The position numbers and the translations under genes are program-made. The notes beneath the pieces were generated by a model that saw only the letters and a program-made list of their open reading frames with translations, made no database searches and had not been told where the DNA came from. From positions 3,839-67,838 of the forward strand of contig JAUSPI010000154.1 of assembly GCA_030655775.1 (NCBI GenBank): a stretch of DNA of 64,000 nucleotides, given 5' to 3'. The stretch is from Syntrophales bacterium. Lineage in GTDB: Bacteria > Desulfobacterota > Syntrophia > Syntrophales > JADFWA01. Shown one piece after another: positions 1 to 64,000 of the stretch. Positions within the stretch are counted from its first letter, which is position 1. Every line of letters starts with the position of its first letter.

Positions 1-1253
1 ATTATTATGCATATAATGTAAGCAGGCAAAAAGTAAAATACCCCCCGAAAGACATTGCCCAGAGATACATCTTTCGCCATTCCGGCTACCACGTAGGTAG
101 TTGCCCCTACAGGCGGCGTTACCGCACCCAGGGTCGTTACGACCGTTATAGTAACTCCAAACCATATAGGGTCATAACCGAGATTCATGGCAACGGGATA
201 AAAGATGGGAATAGTAATAAGCAACAATGCAAGAGCATCCATCACTGCACCGCCTATAATATAGATAATAAAGATTACTGTCATTATCACAGCCGGGGCC
301 ACGGGCAGTGAGGCAACCCAGTTTGCAATGTCGAAGGGTATTCTGGTCACCGCAAGAAATCTGCCGAAAATAACCGCGCCCGTAACAATAACGATAACCA
401 TACATGATATCGTTATCGTATCGGTTATTGAGGCGACAAAACCATTCCAGCTGAGCCGCCGCCCTATGAGACTTATCACCACGGCAAAAAAAGAGCCTGC
501 CGCCCCCGCTTCCGTCGGTGTAAAGAAACCGAAATAGAGACCAACCATGACCAGAAGAAAAAGTGTTACCATCTCAAAGCTACCGGGGAGTGATTTAATC
601 TTTTCTCCGAAGTTTGTTCTGGGTCCGGCAGGCCCCCAGTCACCATTTACCCGGCATATGATATAGATGGTTACCATAAAAAGTACGGCGAGAATAATAC
701 CTGCCGAAATGCCCCCGTAAAAAAGCCTGGCAATAGACTGGCCCGTATACAAACCGATAACAATTAAAACCACACTTGGAGGAATAACTACGCCGAGTGT
801 AGAGCCACAGGCAATGGCACCTGTGCTCAAAACCGGTTCGTACTTGTATTTATTCATCTCAGGAAGCGCTACGGCGGTCATGGTAGCGGCGGTCGCCGCA
901 TTGGACCCGCAAATGGCGGCAAATCCGGCACACGCCATAACCGTAGCCATGGCAATACCTCCCCTGATATGCCCCATCCATGTATAGGCCGTCTTATACA
1001 GCTTTTCATTTATCCCGGAATAAAACGCTATCTCGCCCATAAAGATGAAAAGGGGTATTACGGTCAGACCATATTTGGAAAACGTAGCCCACAGGTCGGC
1101 ACCTACCATATTAAGAGCCGCTTCAAAGGAGACGATATAACAAAACCCGCAGAAACCCGTAACTGCCATTGCAAACCCGACGGGCATCCCCAGAAAAAAC
1201 AACATAAGGAGGAGGATAACAATCCCAATTATACCAACAATTGCCAAGTCCAA
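1..1253 (-). CDS. dctM: TRAP transporter large permease (DctM family), C-terminus cut by window edge
   Basis: Absent from the ORF track because it runs off the window. My minus-strand translation from TTG 1253 (AAAGGAG 8 nt upstream) is an uninterrupted ~417-aa polytopic membrane protein (MDLAIVGIIGIVILLLMLFFLGMPVGFAMA...GAVTPPVGATTYVVAGMAKD). It directly follows dctP-dctQ. Confidence 0.85.
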   Translation of the reverse strand, partial: MDLAIVGIIGIVILLLMLFFLGMPVGFAMAVTGFCGFCYIVSFEAALNMVGADLWATFSKYGLTVIPLFIFMGEIAFYSGINEKLYKTAYTWMGHIRGGIAMATVMACAGFAAICGSNAATAATMTAVALPEMNKYKYEPVLSTGAIACGSTLGVVIPPSVVLIVIGLYTGQSIARLFYGGISAGIILAVLFMVTIYIICRVNGDWGPAGPRTNFGEKIKSLPGSFEMVTLFLLVMVGLYFGFFTPTEAGAAGSFFAVVISLIGRRLSWNGFVASITDTITISCMVIVIVTGAVIFGRFLAVTRIPFDIANWVASLPVAPAVIMTVIFIIYIIGGAVMDALALLLITIPIFYPVAMNLGYDPIWFGVTITVVTTLGAVTPPVGATTYVVAGMAKDVSLGNVFRGVFYFLPAYIICII

Positions 1254-1256
1254 CTA

Positions 1257-1742
1257 TCAGGCTCCTTTTTCCTCAACGAACAACTTCAAGAGATCAATCA
1301 GCAAAACCAGTGCAAGGACAACACAACCCAGGGCAACCCCGTAAGTGAAAGGATAGAAGATGATTCTCAAGGTTTCCGTTACCTCCCCCGTTTCCCAAAG
1401 GTTCGAGGCCACCGTAGCGATCTGCCAGGCGGCACCGGCGAAGAAGATCATACATATGGAGTAATTGATACCGCTCAATATCTTTCGGGTCTTTTCCGAG
1501 AATCGATTCACCAGTATATCTACTGCAACATGACCTCTCTTAACCTGTGTATAGCCAAGGGCAAATGCAACAACGATTGCTCCGAATAATCCCATGAGTT
1601 CAAAGGTGCCCTTAACCGGTACCCATACAAGCCTCAAAAATATATTGGAACAGGTTAGAAGTACCATCCCCACCAGAAATATACCGGCCATACAGACAAG
1701 TATCCGGTTCAAAAATCTGCTGATTTTATCCAGAGACTCCAT
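1257..1742 (-). CDS. dctQ: TRAP transporter small permease (DctQ family)
   Basis: 161-aa hydrophobic ORF with about 4 TM segments, tightly packed between a DctP-type binding protein and a DctM-type permease. Confidence 0.85.
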   Translation of the reverse strand: MESLDKISRFLNRILVCMAGIFLVGMVLLTCSNIFLRLVWVPVKGTFELMGLFGAIVVAFALGYTQVKRGHVAVDILVNRFSEKTRKILSGINYSICMIFFAGAAWQIATVASNLWETGEVTETLRIIFYPFTYGVALGCVVLALVLLIDLLKLFVEEKGA

Positions 1743-1751
1743 ATCCGCCTT

Positions 1752-2789
1752 CTACTTTTGATATTTTTTTGAACCGCGATCTTCCTTGGCCGCTTGTATG
1801 TCTCGCAGAATCGCCCTTGCCGGCAAGCCCTTAGCTTCGGCATCTTTGATCCACCTTTCGGTTATCGGACTCAGCAATTTATTCCACTCTGCCATCTCTT
1901 CTTCCGTCAATTCAATGATCTCGATATTATAATTCTTCTTAGACCATTCAATGGACTCATTTACGTGCCTATCCATGTAGTCGCCCGTCCAAAAAGCCTG
2001 TTCTTCTCCCAGAGCTTCCATCACCTTCTGTACGTCTTTTGGCAGGGAGTTCCATTTTTCGATGTTCATTACAACGGCGAAGGGATAAACAGGTCCATTA
2101 AATACCGTCACGTATCTGCAGGTTTCCGCATACTTGAAATCCATAAGGGTCTCAAGGGAAGATGCAGCGCCCTTCACAACACCCTTCTGAAGGGCTTCGG
2201 GGGTTTCCGACTGGGGCATGCCAACCGGAGTAGCTCCCAATGCCTTCAAAACCTGGGCAACCCCTCCGGATGCCCTCAGCTCCAGTCCTTTCAGGTCGTC
2301 TAAGTTCCTTACCGGTTTTTTTGCGTAGATGTTTGCCGGTGCACAGGTAAACATGGTAAGTACTTTAACCTTTGCGAATTCCTCCGGTTTATATTTCTTG
2401 TAAATATCCCATAGAGTGAGGCTGGCTGCTTTTGCATCCGGGAAGCCAACGGGCAACGCGGTCGCATTGGTTACCACAAACCTGCCCGGCTGATAGGCCA
2501 TGCACAGACAACCGATATCCGCCTGACCGGCGACGACACCATCGTACATGTTCTTGGCACCCAACAGGGTGCTGCCCGGAAAAGTATTGATTATAACTTT
2601 TCCGCCGGTGCGCTGCTCCACCTCTTTTTTCCATCTCTCCATCTGCACGCACGGGAATGTAGGAGCCGGCGGAAAATTAGCATAATTTAAAGTTATTGGC
2701 CCCGCTTTCACAGACACCGGAAATAAAGAACAGACAAACAACAGCATAACTATTAGTACCGTAATCCCTAAAAACCTTTTCTCTTTCAT
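1752..2789 (-). CDS. dctP: TRAP transporter periplasmic solute-binding protein (DctP family)
   Basis: 345 aa with an N-terminal signal peptide (MKEKRFLGITVLIVMLLFVCSLFPVSVKA). Size and sequence are typical of DctP. The start overlaps the iorB stop by 4 nt. Confidence 0.9.
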   Translation of the reverse strand: MKEKRFLGITVLIVMLLFVCSLFPVSVKAGPITLNYANFPPAPTFPCVQMERWKKEVEQRTGGKVIINTFPGSTLLGAKNMYDGVVAGQADIGCLCMAYQPGRFVVTNATALPVGFPDAKAASLTLWDIYKKYKPEEFAKVKVLTMFTCAPANIYAKKPVRNLDDLKGLELRASGGVAQVLKALGATPVGMPQSETPEALQKGVVKGAASSLETLMDFKYAETCRYVTVFNGPVYPFAVVMNIEKWNSLPKDVQKVMEALGEEQAFWTGDYMDRHVNESIEWSKKNYNIEIIELTEEEMAEWNKLLSPITERWIKDAEAKGLPARAILRDIQAAKEDRGSKKYQK

Positions 2790-3301
2790 TCTTCACCTCC
2801 ATAATATTTTAATCCCATTTCAAAACCTTTTAAGTTCATTTCAAGGCGGTCCGGCTTAGACAACTTTCTAATGGTTGTTTCCATCACTTCCTCATCACAA
2901 AAGAGGCTGCCTTCTTTCACCGTATATCCTAAAAGGATAAGATTCATGATGAGAAGTGATCCCAGCTCCTTTGCCATCCCGGTCGCATCAATGCTGTAAT
3001 ACTCTCCGGAGATGTCGGTATTTACAAATGACTTGCCTCCGGGCATTATGAAACTCCTGTAGATATCAAAGCTTGAACCGTCAAGAAATAATCCCACATC
3101 GCCCTGACCCATGCGGATCAAAGGACTTCTGAAAGACCCAACCTTAATATGGGAGACAACTGTTCCCCCTCTCATGGCCATGCCGTGCGTCTCCGAAGTC
3201 AGGACATCCATATTTTTTTCCACGGCCGCCTGTGCAAGAATCCTTGTCAGAAAGAGCACTCCCTGACCGCCGGTGCCGCTTATTATTATCTGTTGTTTCA
3301 T
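2786..3301 (-). CDS. iorB: indolepyruvate:ferredoxin oxidoreductase beta subunit
   Basis: 171 aa. N-terminal IIISGTGGQGVLF motif of the gamma-like OFOR domain. 4-nt overlap with iorA. Confidence 0.85.
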   Translation of the reverse strand: MKQQIIISGTGGQGVLFLTRILAQAAVEKNMDVLTSETHGMAMRGGTVVSHIKVGSFRSPLIRMGQGDVGLFLDGSSFDIYRSFIMPGGKSFVNTDISGEYYSIDATGMAKELGSLLIMNLILLGYTVKEGSLFCDEEVMETTIRKLSKPDRLEMNLKGFEMGLKYYGGEE

Positions 3302-5148
3302 TTATTGTCTCCTTCTTCCGCGACTATTGCCCCCGCAGGACACACGTGCTTACACACACCACACCCGATACAGATATTCTGATCGATTGAGAACCGCTTC
3401 CCCTCTGAATCACAAATAAGGGCCGGACACTCAAAGTTTTTCAGACAATACTCGCAGCCTGTACAATCTTCCGTTATTTTCATGGAATATACAGATTGTT
3501 TCTTTGCCGTCTCTCTGTTCAGGATGCACGGGTGTTTGGATATAATCACAGCAACGCCTCCATCCTCACCGCGGCAGTATCCATCGGCTTTCTTGAGATG
3601 GGAAGTAAACTTCTCAAAGTCATAAGGATCGCATTCTTTGAGAAATCTGACACCGCAGGCCCTCACCAGATCATGGATACGCACAGGCGTTCCTTTTGTC
3701 CCATCGGCCATAATTCCGACTTCAGGTGTCGGTTGATTACCGGTCATTGCTGTGGTGGAATTGTCCAGAATGACCAGGATAAATCGTGCTTTCTGAAATA
3801 CGGCATTGATAAGACCGGGAATGCCCGCATGGAAGAAGGTGGAATCACCTATGGTCACAACAATAGCGGGAACTTCTCCGCCATCCCGGGCGTACGCGTG
3901 GTAAAAACCCGCCCCCTGGCTTATGCATGCACCCATACAGTGACAGGTATCTACGGCACCAAGATTCATGCCGAGCGTATAACAACCTATATCGCTGGGG
4001 AAAATTCCCTTGGGAAACGTTTTTTTGATCGCGTAAAATGCCGCCCGGTGAGGACACCCCGGACATAGAGTCGGTCTCTTTCCTTTTATCTGCGCTGGAG
4101 AACCGCCTGTTTCCAGAGGTATACTCAGAAATTTCTTCAACACATCCTGAATGATATCCGGCGTCAACTCCCCCTGGCCAGGAATTAGCTTTGAATTTCT
4201 TCCATAAATCCCCGTATTCGTCAGTTGCATCTCTATTGTGGGATAGGTCTCCTCAATGACGAGTATTTTTCCGTATTCGGAACTTATTTTTTGAATGAAA
4301 CTCCTGTTTAAGGGATACGGCATGGTAACCTGGAAAAGGTCTATTTTCCCCAGAAAGCCCATATCTTCCAGGAGATCGCAGGTATGTGCGAAGGCTGCAC
4401 CGGAAGATATGATGCAGTGTTTGTCCAGCGATCCATCACCGGCAATGAGTAACGGCGAAAAAGCTTCTTCATCCGATATGTCTTCAATTTTTTCATTTAA
4501 GAGGCGATGGAGCTCATATAGAAATTGCGGTGTCGCAACCCAGCGTCCCGGATTTTTCTCGAAACTAACTTTCCTCTCCAATTTTTCAGGGGTGAAACAG
4601 GGGACATTCTGTCTGGCATGGCATATACGGGTAGTAGGGCGGATCATTACGGGAAGTTCATATTTTTCAGACAGCTCAAAGGCCTTTTTGACCATCTCTT
4701 TTGCCTCTCCGGGACTGGCAGGATCAAGGACGGGTATCTTGGCGAAGCGCGCAAAAAAGCGGCTGTCCTGCTCCGTCTGGGAGCTGTGAGGGCCTGGATC
4801 ATCAGCCACAATAACAACAAAACCCCCTTTAATTCCAATGTAAGCGGAACGCATAAAGGGATCGGATGCCACATTTAAACCGACCTGCTTCATGGCTACG
4901 GCAGATCTCTTACCGGTATAGCTGTTTGCCAACGCCACCTCATAAGCTACCTTCTCATTGACCGACCATTCTATGTGCATCCCGGTTTCTGTCTCACTGG
5001 AAAAATTGATGACTGATGCGAGAATCTCGGAGGCCGGCGTACCCGGGTAAGAAGCGGCGAGTGAGCATCCGGCTTCGACCAACCCCCTGCCGATCGCTTC
5101 ATTACCCATGAGTATTCTCTGCTCTGTTCGATCCGTGTTTTGACCCAT
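3298..5148 (-). CDS. iorA: indolepyruvate:ferredoxin oxidoreductase alpha subunit
   Basis: N-terminal MGNEAIGRGLVEAGC..SYPGTPASEI, TPP motif region GDSTFFHAG, and two C-terminal CxxCxxCxxxCP ferredoxin motifs. Start set to ATG 5148 (GAGGA 6 nt upstream); the track start at 5154 is TTG. Confidence 0.9.
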   Translation of the reverse strand: MGQNTDRTEQRILMGNEAIGRGLVEAGCSLAASYPGTPASEILASVINFSSETETGMHIEWSVNEKVAYEVALANSYTGKRSAVAMKQVGLNVASDPFMRSAYIGIKGGFVVIVADDPGPHSSQTEQDSRFFARFAKIPVLDPASPGEAKEMVKKAFELSEKYELPVMIRPTTRICHARQNVPCFTPEKLERKVSFEKNPGRWVATPQFLYELHRLLNEKIEDISDEEAFSPLLIAGDGSLDKHCIISSGAAFAHTCDLLEDMGFLGKIDLFQVTMPYPLNRSFIQKISSEYGKILVIEETYPTIEMQLTNTGIYGRNSKLIPGQGELTPDIIQDVLKKFLSIPLETGGSPAQIKGKRPTLCPGCPHRAAFYAIKKTFPKGIFPSDIGCYTLGMNLGAVDTCHCMGACISQGAGFYHAYARDGGEVPAIVVTIGDSTFFHAGIPGLINAVFQKARFILVILDNSTTAMTGNQPTPEVGIMADGTKGTPVRIHDLVRACGVRFLKECDPYDFEKFTSHLKKADGYCRGEDGGVAVIISKHPCILNRETAKKQSVYSMKITEDCTGCEYCLKNFECPALICDSEGKRFSIDQNICIGCGVCKHVCPAGAIVAEEGDNK

Positions 5149-5170
5149 GCTCAATCCTCATTTTCGCCAC

Positions 5171-5210
5171 AAAAAAAAGCCGTGGACATCGAAGGTTGTC
5201 CACGGCTTTT
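5171..5210 (-). terminator. intrinsic terminator/attenuator hairpin immediately upstream of iorA
   Basis: 14-bp stem AAAAGCCGTGGACA/TGTCCACGGCTTTT (5175-5188/5197-5210) with an 8-nt loop. It is followed on the minus strand by T8 and lies about 25 nt before the iorA RBS. Confidence 0.6.
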
Positions 5211-5228
5211 CATGTACGCTCTGTCTAT

Positions 5229-5312
5229 TTAAAATTCTCGCGGCCGGCGAACAAACCTCCCCCTTATATATATCCACTGCCACCACCAGAATTTTAAACT
5301 ATTATTTGCCAT
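5229..5312 (-). CDS. candidate Trp-rich leader peptide (27 aa) of the iorAB-dctPQM operon
   Basis: My translation gives MANNSLKFWWWQWIYIRGRFVRRPREF, with three consecutive TGG codons. It lies between a promoter-like site and the terminator. No convincing SD precedes the ATG. Confidence 0.4.
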   Translation of the reverse strand: MANNSLKFWWWQWIYIRGRFVRRPREF

Positions 5313-5358
5313 GTTCTTATTATGGATTACTATTACCTTGTTCTCTCAGTACTTCAGA

Positions 5359-5386
5359 AATATATTAACTTCAAACAAAAAGTCAA
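5359..5386 (-). promoter_or_regulatory. sigma70-like promoter for the iorA leader
   Basis: Minus strand TTGACT (5386..5381), 16-nt spacer, TATATT (5364..5359). Confidence 0.45.
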
Positions 5387-5397
5387 GCAAAACTTTT

Positions 5398-5508
5398 GTG
5401 AATCTCCCCGCCCACAGGGCGGGGCTTCCCGGTAAGGAATATGTTTGTTTTATATTGCGCCCCTTACCCCGCCTACAAGGCGAGGCTTGCGGGTGCACTC
5501 CCGATCAG
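5398..5508 (+). repeat. ~110-bp double-hairpin intergenic repeat, full copy (orientation A)
   Basis: Sequence GTGAATCTCCCCGCCCACAGGGCGGGGCTTCCCGGTAAGGAATATGTTTGTTTTATATTGCGCCCCTTACCCCGCCTACAAGGCGAGGCTTGCGGGTGCACTCCCGATCAG. It overlaps the paaK stop codon. See the other copies below. Confidence 0.9.
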
Positions 5509-6794
5509 TCCCTGTTATCGAACAGTCTCTTGGTTTTTTTCGCTGTTCTGGGAAGAGTATGATAGTCAACTATTTCTACCTTTCCACTTACCAGTATTTT
5601 CTTCCTGATATTGCTTTCTATCTTCCCGGCAAGCACGTCATCTCCTTTTGAGTCTCTCCCCATCTCTCTTTCCACCTTTACGGTCAGGTAGTCCTTCCCG
5701 TCATCCCCACGGTCGAGATGAATCTGATATTCGCTGCCGATACCATCCTGCCTGGAAAGTATCTCATCTATATTGCTGGGGTAGAGGTTGACCCCTCGGA
5801 TAATAAACATATCATCAGAGCGCCCCAATATCTTATCATGACGGGGCAGGAGAGATCCGCATGGACATTCTCCTTCTACCGATCTCGTCAGATCCCTTGA
5901 TCGATACCTGATAAGAGGCACCCCTTCTTTTCTAAGTGTCGTGTACACCATCTCTCCGACCTCACCTTCAGGAACAGGTTCCAGAGTTTCCGGAGCTAGC
6001 AGCTCCATGATATAATAATCAGCCCAGTAATGAATTCCCGTATGATAAACACAATCCAGACCGGTCCCCGGACCATAAAGCTCCGTCAGGCCTGGAATGT
6101 CGAAGGCATGCTCCACACCCAACAGCCCTTTAATCTTTTTTGTTGTGGCATCACTTGACCGTTCAGCCCCAAAAATGACCTTTTTTACACTGAGCTTATC
6201 ATTGAGCCCCCGTCTGTCCACCTCTTCAGCCAGTAACAATGCCATCGATGCGGTGGAACATATCACCGTTGTCTGAAAATCGATCAAAAATTGCAGCTGC
6301 ATATCAATGTTTCCCGGCCCGGCCGGTATGGCAAACGCCCCGAATTTCTCACAGCCGAGCTGAAAACCCACACCCGCGGTCCATACGCCGTATCCTACGC
6401 ATATCTGAACCCTGTCTTCTTCCGTCAGCTCGGCCATCTCGTAACACCTCGCAAACATATCAGCCCAGTCGTTCACATCCTTTTTTGTGTAAACCATAAC
6501 CTTTCTTTTTCCCGTCGTTCCCGTCGATGCGTGCATCCTTACAACACTTTCAAACGGCACGGATATGAGCGGCCAGGGATAGTTGTCTTGCAGGTCCTTC
6601 GCGGTTACAAATGGCAGCCTCTTGAGATCTTCAAGGCTCTTAATGTCATCCGGTTTAACACCTGCCTCCTCAAATTTTTTGCGATAAAATGCCGATCCAT
6701 AATAGGCGTGGTTAACCGTCCACTTCAATCCTGACAACTGCAGAGCTTCCAGTTCTTCTTTGTTCGTAAATTTCGGCATAAATGTTTTTTTCAA
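5505..6794 (-). CDS. paaK: phenylacetate-CoA ligase family (aryl-acid CoA ligase, PaaK / F390-synthetase type)
   Basis: 429 aa adenylate-forming enzyme, with MHASTGTTGKRKVMVYT and further family-typical blocks. TTG start 8 nt after GGAGGG. Confidence 0.85.
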   Translation of the reverse strand: MKKTFMPKFTNKEELEALQLSGLKWTVNHAYYGSAFYRKKFEEAGVKPDDIKSLEDLKRLPFVTAKDLQDNYPWPLISVPFESVVRMHASTGTTGKRKVMVYTKKDVNDWADMFARCYEMAELTEEDRVQICVGYGVWTAGVGFQLGCEKFGAFAIPAGPGNIDMQLQFLIDFQTTVICSTASMALLLAEEVDRRGLNDKLSVKKVIFGAERSSDATTKKIKGLLGVEHAFDIPGLTELYGPGTGLDCVYHTGIHYWADYYIMELLAPETLEPVPEGEVGEMVYTTLRKEGVPLIRYRSRDLTRSVEGECPCGSLLPRHDKILGRSDDMFIIRGVNLYPSNIDEILSRQDGIGSEYQIHLDRGDDGKDYLTVKVEREMGRDSKGDDVLAGKIESNIRKKILVSGKVEIVDYHTLPRTAKKTKRLFDNRD

Positions 6795-6824
6795 TAAAAT
6801 CCCTCCAATGTTTATAGGTATTGA

Positions 6825-7079
6825 TCAGCCTGGTAAAATGTTATCAGTGTTTTCCCTTATCGACCTGTCTACTTCTTTGACTTCAATTTCATATCTGTCA
6901 AGTTCATCGAAGTAAAGATTCTCCAGAACCTTAGCAGGCTTATCATCTAATTTCTTCTCAAAGATATGAGCTAAAGAAGAAGCAGGATCAGTAGATATAA
7001 TCTGTTTTTCCCTTAGATTCAGGCAATGCTTGCCATTACTGGAAAGGAAAATATTTAAGGTTCGCGTTATATCATCAAA
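6825..7079 (-). pseudogene. remnant of an ArsA/GET3-like ATPase gene (no start codon, degenerate P-loop)
   Basis: The open frame without a Met reads FDDITRTLNIFLSSNGKHCLNLREKQIISTDPASSLAHIFEKKLDDKPAKVLENLYFDELD... The STDPAxSL block and the NL.F.E.D block match the ArsA-like protein at 18953-19885. The GKGGVGKT P-loop has decayed. Confidence 0.45.
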
Positions 7080-7101
7080 TCATATGACTGGTAAAGGTTT
7101 T

Positions 7102-7212
7102 TTGACCGGGAGCGCATACCGCAAGCCCCGCCTTGTAGGCGGGGCAAGGGGCGCAATATAAAACAACATATTCCTTACCGGGAAGCCCCGCCCTGCGGCC
7201 GTGGAGCTTCAC
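7102..7212 (-). repeat. ~110-bp double-hairpin repeat, full copy (orientation B)
   Basis: Reverse complement of the 5398-5508 and 36700-36810 element. One hairpin is partly degenerate (CCCCGCCCTGCGGCCGTGGAG). Confidence 0.9.
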
Positions 7213-7324
7213 ATTTAGGATTGTTAGAAGAGTAAAAAATCGACCTTGATTTTTAAAGGTTGCCAATGTTATATAGTTTTTCTTTAAAGCTACAAATCTT
7301 TTGGGTTGAGAAAGGAGCGTGGTC

Positions 7325-10063
7325 ATGAAGAAAAAGTACGTCTATTTTTTCGGTGACGGAAAAGCCGAAGGCGGCGCGGATATGAGAAACTTGCTGGGCG
7401 GCAAAGGTGCGAACATCGCCGAAATGGTGAATCTCGGAATGCCGGTCCCTTCGGGATTTACCCTCACGACCGAGGTCTGTAGTGAATTCTATAAGAGAAA
7501 GAAAAATTATCCTGCGGGCGTAGAGGCGCAGGTGAAGGCAAGCCTGGCACAGGTGGAAAAAATCATGAAGCGCAAATTCGGTGATGAAAATGACCCGCTT
7601 CTTTTGAGTGTCCGTTCCGGCGCTCGTGCTTCCATGCCGGGCATGATGGAATCTGTTCTTAATATAGGGCTTACCACAAAGACCATTCCCGGCCTCATTA
7701 AAAAGTCGGGCGATCCTCGTTTTGTGTACGATGCCTACCGTCGTCTTATTGCAATGTACTCGGATGTTGTTATGGAAAAGGCCGCCGGTCTTGAACCGGA
7801 AGAAGATGAAGGAGTACGGAGTCAGTTAGAGCGCCTCCTGAAAAATGTGAAGAAAAAAAGGGGGTATAAGAGTGATTTAGATCTTACGGCCGATGATCTC
7901 AAGGGACTGTGTGAACAGTACAAGAAGACAGTTCATAAAGTATTGGGGAAAGAATTTCCTGATGATCCGATGGAGCAGCTTTGGGGCGGGATTAATGCGG
8001 TCTTCCTTTCGTGGAATGGAAAACGCGCTGTTGCCTATCGCCGCATTGAAGGCATTCCGGATGACTGGGGGACAGCAGTCAACGTTCAAACCATGGTTTT
8101 TGGTAACATGGGAGATGACTGTGCCACCGGTGTTGCCTTTACGCGGAATCCAGCCACCGGAGAGAACGCCTTTTACGGTGAGTGGCTGATCAATGCACAG
8201 GGAGAGGACGTGGTGGCAGGTACTCGTACCCCGTTTGCATTGAATGCGGTTTCAAAGGTTGATACCAACAAACATCTTCCCACGCTGGAAAAGGACATGC
8301 CGAAACTTTATAAACAGCTTTATGCTATCAGAAACAGGCTGGAACGGCATTACAAAGATATGCAGGACATAGAATTCACTATCGAAAGTGGTATTCTTTA
8401 CATGTTGCAGACCCGGACAGGAAAACGAAACGGACCTGCCGCTATAAAAATAGCAGTCGATATGGCTAATTCAAGATTGATTTCCCGGGAGACCGCATTG
8501 ATGCGGGTGGAGCCCGAACAGATCAATGAGCTCCTTCATCCAATGGTTGACCCGGCAGCGGAAAAAACCGCGGTCAAACTCGGAAAGGGCCTCCCTGCCG
8601 GGCCGGGTAGTGGCGTAGGCAAGATTGTCCTTACCGCAGACAAGGCCGAAGAGCTTGGCGCCAAAGGTGAAAAGGTTATTCTCGTCAGGGAAGAAACCTC
8701 ACCGGAAGACGTACATGGGATGAAACCTTCCCAGGCAATCCTGACCGCCAAAGGGGGGATGACCAGCCATGCAGCGCTTGTAGCCCGCGGTTGGGGGAAA
8801 TGTACTATCGTGGGGTGTGGAGACCTCAGCATTAATCTCAAGGCAAAAACCGCAAAATTTGGCGATACAGTCCTCAAAGAGGGGGACTGGATAACCATGA
8901 ACGGTACCAAGGGTATTATTTATAAGGGTCAACTCGACTTAGTCGCCCTTGATCCAGCAAAAAACAAACCATACAGAGAGCTAATGTCATGGGCCGATAA
9001 GGTCCGCAAGCTTAACGTTCGTACCAACGCCGACACTCCCGGGGACGCTGCTACTGCTGTGATGTTTGGTGCGGAAGGTATAGGACTCACCCGAACTGAG
9101 CACATGTTTTTTGGCGACCGTATATGGGCAATGCGCGAGATGATCATGGCCGACACTCTTGAAGAACGTGAGAAGGCCCTGGCCAAACTGTTGCCGATGC
9201 AGCGTGAAGATTTTTACGGAATTTTCAAAGAGATGAAAGGACGTCCTGTTACTATTCGGCTTCTTGATCCCCCGCTGCATGAATTTGTCCCCCATGAAAA
9301 GGCCGCACAGAAAGAGATGGCTGCCCGTTTGAAGATTAAAGTCGAAGAGATCGTCAAAAAAGTTGAGTCTTTGTCAGAATTTAATCCGATGCTCGGTCAC
9401 AGAGGATGCCGTCTGGGGACGACGCATCCCGAGATTACGGCAATGCAGGCACAGGCAATCTTTGAAGCTGTTGTGCAGTGCAAGAAGAAAAAAATAAATG
9501 TACTGCCCGAGGTTATGGTACCCCTGGTAGGAACTGTGGGTGAATTTACGAATCAAAAGGCTATCATTGATAGAGTGGCAAAAGAGGTTATGGACGAGAG
9601 CGGGACAAAGTTTAAATATATGGTAGGGACTATGATTGAAATCCCGCGGGCTGTCCTCGTTGCGGACAAGATAGCCGAAAATGCGGAATTTTTCTCGTTC
9701 GGCACAAACGATCTTACCCAGATGGCATTTGGCTATTCGCGAGACGACGCCGGAAGTTTTTTACCGGACTATATTCGCCGTAAGATACTGGCAGGTGATC
9801 CATTCCAGAGCATTGACCGAACGGGCGTCGGCGAGTTGATGAAGATCGGGGTGAACCGCGGCCGCTCGGAACGAAAAAACCTGAAAATAGGGATCTGTGG
9901 CGAACATGGAGGCGATCCTGCGTCTGTGGTCTTCTGCCATGAAATCGGGCTTGATTATGTGAGCTGTTCTCCCTACAGGGTACCGATCGCTCGGCTTGCG
10001 GCTGCACATGCAGTGATAATGGAGAAACTGGGCAAGAGGGACAAGAAAACTACTACCGGCTAA
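7325..10063 (+). CDS. ppdK: pyruvate, phosphate dikinase
   Basis: About 912 aa. N-terminal GGKGANIAEM, phosphohistidine block GGMTSHAALVARGWG, and C-terminal FFSFGTNDLTQM. ATG 7325 is preceded by GAAAGGAG. Confidence 0.95.
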   Translation: MKKKYVYFFGDGKAEGGADMRNLLGGKGANIAEMVNLGMPVPSGFTLTTEVCSEFYKRKKNYPAGVEAQVKASLAQVEKIMKRKFGDENDPLLLSVRSGARASMPGMMESVLNIGLTTKTIPGLIKKSGDPRFVYDAYRRLIAMYSDVVMEKAAGLEPEEDEGVRSQLERLLKNVKKKRGYKSDLDLTADDLKGLCEQYKKTVHKVLGKEFPDDPMEQLWGGINAVFLSWNGKRAVAYRRIEGIPDDWGTAVNVQTMVFGNMGDDCATGVAFTRNPATGENAFYGEWLINAQGEDVVAGTRTPFALNAVSKVDTNKHLPTLEKDMPKLYKQLYAIRNRLERHYKDMQDIEFTIESGILYMLQTRTGKRNGPAAIKIAVDMANSRLISRETALMRVEPEQINELLHPMVDPAAEKTAVKLGKGLPAGPGSGVGKIVLTADKAEELGAKGEKVILVREETSPEDVHGMKPSQAILTAKGGMTSHAALVARGWGKCTIVGCGDLSINLKAKTAKFGDTVLKEGDWITMNGTKGIIYKGQLDLVALDPAKNKPYRELMSWADKVRKLNVRTNADTPGDAATAVMFGAEGIGLTRTEHMFFGDRIWAMREMIMADTLEEREKALAKLLPMQREDFYGIFKEMKGRPVTIRLLDPPLHEFVPHEKAAQKEMAARLKIKVEEIVKKVESLSEFNPMLGHRGCRLGTTHPEITAMQAQAIFEAVVQCKKKKINVLPEVMVPLVGTVGEFTNQKAIIDRVAKEVMDESGTKFKYMVGTMIEIPRAVLVADKIAENAEFFSFGTNDLTQMAFGYSRDDAGSFLPDYIRRKILAGDPFQSIDRTGVGELMKIGVNRGRSERKNLKIGICGEHGGDPASVVFCHEIGLDYVSCSPYRVPIARLAAAHAVIMEKLGKRDKKTTTG

Positions 10064-10075
10064 AGCCGATAGCTT

Positions 10076-10158
10076 GAGGCACAAAGGCACATAGTTACAA
10101 AGGCACAAAGTAATATTATTTTTTTCTCTTCCTCTGTGCCTTTGGTACTTTGTGCCTC
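10076..10158. repeat. inverted short-tandem-repeat element A (arms built of GAGGCACAAAG units)
   Basis: Left arm 10076-10110 (GAGGCACAAAGGCACATAGTTACAAAGGCACAAAG). Right arm 10132-10158 (CTCTGTGCCTTTGGTACTTTGTGCCTC). It starts 13 nt after the ppdK stop. Confidence 0.85.
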
Positions 10159-10176
10159 TATCACATAAATTAAACC

Positions 10177-10235
10177 GTAGGGCAGGGCTTTAGCCCTGCA
10201 TGAACAACAGCAAGGCTAATAAAGCCTTACCCTAC
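10177..10235. repeat. GTAGGG...CCCTAC clamped twin-hairpin element
   Basis: Sequence GTAGGG-CAGGGCTTTAGCCCTG-linker-GCAAGGCTAATAAAGCCTTAC-CCTAC. Same architecture as 59258-59313. Confidence 0.7.
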
Positions 10236-10324
10236 TAAAGGGCGAGGCTTTTTTCCATTCCCCGAATGGGACAATAAACAAATCAGCTTCTTCCTAATAG
10301 TTCCACAGTGGGATTACCCCGGGT

Positions 10325-11527
10325 CTAATATTTAAACATTCCGTTTTCGTAAATTACCATCTTTTTGCCGGAAGCAAGGTGTGCGGTAATCGTCTTTCTT
10401 TCTGTATTCACAAGATCCCAGTGAAGGGCTGAATCGTTAAAGCCCAGCTTTTTCTTCATTTCCCTTGTCAGCTCAGCGGGATTTCCATTGTAAGTATCCG
10501 AATATGACGCACCAACTGCAATATGACAGTTCCCGAAGCGACCGCCATAGTTCTCATCATAAAGGGTATTGGCCATAAATTTGTCAATCTTTGAAAACCT
10601 CTTATCAGTTAAAGAAAACTCCCCTACCCTGCAGGCTCCTTTGTCCATTGACATCTGCTTTTGTGTAAACTCTTTTCCTGCATCAGCTTCTATACCGACA
10701 GCATAACCCTTCTTGAACTCCAGCCTCACGCCCTCGATATAATTGCCGCTTCGAAAAGAAGGCTGATTTGCATAATAGATACCTTCAGTTCCTCTCCAGT
10801 CGGGTGAAAGAAACATCTCAAAACTTGGAATATTATGCCCGGAAATCCCAATCCATCTTCTTTGCTTTCCCGGTGTAATCTTCAAGTCAATATTTTCTGA
10901 CTGGATATGATAAAACTTGACGTCCAGGCTATTCATCCATTTCTTTATAGCTCCGGCATTTCTGTAAATAGCTTTCCATTCACGAACAGGGTCATCACTG
11001 TCAAGGTAACAGGCCTTGCTAATCTGCGCGGTGTACCGCTTCATGGAGAGTTTAGCCTTTTTAGCAAGTTCAGGAGTCGGAAACATGCAGAGTGTCCAGC
11101 CGAACACTCCAACCTCTTCACGTTTCTCTAATATCTCCCTTAACGGTTTTCTGGCAACCAGTGCTTTAGCCATCCTTCTTGGATCAATACCGCTAAGATG
11201 GGTAAGGGACTGCGGTGCATGAAGATAGATGTTCCCGTTAAGATTTTCACAAAGTTCCCTTTCTCCGGGAGGTTGGAAAACAAGTTGCCTGCTATTCGCT
11301 TTTGCATAAAAATTGAGTTCCATTTCAGACGTCAGACCCGATCTTAGAACCGGATTCATCCCCATATCAAGAAACCTTGCGTGCAGGATTTCCGCAAGTT
11401 TTATGGCATCAATATCATATCGAATCAGGACAACATCGCCCTTTCTGTATTTTGACGTTCTTGCGGTTTTCAATCCCCATATAAGGACATCAGCATATCT
11501 TTCAATCTGTATATCTGTAAGTGCCAT
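10325..11527 (-). CDS. aminopeptidase, peptidase M29 (AmpS/aminopeptidase T-like) family
   Basis: 400-aa ORF. The family assignment is by overall sequence recognition only. Confidence 0.7.
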   Translation of the reverse strand: MALTDIQIERYADVLIWGLKTARTSKYRKGDVVLIRYDIDAIKLAEILHARFLDMGMNPVLRSGLTSEMELNFYAKANSRQLVFQPPGERELCENLNGNIYLHAPQSLTHLSGIDPRRMAKALVARKPLREILEKREEVGVFGWTLCMFPTPELAKKAKLSMKRYTAQISKACYLDSDDPVREWKAIYRNAGAIKKWMNSLDVKFYHIQSENIDLKITPGKQRRWIGISGHNIPSFEMFLSPDWRGTEGIYYANQPSFRSGNYIEGVRLEFKKGYAVGIEADAGKEFTQKQMSMDKGACRVGEFSLTDKRFSKIDKFMANTLYDENYGGRFGNCHIAVGASYSDTYNGNPAELTREMKKKLGFNDSALHWDLVNTERKTITAHLASGKKMVIYENGMFKY

Positions 11528-11548
11528 TTCAACCCTCCATTTTTACAT

Positions 11549-11666
11549 AAAAATCCCCCCGTCCCCCCCTTTAAAAAAGGGGGGCAAAGAGAGGACGTTA
11601 CCCTTTATAAAAGGGGGAAACCCTTATGTCATCCCACTTTTATAAAGGGGGATTAAGGGGGATTTT
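11549..11666. repeat. inverted short-tandem-repeat element F (arms AAAATCCCCCCGTCCCCCCCTTT / AAAGGGGGATTAAGGGGGATTTT)
   Basis: The arms at 11549-11572 and 11643-11666 are reverse complements. The core contains the further palindromes CCCCTTTAAAAAAGGGGGG and CCCTTTATAAAAGGGGG. Confidence 0.75.
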
Positions 11667-11676
11667 CAGACAGAAA

Positions 11677-12267
11677 TCAAATCACCGATGGTTTGCATAT
11701 AATCTCTTTCACCTTAAGATCAAAGACATTGGAGCTGTTTGCAGGTTGAATAACCAGAGCAGTATCAGCGCCTCTTGCTGTTCCTCCTATTGATATTACA
11801 TCTTCATCCGTCCGTACCAGACCTGCATCGGCGGCCATCAGGGCCAATTCAACAGCCACTTTGGTCCCCTGACCGAACATCCTCAGGACATAAGCGACAA
11901 TTTCATCCACCTGGTAGGTAGAAAGCTTATTCCTTATGCCGCGGCCGATCCCGGCCAGGGCATGCATACAGGTCAGGACGCTTACACCATTCGACTCCAA
12001 TTCCGTACGGGACTCCTCACTCAACTCCTGAAAATTGGGTTTTGCAAACCCCGTAACGTGGGTTACAGCAATAATTTTGATGCCCTTATCCAGAATTTCC
12101 AGTGCATCGAAAGCAGTTTTTCCGGTATTCGTTGCAATAAGAACTTTTCTGATATCGAGTTCCTCTGCCCTGCGCGCAACCGCTTCAAGAACCTCGCTGG
12201 TATTCTGTATGCCTGGCTTTTTAAAGTAACGGCATCCGATATCTTCGTATAATGATAAATCTGACAT
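11677..12267 (-). CDS. stand-alone pyruvate-kinase C-terminal (alpha/beta) domain-like protein
   Basis: 196 aa. Recognition-level resemblance to PK C-terminal domain proteins. RBS GGGAGGTG upstream. Confidence 0.55.
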   Translation of the reverse strand: MSDLSLYEDIGCRYFKKPGIQNTSEVLEAVARRAEELDIRKVLIATNTGKTAFDALEILDKGIKIIAVTHVTGFAKPNFQELSEESRTELESNGVSVLTCMHALAGIGRGIRNKLSTYQVDEIVAYVLRMFGQGTKVAVELALMAADAGLVRTDEDVISIGGTARGADTALVIQPANSSNVFDLKVKEIICKPSVI

Positions 12268-12349
12268 AAAAGATCACCTCCCTTTAATAATTTCTGAACA
12301 ATATCACCCTTGAAAGAATATAAAAAGCCTTTTTGCAACATTTATAAAC

Positions 12350-12377
12350 TTGACATCTTACTTATTCTGGCTATCTT
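12350..12377 (+). promoter_or_regulatory. sigma70-like promoter pointing toward the aminotransferase gene
   Basis: TTGACA (12350-12355), 16-nt spacer, TATCTT (12372-12377). Confidence 0.4.
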
Positions 12378-12472
12378 AATTACTGAATCACCCTGTTAGA
12401 GTCTTTATTATCAACAACTGCGTTTTTTGCGCAGATGTTGGTACCAGTTCAAACAGCAAGATTTAGTTAAGA

Positions 12473-12609
12473 GTGTAAAGTGAACTAAAGTGAGCTAAAG
12501 TGCCTAAAGTTAAAAAATGCGCTTTCAGCGCAGCCTGTTTTGAATTTGACCGCGCCGAAGGCGTGTACATTAACTTTAGTTCACTTTAGGCACTTCAAAC
12601 TTTAGGCAC
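12473..12609. repeat. inverted short-tandem-repeat element B (arms built of TGNNCTAAAG units)
   Basis: Left arm 12473-12510 (GTGTAAAGTGAACTAAAGTGAGCTAAAGTGCCTAAAGT). Right arm 12573-12609 is its imperfect complement. 62-nt core with two small GC hairpins. Confidence 0.85.
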
Positions 12610-12646
12610 TTTTGGGGTTGCGGCTTTGCCGCTTTAGGAGAAATAT

Positions 12647-12691
12647 CCGTCACCCTATGATCTATGGGTGACGGTTTCTTTAATATTTTTT
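12647..12691 (+). terminator. intrinsic-terminator-like hairpin in the 5' region of the aminotransferase gene
   Basis: Stem CCGTCACCC (12647-12655) and GGGTGACGG (12666-12674), followed by TTTCTTTAATATTTTTT. It ends 20 nt before the ATG at 12712. Confidence 0.5.
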
Positions 12692-12711
12692 GAGAAAGGA
12701 AGGATAACCTT

Positions 12712-13824
12712 ATGGACACACCATACAAAGACCTCTCGCTTCCACAGCGAATTTTACTGGGTCCCGGTCCCAGCAATGTACCGGATAGTGTACTCAAAGC
12801 CATGGCAAGCCCTGTCGTGGGACACCTCGACCCGGCATTTCTTGCCGTCATGGAAGAAGTCCAGGAAATGCTCCGGGTCGTTTTCATGACGAACAATCAT
12901 TTTACAATTCCCATTTCGGGAACGGGAAGTGCCGGTATGGAAGCCGCTTTTGTAAATATGATCGAAGAAGGTGATCATGTGCTCGTTTGCGTCAACGGTG
13001 TTTTTGGCGAACGTATGAGTGATATCGTCGGACGGTGCGGAGGTATCCTTAAAAGGGTTGAAGCAACATGGGGGACTCCGATTAATCCCGATGACGTTAC
13101 CGCCGCACTTCAAGACTTTCCAGCAACAATTGTGGCCATAGTCCACGCTGAAACATCTACCGGCGTGTTGCAGCCTCTTGAAGAAATTTCAAAGATTGTC
13201 CACGAAAAAGGTGCTCTTCTGTTAGTGGATGCAGTTACGTCTCTCGGAGGCGCTCCCGTCAAGATAGATGAGTGGAACATTGATATCTGTTATTCGGGAA
13301 CCCAAAAATGCCTCAGTTGCCCACCGGGGCTTGCTCCTATTACCTTCAGTGAGCCGGCCATTGAAAAGCTGAGAAAGCGCTCTCAAAAGGTGCAGTCCTG
13401 GTATCTGGATATGACCATGCTGGAAAAATACTGGGGGCCGGACAGAGTCTACCATCATACGGCGCCGATCAGCATGATTTACGCATTGAGAGAATCATTG
13501 CGGATTATATTGGAAGAAGGCCTAGCGACCAGATGGGAAAGACATACCAGGCACCATCGCGAGCTCGTTGCAGGTCTCGAAAAGCTGGGTTTAAATATGC
13601 TCGTAGAAGAATCATATCGGACACCGATGCTCAATTCTGTGGTTTTTTCATCGGATGTTGATGATGCGGCAGTTCGGAAAAGGCTTCTCGAAGAATATAA
13701 CATTGAAATCGGCAGTGGCCTTGGACCCCTCAAAGGAAAGATCTGGCGAATTGGACTTATGGGACATTCCTGCAGTCAGGAAAATGTGGAGCACATATTG
13801 AATGCCCTGAAGGCCTTACTCTAA
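12712..13824 (+). CDS. class V PLP aminotransferase (alanine-glyoxylate / serine-pyruvate type)
   Basis: 370 aa. LLGPGPSNVP start block and SGTQKCL (PLP-lysine context). Confidence 0.85.
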   Translation: MDTPYKDLSLPQRILLGPGPSNVPDSVLKAMASPVVGHLDPAFLAVMEEVQEMLRVVFMTNNHFTIPISGTGSAGMEAAFVNMIEEGDHVLVCVNGVFGERMSDIVGRCGGILKRVEATWGTPINPDDVTAALQDFPATIVAIVHAETSTGVLQPLEEISKIVHEKGALLLVDAVTSLGGAPVKIDEWNIDICYSGTQKCLSCPPGLAPITFSEPAIEKLRKRSQKVQSWYLDMTMLEKYWGPDRVYHHTAPISMIYALRESLRIILEEGLATRWERHTRHHRELVAGLEKLGLNMLVEESYRTPMLNSVVFSSDVDDAAVRKRLLEEYNIEIGSGLGPLKGKIWRIGLMGHSCSQENVEHILNALKALL

Positions 13825-13901
13825 CTCTGAATAGTGGCAAATCAGTATCAGTGTAAGCCGGGTATTTATTGACCGGAATATATCTTTACTGAGAATAGTT
13901 T

Positions 13902-17102
<3,201 letters not shown>

Positions 17103-17289
17103 ATTCAGCTACCCTTCCTTTTCAATCGTCAATTTACTTATAGGAACAGTATGATTTTTAAGTCTGAATGTTGCTATCAGTTAAACCAATTATTGTCAAT
17201 ATGTCTGTTGTTAAAAAATCTTTTTTATCGAACAAAAGATGGTCCTACGGAATTCTTTTTTCAGAATCGAGTTTGTGATATAGAAATAA

Positions 17290-17420
17290 GGGCACAGAGG
17301 CACAAAGGGATAGAGGCACAGAGGCACAAGGTACCAGAGGCACAAAGAAAGAAAAGATTGTAGGTTGGGTTGAGCTTGCGAAACCCCACAACTCGGAACC
17401 TTGAACTCTGAACTCGGAAC
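17290..17420. repeat. short-tandem-repeat cluster C (5 direct GAGGCACA(A)AG units, GTAGG hairpin, ACTCGGAAC units)
   Basis: 17290-17346 reuses the unit of element A in direct orientation only. 17360-17389 is GTAGGTTGGGTTGAGCTTGCGAAACCCCAC. 17390-17420 is AACTCGGAACCTTGAACTCTGAACTCGGAAC. Confidence 0.75.
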
Positions 17421-17473
17421 TTTCATGTAAACGAAGAAGAAAATGAAAAGAGGAAGGGGGCTTCGAACAAATA

Positions 17474-18253
17474 ATGTTTCTCTTTAAAAAAATTTTCGCA
17501 CCTTTATTTTTCCCGGTATCTTTATGTCTGGAGATTATGATACTGGGCCTGTACCTGCTTTTTTTTACAAAAAAGCAGAAGGCGGGAAAAGTCATTATGC
17601 TGATAGGGGTGCTATTGTTTGCATCACTCAGTTATGGAGTTGTTTCCGACAGATTGTTAAAGCCCCTGGAGTATCAATACCCACCACTTGCTTTAAATTC
17701 AGTATCTGACATTTCGTCTTCAGCAAAGTGGATCGTTGTGCTGGGTGGAGGGCACACATCTGATCCCAGACTTCCAGTTACCAGTCAGATTTCAGACGAG
17801 TCTCTTGTTCGTCTTATAGAGGCTATTCGTCTTTACAAAGAACTACCTGAATGCAAGCTTATCCTCTCAGGCGGAAGGAGTTTTGATCCGGTTCCCGAGG
17901 CTGAAACTATGGCGCGTGTCGCCCAGGCAATCGGTGTAAATAAACAGGATTTGCTTTTAGAAACAGGTTCCAGGGACACAAAGGATCAAGCTCAACACAT
18001 CAAGTCAATTCTTGGAAGCAACAAATTTATCCTGGTAACTTCCGCTTCACACATGCCTCGCTCGATTGCCCTATTCAGAAAGTTGGGAATGGATCCAATT
18101 CCAGCCCCTGCCGGTCATCGTGTTAAACAAAAACAGGGTGACGGCATAAGTCCCCACGATTTTTACCCTGATCCGGGAGCGTTGGTCAAGGCTCAAAGAG
18201 CGATATATGAATATCTGGGAATTGCCTGGGCAAGATTGAGAAACCAGATATAA
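17474..18253 (+). CDS. DUF218 / YdcF-ElyC family membrane-anchored protein
   Basis: 259 aa. N-terminal TM segments, then the VVLGGG...LILSGG...VTSASHMPRS pattern typical of DUF218. Confidence 0.7.
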   Translation: MFLFKKIFAPLFFPVSLCLEIMILGLYLLFFTKKQKAGKVIMLIGVLLFASLSYGVVSDRLLKPLEYQYPPLALNSVSDISSSAKWIVVLGGGHTSDPRLPVTSQISDESLVRLIEAIRLYKELPECKLILSGGRSFDPVPEAETMARVAQAIGVNKQDLLLETGSRDTKDQAQHIKSILGSNKFILVTSASHMPRSIALFRKLGMDPIPAPAGHRVKQKQGDGISPHDFYPDPGALVKAQRAIYEYLGIAWARLRNQI

Positions 18254-18292
18254 GTGATTAGAGTAATCTGGGTAATCTGCTAAATCTGTGGA

Positions 18293-18949
18293 TTAAATCA
18301 CAGAGGGTATCCACCGATAAACCGGCGCCAGGTATCTTGCCACCTGTTTTTTTCGAGGGATCATAAAGATGAAACACTTTTTCTGATCAGGAACGATTGC
18401 GATATGCCTGATAACACCCGGCTCAGGGTTACTATCCATAAATTTCATAAAGTTATCGCGCATCTTTACGCTTTCGTAATACAGATAAAACTTATAGTTT
18501 CCCCACTTCACATCTTCTCTATTTAACAGATGTGCGTTTGTTATTTTCGACCGCCGAAACCCGTCATACTTCGCCTCAATCAGATGACATTCCTCGGAAG
18601 GATCGTGCCTCAGGTACAACGTTATAAATAATCTATCATACCTTTTTATGAGCTTTGATATAGGAAAATAAAGTAATGAATGTCTTGGAAGAAATGTGAC
18701 GGTAACATCAACTTGAGAGATGGGGCTTTTCTTTTTAATGAAGAAATTAGCATGATAGCCGATTGCACCTCCGATATTGGTGAAGGTTTGATCATCCGGC
18801 TTGATAACATCTATGATGTCATCAAACACTGAAAGAGATAACGTTTTATTCTTTTTTCTGCCCCAGAAATAGACGAGCGTAAGGAAAAATGAGAAGGCAA
18901 TGAAAAGAAAGAAAACGGGCTGCGTCGCAATCTGCACATTATCGAACAT
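18293..18949 (-). CDS. hypothetical membrane-anchored protein (218 aa)
   Basis: Long ORF with one N-terminal TM helix, starting 4 nt after the stop of the ArsA-like gene. No family recognised. Confidence 0.5.
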   Translation of the reverse strand: MFDNVQIATQPVFFLFIAFSFFLTLVYFWGRKKNKTLSLSVFDDIIDVIKPDDQTFTNIGGAIGYHANFFIKKKSPISQVDVTVTFLPRHSLLYFPISKLIKRYDRLFITLYLRHDPSEECHLIEAKYDGFRRSKITNAHLLNREDVKWGNYKFYLYYESVKMRDNFMKFMDSNPEPGVIRHIAIVPDQKKCFIFMIPRKKQVARYLAPVYRWIPSVI

Positions 18950-18952
18950 TTT

Positions 18953-19885
18953 TTATCTTTCCTGAAGTCTGGATATGATAATTTCCGCTATATTGTATAG
19001 ACTCCCCTTTTCTCCGTCAAGGAGTGTCTTCGACAGGGAAACCCGCTCGAACGGAATATCTTTGGCCATCCTGCTTATACTTTTTTCAGTCTCTGCGGAC
19101 AGTTCACTGTTTTCTTCCGTTATCTTATTGTTTATGAAGAGGCGAAGTGGCAGGTTCAGATCATGAAGACCTTCAATCAATCTCTCGGACTCCCTCAGGG
19201 AAAGAACATCGGGATTAAAAACCACGACAACGGAGCAATCCTTTCCCTGCAGGGTTTTGTTCAAAGCATGATAGTTTTCACTTAACCTCCTTAGCCTTTT
19301 CATAACATTATCGTCTTCTTCATCGTAATCGAGCACCGTCTCTTCTTTGCTTGAAGTGCCTCTTATTCTATATATCGTATAGCGTTTTTTCAGAATCTGC
19401 TTTCTGATCCGGGTCAGTTGGTCAATCCAAGTTATTGTAATCCTTGGCAGGGCAAGAAACCTGAGTGTCAGCCCGGTCGGTGGTGTATCGAATATGATGT
19501 AGTCAAAATCTGTTTTGTTCCTTATCGTCTCTTCGATGCTGGTCAGTAGCGCATACTCTTCTATGCCGGGTGAATATTTCAGTACGGAAAAGTAATTGTC
19601 GAGATTCAGTGCTTGAAGATATTTATAAGTGTCTGAGAAGACATTGATTTCCCTCTGAAGATAATCTCGTGAAAGTTTCTGAATGTTGACCTCTTCAAGA
19701 AAAAGGTTTTCTGTAAATTGCTTTTCTTTGTTCTTCAGTGTTATCCCGAAGATGTCTCCCAGGTTATGTGCCGGATCCAGAGAAACGATCAATACACGGC
19801 TTTTTTGAGAAAACTGCCATGCCGCAGCAGCCGCCATGGTGGATTTACCCACCCCTCCTTTTCCTGTAAAAAAAATTATCTTCAT
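18953..19885 (-). CDS. ArsA/GET3-like P-loop ATPase
   Basis: 310 aa. FFTGKGGVGKST P-loop and SLDPAHNLGDIFG signature. Confidence 0.8.
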   Translation of the reverse strand: MKIIFFTGKGGVGKSTMAAAAAWQFSQKSRVLIVSLDPAHNLGDIFGITLKNKEKQFTENLFLEEVNIQKLSRDYLQREINVFSDTYKYLQALNLDNYFSVLKYSPGIEEYALLTSIEETIRNKTDFDYIIFDTPPTGLTLRFLALPRITITWIDQLTRIRKQILKKRYTIYRIRGTSSKEETVLDYDEEDDNVMKRLRRLSENYHALNKTLQGKDCSVVVVFNPDVLSLRESERLIEGLHDLNLPLRLFINNKITEENSELSAETEKSISRMAKDIPFERVSLSKTLLDGEKGSLYNIAEIIISRLQER

Positions 19886-20167
19886 TTAATCTATACCCAG
19901 TATTCCGCACATCTCCGCCAGCATATCGTTGGCCTCCCCTGCCCTTCTATTTAAAACTTTCAGCTCCTTTTCCATAAACGGCAGAAGCTCGACAGCCAGA
20001 AATGTTGGTGGCGAGGGAAATCCGACAAAGGAACCCAAAAGAAGAAGTGCAAAGATGTTTTCGAGCTCCTCCATTTCAACAATAGTGAGAGCAACGGTTT
20101 TTTCACGATGCGATGTATGCAGGCCGGATAAGATGCGACGGAAAAAACTAACGATTGATCGATTCAT
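19886..20167 (-). CDS. hypothetical small protein (93 aa) translationally coupled to the ArsA-like gene
   Basis: Start moved to ATG 20167 (MNRSIVSFFRR...). The 15 extra codons in the track come from the adjacent repeat. Its stop abuts the ArsA-like ATG. Confidence 0.45.
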   Translation of the reverse strand: MNRSIVSFFRRILSGLHTSHREKTVALTIVEMEELENIFALLLLGSFVGFPSPPTFLAVELLPFMEKELKVLNRRAGEANDMLAEMCGILGID

Positions 20168-20170
20168 CGA

Positions 20171-20261
20171 GATGACCGGGAGCGCGTCCGTAAGGGGCGC
20201 AATATAAAACAAACATATTCCTTACCGGGAAGCTCCCCGCCCTGTGGGCGGGGAGCTTCAC
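20171..20261 (-). repeat. double-hairpin repeat, copy lacking the second hairpin (orientation B)
   Basis: Sequence GATGACCGGGAGCGC|GTCCGTAAGGGGCGCAATATAAAACAAACATATTCCTTACCGGGAAGCTCCCCGCCCTGTGGGCGGGGAGCTTCAC. There is an internal deletion relative to the full copies. Confidence 0.85.
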
Positions 20262-20298
20262 TTCTGGAATTGCGTTTGGTTGAGTTTGATTTGCTGTT

Positions 20299-22023
20299 TT
20301 ATTCTACCTTGTATGCCTTCGATTTAATGAAATCCCAGAAGAAGACAAAATTCAGTATCAGCATTATAGACAAGATAATCGTCACTGTCCATCCAGGAAC
20401 GGGCTTCGCCGCTATGGCACCCGGCTGAACAACCGCAAGGAACCAGATGATAGCGCAGGTAACGGTAATCCAGAGCAGCCAGGCCGGAATTACGGCGATA
20501 TTGGCAAACGGCGATTTCAGTTTTTTGGCGACAAATGCTGCGCCGGTCATAAGGGCGATGGATGCGACCAACTGATTTGCCGCACCGAAGGACCCCCAGA
20601 TGATAAGCCAGTTTCCTGTCGCGGCCAACCAGATTCCGATCGCTGCCGGAATAATGGAGGCAATCCAGCGATTTGTCAGGACGTTGTAAAGTCCCGTGGC
20701 GCTGTCTTTCAGCGGAGCAGCCATTTCGGACAGGCAGTAGCGGGCCAGACGGTTGGTGGTGTCAAGGGTCGTCATGGCAAATGAAGCGACCCACATGCCG
20801 GCGATTACCTTGACGTATTTAGCCGGGATAACTCCCAGCCAGGTCGAGGCAACCATATCCGAGTAAGACTGGACGAAAAGATTTGCCGCAGACAGCTTAA
20901 CGGAAGCGGATACCTTTGTAAACATTGCCCCCCAGTTACCGTAATTCAACATCTCTGTTGTCACTCCCGCATTCTTTAGTGCGGTATAACCGAAACCCGC
21001 TATGGATACAATGACGATGGTCGACAGGAACCCCTCGGTAAACATGGCGCCGTACCCTATGAACAAACCGTCACTTTCTTTTTCGAGCTGTTTCGATGTT
21101 GTACCGGAAGCGACAAGAGAGTGGAAACCCGAGAGGGAACCGCAGGCGATAATCAACGGTATCGCAGGCCAGAAAGGCGTCGGTTTGCCTCCCATCAGGA
21201 TGGGAGCGAAGCTGGAAAATGCAGGGACTTCAAATCCCTTAAATGCAAAGACGGCCGCTATAAAACCCAGGGCGAGTCCAAAATAAAGAAGCCATGAATT
21301 GAGATAATCCCTCGGTTGCAGGAGTACATTAACGGGAATAGCAGCGGCAATAACAATATAGAAAAAGAATACCCACATCCAGATCATGTAGCTTAGTTTT
21401 ATAGGGGTTACCGTGCCCAGCCAGATGGCGATTGTCAGCATAACGATGCCGATAATGGTAGCAAGGCCAAAATTCATCTTTACCCGGTATAAAAGTACAC
21501 CCAGGATCAGAGCGGCAAGTATCTTCCATAGATATGCCGATGCAATGGCCGGAGTCCGGACAAACATACCGCCGACAATAGCTGCGAAGGCTGCTACAAC
21601 GAGAATGAGAAGGAAGAAAACGATCCAGTAGAATGCCACTCCCGTTCTCTTTCCAATTAGATCTGAGGCGACAAACTGGACTGATTTGCCGTCATAGCGG
21701 ACAGATGCCATTAAGGCCAGATAATCATGAACGGCTCCAATGAAAACATTGCCGAACCAGACCCAGAGAAGTGCGGGAAGCCAGCCCCAGCATATCGCTA
21801 TTGCGGGGCCGATTATCGGCGCGGCACCGGCAACTGACGCAAAATGATGCCCGAAGAGAACCTCTTTCCTCGCCGGGATATAATCCACCCCGTCATATAG
21901 GCGCTTGGAGGGCGCCTCTATGAGATCCGACGCTCCTACGACATCTTTTTCTAGCTTTTTGCCGTAGGTAAAATAAAGTGTTAAATAAATCAAAAAACCA
22001 GCAAGAATAATTAAACTTGTCAT
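20299..22023 (-). CDS. cstA: carbon starvation protein A family transporter (peptide/pyruvate)
   Basis: 574 aa polytopic protein. N-terminal block ...FGHHFASVAGAAPIIGPAIA... is typical of CstA. Confidence 0.9.
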   Translation of the reverse strand: MTSLIILAGFLIYLTLYFTYGKKLEKDVVGASDLIEAPSKRLYDGVDYIPARKEVLFGHHFASVAGAAPIIGPAIAICWGWLPALLWVWFGNVFIGAVHDYLALMASVRYDGKSVQFVASDLIGKRTGVAFYWIVFFLLILVVAAFAAIVGGMFVRTPAIASAYLWKILAALILGVLLYRVKMNFGLATIIGIVMLTIAIWLGTVTPIKLSYMIWMWVFFFYIVIAAAIPVNVLLQPRDYLNSWLLYFGLALGFIAAVFAFKGFEVPAFSSFAPILMGGKPTPFWPAIPLIIACGSLSGFHSLVASGTTSKQLEKESDGLFIGYGAMFTEGFLSTIVIVSIAGFGYTALKNAGVTTEMLNYGNWGAMFTKVSASVKLSAANLFVQSYSDMVASTWLGVIPAKYVKVIAGMWVASFAMTTLDTTNRLARYCLSEMAAPLKDSATGLYNVLTNRWIASIIPAAIGIWLAATGNWLIIWGSFGAANQLVASIALMTGAAFVAKKLKSPFANIAVIPAWLLWITVTCAIIWFLAVVQPGAIAAKPVPGWTVTIILSIMLILNFVFFWDFIKSKAYKVE

Positions 22024-22093
22024 TTTTTACCTCCTTTCTAATATATGTGAAATTAGAGATCATAAAAAGAGATGTTTGCATAATACACATATT

Positions 22094-22175
22094 GTCATTG
22101 CGAACGTAGTGAAGCAATCTCAAATTATCTGTAATTACAAATAGATTGCCACGTCGCTTCGCTCCTCGCAATGAC
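22094..22175. repeat. inverted repeat element (GTCATTGCGA...AGCAATCT arms)
   Basis: The arms 22094-22120 and 22143-22175 are imperfect reverse complements separated by 22 nt. Confidence 0.7.
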
Positions 22176-22338
22176 CAGAAAACCAATTATGCAAACCTTT
22201 CAAAAAATGTCCGTTCTTTAATCCCTTGCAGAAAATTTACTCCTCATGAAACATAAAGTCAAACATTTTTCGGCTTTTTTTTAATCGGTTCTCTTTAATG
22301 GCCATGCTCAAATGAAGGCAGTGCTGAAAATAATAATC

Positions 22339-22366
22339 TTGACAAACCCGACTACTGACGTATGAT
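22339..22366 (+). promoter_or_regulatory. sigma70-like promoter of the XRE-cupin regulator / OFOR operon
   Basis: TTGACA (22339-22344), 16-nt spacer, TATGAT (22361-22366). Confidence 0.55.
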
Positions 22367-22371
22367 TCATG

Positions 22372-22408
22372 ATTAGAATATTAGTATTTTTAACAAAAAC
22401 ATTCTAAT
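22372..22408. promoter_or_regulatory. candidate operator (inverted repeat ATTAGAAT-N21-ATTCTAAT)
   Basis: Perfect 8-bp arms at 22372-22379 and 22401-22408, directly downstream of the -10 and upstream of the regulator gene. Confidence 0.35.
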
Positions 22409-22432
22409 CTGTCCCGTCTTTGAGGTGACAAA

Positions 22433-23038
22433 ATGACACAAAACGAAGATATCAAATCGGGAGCCGTAAAGGGATTTAAAATTGGCGGCAAAGTAAGAGA
22501 ACTCAGGCAAAAAAGACATTACACCATGAAGGACCTGTCTATAAAAACCGATCTGTCAAAAACTCTTTTATCTGAAATAGAAAATGATGAGGTTGTTCCA
22601 CCCGTGGCAACTCTGCTCAAGCTGGCCAAAGCTCTTGGTGTAGGAATGACTTTTTTCTTTGAGGACGTGGAAATCAGTGAAAAAATTTCTGTTACCCGTC
22701 CTGGTGAGCGGATACAGCTCAAACGCAGACCGCACCATCATGAAGGGGAAGTCGATTACGTTTACGAAATCCTTGAAACGAAAAAACCTGACAAGCGTAT
22801 GTTACCCTTGCTGGTAGAGTTTCAGCCCATGGATAGAAGTGACATGATTTTTACGAACCACGAGGGAGAAGAATTCTTATATCTCATCGAAGGAACACTT
22901 GAATTTCGCACCGATGATCGAATGGAGGTACTCCAGCCGGGCGATTCCCTCTATTTTGAATCGGATATAAACCACAGCTTTCGTGCTCTGGATGAAAAAC
23001 AGGCAAGGGCTGTTGTTGTGGTCTGGAGTAAAACATAA
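22433..23038 (+). CDS. XRE-family HTH transcriptional regulator with C-terminal cupin domain
   Basis: HTH block LRQKRHYTMKDLSIKTDLSKTLLSEIEN. Cupin block GEEFLYLIEGTLEF...GDSLYFESDINHSF. Confidence 0.8.
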   Translation: MTQNEDIKSGAVKGFKIGGKVRELRQKRHYTMKDLSIKTDLSKTLLSEIENDEVVPPVATLLKLAKALGVGMTFFFEDVEISEKISVTRPGERIQLKRRPHHHEGEVDYVYEILETKKPDKRMLPLLVEFQPMDRSDMIFTNHEGEEFLYLIEGTLEFRTDDRMEVLQPGDSLYFESDINHSFRALDEKQARAVVVVWSKT

Positions 23039-23054
23039 AAAGGAACTGATAATT

Positions 23055-23618
23055 ATGCTCGAAATCCGTTTTCATGGACGTGGTGGACAGGGAACCGTTG
23101 TAGCCACAATCCTGCTGGCCAAGGCCTTTTTTGAGGCAGGCTATCAAGTCCAAAGCTTCCCTTTTTTTGGAATAGAAAGAAGGGGGGCTCCGGTCGAGGC
23201 ATATTTAAGACTGAACAAAAAAGATATTTTAATAAGGTCGAATGTTTACAATCCCGATCACGTCGTTGTTCAGGACCGAACTCTTATCCAGAGCATTGAT
23301 TTTACAAGAGGACTTCAGCCAGGAGGATGGATCCTGATCAACAGTCCGGCTCCCCCTGCTAATTTGACCCCCTTTGCGGGTTTTCGGTTGGCTTTCGTCG
23401 ATGCCAGCCATATTGCAAGAAATCATAAACTGGGAACCCGTACCTCTCCTATCGTTAACACATCGATGATTGGCGCTTTTGCCAGCATTTTAGACATGCC
23501 ACCGATGGAAACTGTCGTTTCCGCCATCAGAGAAGAAATTACGATTGAGGCCGAACAAAACATCCAGGCAGCGGAAGATGCATACAGGGAAGTCCGAATT
23601 CTCGGAATGATTGAGTAA
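23055..23618 (+). CDS. 2-oxoacid:ferredoxin oxidoreductase gamma subunit
   Basis: Starts MLEIRFHGRGGQGTVVATILLA. ATG 23055 chosen over the upstream track start. Confidence 0.85.
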   Translation: MLEIRFHGRGGQGTVVATILLAKAFFEAGYQVQSFPFFGIERRGAPVEAYLRLNKKDILIRSNVYNPDHVVVQDRTLIQSIDFTRGLQPGGWILINSPAPPANLTPFAGFRLAFVDASHIARNHKLGTRTSPIVNTSMIGAFASILDMPPMETVVSAIREEITIEAEQNIQAAEDAYREVRILGMIE

Positions 23619-23629
23619 GGATCAGAAAA

Positions 23630-25423
23630 GTGACAGAAAAGAAGGAAATTATTGAAGCAATTCCATTGTTAGTACCACACTCCTACCTAACTACGGAAAG
23701 CAATAAGACGGGCTCGTGGCGCTTTCTAAAGCCCCGTTATGAAGAAAAGACTTCTCCATGCAGCACTGCCTGTCCTGCCGGTGAGGACATCGGGCAAATT
23801 GAAATGCTGACAGCCCGGGGTTTATTCAAGGAGGCCTGGGAAACCATACTCAGAGAAAACCCCTTTCCCGGCGTCTGTGGACGTGTCTGCTATCATCCCT
23901 GTGAAAAAATATGCAATCGAGAAGAATTTGATAAAGCTATTGCCATTCATAGTATCGAGCGTTTTCTCGCCGATACTGCCATTCGGAACGATTTAAAACC
24001 CCTTCTGGAACGTAATCCTGCCAGGAAGCAGAAAATAGCGGTAATAGGTGCCGGTCCCAGCGGCCTTGCGGCGGCCTATTTCTTGACCCTCCTCGGTTAT
24101 ACCTGCGATGTCTTCGAGGCTATGCCTGAACCCGGTGGAATTCTCCGGTGGGGAATACCTCCTTACCGCCTTCCCCTTTCTGTTCTTTAAAACGAAATTG
24201 CCCTGATTGAAGATCATGGCGTCCGGATACATACCGGGAAGCACATTTCACGGCACTTTCTGGAAGAGGCCCGGAATAATTACAATGCCATCTTTCTGGG
24301 TTGCGGACATTCCCGTACGGCCCGGTTGAACATCCCGGGAGAAGATACTGAGGGTGTTGAGGATGGGTTCAAATTTCTGCTAAGTATCCGTCAGAATAAA
24401 AACCCTTCATCCAATGGATCGATAGCTGTTATTGGAGGCGGCAACACAGCTATTGATGTAGCCCGGAGCATCGTGCGACTTGGCGGAAAGGCTCTTATAA
24501 TATACAGACGCAGGCGTCAGGATATGCCTGCCTTCGAACAGGATGTGCAGATGGCACTTGAAGAAGGAGTTGAGATTAAAGAACTTCTTACACCCGCAAA
24601 GATCATATATGATAATGAAGAGCTTGTTTTGACTTTACGGCAGATGAAAGTTGTTGGTGAAGATATTCAGGGAAGAGCTTCTGTTGAACCCGACGGTAAA
24701 AACCCTGAAGAAATCAGGGTTAAACGAATTTTCAAGGCTATTGGTAAAGGGATAGCCGAACCCTGGCATAGTCCCCCAGAAGAAGGGGAAGGAATTTTGA
24801 GGATGAACAACTCTGTTCTGGCATACCGGCATCAATGTCCCACTCTCGTGTTTGGGGGCGACCTGACAAATGAGACAAAGAGTGTCGTCCATGCTGTGGC
24901 TTCCGGCAAGGAGGCAGCTATAGCTCTTGATATATTCTTTAGGGAAGGATTTGATGCCATCAGGCCGACGCTAAAGACCTGTATGGTGGGAAATGGCGCT
25001 TCCCCTCTCTCTATGGAAGTTTACATGGGGGGACCTCGCCGTTTAAGAAGCCCCCATATTGTCACTTATGAAGAAATTAATACCGACTACTTTCAGCTCA
25101 CCGGCAAAGTCTCTCAACCACGTCTTTTAATAGAAGAACGCCTCCGGACATTTGAAGAAGTAGACCTCAAAATTTCGGCGCATCTGGCCACCAGAGAGGC
25201 AGGACGCTGCTTTAACTGCGGTCTCTGTAGTCAGTGTGAGAACTGCTTTGTGTTCTGTCCGGATTTATCAGTAATACGTGATAACAGTTCCCAGGGACGT
25301 CATATCAATTATGATTATTGTAAGGGGTGCGGTGTCTGTGTGGTGGAATGCCCCCGCAACGCCATGGTACTCGAGGAGGAAAGTTATGAAGAAAGTCCTG
25401 GAGGGAAGTCAGGCAGTAGCTGA
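23630..25423 (+). pseudogene. GltD/SudA-like NAD(P)H-flavin oxidoreductase fused to a PorD-like 2x[4Fe-4S] domain, interrupted by one in-frame TAA (24188-24190)
   Basis: ORFs 23630-24190 and 24326-25423 are in the same frame. The 45 codons between them continue the family pattern (NEIALIEDHGVRIHTGK...YNAIFLGCG...IPGED). Motifs: CGRVCYHPCE, IAVIGAGPSGLAAAYFL, AVIGGGNTAIDVA, and C-terminal CFNCGLCSQCENCFVFCP...CKGCGVCVVECP. Confidence 0.7.
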
Positions 25424-26564
25424 AGCGGTTCGCCTGGCAAAAGTCAGCGTTATTTCTGCTTATCCTATCACTCCGCAAACCCATATCGTCGAGTTCCTTT
25501 CAGAGTATTGTTCAGATGGCAGATTGGGCGCACGTTTTTTGCGTGTGGAGAGTGAACATTCTGCTCTGGCTGCTCTGATTGGAGCAGCGAGCAGCGGGGT
25601 GAGGACATTTACCGCCACTTCCTCACAGGGGCTGGCCCTGATGCACGAACTCCTCCACTGGACATCGGGTGCAAGGCTTCCGGTTGTAATGGTCGAAGTA
25701 AATCGGGCACTTGCTCCCGGCTGGAATATCTGGACCGACCAGACCGACAGCCTGGCACAACGGGACACGGGCTGGATACAGCTCTATTGTGAAAACAGTC
25801 AGGAAACTCTGGATACCACTCTTCAGGCCTTCCGCCTGGCGGAGATGGTTAATCTGCCGGTCATGGTAGTTTTAGATGCGTTTTATCTCTCACACACTTA
25901 TGAACCGGTTGATGTACCGGAACAGGAACTGGTCGACTGCTTCCTCCCTCCGTACGACCCAAAATTTCAGGTTGACACAAAAGATCCGCGTGCGTTTGGT
26001 TCATTAGTTCTGCCGAATGCTTACATGGAAATGCGCCATAATATTGCAATGGCGATGGAGGAAGTTCTGTCTATATTTCCAGAAATCGAGGAAGATTTTG
26101 CCGGAATATTTGGGCGTCGTTATGGGTCAGTAGAACCGATTGCCTGTGATGATGCGGAAATCATTTTGGTAACGTCCGGAACGGTCACGAGTACGAGCCG
26201 TCAGGTAATTCAAGGCTTGCGTGCAAAGGGAGAAAAAGTCGGGCTCCTGAAAGTAAAACTTTTCCGTCCCTTTCCCTCGGAGATGTTTCGCCGGATACTC
26301 AGACCGGCAAAAAAAGTCGCCGTGATTGACCGCAATTTCTCATTCGGGGCAAGTGGTATATTTGCCCAGGAATTGCGAGCCGCTCTTTGCAACCTTCCCG
26401 GCCATCCTCCGGTTTTCGGTTATATTGCGGGAATCGGCGGACGTGACGTGACAACGGACATATTAGAGAACATATACTGGCAAACCAAAAAGAATGAGGT
26501 TCCGGAAAAAGAAAGTATATGGATGGGACTTCAGGAGGTGGATCATGCAACTGAAAGTTCCTGA
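25386..26564 (+). CDS. 2-oxoacid:ferredoxin oxidoreductase alpha subunit
   Basis: MKKVLEGSQAVAEAVRLAKVSVISAYPITPQT is a typical PorA/VorA N-terminus. GAGGAGG RBS. Overlaps the upstream gene. Confidence 0.9.
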   Translation: MKKVLEGSQAVAEAVRLAKVSVISAYPITPQTHIVEFLSEYCSDGRLGARFLRVESEHSALAALIGAASSGVRTFTATSSQGLALMHELLHWTSGARLPVVMVEVNRALAPGWNIWTDQTDSLAQRDTGWIQLYCENSQETLDTTLQAFRLAEMVNLPVMVVLDAFYLSHTYEPVDVPEQELVDCFLPPYDPKFQVDTKDPRAFGSLVLPNAYMEMRHNIAMAMEEVLSIFPEIEEDFAGIFGRRYGSVEPIACDDAEIILVTSGTVTSTSRQVIQGLRAKGEKVGLLKVKLFRPFPSEMFRRILRPAKKVAVIDRNFSFGASGIFAQELRAALCNLPGHPPVFGYIAGIGGRDVTTDILENIYWQTKKNEVPEKESIWMGLQEVDHATESS

Positions 26565-27426
26565 ACGTGAGTACATGTACCCGGGACATGTGGCCTGTCC
26601 CGGATGCGGGGCCGCAATTGCCATGAGATTGTTCATGAAGGTGATGGGTGAAAAGACCATAATTGTCCTTCCTGCCTGTTGTTGGTCCATTATAGCGGGC
26701 GCCTATCCTCAGTCTACATTGCAGGTTCCGATAATCCATAGTGCCTTTGAAACCGGAGGCGCCGTGGCCAGTGGTGTGCGTGCGGCATTGGATATTAAGG
26801 GAGATACCGAAACCACCGTCGTTACATGGGCCGGCGATGGAGGAACTTTTGATATCGGCTTTCAGGCACTCAGCGGCGCCGTTGAGCGTAATGAAGATTT
26901 TATCTATGTATGCTATGACAATGAAGCCTATATGAATACCGGCATTCAGCGCAGTTCTTCTACCCCTTACGGTGCGTGGACCACCACAACACCGGGACAG
27001 GAATGGAAAAAGATGCGGAAAAAGAATATTGTAGAGGCTCTGGTAGCCCATCGCATTCCTTATGCTGCCACGGCTAATATTGCCTTCCCGGAAGATATGA
27101 TTCGAAAGGTTCAAAAAGCCAAAGAAATAAAGGGAGCGCGCTTTCTCCATATTTTTGCCAGTTGCCCTACCGGCTGGCGTATTCCATCTGAAATATCCGT
27201 CAAGATTGCCCGAATGGCTGTCCAGACCAATATTTTTCCCCTTTATGAAGTCGAAGGCGGTGTAAAATACACGATAAACTACACTCCCAAGGAGTATCCG
27301 GTAAGAGAGTATTTCAAACTCCAGGGACGATTCCAGCATCTCACTGACAATGATTTAGCGCAGATTCAGGAAATGGTCAACGAGGACTGGGAACTCCTGC
27401 TCCGTAAGGCGGGTGAACTGTCTTAA
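26545..27426 (+). CDS. 2-oxoacid:ferredoxin oxidoreductase beta (TPP-binding) subunit
   Basis: GHVACPGCGAAIA and GDGGTFDIGFQALSG...NEAYMNTG TPP motifs. ATG 26545 follows AGGAGG. Confidence 0.9.
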   Translation: MQLKVPEREYMYPGHVACPGCGAAIAMRLFMKVMGEKTIIVLPACCWSIIAGAYPQSTLQVPIIHSAFETGGAVASGVRAALDIKGDTETTVVTWAGDGGTFDIGFQALSGAVERNEDFIYVCYDNEAYMNTGIQRSSSTPYGAWTTTTPGQEWKKMRKKNIVEALVAHRIPYAATANIAFPEDMIRKVQKAKEIKGARFLHIFASCPTGWRIPSEISVKIARMAVQTNIFPLYEVEGGVKYTINYTPKEYPVREYFKLQGRFQHLTDNDLAQIQEMVNEDWELLLRKAGELS

Positions 27427-27451
27427 AGATGTATAAGGTGTCAATTGAAGT

Positions 27452-27877
27452 ATGATTAACATTACACCCACCATAAAAATTGATGAGAGTGAGATCCAAC
27501 TGGATTTTATACGTGCTTCGGGGCCGGGCGGTCAGAATGTCAACAAAGTCGCCACGGCCGTTCAGCTCCGCTTCGATGTAAACAACTCACCTTCTCTGCC
27601 GGATGACGTTCGCGAACGTCTGATTCATATGGCAGGCCGGCGAGTTACAGGAGATGGAGTGCTGATTGTCGATGCCCGCCGGTTCCGTACACAGGAGCGA
27701 AACCGGCAGGATGCAATCACGAGATTGGTTGAGTTAATCCGAACGGCAGCTGTAAAACCCAAACCCCGCCGCAAGACAAGACCAACTCTCGCATCAAAAA
27801 AACGGAGGATTGAGATTAAGCGCCGCCACGGCACGATCAAGCGCCTTCGACGGTCGGTCAAGCATCCTGAAGATTAG
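27452..27877 (+). CDS. arfB: alternative ribosome-rescue factor / peptidyl-tRNA hydrolase ArfB
   Basis: 141 aa. GGQ motif (SGPGGQNVNKV) and a strongly basic C-terminal tail. Confidence 0.85.
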   Translation: MINITPTIKIDESEIQLDFIRASGPGGQNVNKVATAVQLRFDVNNSPSLPDDVRERLIHMAGRRVTGDGVLIVDARRFRTQERNRQDAITRLVELIRTAAVKPKPRRKTRPTLASKKRRIEIKRRHGTIKRLRRSVKHPED

Positions 27878-27938
27878 ACCTCATAGGGATATAAAGCAAA
27901 ACACCTTGCAATGCACCGAAGGTTCCTTGACGTGGTTT

Positions 27939-29000
27939 TCACCCCTTAATATAGCGAGCCACCAAGTCCCCTATCTCACGCGTTCCGAAACCCATTTTAC
28001 CCGCATCGAGACTCTTGATGTCGTTTTTCACGACTTTCTTGATCGCTTCAAGTAAGTTTTTAGCCGCAGCCTCTTCTTCGAGATATTCGAGCATCATCTG
28101 CGCCGCACCTATTGCCGCCAGGGGATTTATTACATTCATACCGGTATATTTTGGGGCTGACCCACCTATCGGTTCAAACATTGCTATATTGCCCGGATTT
28201 ATATTACCGCCGGCAGCGATACCCATTCCACCCTGTATCATCGCTCCCAGATCAGTTATAATATCTCCGAACATGTTATCGGTTACAATCACATCAAAAT
28301 ATTCAGGATTCTTTACCATCCACATACACGTAGCATCCACGTGTGCGTAGTCGAGCTCTATGTCAGGATATTCCTTGCCGCATTCATTAAAAACCCTTTC
28401 CCACAAGTCGAATGCATAGGTAAGTACGTTTGTTTTTCCGCACAGGGTCAGCTTCTTCTCTTTATTTCTTTTCCTGCAATATTCGAAAGCATAGCGAATA
28501 CAGCGTTCAACCCCTTTTCTCGTATTTATTGACTCTTGAATTGCCACTTCATCAAGAGTTCCTTTCTTTAAAAAACCTCCGCCTCCTGTATAAAGCCCCT
28601 CGGAATTTTCCCTCACAACCACAAAGTCGACATCCTCAGGATTCTTGTCTTTAAGGGGCGTATACGCACCTGGAAAGAGAATGACCGGTCTTAGATTTAT
28701 GTAAAGGTCCAGTTCAAAACGCATCTTTAAGAGAATCTCTTTTTCAAGTATTCCTGGTTTAACCTCCGGATGACCGATCGCGCCCAGGAGAATAGCATCC
28801 ATATCTCTCAATTCAGACAGAACGGAATCCGGAAGAAGTTCTCCTTTGCTGAGGTATCTTTCTCCGCCAATGTCATATTCAGTAAAATTAAATTGAGGCC
28901 CTCCAGTCTCTGAAAGAGCATTCAATGCCTTAACGGCTTCGGCAGTCACCTCTGCCCCTGTTCCATCTCCGGGTACTACACCAATATCGTATGTCTTCAT
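27939..29000 (-). CDS. leuB: 3-isopropylmalate dehydrogenase
   Basis: 353 aa isocitrate/isopropylmalate dehydrogenase family (VPGDGTGAEV, NMFGDIITD). Last gene of the leu cluster. Confidence 0.85.
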   Translation of the reverse strand: MKTYDIGVVPGDGTGAEVTAEAVKALNALSETGGPQFNFTEYDIGGERYLSKGELLPDSVLSELRDMDAILLGAIGHPEVKPGILEKEILLKMRFELDLYINLRPVILFPGAYTPLKDKNPEDVDFVVVRENSEGLYTGGGGFLKKGTLDEVAIQESINTRKGVERCIRYAFEYCRKRNKEKKLTLCGKTNVLTYAFDLWERVFNECGKEYPDIELDYAHVDATCMWMVKNPEYFDVIVTDNMFGDIITDLGAMIQGGMGIAAGGNINPGNIAMFEPIGGSAPKYTGMNVINPLAAIGAAQMMLEYLEEEAAAKNLLEAIKKVVKNDIKSLDAGKMGFGTREIGDLVARYIKG

Positions 29001-29494
29001 AATTTCCTTTCACCTCCCCTTATATAATCCACCAATCCTCCTGCTTTTATCAGTTGCCTCATGAAATCAGGTATCGGGCGTGCTGTGTAAATTTTTCCGC
29101 TGACAATACTTTTACACTCACCTCTCGTAAGATCAACAGCTACTTGTTCTCCTTCCAATATACCTTCAGCCGCTTCTTCCGATTCAAGCAGTGGCAACCC
29201 TATATTAAACGCATTCCGGTAAAATATTCTCGCAAAACTTTTAGCTATGATCACGCTGACACCGGCTTCTCTGATAGCAAGCGGCGCATGCTCACGAGAT
29301 GAACCACAACCAAAGTTTCTGCCCGCAACGAGAATATCTCCGGAAGAGACATCCTTCGCAAAATCCGGTCTAATATCAGCAAAACAGTGCCGAGCTAACT
29401 CAGACCCATCTGAAATATTGAGATACCTTGCCGGAATAATCAGGTCAGTATCAATGTCGTCGCCAAACTTCCAGACCTTTCCTTGAAATTTCAT
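28997..29494 (-). CDS. leuD: 3-isopropylmalate dehydratase small subunit
   Basis: MKFQGKVWKFGDDIDTDLIIPARYL and GRNFGCGSSREHA. ATG 29494 follows GAGGGT. Confidence 0.85.
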   Translation of the reverse strand: MKFQGKVWKFGDDIDTDLIIPARYLNISDGSELARHCFADIRPDFAKDVSSGDILVAGRNFGCGSSREHAPLAIREAGVSVIIAKSFARIFYRNAFNIGLPLLESEEAAEGILEGEQVAVDLTRGECKSIVSGKIYTARPIPDFMRQLIKAGGLVDYIRGGERKL

Positions 29495-29540
29495 TTTATT
29501 TACCCTCACCCCAGCCCTCTCCCATCGAGGGAGAGGAAAA

Positions 29541-29652
29541 TTGAAGCTCCCCTCAACAAGTTGCGGGGAATCTCCGACTGTTAAGGAAGATTGTTATTTT
29601 TATTCGCTCGCTAACCCCGCCGCAAGCAGCGGGGAATGCGCTCGCTGTTCAG
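29541..29652 (+). repeat. diverged copy of the double-hairpin repeat, inserted between leuC and leuD
   Basis: Sequence TTGAAGCTCCCCTCAACAAGTTGCGGGGAATC...AACCCCGCCGCAAGCAGCGGGGAATGCGCTCGCTGTTCAG. It aligns block by block with the 36700-36810 copy. Confidence 0.7.
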
Positions 29653-29688
29653 TTCAATACACTTTTAGCCTTTTACCTTTTGCCTCAA

Positions 29689-30948
29689 TTATAGCTCATC
29701 CGGGGCGCCAATCCTGCCCAGAACAGCAGATGCGGCCGCAATCAGAGGATTCGATAGATATACTTCACTCTTCGGATGACCCATTCTTCCTATAAAGTTT
29801 CTATTAGTTGTTGATAGTGCCTTTTCACCTTCAGCCAGGACACCCATATGTCCTCCCAGGCAGGGCCCACAACAGGGGGGACCAATCACGGCGCCGGCAT
29901 CGAGGAGCGCTTCAATAATCCCTTCCTGTATCGCTTTCTTGTATATCCAGGGAGACCCCGGTATAACTATAAGCCTCAGGCCGCGGGCAACTTTTCTTCC
30001 CTTTAAAATGCTTGCCGCATCACGCAAGTCTTCCAGCCAGCCGTTCGTACAGGATCCGATAAATACCTGATCGAGCGAAATGTGCCCCACCTTTGAAACA
30101 GGATAAACATTTGCCGGTGAGTGGGGAAATGCAACCTGCGGCTCAATTTCATCCACCATTATCTTCACTGTTTTTTCATACTTTGCATCACGGTCCCCTT
30201 TTACGATTAAGGGTTTTTCAGAAGATCTTTCCGCAACGTACTCTAAAGTTATTTCGTCCGGCTCTATAATCCCATTTTTCCCCCCGGCCTCCACAGCCAT
30301 ATTGGCCATTGTAAACCTTTGAGACATCGGAAGTTTTTTTATTACTTCACCCGCAAACTCGAGCGCACAGTAAAGAGCGCCTTCCACACCCAGTAAACCG
30401 ATAGTATAGAGGATCAGATCCTTGCCCACTACATTGGGCGGCAAGCTGCCATCGTATTCCACCCTGATGGTTGGAGGCACCTTCAGCCATATCTCGCCCG
30501 TCGCCATGACGGCACCCAGATCGGTACTGCCGACCCCCGTAGAAAATGCACCCAGAGCTCCGTATGTACACGTATGACTATCAGCACCGACGATCAGTTG
30601 TCCGGGCAAGACGAGTCCCTTCTCAGGGAGTATGACATGTTCAATCCCTGATTCACCACCCTCAAAGTAATTTTTTATCTCATGTTGTCCGGCAAAGTCA
30701 CGCATCAGCTTTACCTGCTGGGCCGATGGGATGTCTTTGTTCGGAACAAAATGGTCGGCTACCAGAGCTATCTTTTCGTTATCGAAGACTTTTTTTGTTC
30801 CAATCTTCTCGAATGTTTCGATTGCAAGGGGGGCTGTAATGTCATTGGCAAGCGCCATGTCGACTTTTACTTCTATTAAATCTCCAGGAGAAACCTTATC
30901 TACCCCTGCATGGAGCGCCAGAATTTTTTCTGTAATCGTCATTGGCAT
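29689..30948 (-). CDS. leuC: 3-isopropylmalate dehydratase large subunit
   Basis: 419 aa aconitase-family protein, with Cys ligand contexts (DSHTCT, GSCTNG, CGPCLG). Confidence 0.9.
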   Translation of the reverse strand: MPMTITEKILALHAGVDKVSPGDLIEVKVDMALANDITAPLAIETFEKIGTKKVFDNEKIALVADHFVPNKDIPSAQQVKLMRDFAGQHEIKNYFEGGESGIEHVILPEKGLVLPGQLIVGADSHTCTYGALGAFSTGVGSTDLGAVMATGEIWLKVPPTIRVEYDGSLPPNVVGKDLILYTIGLLGVEGALYCALEFAGEVIKKLPMSQRFTMANMAVEAGGKNGIIEPDEITLEYVAERSSEKPLIVKGDRDAKYEKTVKIMVDEIEPQVAFPHSPANVYPVSKVGHISLDQVFIGSCTNGWLEDLRDAASILKGRKVARGLRLIVIPGSPWIYKKAIQEGIIEALLDAGAVIGPPCCGPCLGGHMGVLAEGEKALSTTNRNFIGRMGHPKSEVYLSNPLIAAASAVLGRIGAPDEL

Positions 30949-31049
30949 GTCTGTTCCCTTCTCTCCTGCTTATTTTTATGGAGGTTCGACTCATATCAAA
31001 AGGATAAAAAAAGTCAACCGATTTTCAACGTCAGAAGATAAAAGATACC

Positions 31050-32597
31050 TTACTCAGCTTTAACATCTTTACGGTTATACGCTTTAAGGGATTCAAGTCT
31101 GTTTAAAGCGTTTATATACGCCTTGGCGGATGCCACAAGGACATCGGGATCTGTACCACGTCCTACAACTGAACGTCCATTGTATTTGAGTTGAACAGTA
31201 ACCACTCCCTGGGCATCTGTTCCCCCTGTTATCGCATTTACCGCGTATCTGAGGAGAGGGTGGCTTGTCTTCGTAATTTTCCTTATGGCAGCGATGGTCG
31301 CATCAACAGGGCCCACTCCAAAACCTGCCTCCTGTATCACCTCTCCGTCTATCTCCATCTGAACAGTCGCCGTTGGAATTGTCGCACTACCACTGACAAC
31401 GTTAAGATAAATCAATTTGTATTTCTCAGGTTTTCTGAATATATCATCAGAAATAATAGCTTCAATATCCTCATCAAATATCTCTTTCTTGACGTCTGCA
31501 AGCTCTTTGAATCGTTTAAAAATTTTGCCAACTTCCTCGTCGTCAAAATCATACCCCATCTTTTTAAGGTGTTCTTTCATCGCATGGCGACCCGAGTGTT
31601 TCCCCAGAACAATTTGGGTATCTGATACTCCCACTAATTGCGGGGTCATAATTTCATAAGTAGCCTTTTCCTTGAGCAGGCCATCCTGATGAATACCGGA
31701 TTCATGAGCAAAGGCATTTGCTCCCACAATTGCCTTGTTCGGCTGAACAGGTATACCGGTTATATCTATTAACAGCCTTGACGAGTGATAGATTTGCTCA
31801 GTCTTGATATTTGTATAAAGTCCGAAGAGGTCTTTCCTCGTTTCCAGAGACATAACAATCTCTTCGAGGGAAGCGTTTCCTGCCCGCTCCCCTATACCGT
31901 TTATAGCACACTCTACCTGTCTTGCCCCATGCTTCAGAGCAGACAGCGAATTCGCAACCGCCACACCGAGATCATTATGGCAGTGAACCGATATGATTGC
32001 ATTGCCAATATTTTTTACATTCTGAAAAAGATATGCTATTAATTCGCCGAATTCATCAGGCATGGCATATCCAACAGTATCGGGAATATTAACTGTGGTA
32101 GCTCCTGCAGCAATAACAGTTTCCACCATCTCACAAAGATAGCTTTTATCCGTTCTCGTTGCATCCATGGCCGAAAACTCCACGTTTTTCGTAAAGGCAC
32201 GGGCATGTTCCACGGCGGTACGGGCATCTTTTAGAACCTGCTCACGTGTCTTTTTTAACTGATGCTCGAGATGTATGTCAGATGAAGATATGAATGTGTG
32301 AATTCTGGGATTCGCCGCATCTTTAACTGCTTCCCATGCCCGATCAATATCTGCAAGATGTGTTCTGGCAAGTGCTGCAATCTGAAGGCCTCTGATCTCC
32401 CGGGCAATTTGCTGAACCGACGCAAAGTCCCCTTCCGAGGCAACCGGAAATCCAGCTTCAATAATATCTACACCGAGCCTTTCTAATTGCCTGGCAAATC
32501 TCAGTTTCTCCTCCATATTCATACTGAAACCAGGGGACTGTTCTCCATCTCTGAGAGTCGTATCGAATATGAAAACTTTATCTTTGTCCGATTTCAT
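31050..32597 (-). CDS. leuA: 2-isopropylmalate synthase
   Basis: [14 protein letters not shown] and [13 protein letters not shown] blocks, plus a C-terminal LeuA dimerisation/regulatory domain. Start set to ATG 32597 (GGAGGT 7 nt upstream) rather than 32612. Confidence 0.9.
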
Positions 32598-32612
32598 TAT
32601 TTTTACCTCCAT

Positions 32613-32655
32613 CTAAAAATAAAAAGGCCATGGGCTTTGCCGCCCATGGCCTTTT
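32613..32655 (-). terminator. intrinsic terminator/attenuator immediately upstream of leuA
   Basis: Minus strand GGCCATGGGC, 6-nt loop, GCCCATGGCC, followed by TTTTTATTTTT. Confidence 0.65.
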
Positions 32656-32678
32656 AGTACTGTCTTGTTTTTATTAGT

Positions 32679-32792
32679 TCATCCTCTTATACAAACGGCG
32701 GGCGGCGGGTATAAGACACCTGTAAGGCTCAACAAGCACAAAAGCAGAAGGCCGTTTAAGTTAGATAGGTCTCTCTTCACACCACACATCAT
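32679..32792 (-). CDS. candidate Leu-rich leader peptide (37 aa) of leuA
   Basis: My translation gives MMCGVKRDLSNLNGLLLLCLLSLTGVLYPPPAVCIRG. 10 of 37 residues are Leu, four of them consecutive. Confidence 0.45.
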   Translation of the reverse strand: MMCGVKRDLSNLNGLLLLCLLSLTGVLYPPPAVCIRG

Positions 32793-32825
32793 CTTATAAA
32801 AATCCCCCGACATAAAAGTCTCAGC

Positions 32826-32854
32826 AGATTAAAATAAAAGAATATGGATGTCAA
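32826..32854 (-). promoter_or_regulatory. sigma70-like promoter of the leuA leader
   Basis: Minus strand TTGACA (32854..32849), 17-nt spacer, TAATCT (32831..32826). Directly after the cimA stop. Confidence 0.5.
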
Positions 32855-32863
32855 TTGTTTTTT

Positions 32864-34438
32864 TTACTTTTTTCCCTTACTCAATTTATATTGTATGCTG
32901 TCCACAAGGGCATGCCAGCTCGCCTCAATAATGTTTGAGGAGACCCCGATTGTGTTCCAGATTTCATCTTCATCCCTCGACTCCACCAGAACCCTTACTT
33001 TTGCCGCCGTTCCATCGGTTCCTTCCAGGATCCTCACCTTGAAATCCACCAGGTGCATCTTGTCAATTTCAGGATAAAATTTTCTTAACGCTTTCCTCAG
33101 GGCACTATCAAGGGCATTTACGGGACCATTCCCCTCTGCGGCTGTTATCTCTTCCTTTTCTCCGACCGATATCTTAATCATTGCCTGGGATTTGGATGAG
33201 CTTTCTTTTGTTTTTTCGTCGATGACACGGAAGGACTCCAGGACAAAAGGTTCCTTAAACTCACCCGTCACTTTTTTCATCAGTAGAGCAAGTGATCCTT
33301 CAGCAGCTTCAAACTGGTATCCCTGATCTTCCATGTTCTTTATCTCCTGAACAATTTTATTGCTATTGGAGACATCTTCTCCTAAAGAGATATTCAGCTC
33401 TCTCGATTTGTATTCTACATTGCTCCTTCCGGAGAGGTCTGAAATTAATACCCTCCGGTGGTTTCCCACGAGTTCAGGTTCAATATGTTCATAGGCTACA
33501 GGATTTTTTGAAATGGCGCTTACATGAATACCGCCTTTATGAGCGAATGCGCTTTTACCAACAAAAGGACTTGAATTAAGAGGGGGAATATTCGCTACAT
33601 CACTTACATAACGTGAGAGATTCGTAAGCTGTCTGATCGACGTCTCGGGCAGACACCTCTTATTCATTTTTAACTGGAGGTTACTGATTATAGAAATTAA
33701 GTCGGCATTTCCACACCTTTCTCCATAACCGTTTATCGTTCCCTGGACCATTCTTACTCCTGCCTCAACAGCCGACAGGGAATTGGCCACCGCAAGGTCG
33801 CAATCATTATGTACATGAATGCCTAAGAGGTGAGGAGGGATGGACGGGACAATTTCACTTATTATTTTAACCAATTCTCCATTAAGGGTACCTCCATTGG
33901 TATCACAGAGGACAATTATATCGGCACCGGCAGAGAGAGCCGTTTGAACGGTCTTGAGGGTATATTCAGAGTTATTTTTATATCCATCAAAGAAATGCTC
34001 GGCATCGTAGATTACTTCTTTTCCTTTCGATTTCAGATATTCAATGGTTTCTTGTATCATTAAAAGATTTTCCTTTAACGATACCCCGAGAATCTCAGTT
34101 GCGTGAAGATCCCAGCTTTTTCCAACAATTGTGACAGCCAGTGTTTCTGCATGAAGCAGGGCTTTCAGGTTCGGGCAATCCTCAGGAGAAGAATTGACCT
34201 TCCTGGTACTTCCAAAAGCCGTAAGGCGGGCATTTTTAAATTCCACATCCCGTGCAAGCTGAAAAAAGCGTATATCTTTCGGATTTGACCCCGGCCATCC
34301 ACCTTCGATATAATGAAAGCCCATATCATCCAGTCTACAAGCGATCCGCAATTTATCCTTTGCGGAAAAGTGGATGTTTTCTCCCTGCGCTCCGTCTCTC
34401 AAGGTTGTATCATAAATCAGCACATCCCATTTTTTCAT
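32864..34438 (-). CDS. cimA: (R)-citramalate synthase
   Basis: 524 aa LeuA-family enzyme with IYDTTLRDGAQGENI, the N-terminus typical of CimA-type enzymes. Placed ahead of leuACDB. Confidence 0.8.
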   Translation of the reverse strand: MKKWDVLIYDTTLRDGAQGENIHFSAKDKLRIACRLDDMGFHYIEGGWPGSNPKDIRFFQLARDVEFKNARLTAFGSTRKVNSSPEDCPNLKALLHAETLAVTIVGKSWDLHATEILGVSLKENLLMIQETIEYLKSKGKEVIYDAEHFFDGYKNNSEYTLKTVQTALSAGADIIVLCDTNGGTLNGELVKIISEIVPSIPPHLLGIHVHNDCDLAVANSLSAVEAGVRMVQGTINGYGERCGNADLISIISNLQLKMNKRCLPETSIRQLTNLSRYVSDVANIPPLNSSPFVGKSAFAHKGGIHVSAISKNPVAYEHIEPELVGNHRRVLISDLSGRSNVEYKSRELNISLGEDVSNSNKIVQEIKNMEDQGYQFEAAEGSLALLMKKVTGEFKEPFVLESFRVIDEKTKESSSKSQAMIKISVGEKEEITAAEGNGPVNALDSALRKALRKFYPEIDKMHLVDFKVRILEGTDGTAAKVRVLVESRDEDEIWNTIGVSSNIIEASWHALVDSIQYKLSKGKK

Positions 34439-34456
34439 TAGTATTAACCTCCCTCA

Positions 34457-34499
34457 AACTAAAAAATCCGTTACCAGTGAACCTGATAACGGATTTTTA
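34457..34499 (-). terminator. intrinsic terminator/attenuator immediately upstream of cimA
   Basis: Minus strand 12-bp stem ATCCGTTATCAG/CTGGTAACGGAT (one G-U pair), 5-nt loop, then TTTTTT. The GAGGGAGG RBS follows. Confidence 0.65.
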
Positions 34500-34528
34500 T
34501 GCTAAACAGTTAAAACACTACACCATTA

Positions 34529-34591
34529 TCAGGTCTCCCATGCATTGGGCCTAATTATCCCGCATATAATGGCAATAGTATTTTTAAACAT
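34529..34591 (-). CDS. candidate Ile-rich leader peptide (20 aa) of cimA
   Basis: My translation gives MFKNTIAIICGIIRPNAWET. Five Ile fall within eight residues. Confidence 0.45.
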   Translation of the reverse strand: MFKNTIAIICGIIRPNAWET

Positions 34592-34716
34592 GTTGATCTT
34601 TTTATCCTCTGCTTCTAAATATATTTCACAATATAATTTCATTTTCCGTTTGTCAAACAAAAAATAGGTTTCGTGTTATAATATATGGATAATTCTCTAT
34701 CAAAGAGGTGTGCATT

Positions 34717-34959
34717 ATGAAAGAATTTACTGTCAGCAGGACTAAAGCCTTAAAGGAAAATCTTTATTGTGGCAACTGCGGCACGTGGATATATTGCCCC
34801 GAGATGAACTCCAGGATGGAAAACGAAAAGGGTGAAATAACAGAACAGATTGGGGAAGGCTGTCTACATCAGAATGATAAAGGGGATTTTCTGGAATGCC
34901 CTGATTGTAAGAGCCATTATTATCTGAGTGTAACTACTCAGGTATCCAGTAGTCAGTAG
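34717..34959 (+). CDS. small zinc-ribbon protein (80 aa), uncertain
   Basis: Two CxxC pairs (CGNCG...CPDCK). AAAGAGG RBS. TGtTATAAT extended -10 at 34674-34682. The last ~12 codons lie inside the arm of repeat element D. Confidence 0.4.
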   Translation: MKEFTVSRTKALKENLYCGNCGTWIYCPEMNSRMENEKGEITEQIGEGCLHQNDKGDFLECPDCKSHYYLSVTTQVSSSQ

Positions 34960-35153
34960 TCAGAATAAAAGCAGTATGTAACGCTGACAAATTACTGATT
35001 TCTTCAATTATGAAGCAACATCCTGCACGGCAGAATTTGGGGAACAGACTCTACGTCATTCGATGTTTAAAGCCTTTTGCTGGACGGTTTTTATTTTTTC
35101 TTCTGTCTACTGAATTCTTGCTTCTGACTCCTGAGTAGTTACATCTGAGTGAG
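34924..35153. repeat. inverted short-tandem-repeat element D (arms with GTAACTACTCAGG and CAGTAGT units)
   Basis: Left arm 34924-34965 and right arm 35101-35153. They share an exact 13-bp inverted core plus imperfect flanks. ~135-nt core. Confidence 0.75.
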
Positions 35154-35206
35154 TAATCCAGGGAAATAAAGCACAGGATATAAGGGGGCAACCCTCCATC
35201 CTTCTG

Positions 35207-36649
35207 CTATTCTTCTTCGGCATTTTCTATAGCAAAAGTGTTTCTGTCTGATAATTGCACTGGGCGTGAAGACCTGTCAATACTTTCCAGCGTATCAATA
35301 TCGCTTCCAGTTGAAACCCCCAATTCTTTAAACTTGCGTGCAGCAACGAGAAACCGCCCTTCAAAAGAACCGACTGCCTTATTGTAATTATCAACCGTTC
35401 TATCCAGATTTTTTCCTAAATTTGAGAAATGACCGGCAAGGGTGGCTATACGATCATACAATGTTTTCCCAAGATTGCTTATCTCCTGAACATTTTCCGC
35501 AATCTGTTCCTGCCTCCATCCATAGGCAACAGCCCGCAACAGAGCAATGAGTGTCGTCGGAGTGGCCAAAATCACGCGCCGATCCACACCGAACTCTATC
35601 AAACTCGGGTCTTGTTCAAGTGCCGCACTGAAAAAAGTTTCACCCGGCAAAAAGAGAACTACAAAATCGGGAGTCGGATCAAACTGCTCCCAATACGTTT
35701 TTGTACTGAGCTGCGATAGATGCGTGCGGATATGGCGTGCGTGATCTTTAAGTTTTTTCAGCTTAGCCGTTTCGTCTTGCGTCTCCAATGCTTCAAGGTA
35801 GGCTTGCAATGGAGCTTTGGAGTCTACCACTATATTTTTGCTGTTGGGAAGCTTAATGACCATATCCGGCCTCAGTCGGCCGTCTTCAGTTGTAACCGAT
35901 TCCTGCTGAATAAAATCACAGTATTCAATCATTCCGGCAATTTCAACCACCCGTTTAAGCTGTATTTCACCCCAACGACCACGAACCGTTGGAGTTCGAA
36001 GTGCCTTTACAAGATTAGCCGTTTCACTCTGAAGCTGGATTTGTGTGGTGGCGAGTGATCTTACTTGTTCGGTCAGGGTGGAATAGGCGGTAGTACGGGA
36101 TTTTTCTATTTCGTGAATTTTGCTGTCAACCTTTTCCAGGGATTCTTTCAATGGTTTAACGAGTTCGTCTATTGCCTTCTGGCGCATTTGTAAATCACCT
36201 TTGGCGCCTTCCTGAAACTTTTCAAGTGTTTCTTTCGCCAGTTCTAAAAAGGATTGATTATTACTTCTAAGCGCGTCCAGCGATAGTGCTTTAAAAGCAT
36301 CGGTTAATTTCTGCTGCGCTTCATTAAGAAGGGCAAGCTTTTCTTCAGCAGCCTTACGTTCTTCATGAAGTCTTGTTTCAAATTCTGACAGTTTTGTCTT
36401 GAGTTCCGTATTTTCACCTTGGAGTTTTATCGCAAATTCTTCTCTCGCCCTCATAACTGATTCGAGGTTTTGCAATTGTTCTTCCCTGTTTTGAAGCCGC
36501 TCAGTAATAGTAGACTTCTCGACCTGACCCTCCAGTTTTACCCTTTCAATAGTACCCTGGTTCTTTTGTTTAAGAACAAGAAAGGTTAATGCGCCCCCGG
36601 ATAAGATTCCAACAAATACTAAAATCAAAAACAAAATAATATTTTCCAT
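35207..36649 (-). CDS. rmuC: DNA recombination protein RmuC
   Basis: N-terminal TM helix, long coiled coil, and a C-terminal RmuC nuclease-like region. ATG 36649 is preceded by GAGGA. Confidence 0.8.
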
Positions 36650-36699
36650 AACAACTTCCTCGCTTTTCATCCCTTCTCTGATAAAAAGTACCGGACAAA

Positions 36700-36810
36700 G
36701 TGAAGCTCCCCGCTCACAGGGCGAGGCTTCCCGGTAAGGAACATGTTTGTTTTATATTGCGCCCCTTGCCCCGCCTACAAGGCGGGACTTGCGGGTGCGC
36801 TCCCGGTCAC
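36700..36810 (+). repeat. ~110-bp double-hairpin repeat, full copy (orientation A)
   Basis: Sequence GTGAAGCTCCCCGCTCACAGGGCGAGGCTTCCCGGTAAGGAACATGTTTGTTTTATATTGCGCCCCTTGCCCCGCCTACAAGGCGGGACTTGCGGGTGCGCTCCCGGTCAC. Confidence 0.9.
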
Positions 36811-36816
36811 CTTTCA

Positions 36817-38442
36817 TCAAAAGATAAAATCGGTTGAAAGGAAGTTGGATTTATGTTCCCGTACAATACGTGTAATGATTTCCCGGTTAATATCCACTCC
36901 CTTTGCTGCTACTAATGTCCTGATTGAAAATACCCGCAATGCATCCGACACAGAAAGAGTGCCTTCAGCGGAATCTTTTCTTCCCGTGAACGGAAACGTG
37001 TCAGGGCCTCGTTGACACTGGCTGTTAATATTGACTCTGCATACCTGATTGACCAGGGGATCGATAAGGTGTGCTATCGTTTCGTGATCCCTGCCGAAAA
37101 TGCTCACCTGCTGTCCATAATTTGAGTCAATAATATACTTTATCGGCTCCTCAATATCATCAAAAGGAAGAACAGGAATAACCGGTCCAAATTGCTCTTC
37201 CCAGCAAACTCTCATCTCAGGATTGACAGGATACAAAACCGCCGGATAAAAAAATGATTCATTTACAGTGCCGCCCCCTTCATTAACGACCCTGGCTCCT
37301 AAACGGGTGGCATCTTCAATCAGTTCCGTTAAATATTTCGGCTTATCGGATTCCGGCAGAGGCGTTATATTAACGTTATCTTCCCATGGCATACCGAATT
37401 TTAATTTGCCAATCTCTTCTGTAAATCTATCAAGAAACGAATCTACCAACCCGGAATGCACAAATAATATTTTAAGCGCAGTACAACGCTGTCCATTATA
37501 TGAAAGGCTTCCTGAAATACACTCCTTGACGGCCAATTCCAAATCAGCATCCGGGAGAATGATACCTGCATTTTTTGCCTCCAATCCGAGAACGCAACGC
37601 AGCCGGTGAGGTTTTGGATGCTGTTTTTTTAATATATCTGCCACCTTGCTTGTCCCAATAAAAGCTAAAACATTTATTTTCCCGGAAGACATCAATGGAG
37701 CAATAACTCTGCGGGCATCACCATAAACAGTGTTTACAACCCCCTTTGGAAACGATTCCTTAAATGCCTCCAGCAGCGGCCGATGAAGCAATACTCCTAA
37801 TTTTGGAGGTTTAAAAATTACCGTATTCCCCATTATTAGAGCGGGAATAAACGTGGTGAAGGTTTCATTCAGGGGATAATTAAAAGGCCCCATACACAGG
37901 ACAACGCCCATGGGGGCTCTGCGGATCTGTGCAACAATTCCCTGTTCAATTTGAAACCTGGAGGAAGTGCGATCCAAATCCTTTAATGCATCTACAGTAT
38001 CCCGTATGTAGTCAACCGTTCTGTCAAATTCCTTTTCAGAATCCTTGTAAGATTTCCCAATCTCCCACATCAACAGGTTAACAATCTCGGCTTTCTTTTG
38101 CTTCATCCGGTATGCAAATTCTTCAATGTGCCGGATTCTTTCTCCTGTGGACATTGTAGGCCAGAGCCCTCTTCCGTTATCGTAAGCTTTTACTGCAGAA
38201 TCAAGCGCTTCCTCCGCTATCTCTTCCGTCAAAAGCGGGTATCGGCCTATCAATTTCCGGGATAGTCCTGACGACGTTTTAATGCAAACCGGAGAAAAAA
38301 CTTCCCGCATCGGGCCATCCCAGTAACGCAAGTCTCCATTGATCAGATATTCCGTTTGATCATAAGGTGTTTCAAAATTAAAGTCGGCTGGTATATCTTT
38401 CTCTTCCGGAAACATCTCCTTAATATTTTCTTGAAGTTTCAT
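36817..38442 (-). CDS. non-phosphorylating NADP-dependent glyceraldehyde-3-phosphate dehydrogenase-like aldehyde dehydrogenase
   Basis: 541 aa ALDH superfamily protein (GLEAKN, NGQRCTA catalytic contexts). C-terminal [17 protein letters not shown] block as in GapN-type enzymes. Confidence 0.75.
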
Positions 38443-38482
38443 CTAAAGACACTCCTTTCAGTACCACAACATAAAGATATCG

Positions 38483-38683
38483 CTACCCTCGCTGTCGCCT
38501 TGCTGTAACAGTTTCCCCGCCAATCCCCCAATTATCAGTTTTGACTTCATCAATGACAACTACTGTAGTTTGAGGATTTTTTCCCAAGATATCCGAAAGT
38601 AACCTGGTTGCTCCTTCAATAAGCTGAGCTTTCTGCTTTTGTGTAACTCCTTCATCCGTTATCTTAATATTTACGTACGGCAT
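38483..38683 (-). CDS. 4-oxalocrotonate tautomerase family protein
   Basis: 66 aa. Pro-1 (MPYVNIKIT...) and typical length. Confidence 0.8.
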   Translation of the reverse strand: MPYVNIKITDEGVTQKQKAQLIEGATRLLSDILGKNPQTTVVVIDEVKTDNWGIGGETVTARRQRG

Positions 38684-38710
38684 AGCATCCTCCCCTTTCT
38701 TCTTTGCTTT

Positions 38711-38956
38711 CTATATAAAATCAATAAGTTGATCAACTACAGCAGGCTGGTCCAATAAAACAACCTTAGGCTCTATTCTCTTTAATTCTCCAATATCCCA
38801 CTTATCATCGTTTTTCAGCAATTCCAGGGCTTCGTCTTTGGAATTCGCCAGTATTATAACTTCTGCCTCGATATAGTTATCTTTGTAAACGTGGGGTTCA
38901 TCGAACATAGACCAACTGGAGAATCTCTTACTGTGCCGCCAAATAAAGATTTTCAT
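38711..38956 (-). CDS. hypothetical protein (81 aa)
   Basis: ORF in an operon-like array with its neighbours. No family recognised. Confidence 0.45.
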   Translation of the reverse strand: MKIFIWRHSKRFSSWSMFDEPHVYKDNYIEAEVIILANSKDEALELLKNDDKWDIGELKRIEPKVVLLDQPAVVDQLIDFI

Positions 38957-39021
38957 AAAGCACCTCTTACTATCTTAGATTATCTTGGGGTAGTACCTTT
39001 ATCATTTCTATCAATTATACC

Positions 39022-39300
39022 TCAGACAAATTTGATGACAAGGTGGGGAAACTCTTTTTTGAATTCCCCTTCAAGGCTTGTCCGGATGGTGGACATGATA
39101 GCCATAGCGATGCCCGCGCAGGTAAGACACTTGGGCCGGTGGCTGAGAAAATCGGTAAAAATATACATTTCCTTCTTTTCTTCGTTGTAGCGGACTTTCT
39201 GCACTATTCCCAGCCTGGCAACGGAGAGACCGCTTTCCGGATCTTTCACCCTTTCAAGAACTGAATCTATCTTTTTTGCCATTTCGGGATCTATCATCAT
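39022..39300 (-). CDS. DUF59/MIP18-like (Fe-S assembly SufT-like) small protein
   Basis: 92 aa. The VKDPESGLSVARLGIV block resembles DUF59 proteins. Recognition-level only. Confidence 0.5.
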   Translation of the reverse strand: MMIDPEMAKKIDSVLERVKDPESGLSVARLGIVQKVRYNEEKKEMYIFTDFLSHRPKCLTCAGIAMAIMSTIRTSLEGEFKKEFPHLVIKFV

Positions 39301-39539
39301 CGATCCTCTATACCGATTTTTTACAGCATAGCGTCTCCACCAGAAGGAACATAACCAGCAATGTGTCAGTACCGCTCTGATAAATAAATATGGTGAGCAG
39401 CTTTTTCATTTTTTGCCTCCCCGTTGAGGCGGCGTGCAGCGTGTGTCGCCTTAATCTGCAATATGCAGATAATGGCATATTATATATAATACTTTTCTTT
39501 ATTGCTACCTTTCCGAACCTGCCAGGGGTCCAGGGAACC

Positions 39540-40673
39540 TCACATAGAGCTACATTTCACTTCGAATCGCAGGCCCGGTCGTACTTCAATCAGTACGAGT
39601 TCAGGCGACGCAAGCAACCGCATTGGCGGTCCCCATACACCGGTCCCCTTCGACACATACAGGTGTGCCTCGCCGACCTTGTAGTAGCCCGCCTTAAACC
39701 CACCATTCCCAAGTCCCACGAGAAAAACCATCGGCAGGCTCTGACCGCCGTGCGTGTGTCCCGCTAACGCCAGCGTCATCGGCCGGTTATGCAGAAAATG
39801 TGCAACCTCCGGACGATGCGTTAAGAATAGTACTGCTCCCTTGATCTTAGGCAGGATTTCTTCGACTGCCGTATGTGCCGGAACAAAATGCTTGTCGTCA
39901 ACACCCGCAATTGAAAGCCCCGGAGAAAGTGTTTCAACCTCCTGGCGCAGCAGCCGGAACTGCAGCCGCTCACAAAGTTTTTTGAATTGATTCACCCCGG
40001 AGTAGAACTCGTGGTTGCCGGTCGTAATATAAACCGGCATTCCAGGGAAAAACTCACGAATTAATGCTACCTGTGGTTCGGTGTGACGGCTGTGATCATC
40101 GACCAAATCCCCCGGAATCAAGACCGCATCCGGTCCCAGTTCACGTGCCGCCTTCAGGGTTCGGCGCCACTGTTTCTCGGAGGAACTTGCACCAAGATGA
40201 GAATCGGAGATCAATACAAATCTCTTCGCCTCCGCACCGGGAACCGTAACCTGTAACCTGGTTACCGACGGAGTAGAGGATGCTATCGTGCATCCTATCA
40301 CGCTGAGCACCACTGCCACGCTCCATAATACTGCCGCCATCGTACGCCGCGTTCGCAACGAAGCGTTCCGAATACGCCAACGTGTTGCCAGCCATACAGT
40401 TGCTGCTACTATCTCGAAAACGAACAGTAGCGTCCACAGGATCGCTGCGATGCCGATGAACAACACAGCCGTGTATTCCAGTACTGGAGCTAAATCTTCG
40501 GCTATGTTCTTGGCAATCATTACTCGAGTGGGAACATAAGCGAACCCCACGAGGTAGAGCGCCATGCCGAACACTGCAATAACCTGCCATCGAAGGTCAA
40601 GCAGCACCTTCGTTCGGTAGAAGATATGTGTTAACACTGCCGCCCAGATGGTGAAGACGAAGAAAAAGAACAT
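39540..40673 (-). CDS. membrane-anchored calcineurin-like metallophosphoesterase
   Basis: Start set to ATG 40673 (MFFFFVFTIW...). About 4 TM helices, then the ISDSHLG, GDLVD, GNHE and GHTHGG motifs. Confidence 0.8.
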   Translation of the reverse strand: MFFFFVFTIWAAVLTHIFYRTKVLLDLRWQVIAVFGMALYLVGFAYVPTRVMIAKNIAEDLAPVLEYTAVLFIGIAAILWTLLFVFEIVAATVWLATRWRIRNASLRTRRTMAAVLWSVAVVLSVIGCTIASSTPSVTRLQVTVPGAEAKRFVLISDSHLGASSSEKQWRRTLKAARELGPDAVLIPGDLVDDHSRHTEPQVALIREFFPGMPVYITTGNHEFYSGVNQFKKLCERLQFRLLRQEVETLSPGLSIAGVDDKHFVPAHTAVEEILPKIKGAVLFLTHRPEVAHFLHNRPMTLALAGHTHGGQSLPMVFLVGLGNGGFKAGYYKVGEAHLYVSKGTGVWGPPMRLLASPELVLIEVRPGLRFEVKCSSM

Positions 40674-40896
40674 TTTATTATCCTGTTGTAAATAGCGTAG
40701 GCTCGCTTTCCATCTCTCCCCGCGTCCTACTATCCCGGATGTCCTGCCGCGGCGAACTACCGGTAAACGCTTATTTTGCAAGCACTTATTTGTTGCCCTC
40801 CCGTTTCTCATGCATTCACGGCAACAGTAACAGAAAAGCCACGATGACATCGAACAGGTTTACTTGTCAACCACTTTTCGAAACGACCTGTATCCC

Positions 40897-40969
40897 AACC
40901 GGGAACGCACCCGCAAGCCCCGCCTTGTAGGCGGGGTAAGGGGCGCAACATAAAACAAACATATTCCTT
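40897..40969 (-). repeat. double-hairpin repeat, copy truncated after the central AT-rich block (orientation B)
   Basis: Sequence AACCGGGAACGCACCCGCAAGCCCCGCCTTGTAGGCGGGGTAAGGGGCGCAACATAAAACAAACATATTCCTT. The first hairpin is missing. Confidence 0.85.
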
Positions 40970-41040
40970 TTTATGGATCATCTCCCGATTAGTTGAAGTT
41001 AATTAAGGCAAAATAAGTGCGTTATCTATAATTAATACCA

Positions 41041-41308
41041 GAGGGGTCAAGGGGTCAAGGGGTCAAGGATTCGAGTGAAAGAAAAAAAGACAACCCTGGA
41101 TTACATTAGGATGCTTTATATATTTTATGGTTCTGTTTGCGAACTGGAAACGCAAATATTATCAGCAGGGGATTTGGATTTAATTGAAAAAGGTGTATTG
41201 GGTAAATTAAAAAAAGACATAGCAGAAAGCGAAAGAATGTTAAAAGCGCTGATAAAGTCTTTAGAAAACAAACCCTTGAATCCTTGACCCCTTGAATCCT
41301 TGGCCCCT
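41041..41308. repeat. inverted short-tandem-repeat element E (arms of GGGGTCAAG units) enclosing a four-helix-bundle gene remnant
   Basis: Left arm 41041-41075 (GAGGGGTCAAGGGGTCAAGGGGTCAAGGATTCGAG). Right arm 41272-41308 (CCCTTGAATCCTTGACCCCTTGAATCCTTGGCCCCTC). Confidence 0.85.
41075..41287 (+). pseudogene. C-terminal half of a four-helix-bundle protein (23S rRNA intervening-sequence protein family)
   Basis: DYIRMLYIFYGSVCELETQILSAGDLDLIEKG...ESERMLKALIKSLE matches the helix 3-4 pattern (A.GS..ELETQ...lgyi...ei.kml..li.sl). Full-length members are about 115-125 aa. Confidence 0.6.
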
Positions 41309-41353
41309 CTTCTCCAACTAAATTGGAGAAGACCCCTTTTTATAAATGAGTCT

Positions 41354-42052
41354 TTACTTGCCGATTTTTTTATAGTTTGAAACCGGGTTCCCGCAGATAG
41401 GGCATGCCTTGGTGGGTAACTTAAGAATCGTTGACCCACAAACCTGACAAACAAAGGAGCGCATAGGGGTTATCTCTATTATTTTTGCCATGGCCCTAAA
41501 AAGCATCCCGGTACCCGAATGAATTTTCTTAAGAAGATCTCGATGCTGTTCTTCTGATTTCCATGCCCACGACATATTATGAATGGCGGCTTCATGTTTT
41601 TCCGGTTTGATTCGTTCAATCAGTGAGGGGTACGTTTGATCAATTTCCTTGATCTCTTTTTCTGTCAGGTATTTGAGGTTTTCCTTAGTAGTTAATACTG
41701 TGAGCTTCGGTGGCGGCATCTCTTTTACATCGACCTTTAATTCAGTCAAGATCCTCTTGAAATTGCGGGCATGGATGGACTCGGAATTTGCAATGGCCAT
41801 AAACAGTTGAGCGATATTCGGATAACCTTCCGATTCTGCCTTTTCGGCATAAGCGATGTAGGCATGAAAGGCTGTCATTTCATTCTGGTAGGCGGTACGC
41901 AAAGCCGAAATAGTTTCGGGATAATTCGCCTGGGCACCGACAGAAGTTACTGAAACGACCGAAATGAAAAAACAAAAACAGAGAACATACAGAGTATAAA
42001 GTACAATGGTTTTACAGTTTGCAGATGATGCACTCATTTTTAATACCTCCAA
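41354..42052 (-). CDS. rubrerythrin-family diiron protein with N-terminal signal-like sequence and C-terminal rubredoxin-like CxxC...CxxC
   Basis: Two ExxH motifs (ESIH, EEQH), CQVCG...CPICG, and an N-terminal hydrophobic segment ending in AQA. Confidence 0.7.
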   Translation of the reverse strand: MEVLKMSASSANCKTIVLYTLYVLCFCFFISVVSVTSVGAQANYPETISALRTAYQNEMTAFHAYIAYAEKAESEGYPNIAQLFMAIANSESIHARNFKRILTELKVDVKEMPPPKLTVLTTKENLKYLTEKEIKEIDQTYPSLIERIKPEKHEAAIHNMSWAWKSEEQHRDLLKKIHSGTGMLFRAMAKIIEITPMRSFVCQVCGSTILKLPTKACPICGNPVSNYKKIGK

Positions 42053-42382
42053 TCGATATAAACAAAAAGGACGGCAGCCCGCCCCGCTGCTGAAACTTTA
42101 CCGATAACATCGTTTTCCGGCACCACTCATAGTAATCCTAATGATATCCTTTCGCCATCTCCAGCAGATTTTTTCAATCATGGACAGGTGTATCCGTCAA
42201 AAAGTCGTATTTTTATAAGGAAAGATCGATTTCATCGGTTGCTTTGATCTGGTTCAACGCCTGCTGGATGAGCACGATTATGCGTTCGATAAGGCGGTGC
42301 TCTTCCATGAGCAATGCACGTGCCTGCATATTTCTTCCTCTTTATTCTTCTTTACCTTTTTTCACCACGTTAAATGATAAAT

Positions 42383-43051
42383 TTAGAACTCTATCATGTC
42401 GAATCTGGTCAGCGTTGTCCTCCGCCTGGACCCCGGTGCGTTTACAAGATGCCAGGCAGTATATTGTTCAGCATAAAGAGTACCGGCAGACATCCCGTCA
42501 ATCGGGACAATAACCTGTAAGCCTCGCATGGCGGCACCGGTTGCAGTGTGCAATACAGCGCCTTCGGCCGTCGTACCGGCGATAACTACCGTTTTAATTC
42601 CCCTTTCACGCAAAATGTTTTCCAAATCGGTGTTAAAGAATTTATCGACGCTTGATTTGACGATCGGCTCATTCCCCACGGGTTTTACACCGGGCAAAAT
42701 GGTTTCTCGTTCGGCATTCCTTGTAAGACTGTACACAACAGCAACTCGTTTATCCCGGACCTGACCTAAAAATTTCTTGATTTTAGGGACAGAGGCAATA
42801 CACCGTGGTCTTCTTTTGGAATTGCATGTCAGTTCCTCTATGTCCAAAATTAAGAAGGCTGTTTCCTTCGGGTTAAGTTTGACGGCTTTCAATTCAACCG
42901 GTGCGGGTGGCTTGACACAGTCCCACAGTTCAATGATCGCTGCCTCATCGCCGGCACGGATCTCAGAGATGCAAAACGGACAAACAAAAATAAAAGTAAA
43001 TATTACCGCAGAAATTATCACGTTACTTCCATACTTGTTTAATGACTCCAT
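42383..43051 (-). CDS. isochorismatase-family (cysteine-hydrolase fold) protein with signal peptide
   Basis: AFLILDIE..., ...KTVVIAGTTAEGAVLHTA pattern. The usual catalytic Cys position appears to be replaced. Confidence 0.65.
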   Translation of the reverse strand: MESLNKYGSNVIISAVIFTFIFVCPFCISEIRAGDEAAIIELWDCVKPPAPVELKAVKLNPKETAFLILDIEELTCNSKRRPRCIASVPKIKKFLGQVRDKRVAVVYSLTRNAERETILPGVKPVGNEPIVKSSVDKFFNTDLENILRERGIKTVVIAGTTAEGAVLHTATGAAMRGLQVIVPIDGMSAGTLYAEQYTAWHLVNAPGSRRRTTLTRFDMIEF

Positions 43052-43084
43052 TGCTTTCTCCTTCTGAAGATCATAGATTGTTCA

Positions 43085-43699
43085 TCACAATCGTTTTCTG
43101 GCAATAATAAGCCGAATAACGTCCAGAAATTTATTATGAGCAGATTCCACGGTGAAACCTGCCGATTCAATGTTGCGCTGCGTTTCACGCACCATCGATG
43201 TTCCAAGAAGACGTGTCGAAAAGATATTCATGGAGTAGAGAAAGAGATTCGCCACACGGTGGCGGCTTTTCATATGTTCGAGAAAAATCGCTGTTCCAGA
43301 AGGTTTCAAGACACGACGAATTTCTTTCAAGCCGGCAATCGGATCAGGAACGGTACAGAAGACAAAGGTGCTGACGACAGTATCAAACGAGTCCTTATCA
43401 AAGGTAAGGTGTTCGACATCCATCTCATGCAATCGCAGGGATTTGACATGGGTATTTTTCTTTTTTTCTTGAGCGATTTTCAGCATCCCCGGGCTAAAAT
43501 CGATCGCGGTAAGTTCTATGTCAGAGGCGTAGTACGGGAAATTTTTGCCTGTTCCAACCCCGACTTCCAACGTGTTCTTTCGGGCATACGAAATCGCTTC
43601 AGTTCTCAGTTCCCGAAATAGCAACCGTTCAAACGGGTATTCGGACATGTCATAGCGCTTTGCAACACGTGAATACTTTTCTGCAACCCTATGATCCAT
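43085..43699 (-). CDS. class I SAM-dependent methyltransferase
   Basis: Motif I LEVGVGTGKN. Start set to ATG 43699; the GTG-extended N-terminus in the track derives from the repeat at 43721-43770. Confidence 0.8.
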   Translation of the reverse strand: MDHRVAEKYSRVAKRYDMSEYPFERLLFRELRTEAISYARKNTLEVGVGTGKNFPYYASDIELTAIDFSPGMLKIAQEKKKNTHVKSLRLHEMDVEHLTFDKDSFDTVVSTFVFCTVPDPIAGLKEIRRVLKPSGTAIFLEHMKSRHRVANLFLYSMNIFSTRLLGTSMVRETQRNIESAGFTVESAHNKFLDVIRLIIARKRL

Positions 43700-43720
43700 A
43701 GCTAGAACACCTATTGTAAT

Positions 43721-43770
43721 GTGAGTCTCCCCGCCCACAGGGCGAGGCTTGCGGGTGCGCTCCCGGTCAC
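43721..43770 (+). repeat. double-hairpin repeat, collapsed single-hairpin derivative (orientation A)
   Basis: GTGAGTCTCCCCGCCCACAGGGCGAGGC|TTGCGGGTGCGCTCCCGGTCAC. The left end of hairpin 1 is joined to the right end of the element. Confidence 0.8.
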
Positions 43771-43808
43771 TCTCTTCTCCCCCATAAACATGAGACGGCT
43801 CAATCGAT

Positions 43809-44858
43809 TTATTTCCATTCTACACGCCGTACCACCGTGACACCTGCCGCTGTCATTTCGCGAACAGCATACTCAACAGCGGACAATCCGCCATACATTG
43901 AAGAACGAATGAAATTCCTCGTACGCGCTCCAGATAAATTCAAATCGACAACCACTCGAAGTTTCTGGTCATTAAAAAGATCTTGTGTCTCAATTGAAGA
44001 TACTCTAAGACAACTGTTCAGAGTGCATCCCCCCATAACCAAGGTTTTTCTGCCGTCATTGATAGAGCGTGTAACCCATTGCCGGAACCCATTCGTCGAT
44101 GGAAACAGAATGCTGTTTCCAGGTTTTATGAAGTAAAGCTGTCTGTTGTCGATTATTCCTGTCAGTCGATCATCCCAGCCGTAACTATCAGGCGGAAACG
44201 GGCATCTGCTGAACATAGTTTCAATGTAACGATAGTTTTCATTTAAAAATTGAGCGCAATTATTGAATGCAAGGTGAATCGGTTTAACCTCAACTTCAGC
44301 TTGAGACCCGATAGACTGCATCCAGGCGCCGCTTGTAAAGGACTGTTGCGGGTCGATGAGCAGCACGGCAGCATCATCAACTGAAATGTGAAATCTCTCA
44401 AGACTGTTCAAAAGCCTCTGATAATCATTTGCCACATTGGTACCGGCGGTATCTTCTAAAAGTGAAACCCCGTTGTCATACATATTCTCATTCGGTGTTG
44501 CCCCTTGCCGTTTTTTTAAGGTGTTACTGCCCTCTCCGTGCTTCTGTGTCGAAGGCAGAACGTTCTTTGATCCAATCGGAGACGAAAAATGCGGCGCATT
44601 GAGAAGAACTTTGCCGTACGGGCCAAGAGGATCTTCTGTAATCTCCCTCATAAAAACAACGAATTCAATCTTTTGGACAGGTTTCAGAATGGTAAGGAGA
44701 TCAAAAACGGCGAAAATGGGGGCCTCGTACCAGTGCCACCCCAATCGTTTCGCGGCAATGTGAAGCTCCGATCTTGAAAGTTCACCATCTTTGTTTAAAT
44801 CGAGTATGTCAAAAAGCTCATTTAACGTCATAATGTCATAGGAGTCTCGGGGTCGCAT
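43809..44858 (-). CDS. EF-hand domain fused to an isochorismatase-like hydrolase domain
   Basis: Canonical EF-hand loop DLNKDGELSRSE near the N-terminus. C-terminal VLLIDPQQSF...LVMGGCTLNSCLRVS. Confidence 0.6.
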   Translation of the reverse strand: MRPRDSYDIMTLNELFDILDLNKDGELSRSELHIAAKRLGWHWYEAPIFAVFDLLTILKPVQKIEFVVFMREITEDPLGPYGKVLLNAPHFSSPIGSKNVLPSTQKHGEGSNTLKKRQGATPNENMYDNGVSLLEDTAGTNVANDYQRLLNSLERFHISVDDAAVLLIDPQQSFTSGAWMQSIGSQAEVEVKPIHLAFNNCAQFLNENYRYIETMFSRCPFPPDSYGWDDRLTGIIDNRQLYFIKPGNSILFPSTNGFRQWVTRSINDGRKTLVMGGCTLNSCLRVSSIETQDLFNDQKLRVVVDLNLSGARTRNFIRSSMYGGLSAVEYAVREMTAAGVTVVRRVEWK

Positions 44859-44959
44859 CTTATAGACCCCTTATACTTAAATGAATCAAGAGCAGACATA
44901 ACCCCTTGATAGTTGCGGCTGACTACATAGCTCAGTCAGCCGCAACCGCACTTAAATCA

Positions 44960-45175
44960 TTAAGAGCCAGGTTCATATTTAAAGGAAAGATTTACCTTGG
45001 CACGGTATTCGACCACTTTACCTTTCTCAACTCTCATGTCAAGCTGACTAACCTCTGCGATTCTCAAATCTTGAAGACTCTCGCTGGCAGTCTCCACCGC
45101 ATGTTTGGCAGCTTCCTCCCAGGAAACATCACTTGTTCCTATCAATTCAATAATCTTGTAAACTCTATCGGGCAT
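44960..45175 (-). CDS. dodecin-family flavin-binding protein
   Basis: 71 aa. VYKIIELIGTSDVSWEEAAKHAV...AEV...YRAKVNLSF is the typical dodecin pattern. Confidence 0.85.
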   Translation of the reverse strand: MPDRVYKIIELIGTSDVSWEEAAKHAVETASESLQDLRIAEVSQLDMRVEKGKVVEYRAKVNLSFKYEPGS

Positions 45176-45440
45176 GATTTTCCTCCTTTCTTTAGTTATT
45201 CTTTAAATTCTGTCTTTTGGCATTTTTGGTTACTCGTCTGAAATCTATTTGTTCAATTACGTCAGTTTTAATTTTACCTTAAATCACCTCCTTTCATGTC
45301 ATAGCAGTTATGGGTATTATGCAAACCCTTCAAAAAGACAATGCCGAGTTGCCCTGATAAGTTTGTATTAGATGAGTTTTCCGGCAAATTTGCCTATTTC
45401 CTATTATCAATAACTTTTCAACTATTATACTTGATGGTCT

Positions 45441-45556
45441 CGTAAAAAGTCTTTTTTTGTCACCCTGAATTTATTTCAGGGTCTCTAACTTGCTGAAATA
45501 ATTAGATGCTGAAACAAGTTCAGCATGACAAATGGTGCAGTTTATGACTTTTTACG
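45441..45556 (-). mobile_element. MITE-like element, copy 1 (TIR CGTAAAAAGTC)
   Basis: Sequence CGTAAAAAGTCTTTTTTTGTCACCC...GCTGAAACAAGTTCAGCATGACAAATGG...GACTTTTTACG. It is the reverse complement of the copy at 60172-60309. Confidence 0.8.
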
Positions 45557-45602
45557 AATGCATCATACTTGATGAATTGTTCGAGAGTCTCTAATTTTCA
45601 GT

Positions 45603-46403
45603 TCAAGATGCGATTCTTTTGTAGTATTCGGGACGCCGGTCCTCAGGCAAATTGTTCTTCTGAGTTATTGATTTATCCCGGGCCTTGCTCACGTCGATCT
45701 CAGCTATGAAAAGTTCCTCTTCCTCGGGCTTCGCGCGATAAACCAATTCGCCCTTCGGCCCCACCAATTGGCTTTGACCGGTAAAAGTCAAAGTGCCCCT
45801 CGGACGAATTTCCGAACCAAAGCGGTTTGCCGTGACAGCGAAAACAAAATTTTCCAGGCAGCGGGTGAGCATGGCCTGCTGGCAGTATGAAAGAACCAAA
45901 TTAGATGGATGACACAGAAGATCAGCACCTTGCAGGGTAAGTACCCGGGCAACCTCGGGGAATGTCCAATCGAAACAGATCATTACGCCAATTTTTACAC
46001 CGCGCAATTCAATCGTATCGAGGGGAGTGTCGCCAGGATCAAAATACTCTTTTTCTGTGTTGAAGAGATGTAACTTTCGGTAAGTATGGAGAATGCCATC
46101 ACCCCCAATGACCAGGGCGCTGTTGAATATCTTGTCAGCGCTTTTTTCGGCAAATCCGGTAACCAAAAAGAAATCATGGTCGCGACATAATGCAATCAGG
46201 CTGGAAACAGTTGGAGACTTAGCAGGATCTTCTGCCAGTGAAGCAAGTTCTGAACGATCCTCAAAGAAGTATCCGGTGAACGCAAGTTCGGGTAAAACAA
46301 TGATATCTGCTTCGGCGCCGCGCAAAGCAGACACTACCTTCGAAAGATTAACCGCCACTTCCCCAAACTTAGGGTCAAACTGAAAAAATCCCACTCTAAG
46401 CAT
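45603..46403 (-). CDS. carbon-nitrogen hydrolase (nitrilase superfamily amidase)
   Basis: 266 aa. Glu-Lys-Cys contexts (LPELAFTGY, YRKLHLF, VMICFDWTFPE). Confidence 0.85.
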   Translation of the reverse strand: MLRVGFFQFDPKFGEVAVNLSKVVSALRGAEADIIVLPELAFTGYFFEDRSELASLAEDPAKSPTVSSLIALCRDHDFFLVTGFAEKSADKIFNSALVIGGDGILHTYRKLHLFNTEKEYFDPGDTPLDTIELRGVKIGVMICFDWTFPEVARVLTLQGADLLCHPSNLVLSYCQQAMLTRCLENFVFAVTANRFGSEIRPRGTLTFTGQSQLVGPKGELVYRAKPEEEELFIAEIDVSKARDKSITQKNNLPEDRRPEYYKRIAS

Positions 46404-46601
46404 CTCAGTCCTCGTTCCACTTTTTTGTAAGTATTATGAGTAATTAGAAGGGATATGTCAAGGGTAATCACTTCTGCCCTACCCCTCCACAATTTTGTTG
46501 ACACTAAATCGGCTTTAATGCATAGTCAACGGTCAATAAGACTGTGTATCTTTAACTGTTTGAATTAACTGATGAACATATTAATGTTAGAGAGGTAGAA
46601 C

Positions 46602-48767
46602 ATGAAAATACTGCAGCAGATCAACTATAAGCCTGCCATAGTTACAGGCGGATATACTGACCGGATACTGAAAGTGGATCTCGGCACACAGGATATTACC
46701 ATTGTGGAACTGGAGCCGGAATTTAAGAATAAATATGTCGGCGGCCGAGGATATGCCATAAAGCTAATCTGGGATGAAACAAGCAGGGAGACCCGTTATG
46801 ACAGCCCGGAAAATATTCTCGTCATGGCCAGCGGCCCGCTGGGCAACGAACCCGGTTTCCCGGGCACCGGCAAATTTGTCTTTGGCACTATCTCGCCCCT
46901 TACAGATACATTCATAGATTCAAATATCGGTGGTCACTTTGCGCCGTTGCTAAAACTTGCCGGTTTTGACGCAATGGCCGTCTCTGGAATTTCCGGAGAG
47001 GATGTTGTCATTATTGTTGATGGAGATGCCGGAACCATCAGCATCGCCGCCGCGCCAGCCTACGATAAAAAAACAGATGAAGGTGCCCTCTCCTTTGGCG
47101 AAGCCCTTCTAAAAGACGTTAACAGTGGAGAGTTCAGCAACGATATAGCTGCGGTAACCGCGGGGAAAGGCGCGTGCAATGCCAGGTTTGGTATCATTAA
47201 CAGCCTCTTTTTCGACCTGAAGCGTAAACGCATCCGCTCCAAGCAGGCCGGCAGAGGCGGCACTGGAACAGTCATGCGGTTCAAAGGTCTGAGGGGAATT
47301 ATTGCCCGCTCCGGTCTTTCAAAAGCGAATGGCAACAATGCAATAGATCCTGAAGGCGTACGCGAGGCAGGTTCCGCATTAAAAAAAGTTTTAAGGCAGT
47401 ACGACCCGGAACAGCTCCGTTTATCCGCATGGGGCACCACCGGCCTTTCCGAGTATATGGATAAGTTTCACATTTTCCCGATTAATAATTATCAATACGG
47501 GCAGAGTCCGGAGTCTAAAAAGATCTTTTCATATGTCTTTCTCGACAAGTATTTCAGTAAAAAGATGCAAGACGGGTGCTATTACGGCTGTAATCTGGCA
47601 TGTGCCAAGACTGCTGAAGACGTTGAGCTGACAAGGGGGCCGGAGGCAGGACGAAAGGTCTGTATTGACGGCCCTGAGTATGAAACCGTAGGGTCTGTTT
47701 CCTGTATGGGTATCTTTGATCCCCATTATATTATGGAATATAACTGGTATTGTGATGAATACGGCCTCGATACAATCTCCACAGGTGTGACAATATCGTT
47801 CTTTATGGAGTGTGTCCAGCGCGGCTTTCTGAGTACAGCTGATATCGGTTATGACCTGACATTCGGTAACATAGACGCCGCAGACCGCCTACTGCATGAA
47901 ATCGCCGACGGAGAAGGTTTTGGTAAGATTGTCGGCCAGGGGGTAGCAAGGGGCAAGAGATGGGTTGCTGAAAAATATTCAGCCGGAAAAGACGTATCCA
48001 AAGATGATGTGATGGAGGAGTTGAACAAATTCGGAATGGAGGTTAAAGGGCTTGAATTTTCGATGTACATCACCAAAGAGTCACTCGCCCAGCAGGGCGG
48101 GTACGGCTTTGCCCTGAAAGGACCGCAGCATGATGAGGCATGGCTGATCTTTATCGACCAGGTCAACAAAGAGCTTCCGACTTTTGAACTTAAAGCCAAT
48201 GCGCTCCGGTGGTTCCCCCAGATCCGCACATGGTTCAATGCCACAGGGCTGTGCAAGCTTCCGTGGATCGACGTGCGTCATCCCGATGCGGCAAGTACGG
48301 AAGCCCCCGCAAAGAACTTTCCCACGCTGGAATATTATGTCAAATATCTCAACTCGACAACGGGCAGCAGCAAAACCCTGCAGGATATACTGGACGATTC
48401 AGAACGGCTGTTATTACTGCAGAAGATGATCAATCTCCGCCAGGGAAAGGGAACCCGCTCAAGCGATCAGATTCCGTTAAGAGCCATGGGCCCCGTGTAT
48501 TCTAACGAGCATGAATCTCGAACCGAATATTACGATGAATGGCTGCAGGAACGTCTCGGTAAGGAGAAGATGCCGGATGATCCGAACGAAAGGCATAAGC
48601 TTCTGATGGAAATTAGAATACAGGATTACCAACGCCTTTGTGATGCCGTATATAAGGAAAAAGGGTTCTCGTCCGACGGGATTCCTTTGCCTGAAACTCT
48701 GGAAAAATTCGACCTGATGGACGAGCAGGCCAGAGCGCTGCTGAAGGAGTTCGGAACGTTCGGGTAA
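46602..48767 (+). CDS. aldehyde:ferredoxin oxidoreductase family (tungstopterin) enzyme
   Basis: 721 aa. AOR N-terminal domain pattern (GGYTDRILKVDL...YVGGRGYAIKL) plus C-terminal AOR domains. Confidence 0.85.
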   Translation: MKILQQINYKPAIVTGGYTDRILKVDLGTQDITIVELEPEFKNKYVGGRGYAIKLIWDETSRETRYDSPENILVMASGPLGNEPGFPGTGKFVFGTISPLTDTFIDSNIGGHFAPLLKLAGFDAMAVSGISGEDVVIIVDGDAGTISIAAAPAYDKKTDEGALSFGEALLKDVNSGEFSNDIAAVTAGKGACNARFGIINSLFFDLKRKRIRSKQAGRGGTGTVMRFKGLRGIIARSGLSKANGNNAIDPEGVREAGSALKKVLRQYDPEQLRLSAWGTTGLSEYMDKFHIFPINNYQYGQSPESKKIFSYVFLDKYFSKKMQDGCYYGCNLACAKTAEDVELTRGPEAGRKVCIDGPEYETVGSVSCMGIFDPHYIMEYNWYCDEYGLDTISTGVTISFFMECVQRGFLSTADIGYDLTFGNIDAADRLLHEIADGEGFGKIVGQGVARGKRWVAEKYSAGKDVSKDDVMEELNKFGMEVKGLEFSMYITKESLAQQGGYGFALKGPQHDEAWLIFIDQVNKELPTFELKANALRWFPQIRTWFNATGLCKLPWIDVRHPDAASTEAPAKNFPTLEYYVKYLNSTTGSSKTLQDILDDSERLLLLQKMINLRQGKGTRSSDQIPLRAMGPVYSNEHESRTEYYDEWLQERLGKEKMPDDPNERHKLLMEIRIQDYQRLCDAVYKEKGFSSDGIPLPETLEKFDLMDEQARALLKEFGTFG

Positions 48768-48774
48768 GAAATCG

Positions 48775-49667
48775 GGGGTCAGGTCTTGCTTTTTGCCACC
48801 CTTGCGGCGATTTTACTGACCCGTGAATAATGAAGTCCAATGTGGTTGCCAACATCCTTCAATTTATATCCCCAACGGTACACAGCATCGTAGATTCCTT
48901 CGTTTCTTTGCGTGCCCTCGAATATCTCCGTAAGGGAGGGACGTGCGGCATACTTCTCCATTCGCACAGCCTCATCCGTTTCCGACTCATCAATTAACTT
49001 TTGGACTTTTTCAATAAATTCTCCTCGCCCTAATATCAGCCCGCCTCTGGCTTCTTTCAAAGGACTTTCACTATCCGATCCCTCCTTCACAAAGGAAATG
49101 TACCGTTCACGGGCATGAACCTTCGAAGGGGAGAATAAAGCTAGGAGCCAGTCTGTGTGGAGAACCGATTCTCGTTGTCTCATACCAGCCGTTGCACCGT
49201 ATGACGACCAAGACCATTCTTCCGGTGAATGAACCAGTCCCGCCCGTACAGGATTCAACGCAATATATCGGCTGAGTTCGAGAAGGTAGGCATCCTTTTC
49301 GACGACAAATGCTTTATAGCGGCCCTGGAAGAGATGGCCTACACGATCGTGACGCCTGTTATACTTCTGGGTGTAAACGCCATTGAGCTGGCGCATGCCC
49401 TGGGATAGATTAGCCTGGGGAGTTTCCACCAGGAGGTGATAATGGTTGCCCATGAGGCAGTACGCATGGACAATCCAGCGATAACGTTCAACCACATCGG
49501 CAAGGATCATGAGAAACGTCCGGTAGTCTTCAGTATCTGCAAAGATATCCTGCCGGGCATTTCCCCGGGAGGTTATATGATAAAAACCACCTTCGTATTC
49601 TATGCGTATCGGCCGTGCCATGAACAACAGGTATCATACATGATGGCAAAAAGCAAGACCTGACCCC
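48775..49667. mobile_element. Y1-transposase (RAYT/IS200-like) gene unit bracketed by perfect 24-bp inverted repeats
   Basis: GGGGTCAGGTCTTGCTTTTTGCCA at 48775-48798, with its exact reverse complement at 49644-49667. Confidence 0.8.
48779..49621 (-). CDS. IS200/RAYT-like HUH Y1 transposase with C-terminal DnaA-domain-IV-like HTH
   Basis: HUH motif GNHYHLLVE. Tyr context YIALNPVRAGLV. C-terminal ...GYKLKDVGNHIGLHYSRVSKI. The stop codon lies inside the left inverted repeat. Confidence 0.8.
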   Translation of the reverse strand: MARPIRIEYEGGFYHITSRGNARQDIFADTEDYRTFLMILADVVERYRWIVHAYCLMGNHYHLLVETPQANLSQGMRQLNGVYTQKYNRRHDRVGHLFQGRYKAFVVEKDAYLLELSRYIALNPVRAGLVHSPEEWSWSSYGATAGMRQRESVLHTDWLLALFSPSKVHARERYISFVKEGSDSESPLKEARGGLILGRGEFIEKVQKLIDESETDEAVRMEKYAARPSLTEIFEGTQRNEGIYDAVYRWGYKLKDVGNHIGLHYSRVSKIAARVAKSKT

Positions 49668-49681
49668 TTTGAATTGACCGG

Positions 49682-50017
49682 TTAGTAGATGCAGGCATCT
49701 AATATCGATAGCACGTTTGCCAGCAGTTCATCTGAGGCACGTTCGATGCGCTTCGCTTGACGAGTACGGAAGTCGACTGACTTGACCTGCTCAACCATGA
49801 TGAACCCCGTCAGGCTACTATTTTCCGGAACAGGTACGTGGAAGGGAAACCCGCGTTCTGTGTTCGTTAGGGGACACACAATGGCCAAGCCAGTGCTACG
49901 GTTGAACAAGTCCTTGCTCACAACCAGAGCAGGCCGACGCCCTTTCTGTTCGTAACCGGACTGGGGATCGAAAGTGATGGCAATAATGTCGCCTTGTCTG
50001 GGGATATAGACCGCCAT
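49682..50017 (-). CDS. mazF: MazF/PemK-family endoribonuclease toxin
   Basis: 111 aa. GDIIAITFDPQSGYEQKGRRPALVVS...IVCPLTN pattern. ATG adjacent to the mazE stop. Confidence 0.85.
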   Translation of the reverse strand: MAVYIPRQGDIIAITFDPQSGYEQKGRRPALVVSKDLFNRSTGLAIVCPLTNTERGFPFHVPVPENSSLTGFIMVEQVKSVDFRTRQAKRIERASDELLANVLSILDACIY

Positions 50018-50266
50018 CTACCATGCCTCCTTACCGACCGGCTCCCCCCAATCGACTTCGCTGGTGTGGTAGTCTTCGGGAATTTGCGCCACGAGGTCCT
50101 CGAGACGGTACCGTCCGCGGATTTTCCTGATTGGCGCGATAACGATGATACCGTCTCGTACCGCAACCTCCACCTCGTCCCCAACTCCAAGGCGAGCATC
50201 TTCTAGCACGTTCTTGGCAAGACGTAGTCCCTGACTATTACCCCATTTTTGAATCTTCGTATGCAT
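50018..50266 (-). CDS. mazE: MazE/AbrB-SpoVT-family antitoxin
   Basis: MHTKIQKWGNSQGLRLAK start. ATG 50266 is preceded by AAGGAGGTGG. Confidence 0.8.
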   Translation of the reverse strand: MHTKIQKWGNSQGLRLAKNVLEDARLGVGDEVEVAVRDGIIVIAPIRKIRGRYRLEDLVAQIPEDYHTSEVDWGEPVGKEAW

Positions 50267-50292
50267 GTAACCACCTCCTTGTGTATATCCCA

Positions 50293-50321
50293 AGTATAGC
50301 CATTCCAGGCCAAGCAGTCAA
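50293..50321 (-). promoter_or_regulatory. near-consensus sigma70 promoter of mazEF
   Basis: Minus strand TTGACT (50321..50316), 17-nt spacer, TATACT (50298..50293). Confidence 0.6.
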
Positions 50322-50345
50322 GAGGTATTTTAGGCAACCGCCTTG

Positions 50346-50807
50346 TTAGCTGCGGTTTTGTTCTGATTCATGTTCGAGTTTTCCAGCCTCCTGATATAAA
50401 TCAGATAGAGCGCTTTCTGCTTTAAAATATATATCCTGAAGTCTTTTTTCCTTTCTCAGTAATGGATGGCATCCAAGAAATTGGTAAATATAATCTATGG
50501 CCACCCATGATCGATCCAAGAATTCAGAATAATGGCCTTGATTTATTTCTGGAGCCTCTTCATCCGGGACCAGGATTTCTTTACCATCCATTATCTTCGC
50601 TATTAATATTGGTTTTTGAAAGGCCTTTATAAAATGCCTGATGTCCTCACGAAGTTCGGAAGGTGTTTCTCCAAATGGTTCCATTGCTGATTCAGTCCAT
50701 CCTTCAATTGATCCATTTTCATCATAATATACTTCGTGAATATGATATGTATGAGTATCATTTTCCTCATGATATCTATGGATAACCCTGTGATTCCAAA
50801 AAAACAT
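50346..50807 (-). CDS. hypothetical cassette protein (153 aa)
   Basis: ATG 50807 is 6 nt after GGAG. The N-terminal WNHRVI...IHEVYYDENG block recurs in small uncharacterised proteins. No function known to me. Confidence 0.5.
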   Translation of the reverse strand: MFFWNHRVIHRYHEENDTHTYHIHEVYYDENGSIEGWTESAMEPFGETPSELREDIRHFIKAFQKPILIAKIMDGKEILVPDEEAPEINQGHYSEFLDRSWVAIDYIYQFLGCHPLLRKEKRLQDIYFKAESALSDLYQEAGKLEHESEQNRS

Positions 50808-50836
50808 GTTTGACTCCAAAATCTATTAATTTTTAC

Positions 50837-51011
50837 AGCTAACGCCGAGTTGAGCGGAACCCCGACTTGGCGTGAAAGGAAAGTATTTTTACTTTCCTTT
50901 CGCGTCAATCAAGGGGCGGAGTCCCGCAGAGCGGGATTTCCGCTCGAACGATTTGTTCGCGCCGCTTGCGGCGCGTCAAATCGGAGAGTGTAGCTGAACT
51001 CGGCGTTCGCC
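50837..51011 (-). other. unusually long (~175 nt) branched attC-like palindrome / ORF-less cassette DNA
   Basis: Outer stem AACGCCGAGTTCAGC / GCTCAACTCGGCGTT encloses three internal hairpins (for example GAAAGGAAAGTA-loop-TACTTTCCTTTC). On the minus strand it ends in GTTAGCT. Confidence 0.5.
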
Positions 51012-51107
51012 ACGCCGCAGGCGAGGCGAACGTTTTGCCCTTCTCGGATTTTTGCAATCATTCAACAAAAATTCTTTAGTAAAATAGGGGAGGTGTCCCC
51101 CATGTTT

Positions 51108-51180
51108 CATATTTATTGAACAATGGATTGAGTTCGACCGCCTCGCGGATCGACTCAATCCTTATAGGTTATATGAATTC
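51108..51180 (-). other. attC site of cassette 2
   Basis: Minus strand GAATTCATATAAC-CTATAAGGATTGAGTCGA-TCCGCGAGGCGG-TCGAACTCAATCCATT-GTTCAATAAATATG. Confidence 0.65.
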
Positions 51181-51192
51181 TCTCCATCTTAA

Positions 51193-52239
51193 TTACTCAA
51201 TTGTCAGTATATCGGATGAAACTCCAAATTTTTCTAATAGCCGTTTAGCAGAGTTTATTAAACCAGCAGTGTTATTATGTGCGTCTATCCATAGCCCATT
51301 TGAAAGTTTTTTGGGAGCACGAAAATCATCACCATACTTTTGCTTCGGTTCCTTATTGATAAGGTTTCTTTTACCTCGTCCAATTACTACTGGACAGTCA
51401 GAGGGTTTTAGCTTGCCGTTCTTTACGAGCCAGTTAGCAGTGGTGACTAAAATTTCATAAGAATTGCGGAGTTCAAAGACTTCACCTTTTAGTTTCATCT
51501 TTCGTGGCCTTTCACCTCGAAATGGTATTGATTCCATGGATGTATCAGAGGAAGTTTTCTCCCCAAATTCACCTGAAATTATTTCCTTAACCCTTTCTTT
51601 CAACAAATCCTCAATTTCTGTGTCTTCAAACTGATAGTCTAGATAACCTTGCGTGATAATCGATTTAACTACTGGCATGAGCCCCTTTATCATCTCTTCA
51701 GGCTCATCCAAGAGAGATTGCCATATTTCATCTAATATTTGAGATTTCTTCACTAAAACTTCTATATATTCGATGTTGGTTTTTGAGATTGTAGATATCT
51801 TTCTGAGTACCGCTGGCAGTTCTTCATTTTCTATGTCTGTTTTCCAAATGATTCGCTCAGTTAAAGTGGTTCCCTCTTCGAATGACCTAATCAGCACCCA
51901 TATTGCGCCGTTGGTCAATACACCGTATTTTGTGCCCTCGCCAAAAGAATACTTTGCTAATTGGCGGACGACTTCTTTTTGTTCAATGTCAACATCCAAC
52001 TTTTTTGCTTCAACGAAGAGGATTTTCTTTCCGTTCTTAATCAAGGAGTAGTCTGGCACACCTTCTTCTGTGGATACATTAGGCTGTACTTCCTCGGGGT
52101 TTTCAGGATCCCATCCGAGATTCCGCAAAATAGGATTTATTATTTGGTCCCTCACCGCCATCTCGTTCTGCTCATAAAGAGAACGAAATTTCTTTATTTT
52201 TTCTACTATCGGTACTAAAGCCTCGTTTAGATTATTCAT
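51193..52239 (-). CDS. restriction-endonuclease-like protein (type I restriction R-subunit N-terminal / HSDR_N-type domain) with uncharacterised C-terminal domain
   Basis: 348 aa. N-terminal E..VRDQIINPILRNLGWD...GVPDYSL...ILFVEAKK (PD-(D/E)xK-like D...EAK). Confidence 0.55.
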   Translation of the reverse strand: MNNLNEALVPIVEKIKKFRSLYEQNEMAVRDQIINPILRNLGWDPENPEEVQPNVSTEEGVPDYSLIKNGKKILFVEAKKLDVDIEQKEVVRQLAKYSFGEGTKYGVLTNGAIWVLIRSFEEGTTLTERIIWKTDIENEELPAVLRKISTISKTNIEYIEVLVKKSQILDEIWQSLLDEPEEMIKGLMPVVKSIITQGYLDYQFEDTEIEDLLKERVKEIISGEFGEKTSSDTSMESIPFRGERPRKMKLKGEVFELRNSYEILVTTANWLVKNGKLKPSDCPVVIGRGKRNLINKEPKQKYGDDFRAPKKLSNGLWIDAHNNTAGLINSAKRLLEKFGVSSDILTIE

Positions 52240-52265
52240 TTTTTCACGCTACTCCTTTATTAGTG

Positions 52266-52349
52266 GAATTCATATAACGCTTGGTATAACCGGTTTGAAA
52301 AAGCGTCAGCTTTTTCAAATCCGAGTTAATACCATTGTTATGTTTTTCA
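52266..52349 (-). other. attC site of cassette 1
   Basis: Minus strand TGAAAAACATAAC-AATGGTATTAAC-TCGG-ATTTGAAAAAGC-TGAC-GCTTTTTCAAA-CCGG-TTATACCAAGC-GTTATATGAATTC. This is an imperfect palindrome with unpaired bases. Confidence 0.75.
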
Positions 52350-54104
52350 GTCTGCTGTCCATCTTGCCTCAAAGTGTTCACGTTCCATTTTAAGCCCCAG
52401 TTTTATCTTATTGGCAATCTCAGCATTCATCATAGGTAACATATTCAAGCTCTGGCTTACCGCAGCGCGTATTCCAGCCAAGCATGTTTTAGTTTTTATC
52501 CAGTTTTGCGGGCTAAAAACCCGATTTGATGGCTGTGGTTCATTTGCCGCAGATTCTAAAGCAAAACTTAAAGACCTACCTGCTAAGTCTACGATCTGAT
52601 CAGCCAAGCTGTCTTCAATCGCTCTATTCATCGCCAGGTTTGGATCTGGAACACTTTCCATAGGCATGGAGTTTGAAACTCCAAAACATACTGAAATCGC
52701 ATAAAGGTGGTGATATGGGGCATAAGCACGCATAGCGAGCAAACTTTCATTTAGGCCCAACGGATTATCTTTGTTCCATTTTTCCCAAACTTTTTTCATC
52801 CAGAAATTTAAAGCCTGTGCCTTTTCTGGAGAATAATCCTTTTTAAAAAGCTGATCAAAATACTTGTCAAAAATCTTTGTTTCACTATAGGCGATGTTTG
52901 GTCTTTGGGAGTGCCACGAAATGAGATACTTGCCCATATTAAGCAAATCCAATACATAGTCTTTGTCTTTAGACGCTGGGGAGACCTCACCGCGTTTGCT
53001 AACAAAATACCCGTTAGGATATTTCTGTTCATAAGATTTCTTAATATTTAAAACTCTTTTATCATTACTTCTGAGGTCTCTCGGTTTTACAGCACTTTGT
53101 GAATTGGTATTTACGCTTATTTTATCGCCTCTTTCCCTTTGGGGTATCTCATAGAAACGAAATAGAATATATGTTTCATCCAGTTGTTTAACTTTTTCGC
53201 TACAATTCAATATTGTGGTTAATGATTGACATCCATTTACAACACTCAAACCATGGAGTTTTAGCTCACTATTGTTCAACGATAATTTGTTGCAAATTGC
53301 TGTGATGCCATTATGATAAAAAAAGAAATCCTTATGCTGTGGTGAATATATAGTGCTTTTTATCCCTTTATTTACTCTGTTACTCATCCCTAAGCTCTGT
53401 CTAACGTTTTTTTGAAATAATGTTCCATCTTTTATACCTGGCATTCTTATACATTCTCTTAATGGCAGAGTTGCGACTACCACTTTATTTCCAGCTATTT
53501 CAATTTCCATGGCCTTGCTATTTGATAAATCTACATTGTGATTAATAGTTGGATTATCTTTTTCAAGAGCTATATCATACCTTCTCTTTAATTCATTATT
53601 GTCAACGACTTTAATCGTCGCAAAAAAATCGTTATTTTCACTCAGATCAACAAGCTGTGCTTGAAATGTGCCTAAGTCGGTTTTCGCAGCATCAGTTAGT
53701 GCACCTGTTGTAACCAGTTCAAATTCAATCTCGTATTCATCTTCCAAAGCTCTTGCTACTTCAGACAACTTTCTCTTTAATTTAGTGTTGCCGACCTCTT
53801 GAAGTCTAACTAAATCTCGCAATTGTACCCATGAAGACAATACTTCACGCAAAGGCTCAGCATCAACTGATCCGTTACCAATAAAATTGCCTTGCAGGAC
53901 AAAAATTGATTGCTGATTATCATCAATGAATATTGCATCAATTTGCTTGTCATCAGCCCCATCTGTCATATCATCCTTGGTTTCATTCATGTCCCTCAAA
54001 TGGATATTACGCAGATACCATGCAACAAATCGTTGACCATCATTTGGAAAATTCTGTTGATAAAATTTGTCTTGTATTTCGGCAGTTATTTTTTGGTACA
54101 TCAT
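52347..54104 (-). CDS. AIPR-family abortive-infection / phage-resistance protein
   Basis: Start set to ATG 54104 (AGGAGAAAGA RBS). N-terminal FVAWYL...TDGADDKQIDAIFID, then FFYHNGITAI...VVNGCQSLTTI...KPRDLRSND. These blocks are typical of AIPR proteins. Confidence 0.75.
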   Translation of the reverse strand: MMYQKITAEIQDKFYQQNFPNDGQRFVAWYLRNIHLRDMNETKDDMTDGADDKQIDAIFIDDNQQSIFVLQGNFIGNGSVDAEPLREVLSSWVQLRDLVRLQEVGNTKLKRKLSEVARALEDEYEIEFELVTTGALTDAAKTDLGTFQAQLVDLSENNDFFATIKVVDNNELKRRYDIALEKDNPTINHNVDLSNSKAMEIEIAGNKVVVATLPLRECIRMPGIKDGTLFQKNVRQSLGMSNRVNKGIKSTIYSPQHKDFFFYHNGITAICNKLSLNNSELKLHGLSVVNGCQSLTTILNCSEKVKQLDETYILFRFYEIPQRERGDKISVNTNSQSAVKPRDLRSNDKRVLNIKKSYEQKYPNGYFVSKRGEVSPASKDKDYVLDLLNMGKYLISWHSQRPNIAYSETKIFDKYFDQLFKKDYSPEKAQALNFWMKKVWEKWNKDNPLGLNESLLAMRAYAPYHHLYAISVCFGVSNSMPMESVPDPNLAMNRAIEDSLADQIVDLAGRSLSFALESAANEPQPSNRVFSPQNWIKTKTCLAGIRAAVSQSLNMLPMMNAEIANKIKLGLKMEREHFEARWTAD

Positions 54105-54130
54105 TCTTTCTCCTATTGAGATAAATGTAT

Positions 54131-54142
54131 TGAAAACATAAC
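54131..54142 (-). other. attI core / first cassette boundary
   Basis: The minus strand GTTATGTTTTCA is the inverted partner of TGAAAAACATAAC at the start of attC-1. Confidence 0.55.
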
Positions 54143-54148
54143 CATTGA

Positions 54149-54176
54149 TTAACAGGCAAATTTGCCCTGATATAAT
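54149..54176 (+). promoter_or_regulatory. candidate Pint promoter (extended -10) overlapped by a palindrome
   Basis: TTAACA (54149-54154), 16-nt spacer, TATAAT (54171-54176) preceded by TGA. The spacer contains GGCAAATTTGCC. Confidence 0.5.
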
Positions 54177-54255
54177 GATATTGATGACATTTTTGGGCAT
54201 ATTTGCCTTGCCCCATTATCTTCAGTTATGGTATTTTAATTGACAGGAGTATCAT

Positions 54256-55239
54256 ATGTCAATATCTAAAAACCGGAAACTGCTTGATGAAGCGCGGGAT
54301 GTGATGCGGCTGCATCACTACTCGATCCATACGGAACGAACTTATTGTGACTGGATTAAACGTTATATACGGCACCACAGTATGACCAGTCGGCAAGATC
54401 TAATAGAGGGTGAAGCCAAGATCGAGGCTTTCCTGACACACCTGGCAGTGGATAAAAACGTGGCTCCATCCACACAGAATCAGGCTATGAATGCGCTGGT
54501 TTTCCTGTACAAACATGTTCTGAAACAACCCCTTGACCAGGAAATTAATGCGGTCCGGGCATCCAGGAAGATCAATGTCCCCGTGGTTATGACCAGGGAA
54601 GAGGTAGCTCAGATCATTGCTCTTATGGGGGGTGTCCCGCAACTGGTTGCTAAGTTATTATACGGTAGCGGGCTACGCATTATGGAAGCTGTTCGCCTTC
54701 GTGTGCAAGATATAGACTATGATCTCAAGTGCCTCGTTGTACGTTCGGGCAAAGGCGCAAAAGATCGGATTACGACTTTCCCAACCTCAGCCATTCCGTT
54801 ACTTCAGAATCATCTTGCAAAAGTGCGGGTGATCCATAACCGGGATCTGGATCAAGGGCACGGGGAGGTTTACATGCCAAATGCTCTCGCAAGGAAATAT
54901 CCAAATGCCGCAAAGGAATGGAATTGGCAGTATGTGTTTCCCGCTCGTAATCTTGCAATTGATCCGCGCAGCGGAAAAGTACGACGTCATCATGTAGATC
55001 CCAGTGTTATAAACAAGGCTATCAAGGCGGCTGTACGTAAGACAGGGCTGACGAAACGAGTAAGCGCTCACACATTCCGGCACAGTTTCGCCACTCATCT
55101 TCTTCAGCGCGGCACCGATATCAGGACTATACAGGCATTATTAGGGCACAAGGATGTAGCCACAACCATGATATACACTCATGTACTGCAACAGGGTGGA
55201 CAGGGTGTGCTAAGTCCGCTCGATGACCTTGATGTCTGA
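54256..55239 (+). CDS. intI: integron integrase
   Basis: 327 aa tyrosine recombinase with RHRY contexts ([43 protein letters not shown]). It carries the IntI-specific insertion [21 protein letters not shown]...[12 protein letters not shown]. Confidence 0.9.
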
Positions 55240-55326
55240 AGGTTTTACAGGGTTTCTTAAGCGGCTATCGAAAAACAGGACAGGCGAAAAATGATACTAT
55301 ATTAACGATAAACAGGGAGGAAGGGA

Positions 55327-57744
55327 ATGTCATATAAAATCAAGAAAGCTGCCGTTTTGGGGGCGGGGGTCATGGGTACCGGGATTGCCGCTCACCTGGC
55401 GAATGCGGGGATTGAGTGTGTGTTGCTCAATAATATACCTTCTCAACTGACCGATGACGACAGAAAAAATGGCTTGACCGAGGAGAGTCCGCAGTGGCGA
55501 AACCGCAGGGCGGCAGATAGCCTGGCGAGAGCATTGAAATCGAAACCTCCCGGTTTTTATTCCGGCAAGACTGCTTCATTGATTGAGATCGGAAACCTGC
55601 AGGACGACCTCAACCGGCTGTCTGATGTAGACTGGGTCATTGAAGCGGTTGTTGAAAATCTGAAAAAGAAAAAGGACCTTTTGGCAAAGATCGAAAAGAT
55701 CGTAAAACCGGAGTGCATCGTTTCAACGAATACATCGGGTTTGCCGATCAAAGATATCTCGGCTGACTTCGGCACAGGACTGAAAGAGCACTTTCTGGGG
55801 ATTCATTTCTTTAATCCTCCCCGTTACATGAAACTCGTAGAAGTTATCCCCGGTGAGGAAACGAAAAGAGGGGTAGTGGATTATATAACGACATTCTGTG
55901 AGGAAGCTCTCGGAAAGAGTGTGGTCATCTGCAAGGATGTGAACAGTTTTATTGCCAACCGCATCGGCACATTCGATCTATCGAATGCGGCAAAGATTAT
56001 GCTTGATAAGGGTCTCACGATAGAGGAGCTGGATGCCATAATCGGCAAGGAAGCGGGCAGGCCGGGTTCGTCAATATTTGGAACCCTGGACCTGATCGGC
56101 CTGGATACGATTCGCAGGATGATGATCAATCTTTATGAAGCGGCGCCGGACGATGAAATAAGAGGTATCTTTGTGCCGCAGGATCTGATGAACAAAATGG
56201 TGAAGAAAAAATGGCTGGGAAACAAGACGAGGCAAGGTTTCTATAAAAGAACGAAGGATGAGGAGGGAAAGAGTGTCAAACTGGTTCTTGATTACAATAA
56301 TATGGAATACATTCCCCTTAAAAAACCGGCATTTGCCTCGATTTCAGAAGCGAAGAAGATGAAAGGGGGGCCTGAGGCAAAGCTGAAGGCGCTGTTCAAC
56401 GGGACAGACATCGCCGCCGATGTTGTCCGTGAGTACCTCTGCAGAAATTTCATCTATGCGGCCAACCGCATCCCCGAAATCTGCGATACTATTGTGGAGA
56501 CAGATAACGCCATGAGATGGGGTTACAATCACGAACTGGGACCCTTTGAACAGTGGGATGCCGTAGGTCTAAGGGAATCCTTGGAGGTGATGGACAATCT
56601 GAAACTGGACGTTCCCGGAAAGATTGCCGGGATGGTGGAAGCCGGCTTTGAATCTTTTTATCTCAAAAAGGAGGATGGCGGATATTACTACGATTTCAAG
56701 ACTATGGGTTATGTTAAACTTAAAGTTAATCCAAAGATAATCCTTCTGCCCTCTCTAAAAGAAAGAAAAAAGGTCGTCAGGGAAAATCCCTCCGCAAGTC
56801 TTGTGGATATTGGCGATGGTGTCGCCTGTCTCGAATTTCATACCAAGATGAACACGATAGACGATAGTGTCATACAGATGATCTTTGACAGTTGCGATAT
56901 TGTGGAGAAGGACTTTCTCGGAATGGTCGTTGCGAACCATGGCGCTAATTTCTCGGTAGGGGTCAATCTCTTTATGCTTCTTGAGATAATCGGGAGGGGG
57001 GAATGGAACACTATTGACCGTATGATCCAGGCTTTTCAAAATGCCAACATGAGAATGAAATTCCTGGAAAAGCCGGTAGTGACCGCTCCGGCGGGGATGG
57101 CGCTGGGCGGAGGGTGCGAGATATCGATGCATGGGGCACGATGTCAGCCATGCGGGGAAACTTACATAGGACTGGTGGAAGTGATGGCCGGTGTTATCCC
57201 TGCGGGAGGTGGAACGAAAGAACTGATGGTGCGCTGTACCGAAGGAATACCGGCCGGTGTCAGTGAAGCGGCATCAACCCTTCCGGCTGCCTATAATAAG
57301 GTTTTTGAAACTATAGGCACAGCCAAGGTATCCACCAGCGCCGCGGAGGCGATGGAGATGGGTTACATCAGAGAAACAGATGCCGTCAGCATTAACCGGG
57401 ACTACCAGATCCGGGACGCGAAAGAGGTTGCCCTCGGTTTGTCAAAATCCTATAAGAAACCGGAGCCCGCGATGATTTTCGTTATGGGAGAACAGTTCAG
57501 TAGTGCCTGCAGGGCTGCTCTGGACAATATGAGGCAGGGAAATCTTATTTCCGACTACGATGTCCTTGTTGCGATGAAGCTTGCCGGGGTTATTGCGGGC
57601 GGTGATTATAGAGAGGGAACGCCGGTTACGGAACAGAAGATACTCGACCTGGAGAGGGAAGCCTTTGTGAGTCTCTGTGGAGAATCCAAGACTCAGGACA
57701 GGATCAAGCATGTGCTGACAACCGGAAAACCGTTACGCAATTAA
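55327..57744 (+). CDS. bifunctional 3-hydroxyacyl-CoA dehydrogenase / enoyl-CoA hydratase (FadN-like architecture)
   Basis: 805 aa. N-terminal NAD Rossmann AAVLGAGVMGTGIAAHLA. C-terminal crotonase fold (...APAGMALGGGCEISMH). Confidence 0.85.
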   Translation: MSYKIKKAAVLGAGVMGTGIAAHLANAGIECVLLNNIPSQLTDDDRKNGLTEESPQWRNRRAADSLARALKSKPPGFYSGKTASLIEIGNLQDDLNRLSDVDWVIEAVVENLKKKKDLLAKIEKIVKPECIVSTNTSGLPIKDISADFGTGLKEHFLGIHFFNPPRYMKLVEVIPGEETKRGVVDYITTFCEEALGKSVVICKDVNSFIANRIGTFDLSNAAKIMLDKGLTIEELDAIIGKEAGRPGSSIFGTLDLIGLDTIRRMMINLYEAAPDDEIRGIFVPQDLMNKMVKKKWLGNKTRQGFYKRTKDEEGKSVKLVLDYNNMEYIPLKKPAFASISEAKKMKGGPEAKLKALFNGTDIAADVVREYLCRNFIYAANRIPEICDTIVETDNAMRWGYNHELGPFEQWDAVGLRESLEVMDNLKLDVPGKIAGMVEAGFESFYLKKEDGGYYYDFKTMGYVKLKVNPKIILLPSLKERKKVVRENPSASLVDIGDGVACLEFHTKMNTIDDSVIQMIFDSCDIVEKDFLGMVVANHGANFSVGVNLFMLLEIIGRGEWNTIDRMIQAFQNANMRMKFLEKPVVTAPAGMALGGGCEISMHGARCQPCGETYIGLVEVMAGVIPAGGGTKELMVRCTEGIPAGVSEAASTLPAAYNKVFETIGTAKVSTSAAEAMEMGYIRETDAVSINRDYQIRDAKEVALGLSKSYKKPEPAMIFVMGEQFSSACRAALDNMRQGNLISDYDVLVAMKLAGVIAGGDYREGTPVTEQKILDLEREAFVSLCGESKTQDRIKHVLTTGKPLRN

Positions 57745-57846
57745 AAATGGAAAGCGGACACGCTCTGCAATAAAATATATTGACAAACAAGCATTTAACA
57801 AATAGCTATCGGGTGGCGATGAAAATAAAAATGAGGAGATTGCGGC

Positions 57847-59178
57847 ATGTTTGAATGCAGAACAAAAGAAGACGTATTGAAGATTGTCAAGGAGCAAGAC
57901 GTCAGTTTTATACAGTTCTGGTTTACGGACGTTCTGGGAATGCTCAAAACATTCAGTGTTACTCCTTCAGAACTGGAAGAAGGATTGACGGAAGGTATGG
58001 GATTTGATGGTTCTTCAATTCAAGGATTTGCCCGGATTGAGGAGAGCGACATGATCGCCAAACCTGATCCTGTCACTTTTCAGATAATTTCCTGGCGGCC
58101 AAGTGATCGACCGGTTGCCCGCATGTTCTGTGATATCCTCAATCCTGATGGAACTCCCTATGAGGGTGACCCCCGCTATGTCTTAAAATGTATGCTCAAG
58201 AAGGCGAGTGATCTCGGCTATACTTTCTATGTGGGACCGGAACTTGAGTATTTCTACTTTGCAAGTGAAACCTCACCCGATATCCTCGATCGGGCGGGAT
58301 ACTTTGATGGTTTGCCTATGGATCGCGGCACCGAGCTTCGCCGACAGACTATCTTCGCGCTACAGGAAATGGGCATTCAGGTGGAATACAGCCATCATGA
58401 AGTGGCCCCCAGTCAGCACGAGATTGACCTCCGCTACATGGAAGCCTTAAAGATGGCCGATGCCGTGATGACATATCGCACTACTGTGAAAGAAATTGCC
58501 CGGCAAAATGGTGTTTATGCCACCTTTATGCCTAAACCGATATTTGGTGAAAACGGCAGCGGTATGCATGTTCACCAGTCTTTGTTCAAGGGAGAAAAGA
58601 ATGCCTTTTTCGATGGGGATGATGAATATCATCTGTCTAAGGAAGCAAAGCATTATATAGCGGGGCTTCTGACGCATGTTCCTGAATTTACGGCTGTTAC
58701 TAACCAGTGGGTAAATTCTTATAAGCGACTTGTGCCCGGTTATGAAGCGCCTGTATATGTATCCTGGGCACGCCGCAATCGTTCCGCTCTGGTTCGAATC
58801 CCCATGTATAAACCCGGAAAGGAGAAAGCGACGCGTATCGAGCTTCGCTCTCCTGATCCGGCATGTAACCCCTATTTAGCCTTTGCGATTATGCTGGCAG
58901 CAGGATTGAAAGGAATCGAAAATAAGTATCCGCTTCCAGAACCTATTGAAGAAGATATTTATGAGATGGATGAAAAGGCCAGATCTAAAGCTAACATTAC
59001 ATCGCTACCCGGCAGTCTCGTTCAGGCCCTGACATTGGCATCTGAAAGTGAACTCGTGAGAGAAGCTCTGGGAAATCATATCTTTAACAAATTCATTGAA
59101 AACAAAAGAGTTGAATGGGACAGATTCCGCACTCATGTAAGCCGTTACGAAATTGAGCGTTATCTGCCGCTTCTCTAA
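57847..59178 (+). CDS. glnA: glutamine synthetase, type I
   Basis: 443 aa. FWFTDVLG beta-grasp N-terminus, ATP-binding block KPIFGENGSGMHVHQS, and the NRSALVRIP region. Confidence 0.95.
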   Translation: MFECRTKEDVLKIVKEQDVSFIQFWFTDVLGMLKTFSVTPSELEEGLTEGMGFDGSSIQGFARIEESDMIAKPDPVTFQIISWRPSDRPVARMFCDILNPDGTPYEGDPRYVLKCMLKKASDLGYTFYVGPELEYFYFASETSPDILDRAGYFDGLPMDRGTELRRQTIFALQEMGIQVEYSHHEVAPSQHEIDLRYMEALKMADAVMTYRTTVKEIARQNGVYATFMPKPIFGENGSGMHVHQSLFKGEKNAFFDGDDEYHLSKEAKHYIAGLLTHVPEFTAVTNQWVNSYKRLVPGYEAPVYVSWARRNRSALVRIPMYKPGKEKATRIELRSPDPACNPYLAFAIMLAAGLKGIENKYPLPEPIEEDIYEMDEKARSKANITSLPGSLVQALTLASESELVREALGNHIFNKFIENKRVEWDRFRTHVSRYEIERYLPLL

Positions 59179-59257
59179 CCCGCCGGCAGGGGCAACTTGA
59201 GTAGTTGCCCTGCCGGTCAGATTTGCCCTCAAACGTTAACGTATGGAGTTTATTTAA

Positions 59258-59313
59258 GTAGGGTGGTATTTTATATGCCACCGTTTGCGGTCGGGTATAA
59301 AACCCGACCCTAC
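59258..59313. repeat. GTAGGG...CCCTAC clamped twin-hairpin element, second copy
   Basis: Sequence GTAGG-GTGGTATTTTATATGCCAC-CGTTTGC-GGTCGGGTATAAAACCCGACC-CTAC. Same clamp and layout as 10177-10235 but with different stems. Confidence 0.65.
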
Positions 59314-59331
59314 TCCGAGCAGGTTTTAATT

Positions 59332-60150
59332 ATGATAGAATTTTTTAAAATGAGCGGAAGCGGAAATGACTTTATCCTGATCGACAACAGAGACGATTCT
59401 CTTTCCGTAGGAAACTTAAAAGAGTTTGTGAAAAAGGTATGTGAAAGGAAGACCTCGGGGGGGGCGGACGGATTGATCATTATAGAAAATTCCGACAGGG
59501 TCGATTTCCGCTGGCGTTTTTTTAATGCCGACGGCAGCGAGGTAGAAATGTGCGGGAACGGAGGAAGATGTGCTGCCCGTTTTGCCGTCATTAAAGGTAT
59601 TTCCAGTGAAACCCTCTCTTTCGAAACCGTTGCGGGAATCATCGACGCCGAAGTGAAAGGAAACGTGGTCAAGTTGAGATTGACCGAACCGCATGATTTG
59701 AAGACCGACTATAACCTTAACATCGAGAACAGTCCATATATAGTAAACAGCATAAACACAGGTGTTCCGCATGTGGTGCATTTCGTTGACGACCTTGATT
59801 CATACGATGTCAGGGGCTACGGCCCGCTGATCCGCTATCACGAAGTATATCAGCCTGAAGGGACAAACGCGAATTTTGTACGGGTCATAGATAGAAATAC
59901 TCTCAGGATAAGAACCTATGAAAGGGGCGTTGAAGATGAGACTCTGGCCTGCGGTACCGGTGCCGTGGCATCCGCATTGATATCTTCCTGGAAGGGCCGG
60001 GTTGAATCTCCTGTCGATGTTCAGGTAAAAAGCGGAGAAACGTTAACGATATATTTTGAAAAGACAGACAATGGATTTGAAAAGGTTTATCTGGAGGGCG
60101 GAACCAGCGTTGTGTATCAGGGCCACCTCTGGGAAGAAGCGTGGAAATAG
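59332..60150 (+). CDS. dapF: diaminopimelate epimerase
   Basis: MIEFFKMSGSGNDFILID start. Catalytic Cys contexts MCGNGGRC and LACGTGAVAS. The upstream 45 codons in the track are repeat-derived. Confidence 0.9.
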   Translation: MIEFFKMSGSGNDFILIDNRDDSLSVGNLKEFVKKVCERKTSGGADGLIIIENSDRVDFRWRFFNADGSEVEMCGNGGRCAARFAVIKGISSETLSFETVAGIIDAEVKGNVVKLRLTEPHDLKTDYNLNIENSPYIVNSINTGVPHVVHFVDDLDSYDVRGYGPLIRYHEVYQPEGTNANFVRVIDRNTLRIRTYERGVEDETLACGTGAVASALISSWKGRVESPVDVQVKSGETLTIYFEKTDNGFEKVYLEGGTSVVYQGHLWEEAWK

Positions 60151-60171
60151 TGAGTTTAAAGTTTAAAGTAT

Positions 60172-60309
60172 TCGTAAAAAGTCTCAAAATGTGCCATTTG
60201 TCATGCTGAACTTGTTTCAGCATCTAAACATTTCAATAAGTTAGAGACCCTGAATGATCCTGAAACAAGTCCAGGACATGATTTTGGGTGACAAAAAAGA
60301 CTTTTTACG
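60172..60309 (+). mobile_element. MITE-like element, copy 2 (TIR CGTAAAAAGTC)
   Basis: Sequence CGTAAAAAGTCTCAAAATGTGCCATTTGTCATGCTGAACTTGTTTCAGCATC...GGGTGACAAAAAAGACTTTTTACG. It lies between dapF and the aminotransferase gene. Confidence 0.8.
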
Positions 60310-60361
60310 AAAGCATCAAGTTTGGAACCGGAAACTTGAGTTAAGGAGGGGAAAGATTACA

Positions 60362-61528
60362 TTGCAGATAGCTGAGAGACTATCCGGAATTCCACCATAT
60401 CTTTTTATGGAATTGAGGAAAAAAATAGCAAAGGCAAAGGCCGATGGTCTGGATGTAATAAGCCTCGCTATCGGTGATCCTGTAGAGCCAACGCCTGACG
60501 GCGTCATTGATGAACTCTGCCGAAGGGCAAAAGACCCGGAAAATCACCGTTATCCGACAGATGAGGAAAAAGGGATGATCTCCTTCAGGAAGGAGATTGC
60601 CAACTGGTATCTGGAGAGATACGGCGTTTCATTAAATCCCGATGATGAAATTTTAGGCCTCATCGGTTCCAAGGAAGGCTGCCATCACTTTGTTCTGGCA
60701 AGGGTAAATCCCGGAGACATTGTCCTGATGACGGATCCCGGCTATCCTGCTTACAGGTCAAGCATTCTGATGGGCGGAGGGGAGCCCTACCTTATGCCAA
60801 TTCTGGAGGAAAACGACTATCTGCCGGTCCTTGAAGATATCCCCGCCGATATTGTTAAAAGGGCAAGCGGGATGTTTTTGAATTATCCTAACAACCCCAC
60901 CGGCGCCTGCGCCACGAAGGATTTCTTTGACCGCTTAGTGGAATTTGCAGGAAAGAATGATATCGCCGTATGTCATGACAATCCTTACAGCGAAATAATA
61001 TTTGACGGACAGAAGAGGTTGAGCTTCCTTTCGGCTGCGGGAGCAAAGGACGTGGGAGTTGAACTGACCTCTCTGTCCAAGCCTTACAATATGACCGGGT
61101 GGAGAATCGGAATGGCAATGGGAAATCCTGACCTCATAGCAGCAATAAGCAAAGTTAAGGAGAACACCGATTCCGGCGTTTTCAATCCGATCCAGTATGC
61201 CGCCATCTATGCCCTCAAGAATGAAACGGAAAATATTGAGAACATGCTTGCTGTCTATGCCCGAAGACGGGAGCTGGTCCTGAAGACTTTAGGCCGCATC
61301 GGTATTTCCTTTAAACCACCCAAGGGCACATTTTACCTCTGGGTTCCAACGCCAAGAGGACTGAGTTCGCTGGAATTTACCAACCAGCTGTTTGAAAAGA
61401 CTGCTGTCGTTGTTGCGGCTGGTACTGCATACGGAAAGTACGGAGAAGGTTACATCAGGATATCACTTACGGTAACCGACGAAAGATTAAAAGAAGCAAT
61501 GGATCGAATTGAAAGAGAATTCGCATAG
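60362..61528 (+). CDS. class I aminotransferase, probably LL-diaminopimelate aminotransferase
   Basis: PLP-Lys context SLSKPYNMTGWRIG. Adjacent to dapF. Start placed at TTG 60362 (AGGAGGGG upstream) because the track N-terminus (MILKQVQD...) is encoded by the MITE. Confidence 0.7.
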   Translation: MQIAERLSGIPPYLFMELRKKIAKAKADGLDVISLAIGDPVEPTPDGVIDELCRRAKDPENHRYPTDEEKGMISFRKEIANWYLERYGVSLNPDDEILGLIGSKEGCHHFVLARVNPGDIVLMTDPGYPAYRSSILMGGGEPYLMPILEENDYLPVLEDIPADIVKRASGMFLNYPNNPTGACATKDFFDRLVEFAGKNDIAVCHDNPYSEIIFDGQKRLSFLSAAGAKDVGVELTSLSKPYNMTGWRIGMAMGNPDLIAAISKVKENTDSGVFNPIQYAAIYALKNETENIENMLAVYARRRELVLKTLGRIGISFKPPKGTFYLWVPTPRGLSSLEFTNQLFEKTAVVVAAGTAYGKYGEGYIRISLTVTDERLKEAMDRIEREFA

Positions 61529-61647
61529 AGTGGGTGGCATTGTGTAGGTGTTACATGCTGTTTGATCTCATTATTTTTTTTCAAACAATTTTTCAGATAA
61601 CAATATTTTTCAGATAAGTCATTAGAGTAACCCCAACCGCCCCAGAC

Positions 61648-62796
61648 CTAAAACTCCATCGCTACTCTGGCAAAGACCTCATCTACAGTATCATCAACGG
61701 TACTTCCCGCTGCCTTTTCGTAATTACTCCTGCGATATTCAAGCATAAGAGTCGTTGCAAAATTGTCTTTCTCAAAGAGTGTATAGTTAGCGCCTACAGA
61801 ATATCTGTTCTCCAGATGTCCATCCTGGTCGCCGCTTATGTCGTCGTCAAAGGCCTCATAACGAACCGCTATTTCCAGTGGGTCTATAACCTGACATACA
61901 ATCGCAGCGAACCAGGCCGATTCTTTGTATTCTTTATTAGCCGTTGCATTCTTTTCCCTTTCGAGAGCAGCAATATACTCGGCATCGAAGGTAAAGATAC
62001 CGATCTGGCATCCGATCGTTCCGCCTGCCGTCTCATTGCGGCTCCCCTGCCCCGGTTCGGAATCGAAATAGGCGCTGAGCGAAAACCCCCCTATCGGCGC
62101 TAAAGAAACATTGAGAATATAGGATTCAACATCATCCGTCGGATCGGGATTAGCGGGATCTCTCGTCCAACCGTAATCTGCTTCCGACAATTTATCCGCC
62201 AGGACTTCACCCTTGTATACCGTAGCGGATATATCAAGTCCCAGAAAATCGGGTGTAAATCCTACGGTGGCGCCTGACTTGGCGACCTCATAGCAATCCT
62301 TGGTGATGGGATCACTGATTAAATGGCTGTTGAACACACCGAAGGGTTGCCCCCTCTTGCCGCCTACAAAGTAGAGGGGAAATCCTTCTTTCTGTATCGT
62401 GATTATCGCTTCATCCCAGAAGACCCTGTCATCATTATCAAGGTTTTCTCCCTTAAGAATGAAATTACCGGTTACCCATTCGTGAAATTTTACTTCGACT
62501 CCAAGCTGCACTGTCCCGATATCGAGATCAGAGGTGGAATCGCTGTTTACAACCGTGGTATCCCTTGGATCCGTATAGGTATAATCCAGTTCAATGGCTC
62601 CAGTTATGGTTATATTTTCACTTACCTTGCCCAACAATTCCGTTTTTTCTTCCCGTTTTTTAACCTTTTCTTCCAGCTCCCCGATGCGCTTGTACAGATC
62701 TTCGATATCTCCACTTGCATCACCGGCGAAGGCTGAAGAAAACCCCGCAAATAACAATCCAAAAATCAACATAACTATAATTAAACATCTTTTCAT
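61648..62796 (-). CDS. outer-membrane beta-barrel porin-like protein
   Basis: Signal peptide (MKRCLIIVMLIFGLLFAGFSSAFA), short coiled coil, alternating beta-strand pattern, and a C-terminal ...VAMEF. Confidence 0.65.
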   Translation of the reverse strand: MKRCLIIVMLIFGLLFAGFSSAFAGDASGDIEDLYKRIGELEEKVKKREEKTELLGKVSENITITGAIELDYTYTDPRDTTVVNSDSTSDLDIGTVQLGVEVKFHEWVTGNFILKGENLDNDDRVFWDEAIITIQKEGFPLYFVGGKRGQPFGVFNSHLISDPITKDCYEVAKSGATVGFTPDFLGLDISATVYKGEVLADKLSEADYGWTRDPANPDPTDDVESYILNVSLAPIGGFSLSAYFDSEPGQGSRNETAGGTIGCQIGIFTFDAEYIAALEREKNATANKEYKESAWFAAIVCQVIDPLEIAVRYEAFDDDISGDQDGHLENRYSVGANYTLFEKDNFATTLMLEYRRSNYEKAAGSTVDDTVDEVFARVAMEF

Positions 62797-63000
62797 TTTA
62801 TTTGTCCTTTCTTTCTTTGACATCTTTTTGAAAAACTCTTATGATTAAAAAACAGGCTCACAAAGGCATAGAACTCTCCTCAGGGAGAACTTGTCTTTGA
62901 AGGCTTGCGAGGGGTCTGCGAGGGGAGTGGCCGCCAGACCTTTTCCCCCTTGCTGACCCTTTCAGTTACTTCATATCAAATAAAGTCTTACCAAATAATT

Positions 63001-63144
63001 TTACAACTTATCTTTTATCACCGGGCAGCACGCAGTACATGAAGAACATTTGCGTTCACCCCCTTTACTCCATTTTTTGTAAAAGATTTTGACAAGGCAT
63101 GCGGCAGCGAAACCTACAATAGCAAAAACAAGCAATACATCCAT
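63001..63144 (-). CDS. FeoB-associated Cys-rich small membrane protein
   Basis: Not in the track (47 aa). My translation gives MDVLLVFAIVGFAAACLVKIFYKKWSKGGERKCSSCTACCPVIKDKL. It starts 10 nt after the feoB stop. Confidence 0.7.
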   Translation of the reverse strand: MDVLLVFAIVGFAAACLVKIFYKKWSKGGERKCSSCTACCPVIKDKL

Positions 63145-63153
63145 AATTGAACC

Positions 63154-64000
63154 TCAGCCTCCCAATACCCCCATGACCGAACCAACTTGAAAAACGAGCG
63201 TAGCCAATACAAGAGCCAGGACAGTGTTAAACACCATTGAAAAAATCCCCCATTTCCATGAACCGGATTCCCTCACAATCATGACCACGGTAACAAAGCA
63301 AGGTGCATAGAATATAGTAAAAATGATCAGGCTCAATGCTACCAGCGGGCTCCAGCCCGGCGTTCTGGCCAGGATTTCTGAAAGAGAGCCACTCTCCTCA
63401 GGGTCAAGCTCGCCCAGGGAATAAGCAGTACCCAGAGCCGAAACGACCACTTCCTTGGCCGCGAAACCACCGACAAGGGCAATATTGGTACGCCAGTCAA
63501 AGCCCGCCCACTTCGAAACACTCTCAAGTGCTATTCCAAAACGACCGGCCACGGAATTTCTTAAACCTGTCTCCGCTTCCTGCAAATCGATGGACACCAG
63601 TCGGTTCTTCAAATTCCGTGCTTCTTGAGAAAGTCCGGTCTCTTCACCGGATGCCTCCAATTCCCGGATAACAGTCGCGCTGACTGCCGTCTTCACGGCT
63701 TCACGCCGGTATTCAAATTCCTGTACCTTGGAGTCGGGCAGACCGGGAAAAGTCATCATAGCCCACAGAATGATTGAAATTCCGAGAATGACCGTTCCAG
63801 CCTTTTTGATATACTGCCATGTCCTTTCCCATGTGTGTATGGCCAGCCCTTTAAAGGTGGGAAAACGGTACGGGGGAAGTTCCATGACAAATGGAGCGGA
63901 CTCCCCCTTGATAACCGTGAGTCTAAGCAATTTTGCAACAAACAGGGCACCCAACCAGGCAACAAGTGTAATGATCAGCATCATTATTGCCTCATTTTTC
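63154..64000 (-). CDS. feoB: ferrous iron transporter FeoB, C-terminal membrane domain (N-terminus beyond window)
   Basis: The reading frame stays open to the window edge. Polytopic C-terminal FeoB pattern (...FAAKEVVVSALGTAY...IFYAPCFVTVVMI...). Confidence 0.85.
   Translation of the reverse strand, partial: KNEAIMMLIITLVAWLGALFVAKLLRLTVIKGESAPFVMELPPYRFPTFKGLAIHTWERTWQYIKKAGTVILGISIILWAMMTFPGLPDSKVQEFEYRREAVKTAVSATVIRELEASGEETGLSQEARNLKNRLVSIDLQEAETGLRNSVAGRFGIALESVSKWAGFDWRTNIALVGGFAAKEVVVSALGTAYSLGELDPEESGSLSEILARTPGWSPLVALSLIIFTIFYAPCFVTVVMIVRESGSWKWGIFSMVFNTVLALVLATLVFQVGSVMGVLGG

Follow-up and report, generated by a model that had tools for sequence, protein, structure and literature searches.

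The 64-kb stretch of DNA analysed here (the window) very probably carries a complete chromosomal integron with a partly decayed array, belonging to a Syntrophales/Desulfobacterota-type genome. The integron is real but ordinary; it is small and has four gene cassettes, including phage-defence and toxin-antitoxin (TA) genes. Integrons in Desulfobacterota, defence cassettes and TA cassettes have all been documented previously. Desulfobacterota were already listed among integron hosts (PMC8618304), and 565 relatives of the integrase were found in GTDB genomes, so that an earlier note on this DNA overstated the matter in calling such integrons poorly explored.

The intI gene (54256..55239, plus strand) is an intact open reading frame for an integron integrase of 327 aa, which has R-K-H-R-H-Y at its catalytic positions as well as the additional domain specific to IntI. 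Its product scored 446.3 bits with TIGR02249, the curated integron-integrase model (cut-off 265), and was aligned end to end (residues 10-323) with VchIntIA (2a3v, E 1e-90), the additional domain included; it is 46.7% identical to IntI1 of class 1. Thus, the catalytic contexts and extra domain reported from the first inspection are borne out. The XerC-like protein 4a8e was aligned in two pieces, with residues 188-241 skipped, and the XerC and XerD models gave 146 and 140 bits, far under their cut-offs of 335 and 330. The AT-rich cassette genes, all on the minus strand, have a GC content of 0.32-0.42 against 0.45-0.52 in the flanks. All strings and coordinates quoted in the earlier note were found in the sequence, and the complementary strings and palindromes at the locus are far beyond chance.

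It might be supposed that there is no integron here, only a XerC/D-like recombinase next to a defence island, with terminators or REPs as its palindromes. The genes at the locus are indeed defence and TA genes, one of the palindromes is no attC, and a terminator-like hairpin is situated at 51101-51087. The probability of this explanation is negligible, and it is already refuted by the integrase models, the VchIntIA alignment, both attC models, with two matches on the correct strand, and the comparison of attI, which is kept in the relatives examined.

The attI site (54140..54210, minus strand) of the integron includes two conserved boxes, TATCA(A/G)GGCAAAT(T/A)TGCC, at 54154-54167 and 54195-54208, followed by ...AATCAATG|GTT. 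Homology among 11 relatives stops exactly after CAATGGTT, placing the crossover at G54142|T54141; the attI junction proposed earlier is therefore the true one. Two loci (L003 and L004) have a common attI and different first cassettes, and a Logan unitig 100% identical to the window stops at 54143. Two putative promoters, recognised by consensus match only, are situated face to face. The Pc-like promoter (54233..54262, minus strand, TTGACA-18-TAAAAT) is directed toward the cassettes, overlaps the intI start codon and matches 11 of 12 consensus positions, with hexamers kept in the closest relatives. The Pint-like promoter (54149..54176, plus strand, TTAACA-16-TGnTATAAT) is directed toward intI and has the palindrome GGCAAATTTGCC within its spacer; its hexamers are the perfect TTGACA and TATAAT in L002, L005 and L008.

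The attC sites were searched for with two covariance models, R1, built from 19 plasmid-borne attCs of class 1 integrons only, and R2, trained on sites of the relatives; neither was trained on the window, and their E-values are rough owing to a shortened calibration. In the 128 kb of searched strand (the 64-kb window), R1 gave exactly two matches with E<0.01, both in the array and on the cassette strand, the next-best match having an E of 0.78, and R2 recovered both. In 945 kb of relatives' loci, all 54 matches of R1 at E<=0.1 were on the cassette strand, and the dozen of them compared with intI coordinates were all upstream of intI. The first site, attC1 (52272..52343, minus strand), is intact and canonical, ACATAAC-AATGG-TAT-T-AAC-T-CGG...CCG-GTT-ATA-CCAAGC-GTTATAT, with extra bases on the R''-L'' arm and modest scores (R1 25.5 bits, E 2e-4; R2 24.4 bits, E 5e-4). 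The second, attC3 (50837..50961, minus strand), is also intact, CGCGAAC-AAATC-GTT-C-GAGCGG...CCGCTC-AAC-TCGGC-GTTAGCT (R1 34.2 bits, E 9e-7; R2 42.1 bits, E 1e-8), and has a second possible 5' arm upstream (51010-50990). DNA folding was strong after the first gene (attC1, z -6.9), after the second (-5.7) and before the third (attC3, -8.5), and no palindrome was found by folding after the 153-aa gene (z -1.0) or after mazF (z +0.7). Hence, the view that the palindromes separating the genes are attC sites holds for attC1 and for the site ending in GTTAGCT (50843-50837), and fails for the second palindrome.

Cassette 1 (52278..54141, minus strand) contains an AIPR/AbiU-like abortive-infection gene (ORF 54104-52347, 585 aa; Pfam AIPR 124.8 bits, PADLOC AbiU E 1.6e-35). 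Homologous cassettes, with a homologous attC as well, were found in four loci (L161-L164). Its start had been proposed to be complementary to the R'' end of its own attC; the two do pair, but 12 nt stand against 13 nt and a 1-nt bulge is required (GTTATG/TTTTCA against TGAAAA-A-CATAAC).

For cassette 2 (51031..52277, minus strand, ending at G51031), the same rule was confirmed by homologous cassettes in other contexts, in which DNA homology extends exactly from 52278 to 51168. The R'' box of its attC (51168..51180, minus strand), GAATTCATATAAC, is a perfect 13-nt complement of its own cassette start, and this string occurs exactly twice in the window, at 51168-51180 (minus) and 52266-52278 (plus). 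The cassette encodes a 348-aa protein with an HsdR-N-terminal (PD-(D/E)xK-like) domain (ORF 52239-51193; Pfam HSDR_N match), of which 485 close homologues were counted, in Archaea as well as in Bacteria.

The attC of cassette 2 is disrupted. The palindrome at 51161-51125, rejected as an attC, lies in an isolated end, 55 nt long, of an IS91-family element (51113..51167, minus strand), inserted after R'' and 98% identical to nt 1-55, and to these only, of nine complete copies of about 2.47 kb encoding Y2_Tnp/Zn_Tnp_IS91 and a tyrosine recombinase. Insertion of the element follows directly upon the AAC of an attC R'' box: 63 copies have 53 distinct left flanks in metagenome contexts, all but one ending in AAC. 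In one locus (L137) it separates R'' from the UCS in a site of the attC3 type, of which attC3 of the window is the empty-site homologue. As its far end (...CTTGAAC) provides a surrogate R'', the downstream attC still scores as an attC. No paper describing an attC-targeting IS91-type element with a tyrosine recombinase was found; ISCR28, an IS91-like element, was noted adjacent to attCs (PMC12772301). In our opinion, this element is the by-product of greatest interest here.

Were the map in the earlier note right, 51174-51115 would be an attC of 60 nt, functional but non-canonical (R'' ATATAAC, R' GTTCAAT, crossover G51121|TT). This sequence folds strongly (z -5.7) and has bulged bases; it comes directly after the true R'' box, and the GTTC behind it is a start found in other cassettes of the clade. 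However, neither model detected an attC there or within 51113..51167, even with filters disabled and E<=10 allowed; the geometry is wrong (the spacers measure 6 and 3 nt, and 9 bp of stem precede the first bulge); the same 55 nt are the conserved end of an IS91-family element after 53 different ...AAC flanks; in homologous cassettes the same R'' leads into another attC; and homology sets the next cassette start at G51031. Such a map is thus very improbable, and the insertion of the IS91-family element is preferred. The 81-nt stretch between this remnant and cassette 3 (51032..51112, minus strand), with a terminator-like hairpin GGGGGACACCTCCCC and then a T-run, had no match among the fetched loci, and its folding was not significant (z -1.0 to -1.4); it may be a residue of the 3' part of attC2 (...GGGCAAAAC-G). 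Because the nucleotides 51112-51032 are unexplained, we infer rather than demonstrate that the attC of cassette 2 is non-functional.

Cassette 3 (50843..51030, minus strand), a 188-bp unit with no ORF and nearly all attC, had been overlooked. Its start GTTCGCCTCGCC is complementary to GGCGTGGCGAAC at 11 of 12 positions, and the unit was also found in two loci (L103 and L144) with 93-94% identity, starting exactly at G51031; two others (L093 and L095) have 66 nt in common with it, beginning at the GTT of an attC. Cassette 4 (49674..50842, minus strand) is a fused one and includes orf153 (50807-50346, 153 aa), a vestigial attC (50351-50332; 20 nt, AGCTAAC-AAGGCG-GTTGCCT), a mazEF promoter-like site (50321-50293), mazE (50266-50018) and mazF (50017-49682), with Pfam MazE and PemK matches, and a truncated R'' of the terminal attC (about 49680-49674). 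The complement of start and R'' proposed for the 153-aa cassette, CAGCTAAC, is present, occurring exactly twice, at 50345-50352 (minus), where it overlaps the orf153 stop codon, and at 50836-50843 (plus), but only R'' and the 20-nt attC vestige remain, fused to mazEF. The orf153/mazEF junction is kept in two metagenomes besides that of the window. L093 and L095 share the block with 97-98% identity as far as 49674, from which point they continue into an attC.

Next to the array's truncated end is a transposase gene of the RAYT type (Y1 HUH; 48779-49627, minus strand; region 48774..49668), the product of which scored 89 bits with NCBIfam REP_Tyr_transpos (cut-off 80). Perfect 24-bp inverted repeats flank the gene (48777-48798 and 49644-49665), where chance would give none. 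The array had been described as lying between AOR and a FadN-like gene; since the distal attC is truncated within R'' beside the RAYT gene, it does not simply abut AOR.

IntI is proposed to act on attC sites as folded bottom strands, recombining them at G|TT either with attI or among themselves. Incoming cassettes would join at attI and be transcribed from the Pc-like promoter overlapping the intI start, cassette 1, with its AbiU/AIPR-type gene, probably being the best expressed, and mazEF, with its own promoter-like site, would stabilise the array. Three of the attCs have decayed: that of cassette 2 received the IS91-family element, of which 55 nt are left; that after orf153 has lost its interior, so that orf153 is fused to mazEF; and the last one is cut within R'', beside the RAYT gene. 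Given these decayed attCs, only cassette 1 (attI x attC1) and cassettes 2+3 as a block (attC1 x attC3) would still be excisable by IntI.

The usual sense of a sedentary integron implies that the array is large, that the attCs are homogeneous and that the clade has it at a conserved location. The integron studied is chromosomal, as had been stated, but with four cassettes, unrelated attCs and other contexts in relatives it is not sedentary in this sense. A recently acquired or mobile integron, or a part of a genomic island, is nevertheless rather unlikely. IntI relatives with 88-90% identity lie beside unrelated housekeeping genes, none with AOR, FadN or GlnA; the attCs differ among themselves, as they do in mobile integrons; homologues of the cassette genes are 67-91% identical across phyla, those of cassette 2 occurring in Archaea too; and a second attI-like module without integrase is located 8.7 kb away. 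Set against this, intI has no flanking transposition or conjugation genes, its GC content (0.46-0.49) is that of the backbone, the FadN-like gene is 87 nt from intI and the array end is near AOR, and the decayed attCs point to long residence.

The joined array could also be an assembly chimera of different strains' cassettes stitched at repeated attC or IS sequences, which is quite improbable. SRR13727525 is the only sample with identical flanks; its Logan unitigs identical to the window break at two points, 54143 (beside the attI crossover) and 50959 (within the R'' of attC3), and the proteins of cassettes 1 and 2 are absent from its records. As these unitigs leave 50960-54142 and 48837-49637 uncovered, the evidence that cassettes 1-3 are contiguous with the flanks is the assembly of the window itself. 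However, a true array with repeats or with polymorphic cassette content would likewise give unitigs that break at attI and attC. The junctions of attI with cassette 1 and of attC1 with cassette 2 follow the rule of own start and R'', and a 100% identical cassette 2 protein was recorded on an 84.6-kb NCBI MAG contig.

Among known systems, group IIC-attC introns and the IS1111-attC group likewise enter attC in fixed orientation and position. The IS91-like element differs from them in entering between R'' and the central spacer and in having a Y2 HUH transposase and a tyrosine recombinase, whereas they have a reverse transcriptase or a DEDD transposase, neither of which it encodes. Defence and TA cassettes of sedentary chromosomal integrons have been documented (bioRxiv 10.1101/2024.07.02.601686); the single-gene defence candidates (AbiU/AIPR and the protein with a PD-(D/E)xK-like nuclease domain) and the TA pair resemble these, but the AIPR gene of 585 aa is large for a cassette. 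The locus is similar to class 1 integrons (IntI1, attI1, 59-be sites) in that the class 1-only model recognises attC1 and attC3 and in the fused cassette with a vestigial attC, blaOXA-10/aadA1 in L083 having a 35-nt junction only. Unlike class 1, it is chromosomal, with neither Tn402 or 3'-CS context nor resistance genes; cassette starts of its clade are often GTTC, not GTTRRRY. The closest known systems are environmental chromosomal integrons ('complete integrons' in the IntegronFinder sense; structural reference IntIA/VCR of V. cholerae, PDB 2a3v). From these the locus differs in its attI, where two conserved GGCAAATTTGCC palindromes replace the DR1/DR2 of class 1 or a recognisable LexA box. 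The attCs of the window are mutually unrelated, while VCRs are homogeneous, only four cassette units are present, and three of the five attCs are degenerate. At the same time, the locus has in common with them the additional domain of IntI, an intI divergent from the cassettes, the attI G|TT crossover, attCs with an R box, an unpaired central spacer, an L box and extrahelical bases on the R''-L'' arm, TA and defence cassettes, and Pc and Pint face to face.

The integrase gene intI is a 327-aa ORF on the plus strand (54256-55239), and to its left lie minus-strand ORFs of 585/617, 348, 153/157, 82/91 and 111 aa, followed by one of 282 aa. The region is flanked by an aldehyde:ferredoxin oxidoreductase (AOR) gene (46602-48767) and, on the other side, by a 3-hydroxyacyl-CoA dehydrogenase/enoyl-CoA hydratase gene (55327-57744). 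Its GC content is 0.32-0.42 over 50200-54200 versus 0.45-0.52 in the flanks. The intI product scored 446.3 bits against the integron integrase family NCBIfam TIGR02249 (cut-off 265), and only 146 and 140 bits against the XerC and XerD equivalogs (cut-offs 335 and 330). It aligns unbroken with V. cholerae IntIA (PDB 2a3v) over residues 10-323 (E 1e-90), continuously through residues 188-241 with the IntI-specific stretch ...RRHHV; with XerC-like 4a8e, the alignment falls into two parts and residues 188-241 are left out. The identity with IntI1 is 46.7%. The catalytic residues R, K, H-x-x-R, H and Y are intact in motifs that align with their VchIntIA counterparts, in agreement with the RHRY contexts read by the earlier note. 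Its placement of the integrase in the IntI clade with the additional domain is confirmed by the TIGR02249 score, the continuous 2a3v alignment and the XerC/XerD values below cut-off.

The attI site was located by aligning, for 13 relatives, the 200 nt that precede intI. Their attI regions contain two conserved boxes, TATCA(A/G)GGCAAAT(T/A)TGCC, and then ...AATCAATGGTT, exactly after which the similarity ends in 11 relatives, with different cassettes beyond. Two relatives (L003 and L004) have near-identical attI regions, yet their first cassettes differ, so the crossover is G54142|T54141, the very attI junction proposed before. A Logan unitig, 100% identical to the window across 6079 nt, stops at 54143. 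The Pc-like promoter TTGACA-18-TAAAAT (54262-54233, minus strand; 11 of 12 positions) and the Pint-like promoter TTAACA-16-TGnTATAAT (54149-54176, plus strand) are consensus matches only, and promoter-like sites in the region are as numerous as expected from shuffling. The Pc-like and Pint-like sites are oriented toward each other and are kept in close relatives; the starts predicted from them are at about 54226 (minus strand) for Pc and about 54183 (plus strand) for Pint.

The boxes of the attI region, GGCAAATTTGCC, belong to the palindrome type GGCAAA(T/A)(T/A)TGCC, which is kept in the attI of this IntI clade. Its copies lie at 54154-54167 and 54195-54208, one inside the Pint-like spacer and the other downstream of both predicted transcription starts, and the palindrome is also found at 45383-45394. 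To our knowledge, it is unlike any known IntI-binding repeats or the LexA box; it may be a repressor operator. A second attI-like module, AGGCAAATTTGCCGGAAAAC...CTTATCAGGGCAAC, with no integrase gene, was found at 45340-45416 (minus strand), within AT-rich DNA ahead of a dodecin gene (45175-44960). It is 75-87% identical to the attI regions of 12 relatives and resembles the window's own attI less. The search for an intI remnant beside the module was negative and no attC was found nearby; a ghost integron is one possible reading of the module, a shared operator another.

A search of the whole window at Rfam gathering thresholds gave no matches and no usable attC family was evident, so our own covariance models, which are not those of IntegronFinder, were built from class 1 attCs. 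The first model, R1, was trained on 19 different attCs of real class 1 integrons on PLSDB plasmids, aligned in register. These sites have a strict geometry: R'' of 7 nt, a spacer of 5, 3 bp, one extra base and at least 5 bp, and in the second arm at least 5 bp, 3 bp, a spacer of 5-6 and R' of 7 nt. Applied to both strands of the window with filters off, R1 gave two significant matches, both on the minus strand within the array: attC3 at 50837-50961 (34.2 bits, E 9e-7) and attC1 at 52272-52343 (25.5 bits, E 2e-4). The next best match had E 0.78. In a specificity control of 945 kb (80 loci encoding IntI relatives), 54 matches were obtained at E<=0.1, all of them on the cassette strand, and the dozen compared with intI coordinates were all upstream of intI. 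The second model, R2, trained on 50 of these environmental sites, recovered attC3 (42.1 bits) and attC1 (24.4 bits), and neither model gave a further match below E 0.7. Of the attC sites expected by the earlier note, these two are found by both models on the cassette strand.

The 72-nt attC1 is AT-rich and shows the canonical geometry, ACATAAC-AATGG-TAT-T-AAC-T-CGG...CCG-GTT-ATA-CCAAGC-GTTATAT, with extra bases on the R''-L'' arm. GC-rich attC3 comprises 125 nt, and only the cores are common to both. There are two alternative 5' arms in attC3. The upstream one (50990-51010, minus strand; GGCGAAC-GCCGA-GTT-C-AGC) forms a 17-bp pairing with the 3' arm and is favoured by the energy model; the downstream one is favoured by the covariance models. 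A weak inverted attC-like match of 11 bits (50943-51011, plus strand) overlaps the 5'-arm region. "Empty" cassettes, almost only attC, were noticed in relatives (L013, about 2026-2150; L093, 949-1191). They share the attC3-family pattern GTTCRCG...CGYGAAC-AAATC-GTT-C-GAGC, and this likeness points to a putative clade-specific attC lineage.

All strings quoted by the earlier note are present at their positions. The window has exactly two copies of the 13-mer GAATTCATATAAC and two of the 8-mer CAGCTAAC, inverted and placed as predicted. The start of cassette 1 does pair with its R'', but a 1-nt bulge is required. For each of cassettes 1, 2 and 3, the R'' is complemented better by the cassette's own start than by that of its neighbour, and cassettes 2 and 3 are met again elsewhere with the same limits. 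These observations hint only indirectly at cassette excision and insertion by IntI. Cassette 3 was absent from the earlier map. The 66 nt at 51031-50966 recur in two other metagenomic loci (L093 and L095), where they begin precisely with the GTT of an attC (R2 17.4 bits), and the whole unit 51031-50840 recurs with 93-94% identity in L103 and L144. The start of this unit, GTTCGCCTCGCC, is complementary to GGCGTGGCGAAC at 11 of 12 positions. On the basis of this recurrence and start complement, cassette 2 is followed by an ORF-less cassette of 188 bp (51030-50843), which is almost all attC3, and cassette 2 itself ends at G51031.

The hairpin region behind cassette 2 (51174-51115) had been taken as its attC. 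Neither R1 nor R2 matched it as such, even at E<=10 with filters off. DNA homology to cassette 2 in five loci, which represent two unrelated contexts, extends exactly from 52278 to 51168, i.e., from the G of GTTATATGAA through the last C of the R'' box, and in the same five loci a different, longer attC interior follows this R''. A metagenome scan for the hairpin returned 58 contigs. Among 63 element copies with 53 distinct left flanks, the conserved sequence CTATAA-hairpin-ATTGTTCAATAAGCCCGATC... starts right after the AAC of the flank. This AAC terminates 52 of the 53 left flanks, whose consensus R-Y-M-T-A-A-C is R''-like.

Nine copies are complete (L118, L121, L128, L129, L136, L141, L143, L149 and L150) and measure about 2.47 kb. 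They encode a transposase with Y2_Tnp (195.7 bits) and Zn_Tnp_IS91 (97.7 bits) domains and a tyrosine recombinase (128 bits) on the opposite strand. With its Y2 HUH transposase, N-terminal zinc-binding domain and fixed short target at one end, the donor element of 51113-51167 is, by sequence, an IS91-family member. The right end of the complete copies, ...GCCGCGTCAGCGGCTTACTTGAAC (...CTTGAAC), is followed by the spacer, L'', L' and R' of the interrupted attC, and in L137 the element separates R'' (CGCGAAC) from the spacer in an attC3-homologous site. R2 scores attCs that begin at the IS right end (L118, 2597-2723; L121, 7337-7461), and the element therefore supplies a surrogate R''. In one locus (L136), the element is inserted after its own right end.

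In the window, only a solo end at 51167-51113 (minus strand) is left, 98% matching nt 1-55 of the element and nothing else of it; the IS right end was searched for in the window and not found, and no IS genes are present there. Solo ends of 53-55 nt were also seen elsewhere (L107, L111, L114, L125 and L153). In IS91, the ori end lies downstream of tnpA and has a fixed tetranucleotide next to it. By analogy, we infer that the end kept in the window is probably ori-like. Hence the second palindrome is not an attC: it has no model match, its sequence is that of an IS91-family element end, and homologous cassettes carry another attC.

Several other readings of this stretch were discarded. A short attC2 of 60 nt, ending in GTTCAAT, was accepted first and then ruled out by the homology breakpoints and the metagenome scan. 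A long attC2 of 150 nt, reaching from R'' at 51174 to R' at 51031, was considered along with a mini-cassette of 87 nt; here there was no fold (z -1.0 to -1.4) and no model match. The possibility that the inserted element is a group II intron or of the IS1111 type was rejected, since Pfam gives Y2_Tnp/IS91 and an integrase. Between the IS remnant and G51031 lie 81 nt (51032-51112) with no match in any of the loci compared and no significant fold. They hold a terminator-like hairpin, GGGGGACACCTCCCC, then TATTTT; such a predicted terminator would stop Pc-driven transcription ahead of cassettes 3 and 4.

At the distal end, the 153-aa gene (orf153) had been described as a cassette with its own attC. 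The R'' complement is there, but the intact attC is not: R'' AGCTAAC, six bases and GTTGCCT form a 20-nt vestige with deleted L boxes (R2 8.4 bits, noise level), fused to mazEF. A promoter-like site and then mazEF lie downstream of the vestige. The block from orf153 through mazEF is 97-98% identical in two other metagenomes (L093 and L095), where it runs on into an attC beginning 8 nt past the mazF stop; the window's homology to it stops at 49674, within the R'' of that attC. The 3' arms of the attCs after orf153 and after mazF were looked for and nothing folds. The comparison with L093 and L095 shows an internal deletion in the attC after orf153 and truncation of the attC after mazF, and revises the distal end of the array, whose last attC is cut inside R'' beside a RAYT gene. 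This RAYT-type Y1 transposase gene (region 48774-49668) codes for 282 aa, ending in an HTH-like tail. It is squeezed in between the stop codon of AOR and the truncated attC, and on either side of it stands a perfect 24-bp inverted repeat, GGGGTCAGGTCTTGCTTTTTGCCA, of which the window has only these two copies.

As for cassette genes, the cassette 1 protein matches AIPR PF10592 (124.8 bits, cut-off 25) and PADLOC AbiU (E 1.6e-35, profile positions 129-505 of 537), and its gene is, by these profiles, a member of the AbiU/AIPR abortive-infection family. Its homologues in L161-L164 are in cassettes with a homologous canonical attC. In the cassette 2 protein (348 aa, 51193-52239), an HsdR-N-terminal (PD-(D/E)xK-type) domain and nothing else is recognisable. 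Its close homologues of equal length number 485 (70-91% identity) and come from both Bacteria and Archaea, including Desulfobacterota, Omnitrophica, WS2, Desulfurella, Bathyarchaeota and Thermoplasmatales. The gene with its attC is a lone insertion between sdhB-like and fumarase genes in L101 and L102, adjoins a type III R-M system in L096 and is without attC in L099 and L100. In L002, whose IntI is the nearest relative (90% identity), the first cassette (286-1401) likewise encodes an HsdR-N-domain/PD-(D/E)xK protein, of 371 aa, with no detectable sequence similarity to that of cassette 2. No family match was obtained for orf153. The mazEF products scored 97.3 bits (PemK_toxin) and 30.2 bits (MazE_antitoxin), above Pfam and below NCBIfam equivalog cut-offs; from these domains, the pair is a predicted type II toxin-antitoxin system, in which a MazF/PemK toxin is preceded by an AbrB-fold MazE.

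The name "sedentary chromosomal integron" holds in part. The neighbours of intI are housekeeping genes and no transposition module flanks it. IntI relatives of 88-90% identity stand beside unrelated housekeeping genes, the closest being only 90% identical, and a tblastn search of 80 loci from relatives with the window's flank and cassette proteins revealed neither synteny nor cassettes in common. The label "chromosomal integron" is justified; the strict sedentary type is not demonstrated by this small array of four cassette units with attCs unrelated to each other.

In SRR13727525, the one Logan sample with identical flanks, unitigs cover only 45536-48836, 49638-50959 and 54143-60221 of the region. 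Those 100% identical to the window (L001, L092 and L094) end at the attI crossover (54143) and at R'' of attC3 (50959) and also break at 48836 and 49638, around the RAYT repeats. Breaks at mobile-element boundaries hint at variation of cassette content in this population; cassette polymorphism or repeats would break the assembly graph at exactly those places, and the order across the gaps is that of the window's own assembly. Exact-protein look-ups for this sample have no record of the cassette 1 and cassette 2 proteins, and a 100% identical copy of the cassette 2 protein is known from a Syntrophales MAG contig of 84.6 kb.

Summarizing, it may be concluded that this is an integron of a known kind, correctly spotted, with four points of the cassette map to be corrected. 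Taken by itself, the integron contributes little: Desulfobacterota are listed among integron hosts (PMC8618304) and defence and toxin-antitoxin cassettes are documented in chromosomal integrons (bioRxiv 10.1101/2024.07.02.601686). The value of the small array, dissected in full, is that it brings together three routes of attC loss: IS insertion after R'', internal deletion that joins two cassettes into one, and truncation next to a RAYT gene. A further lesson is that even a palindrome that looks convincing and adjoins a true R'' box need not be an attC. Cassettes are very widely shared, the 348-aa gene occurring in Bacteria and Archaea, and some copies of this gene stand alone, inserted at GTT sites away from integrons.

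In our opinion, it is quite possible, though slightly less likely than not, that the solo end belongs to an undescribed IS91-family lineage (~2.47 kb) that parasitises attCs between R'' and the central spacer, the surrogate R'' keeping the attC usable, so that the IS would become cassette cargo, and that leaves solo ends of 53-55 nt. No description of an attC-targeting IS91-like element was found in the searchable literature; the element is worth separate study and, if undescribed, would interest specialists in integrons and mobile elements. Among known systems, a fused cassette with a vestigial attC also occurs in a class 1 integron, at the blaOXA-10/aadA1 junction (L083, from the R1 training data). 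ISCR28 has been observed adjoining attCs (PMC12772301). The attC parasites known from this literature are group IIC-attC introns (PMC8876359) and IS1111-attC elements (PMC11187229), beside which the IS91-like lineage, if the proposal is true, would stand as a third class of attC-targeting element.
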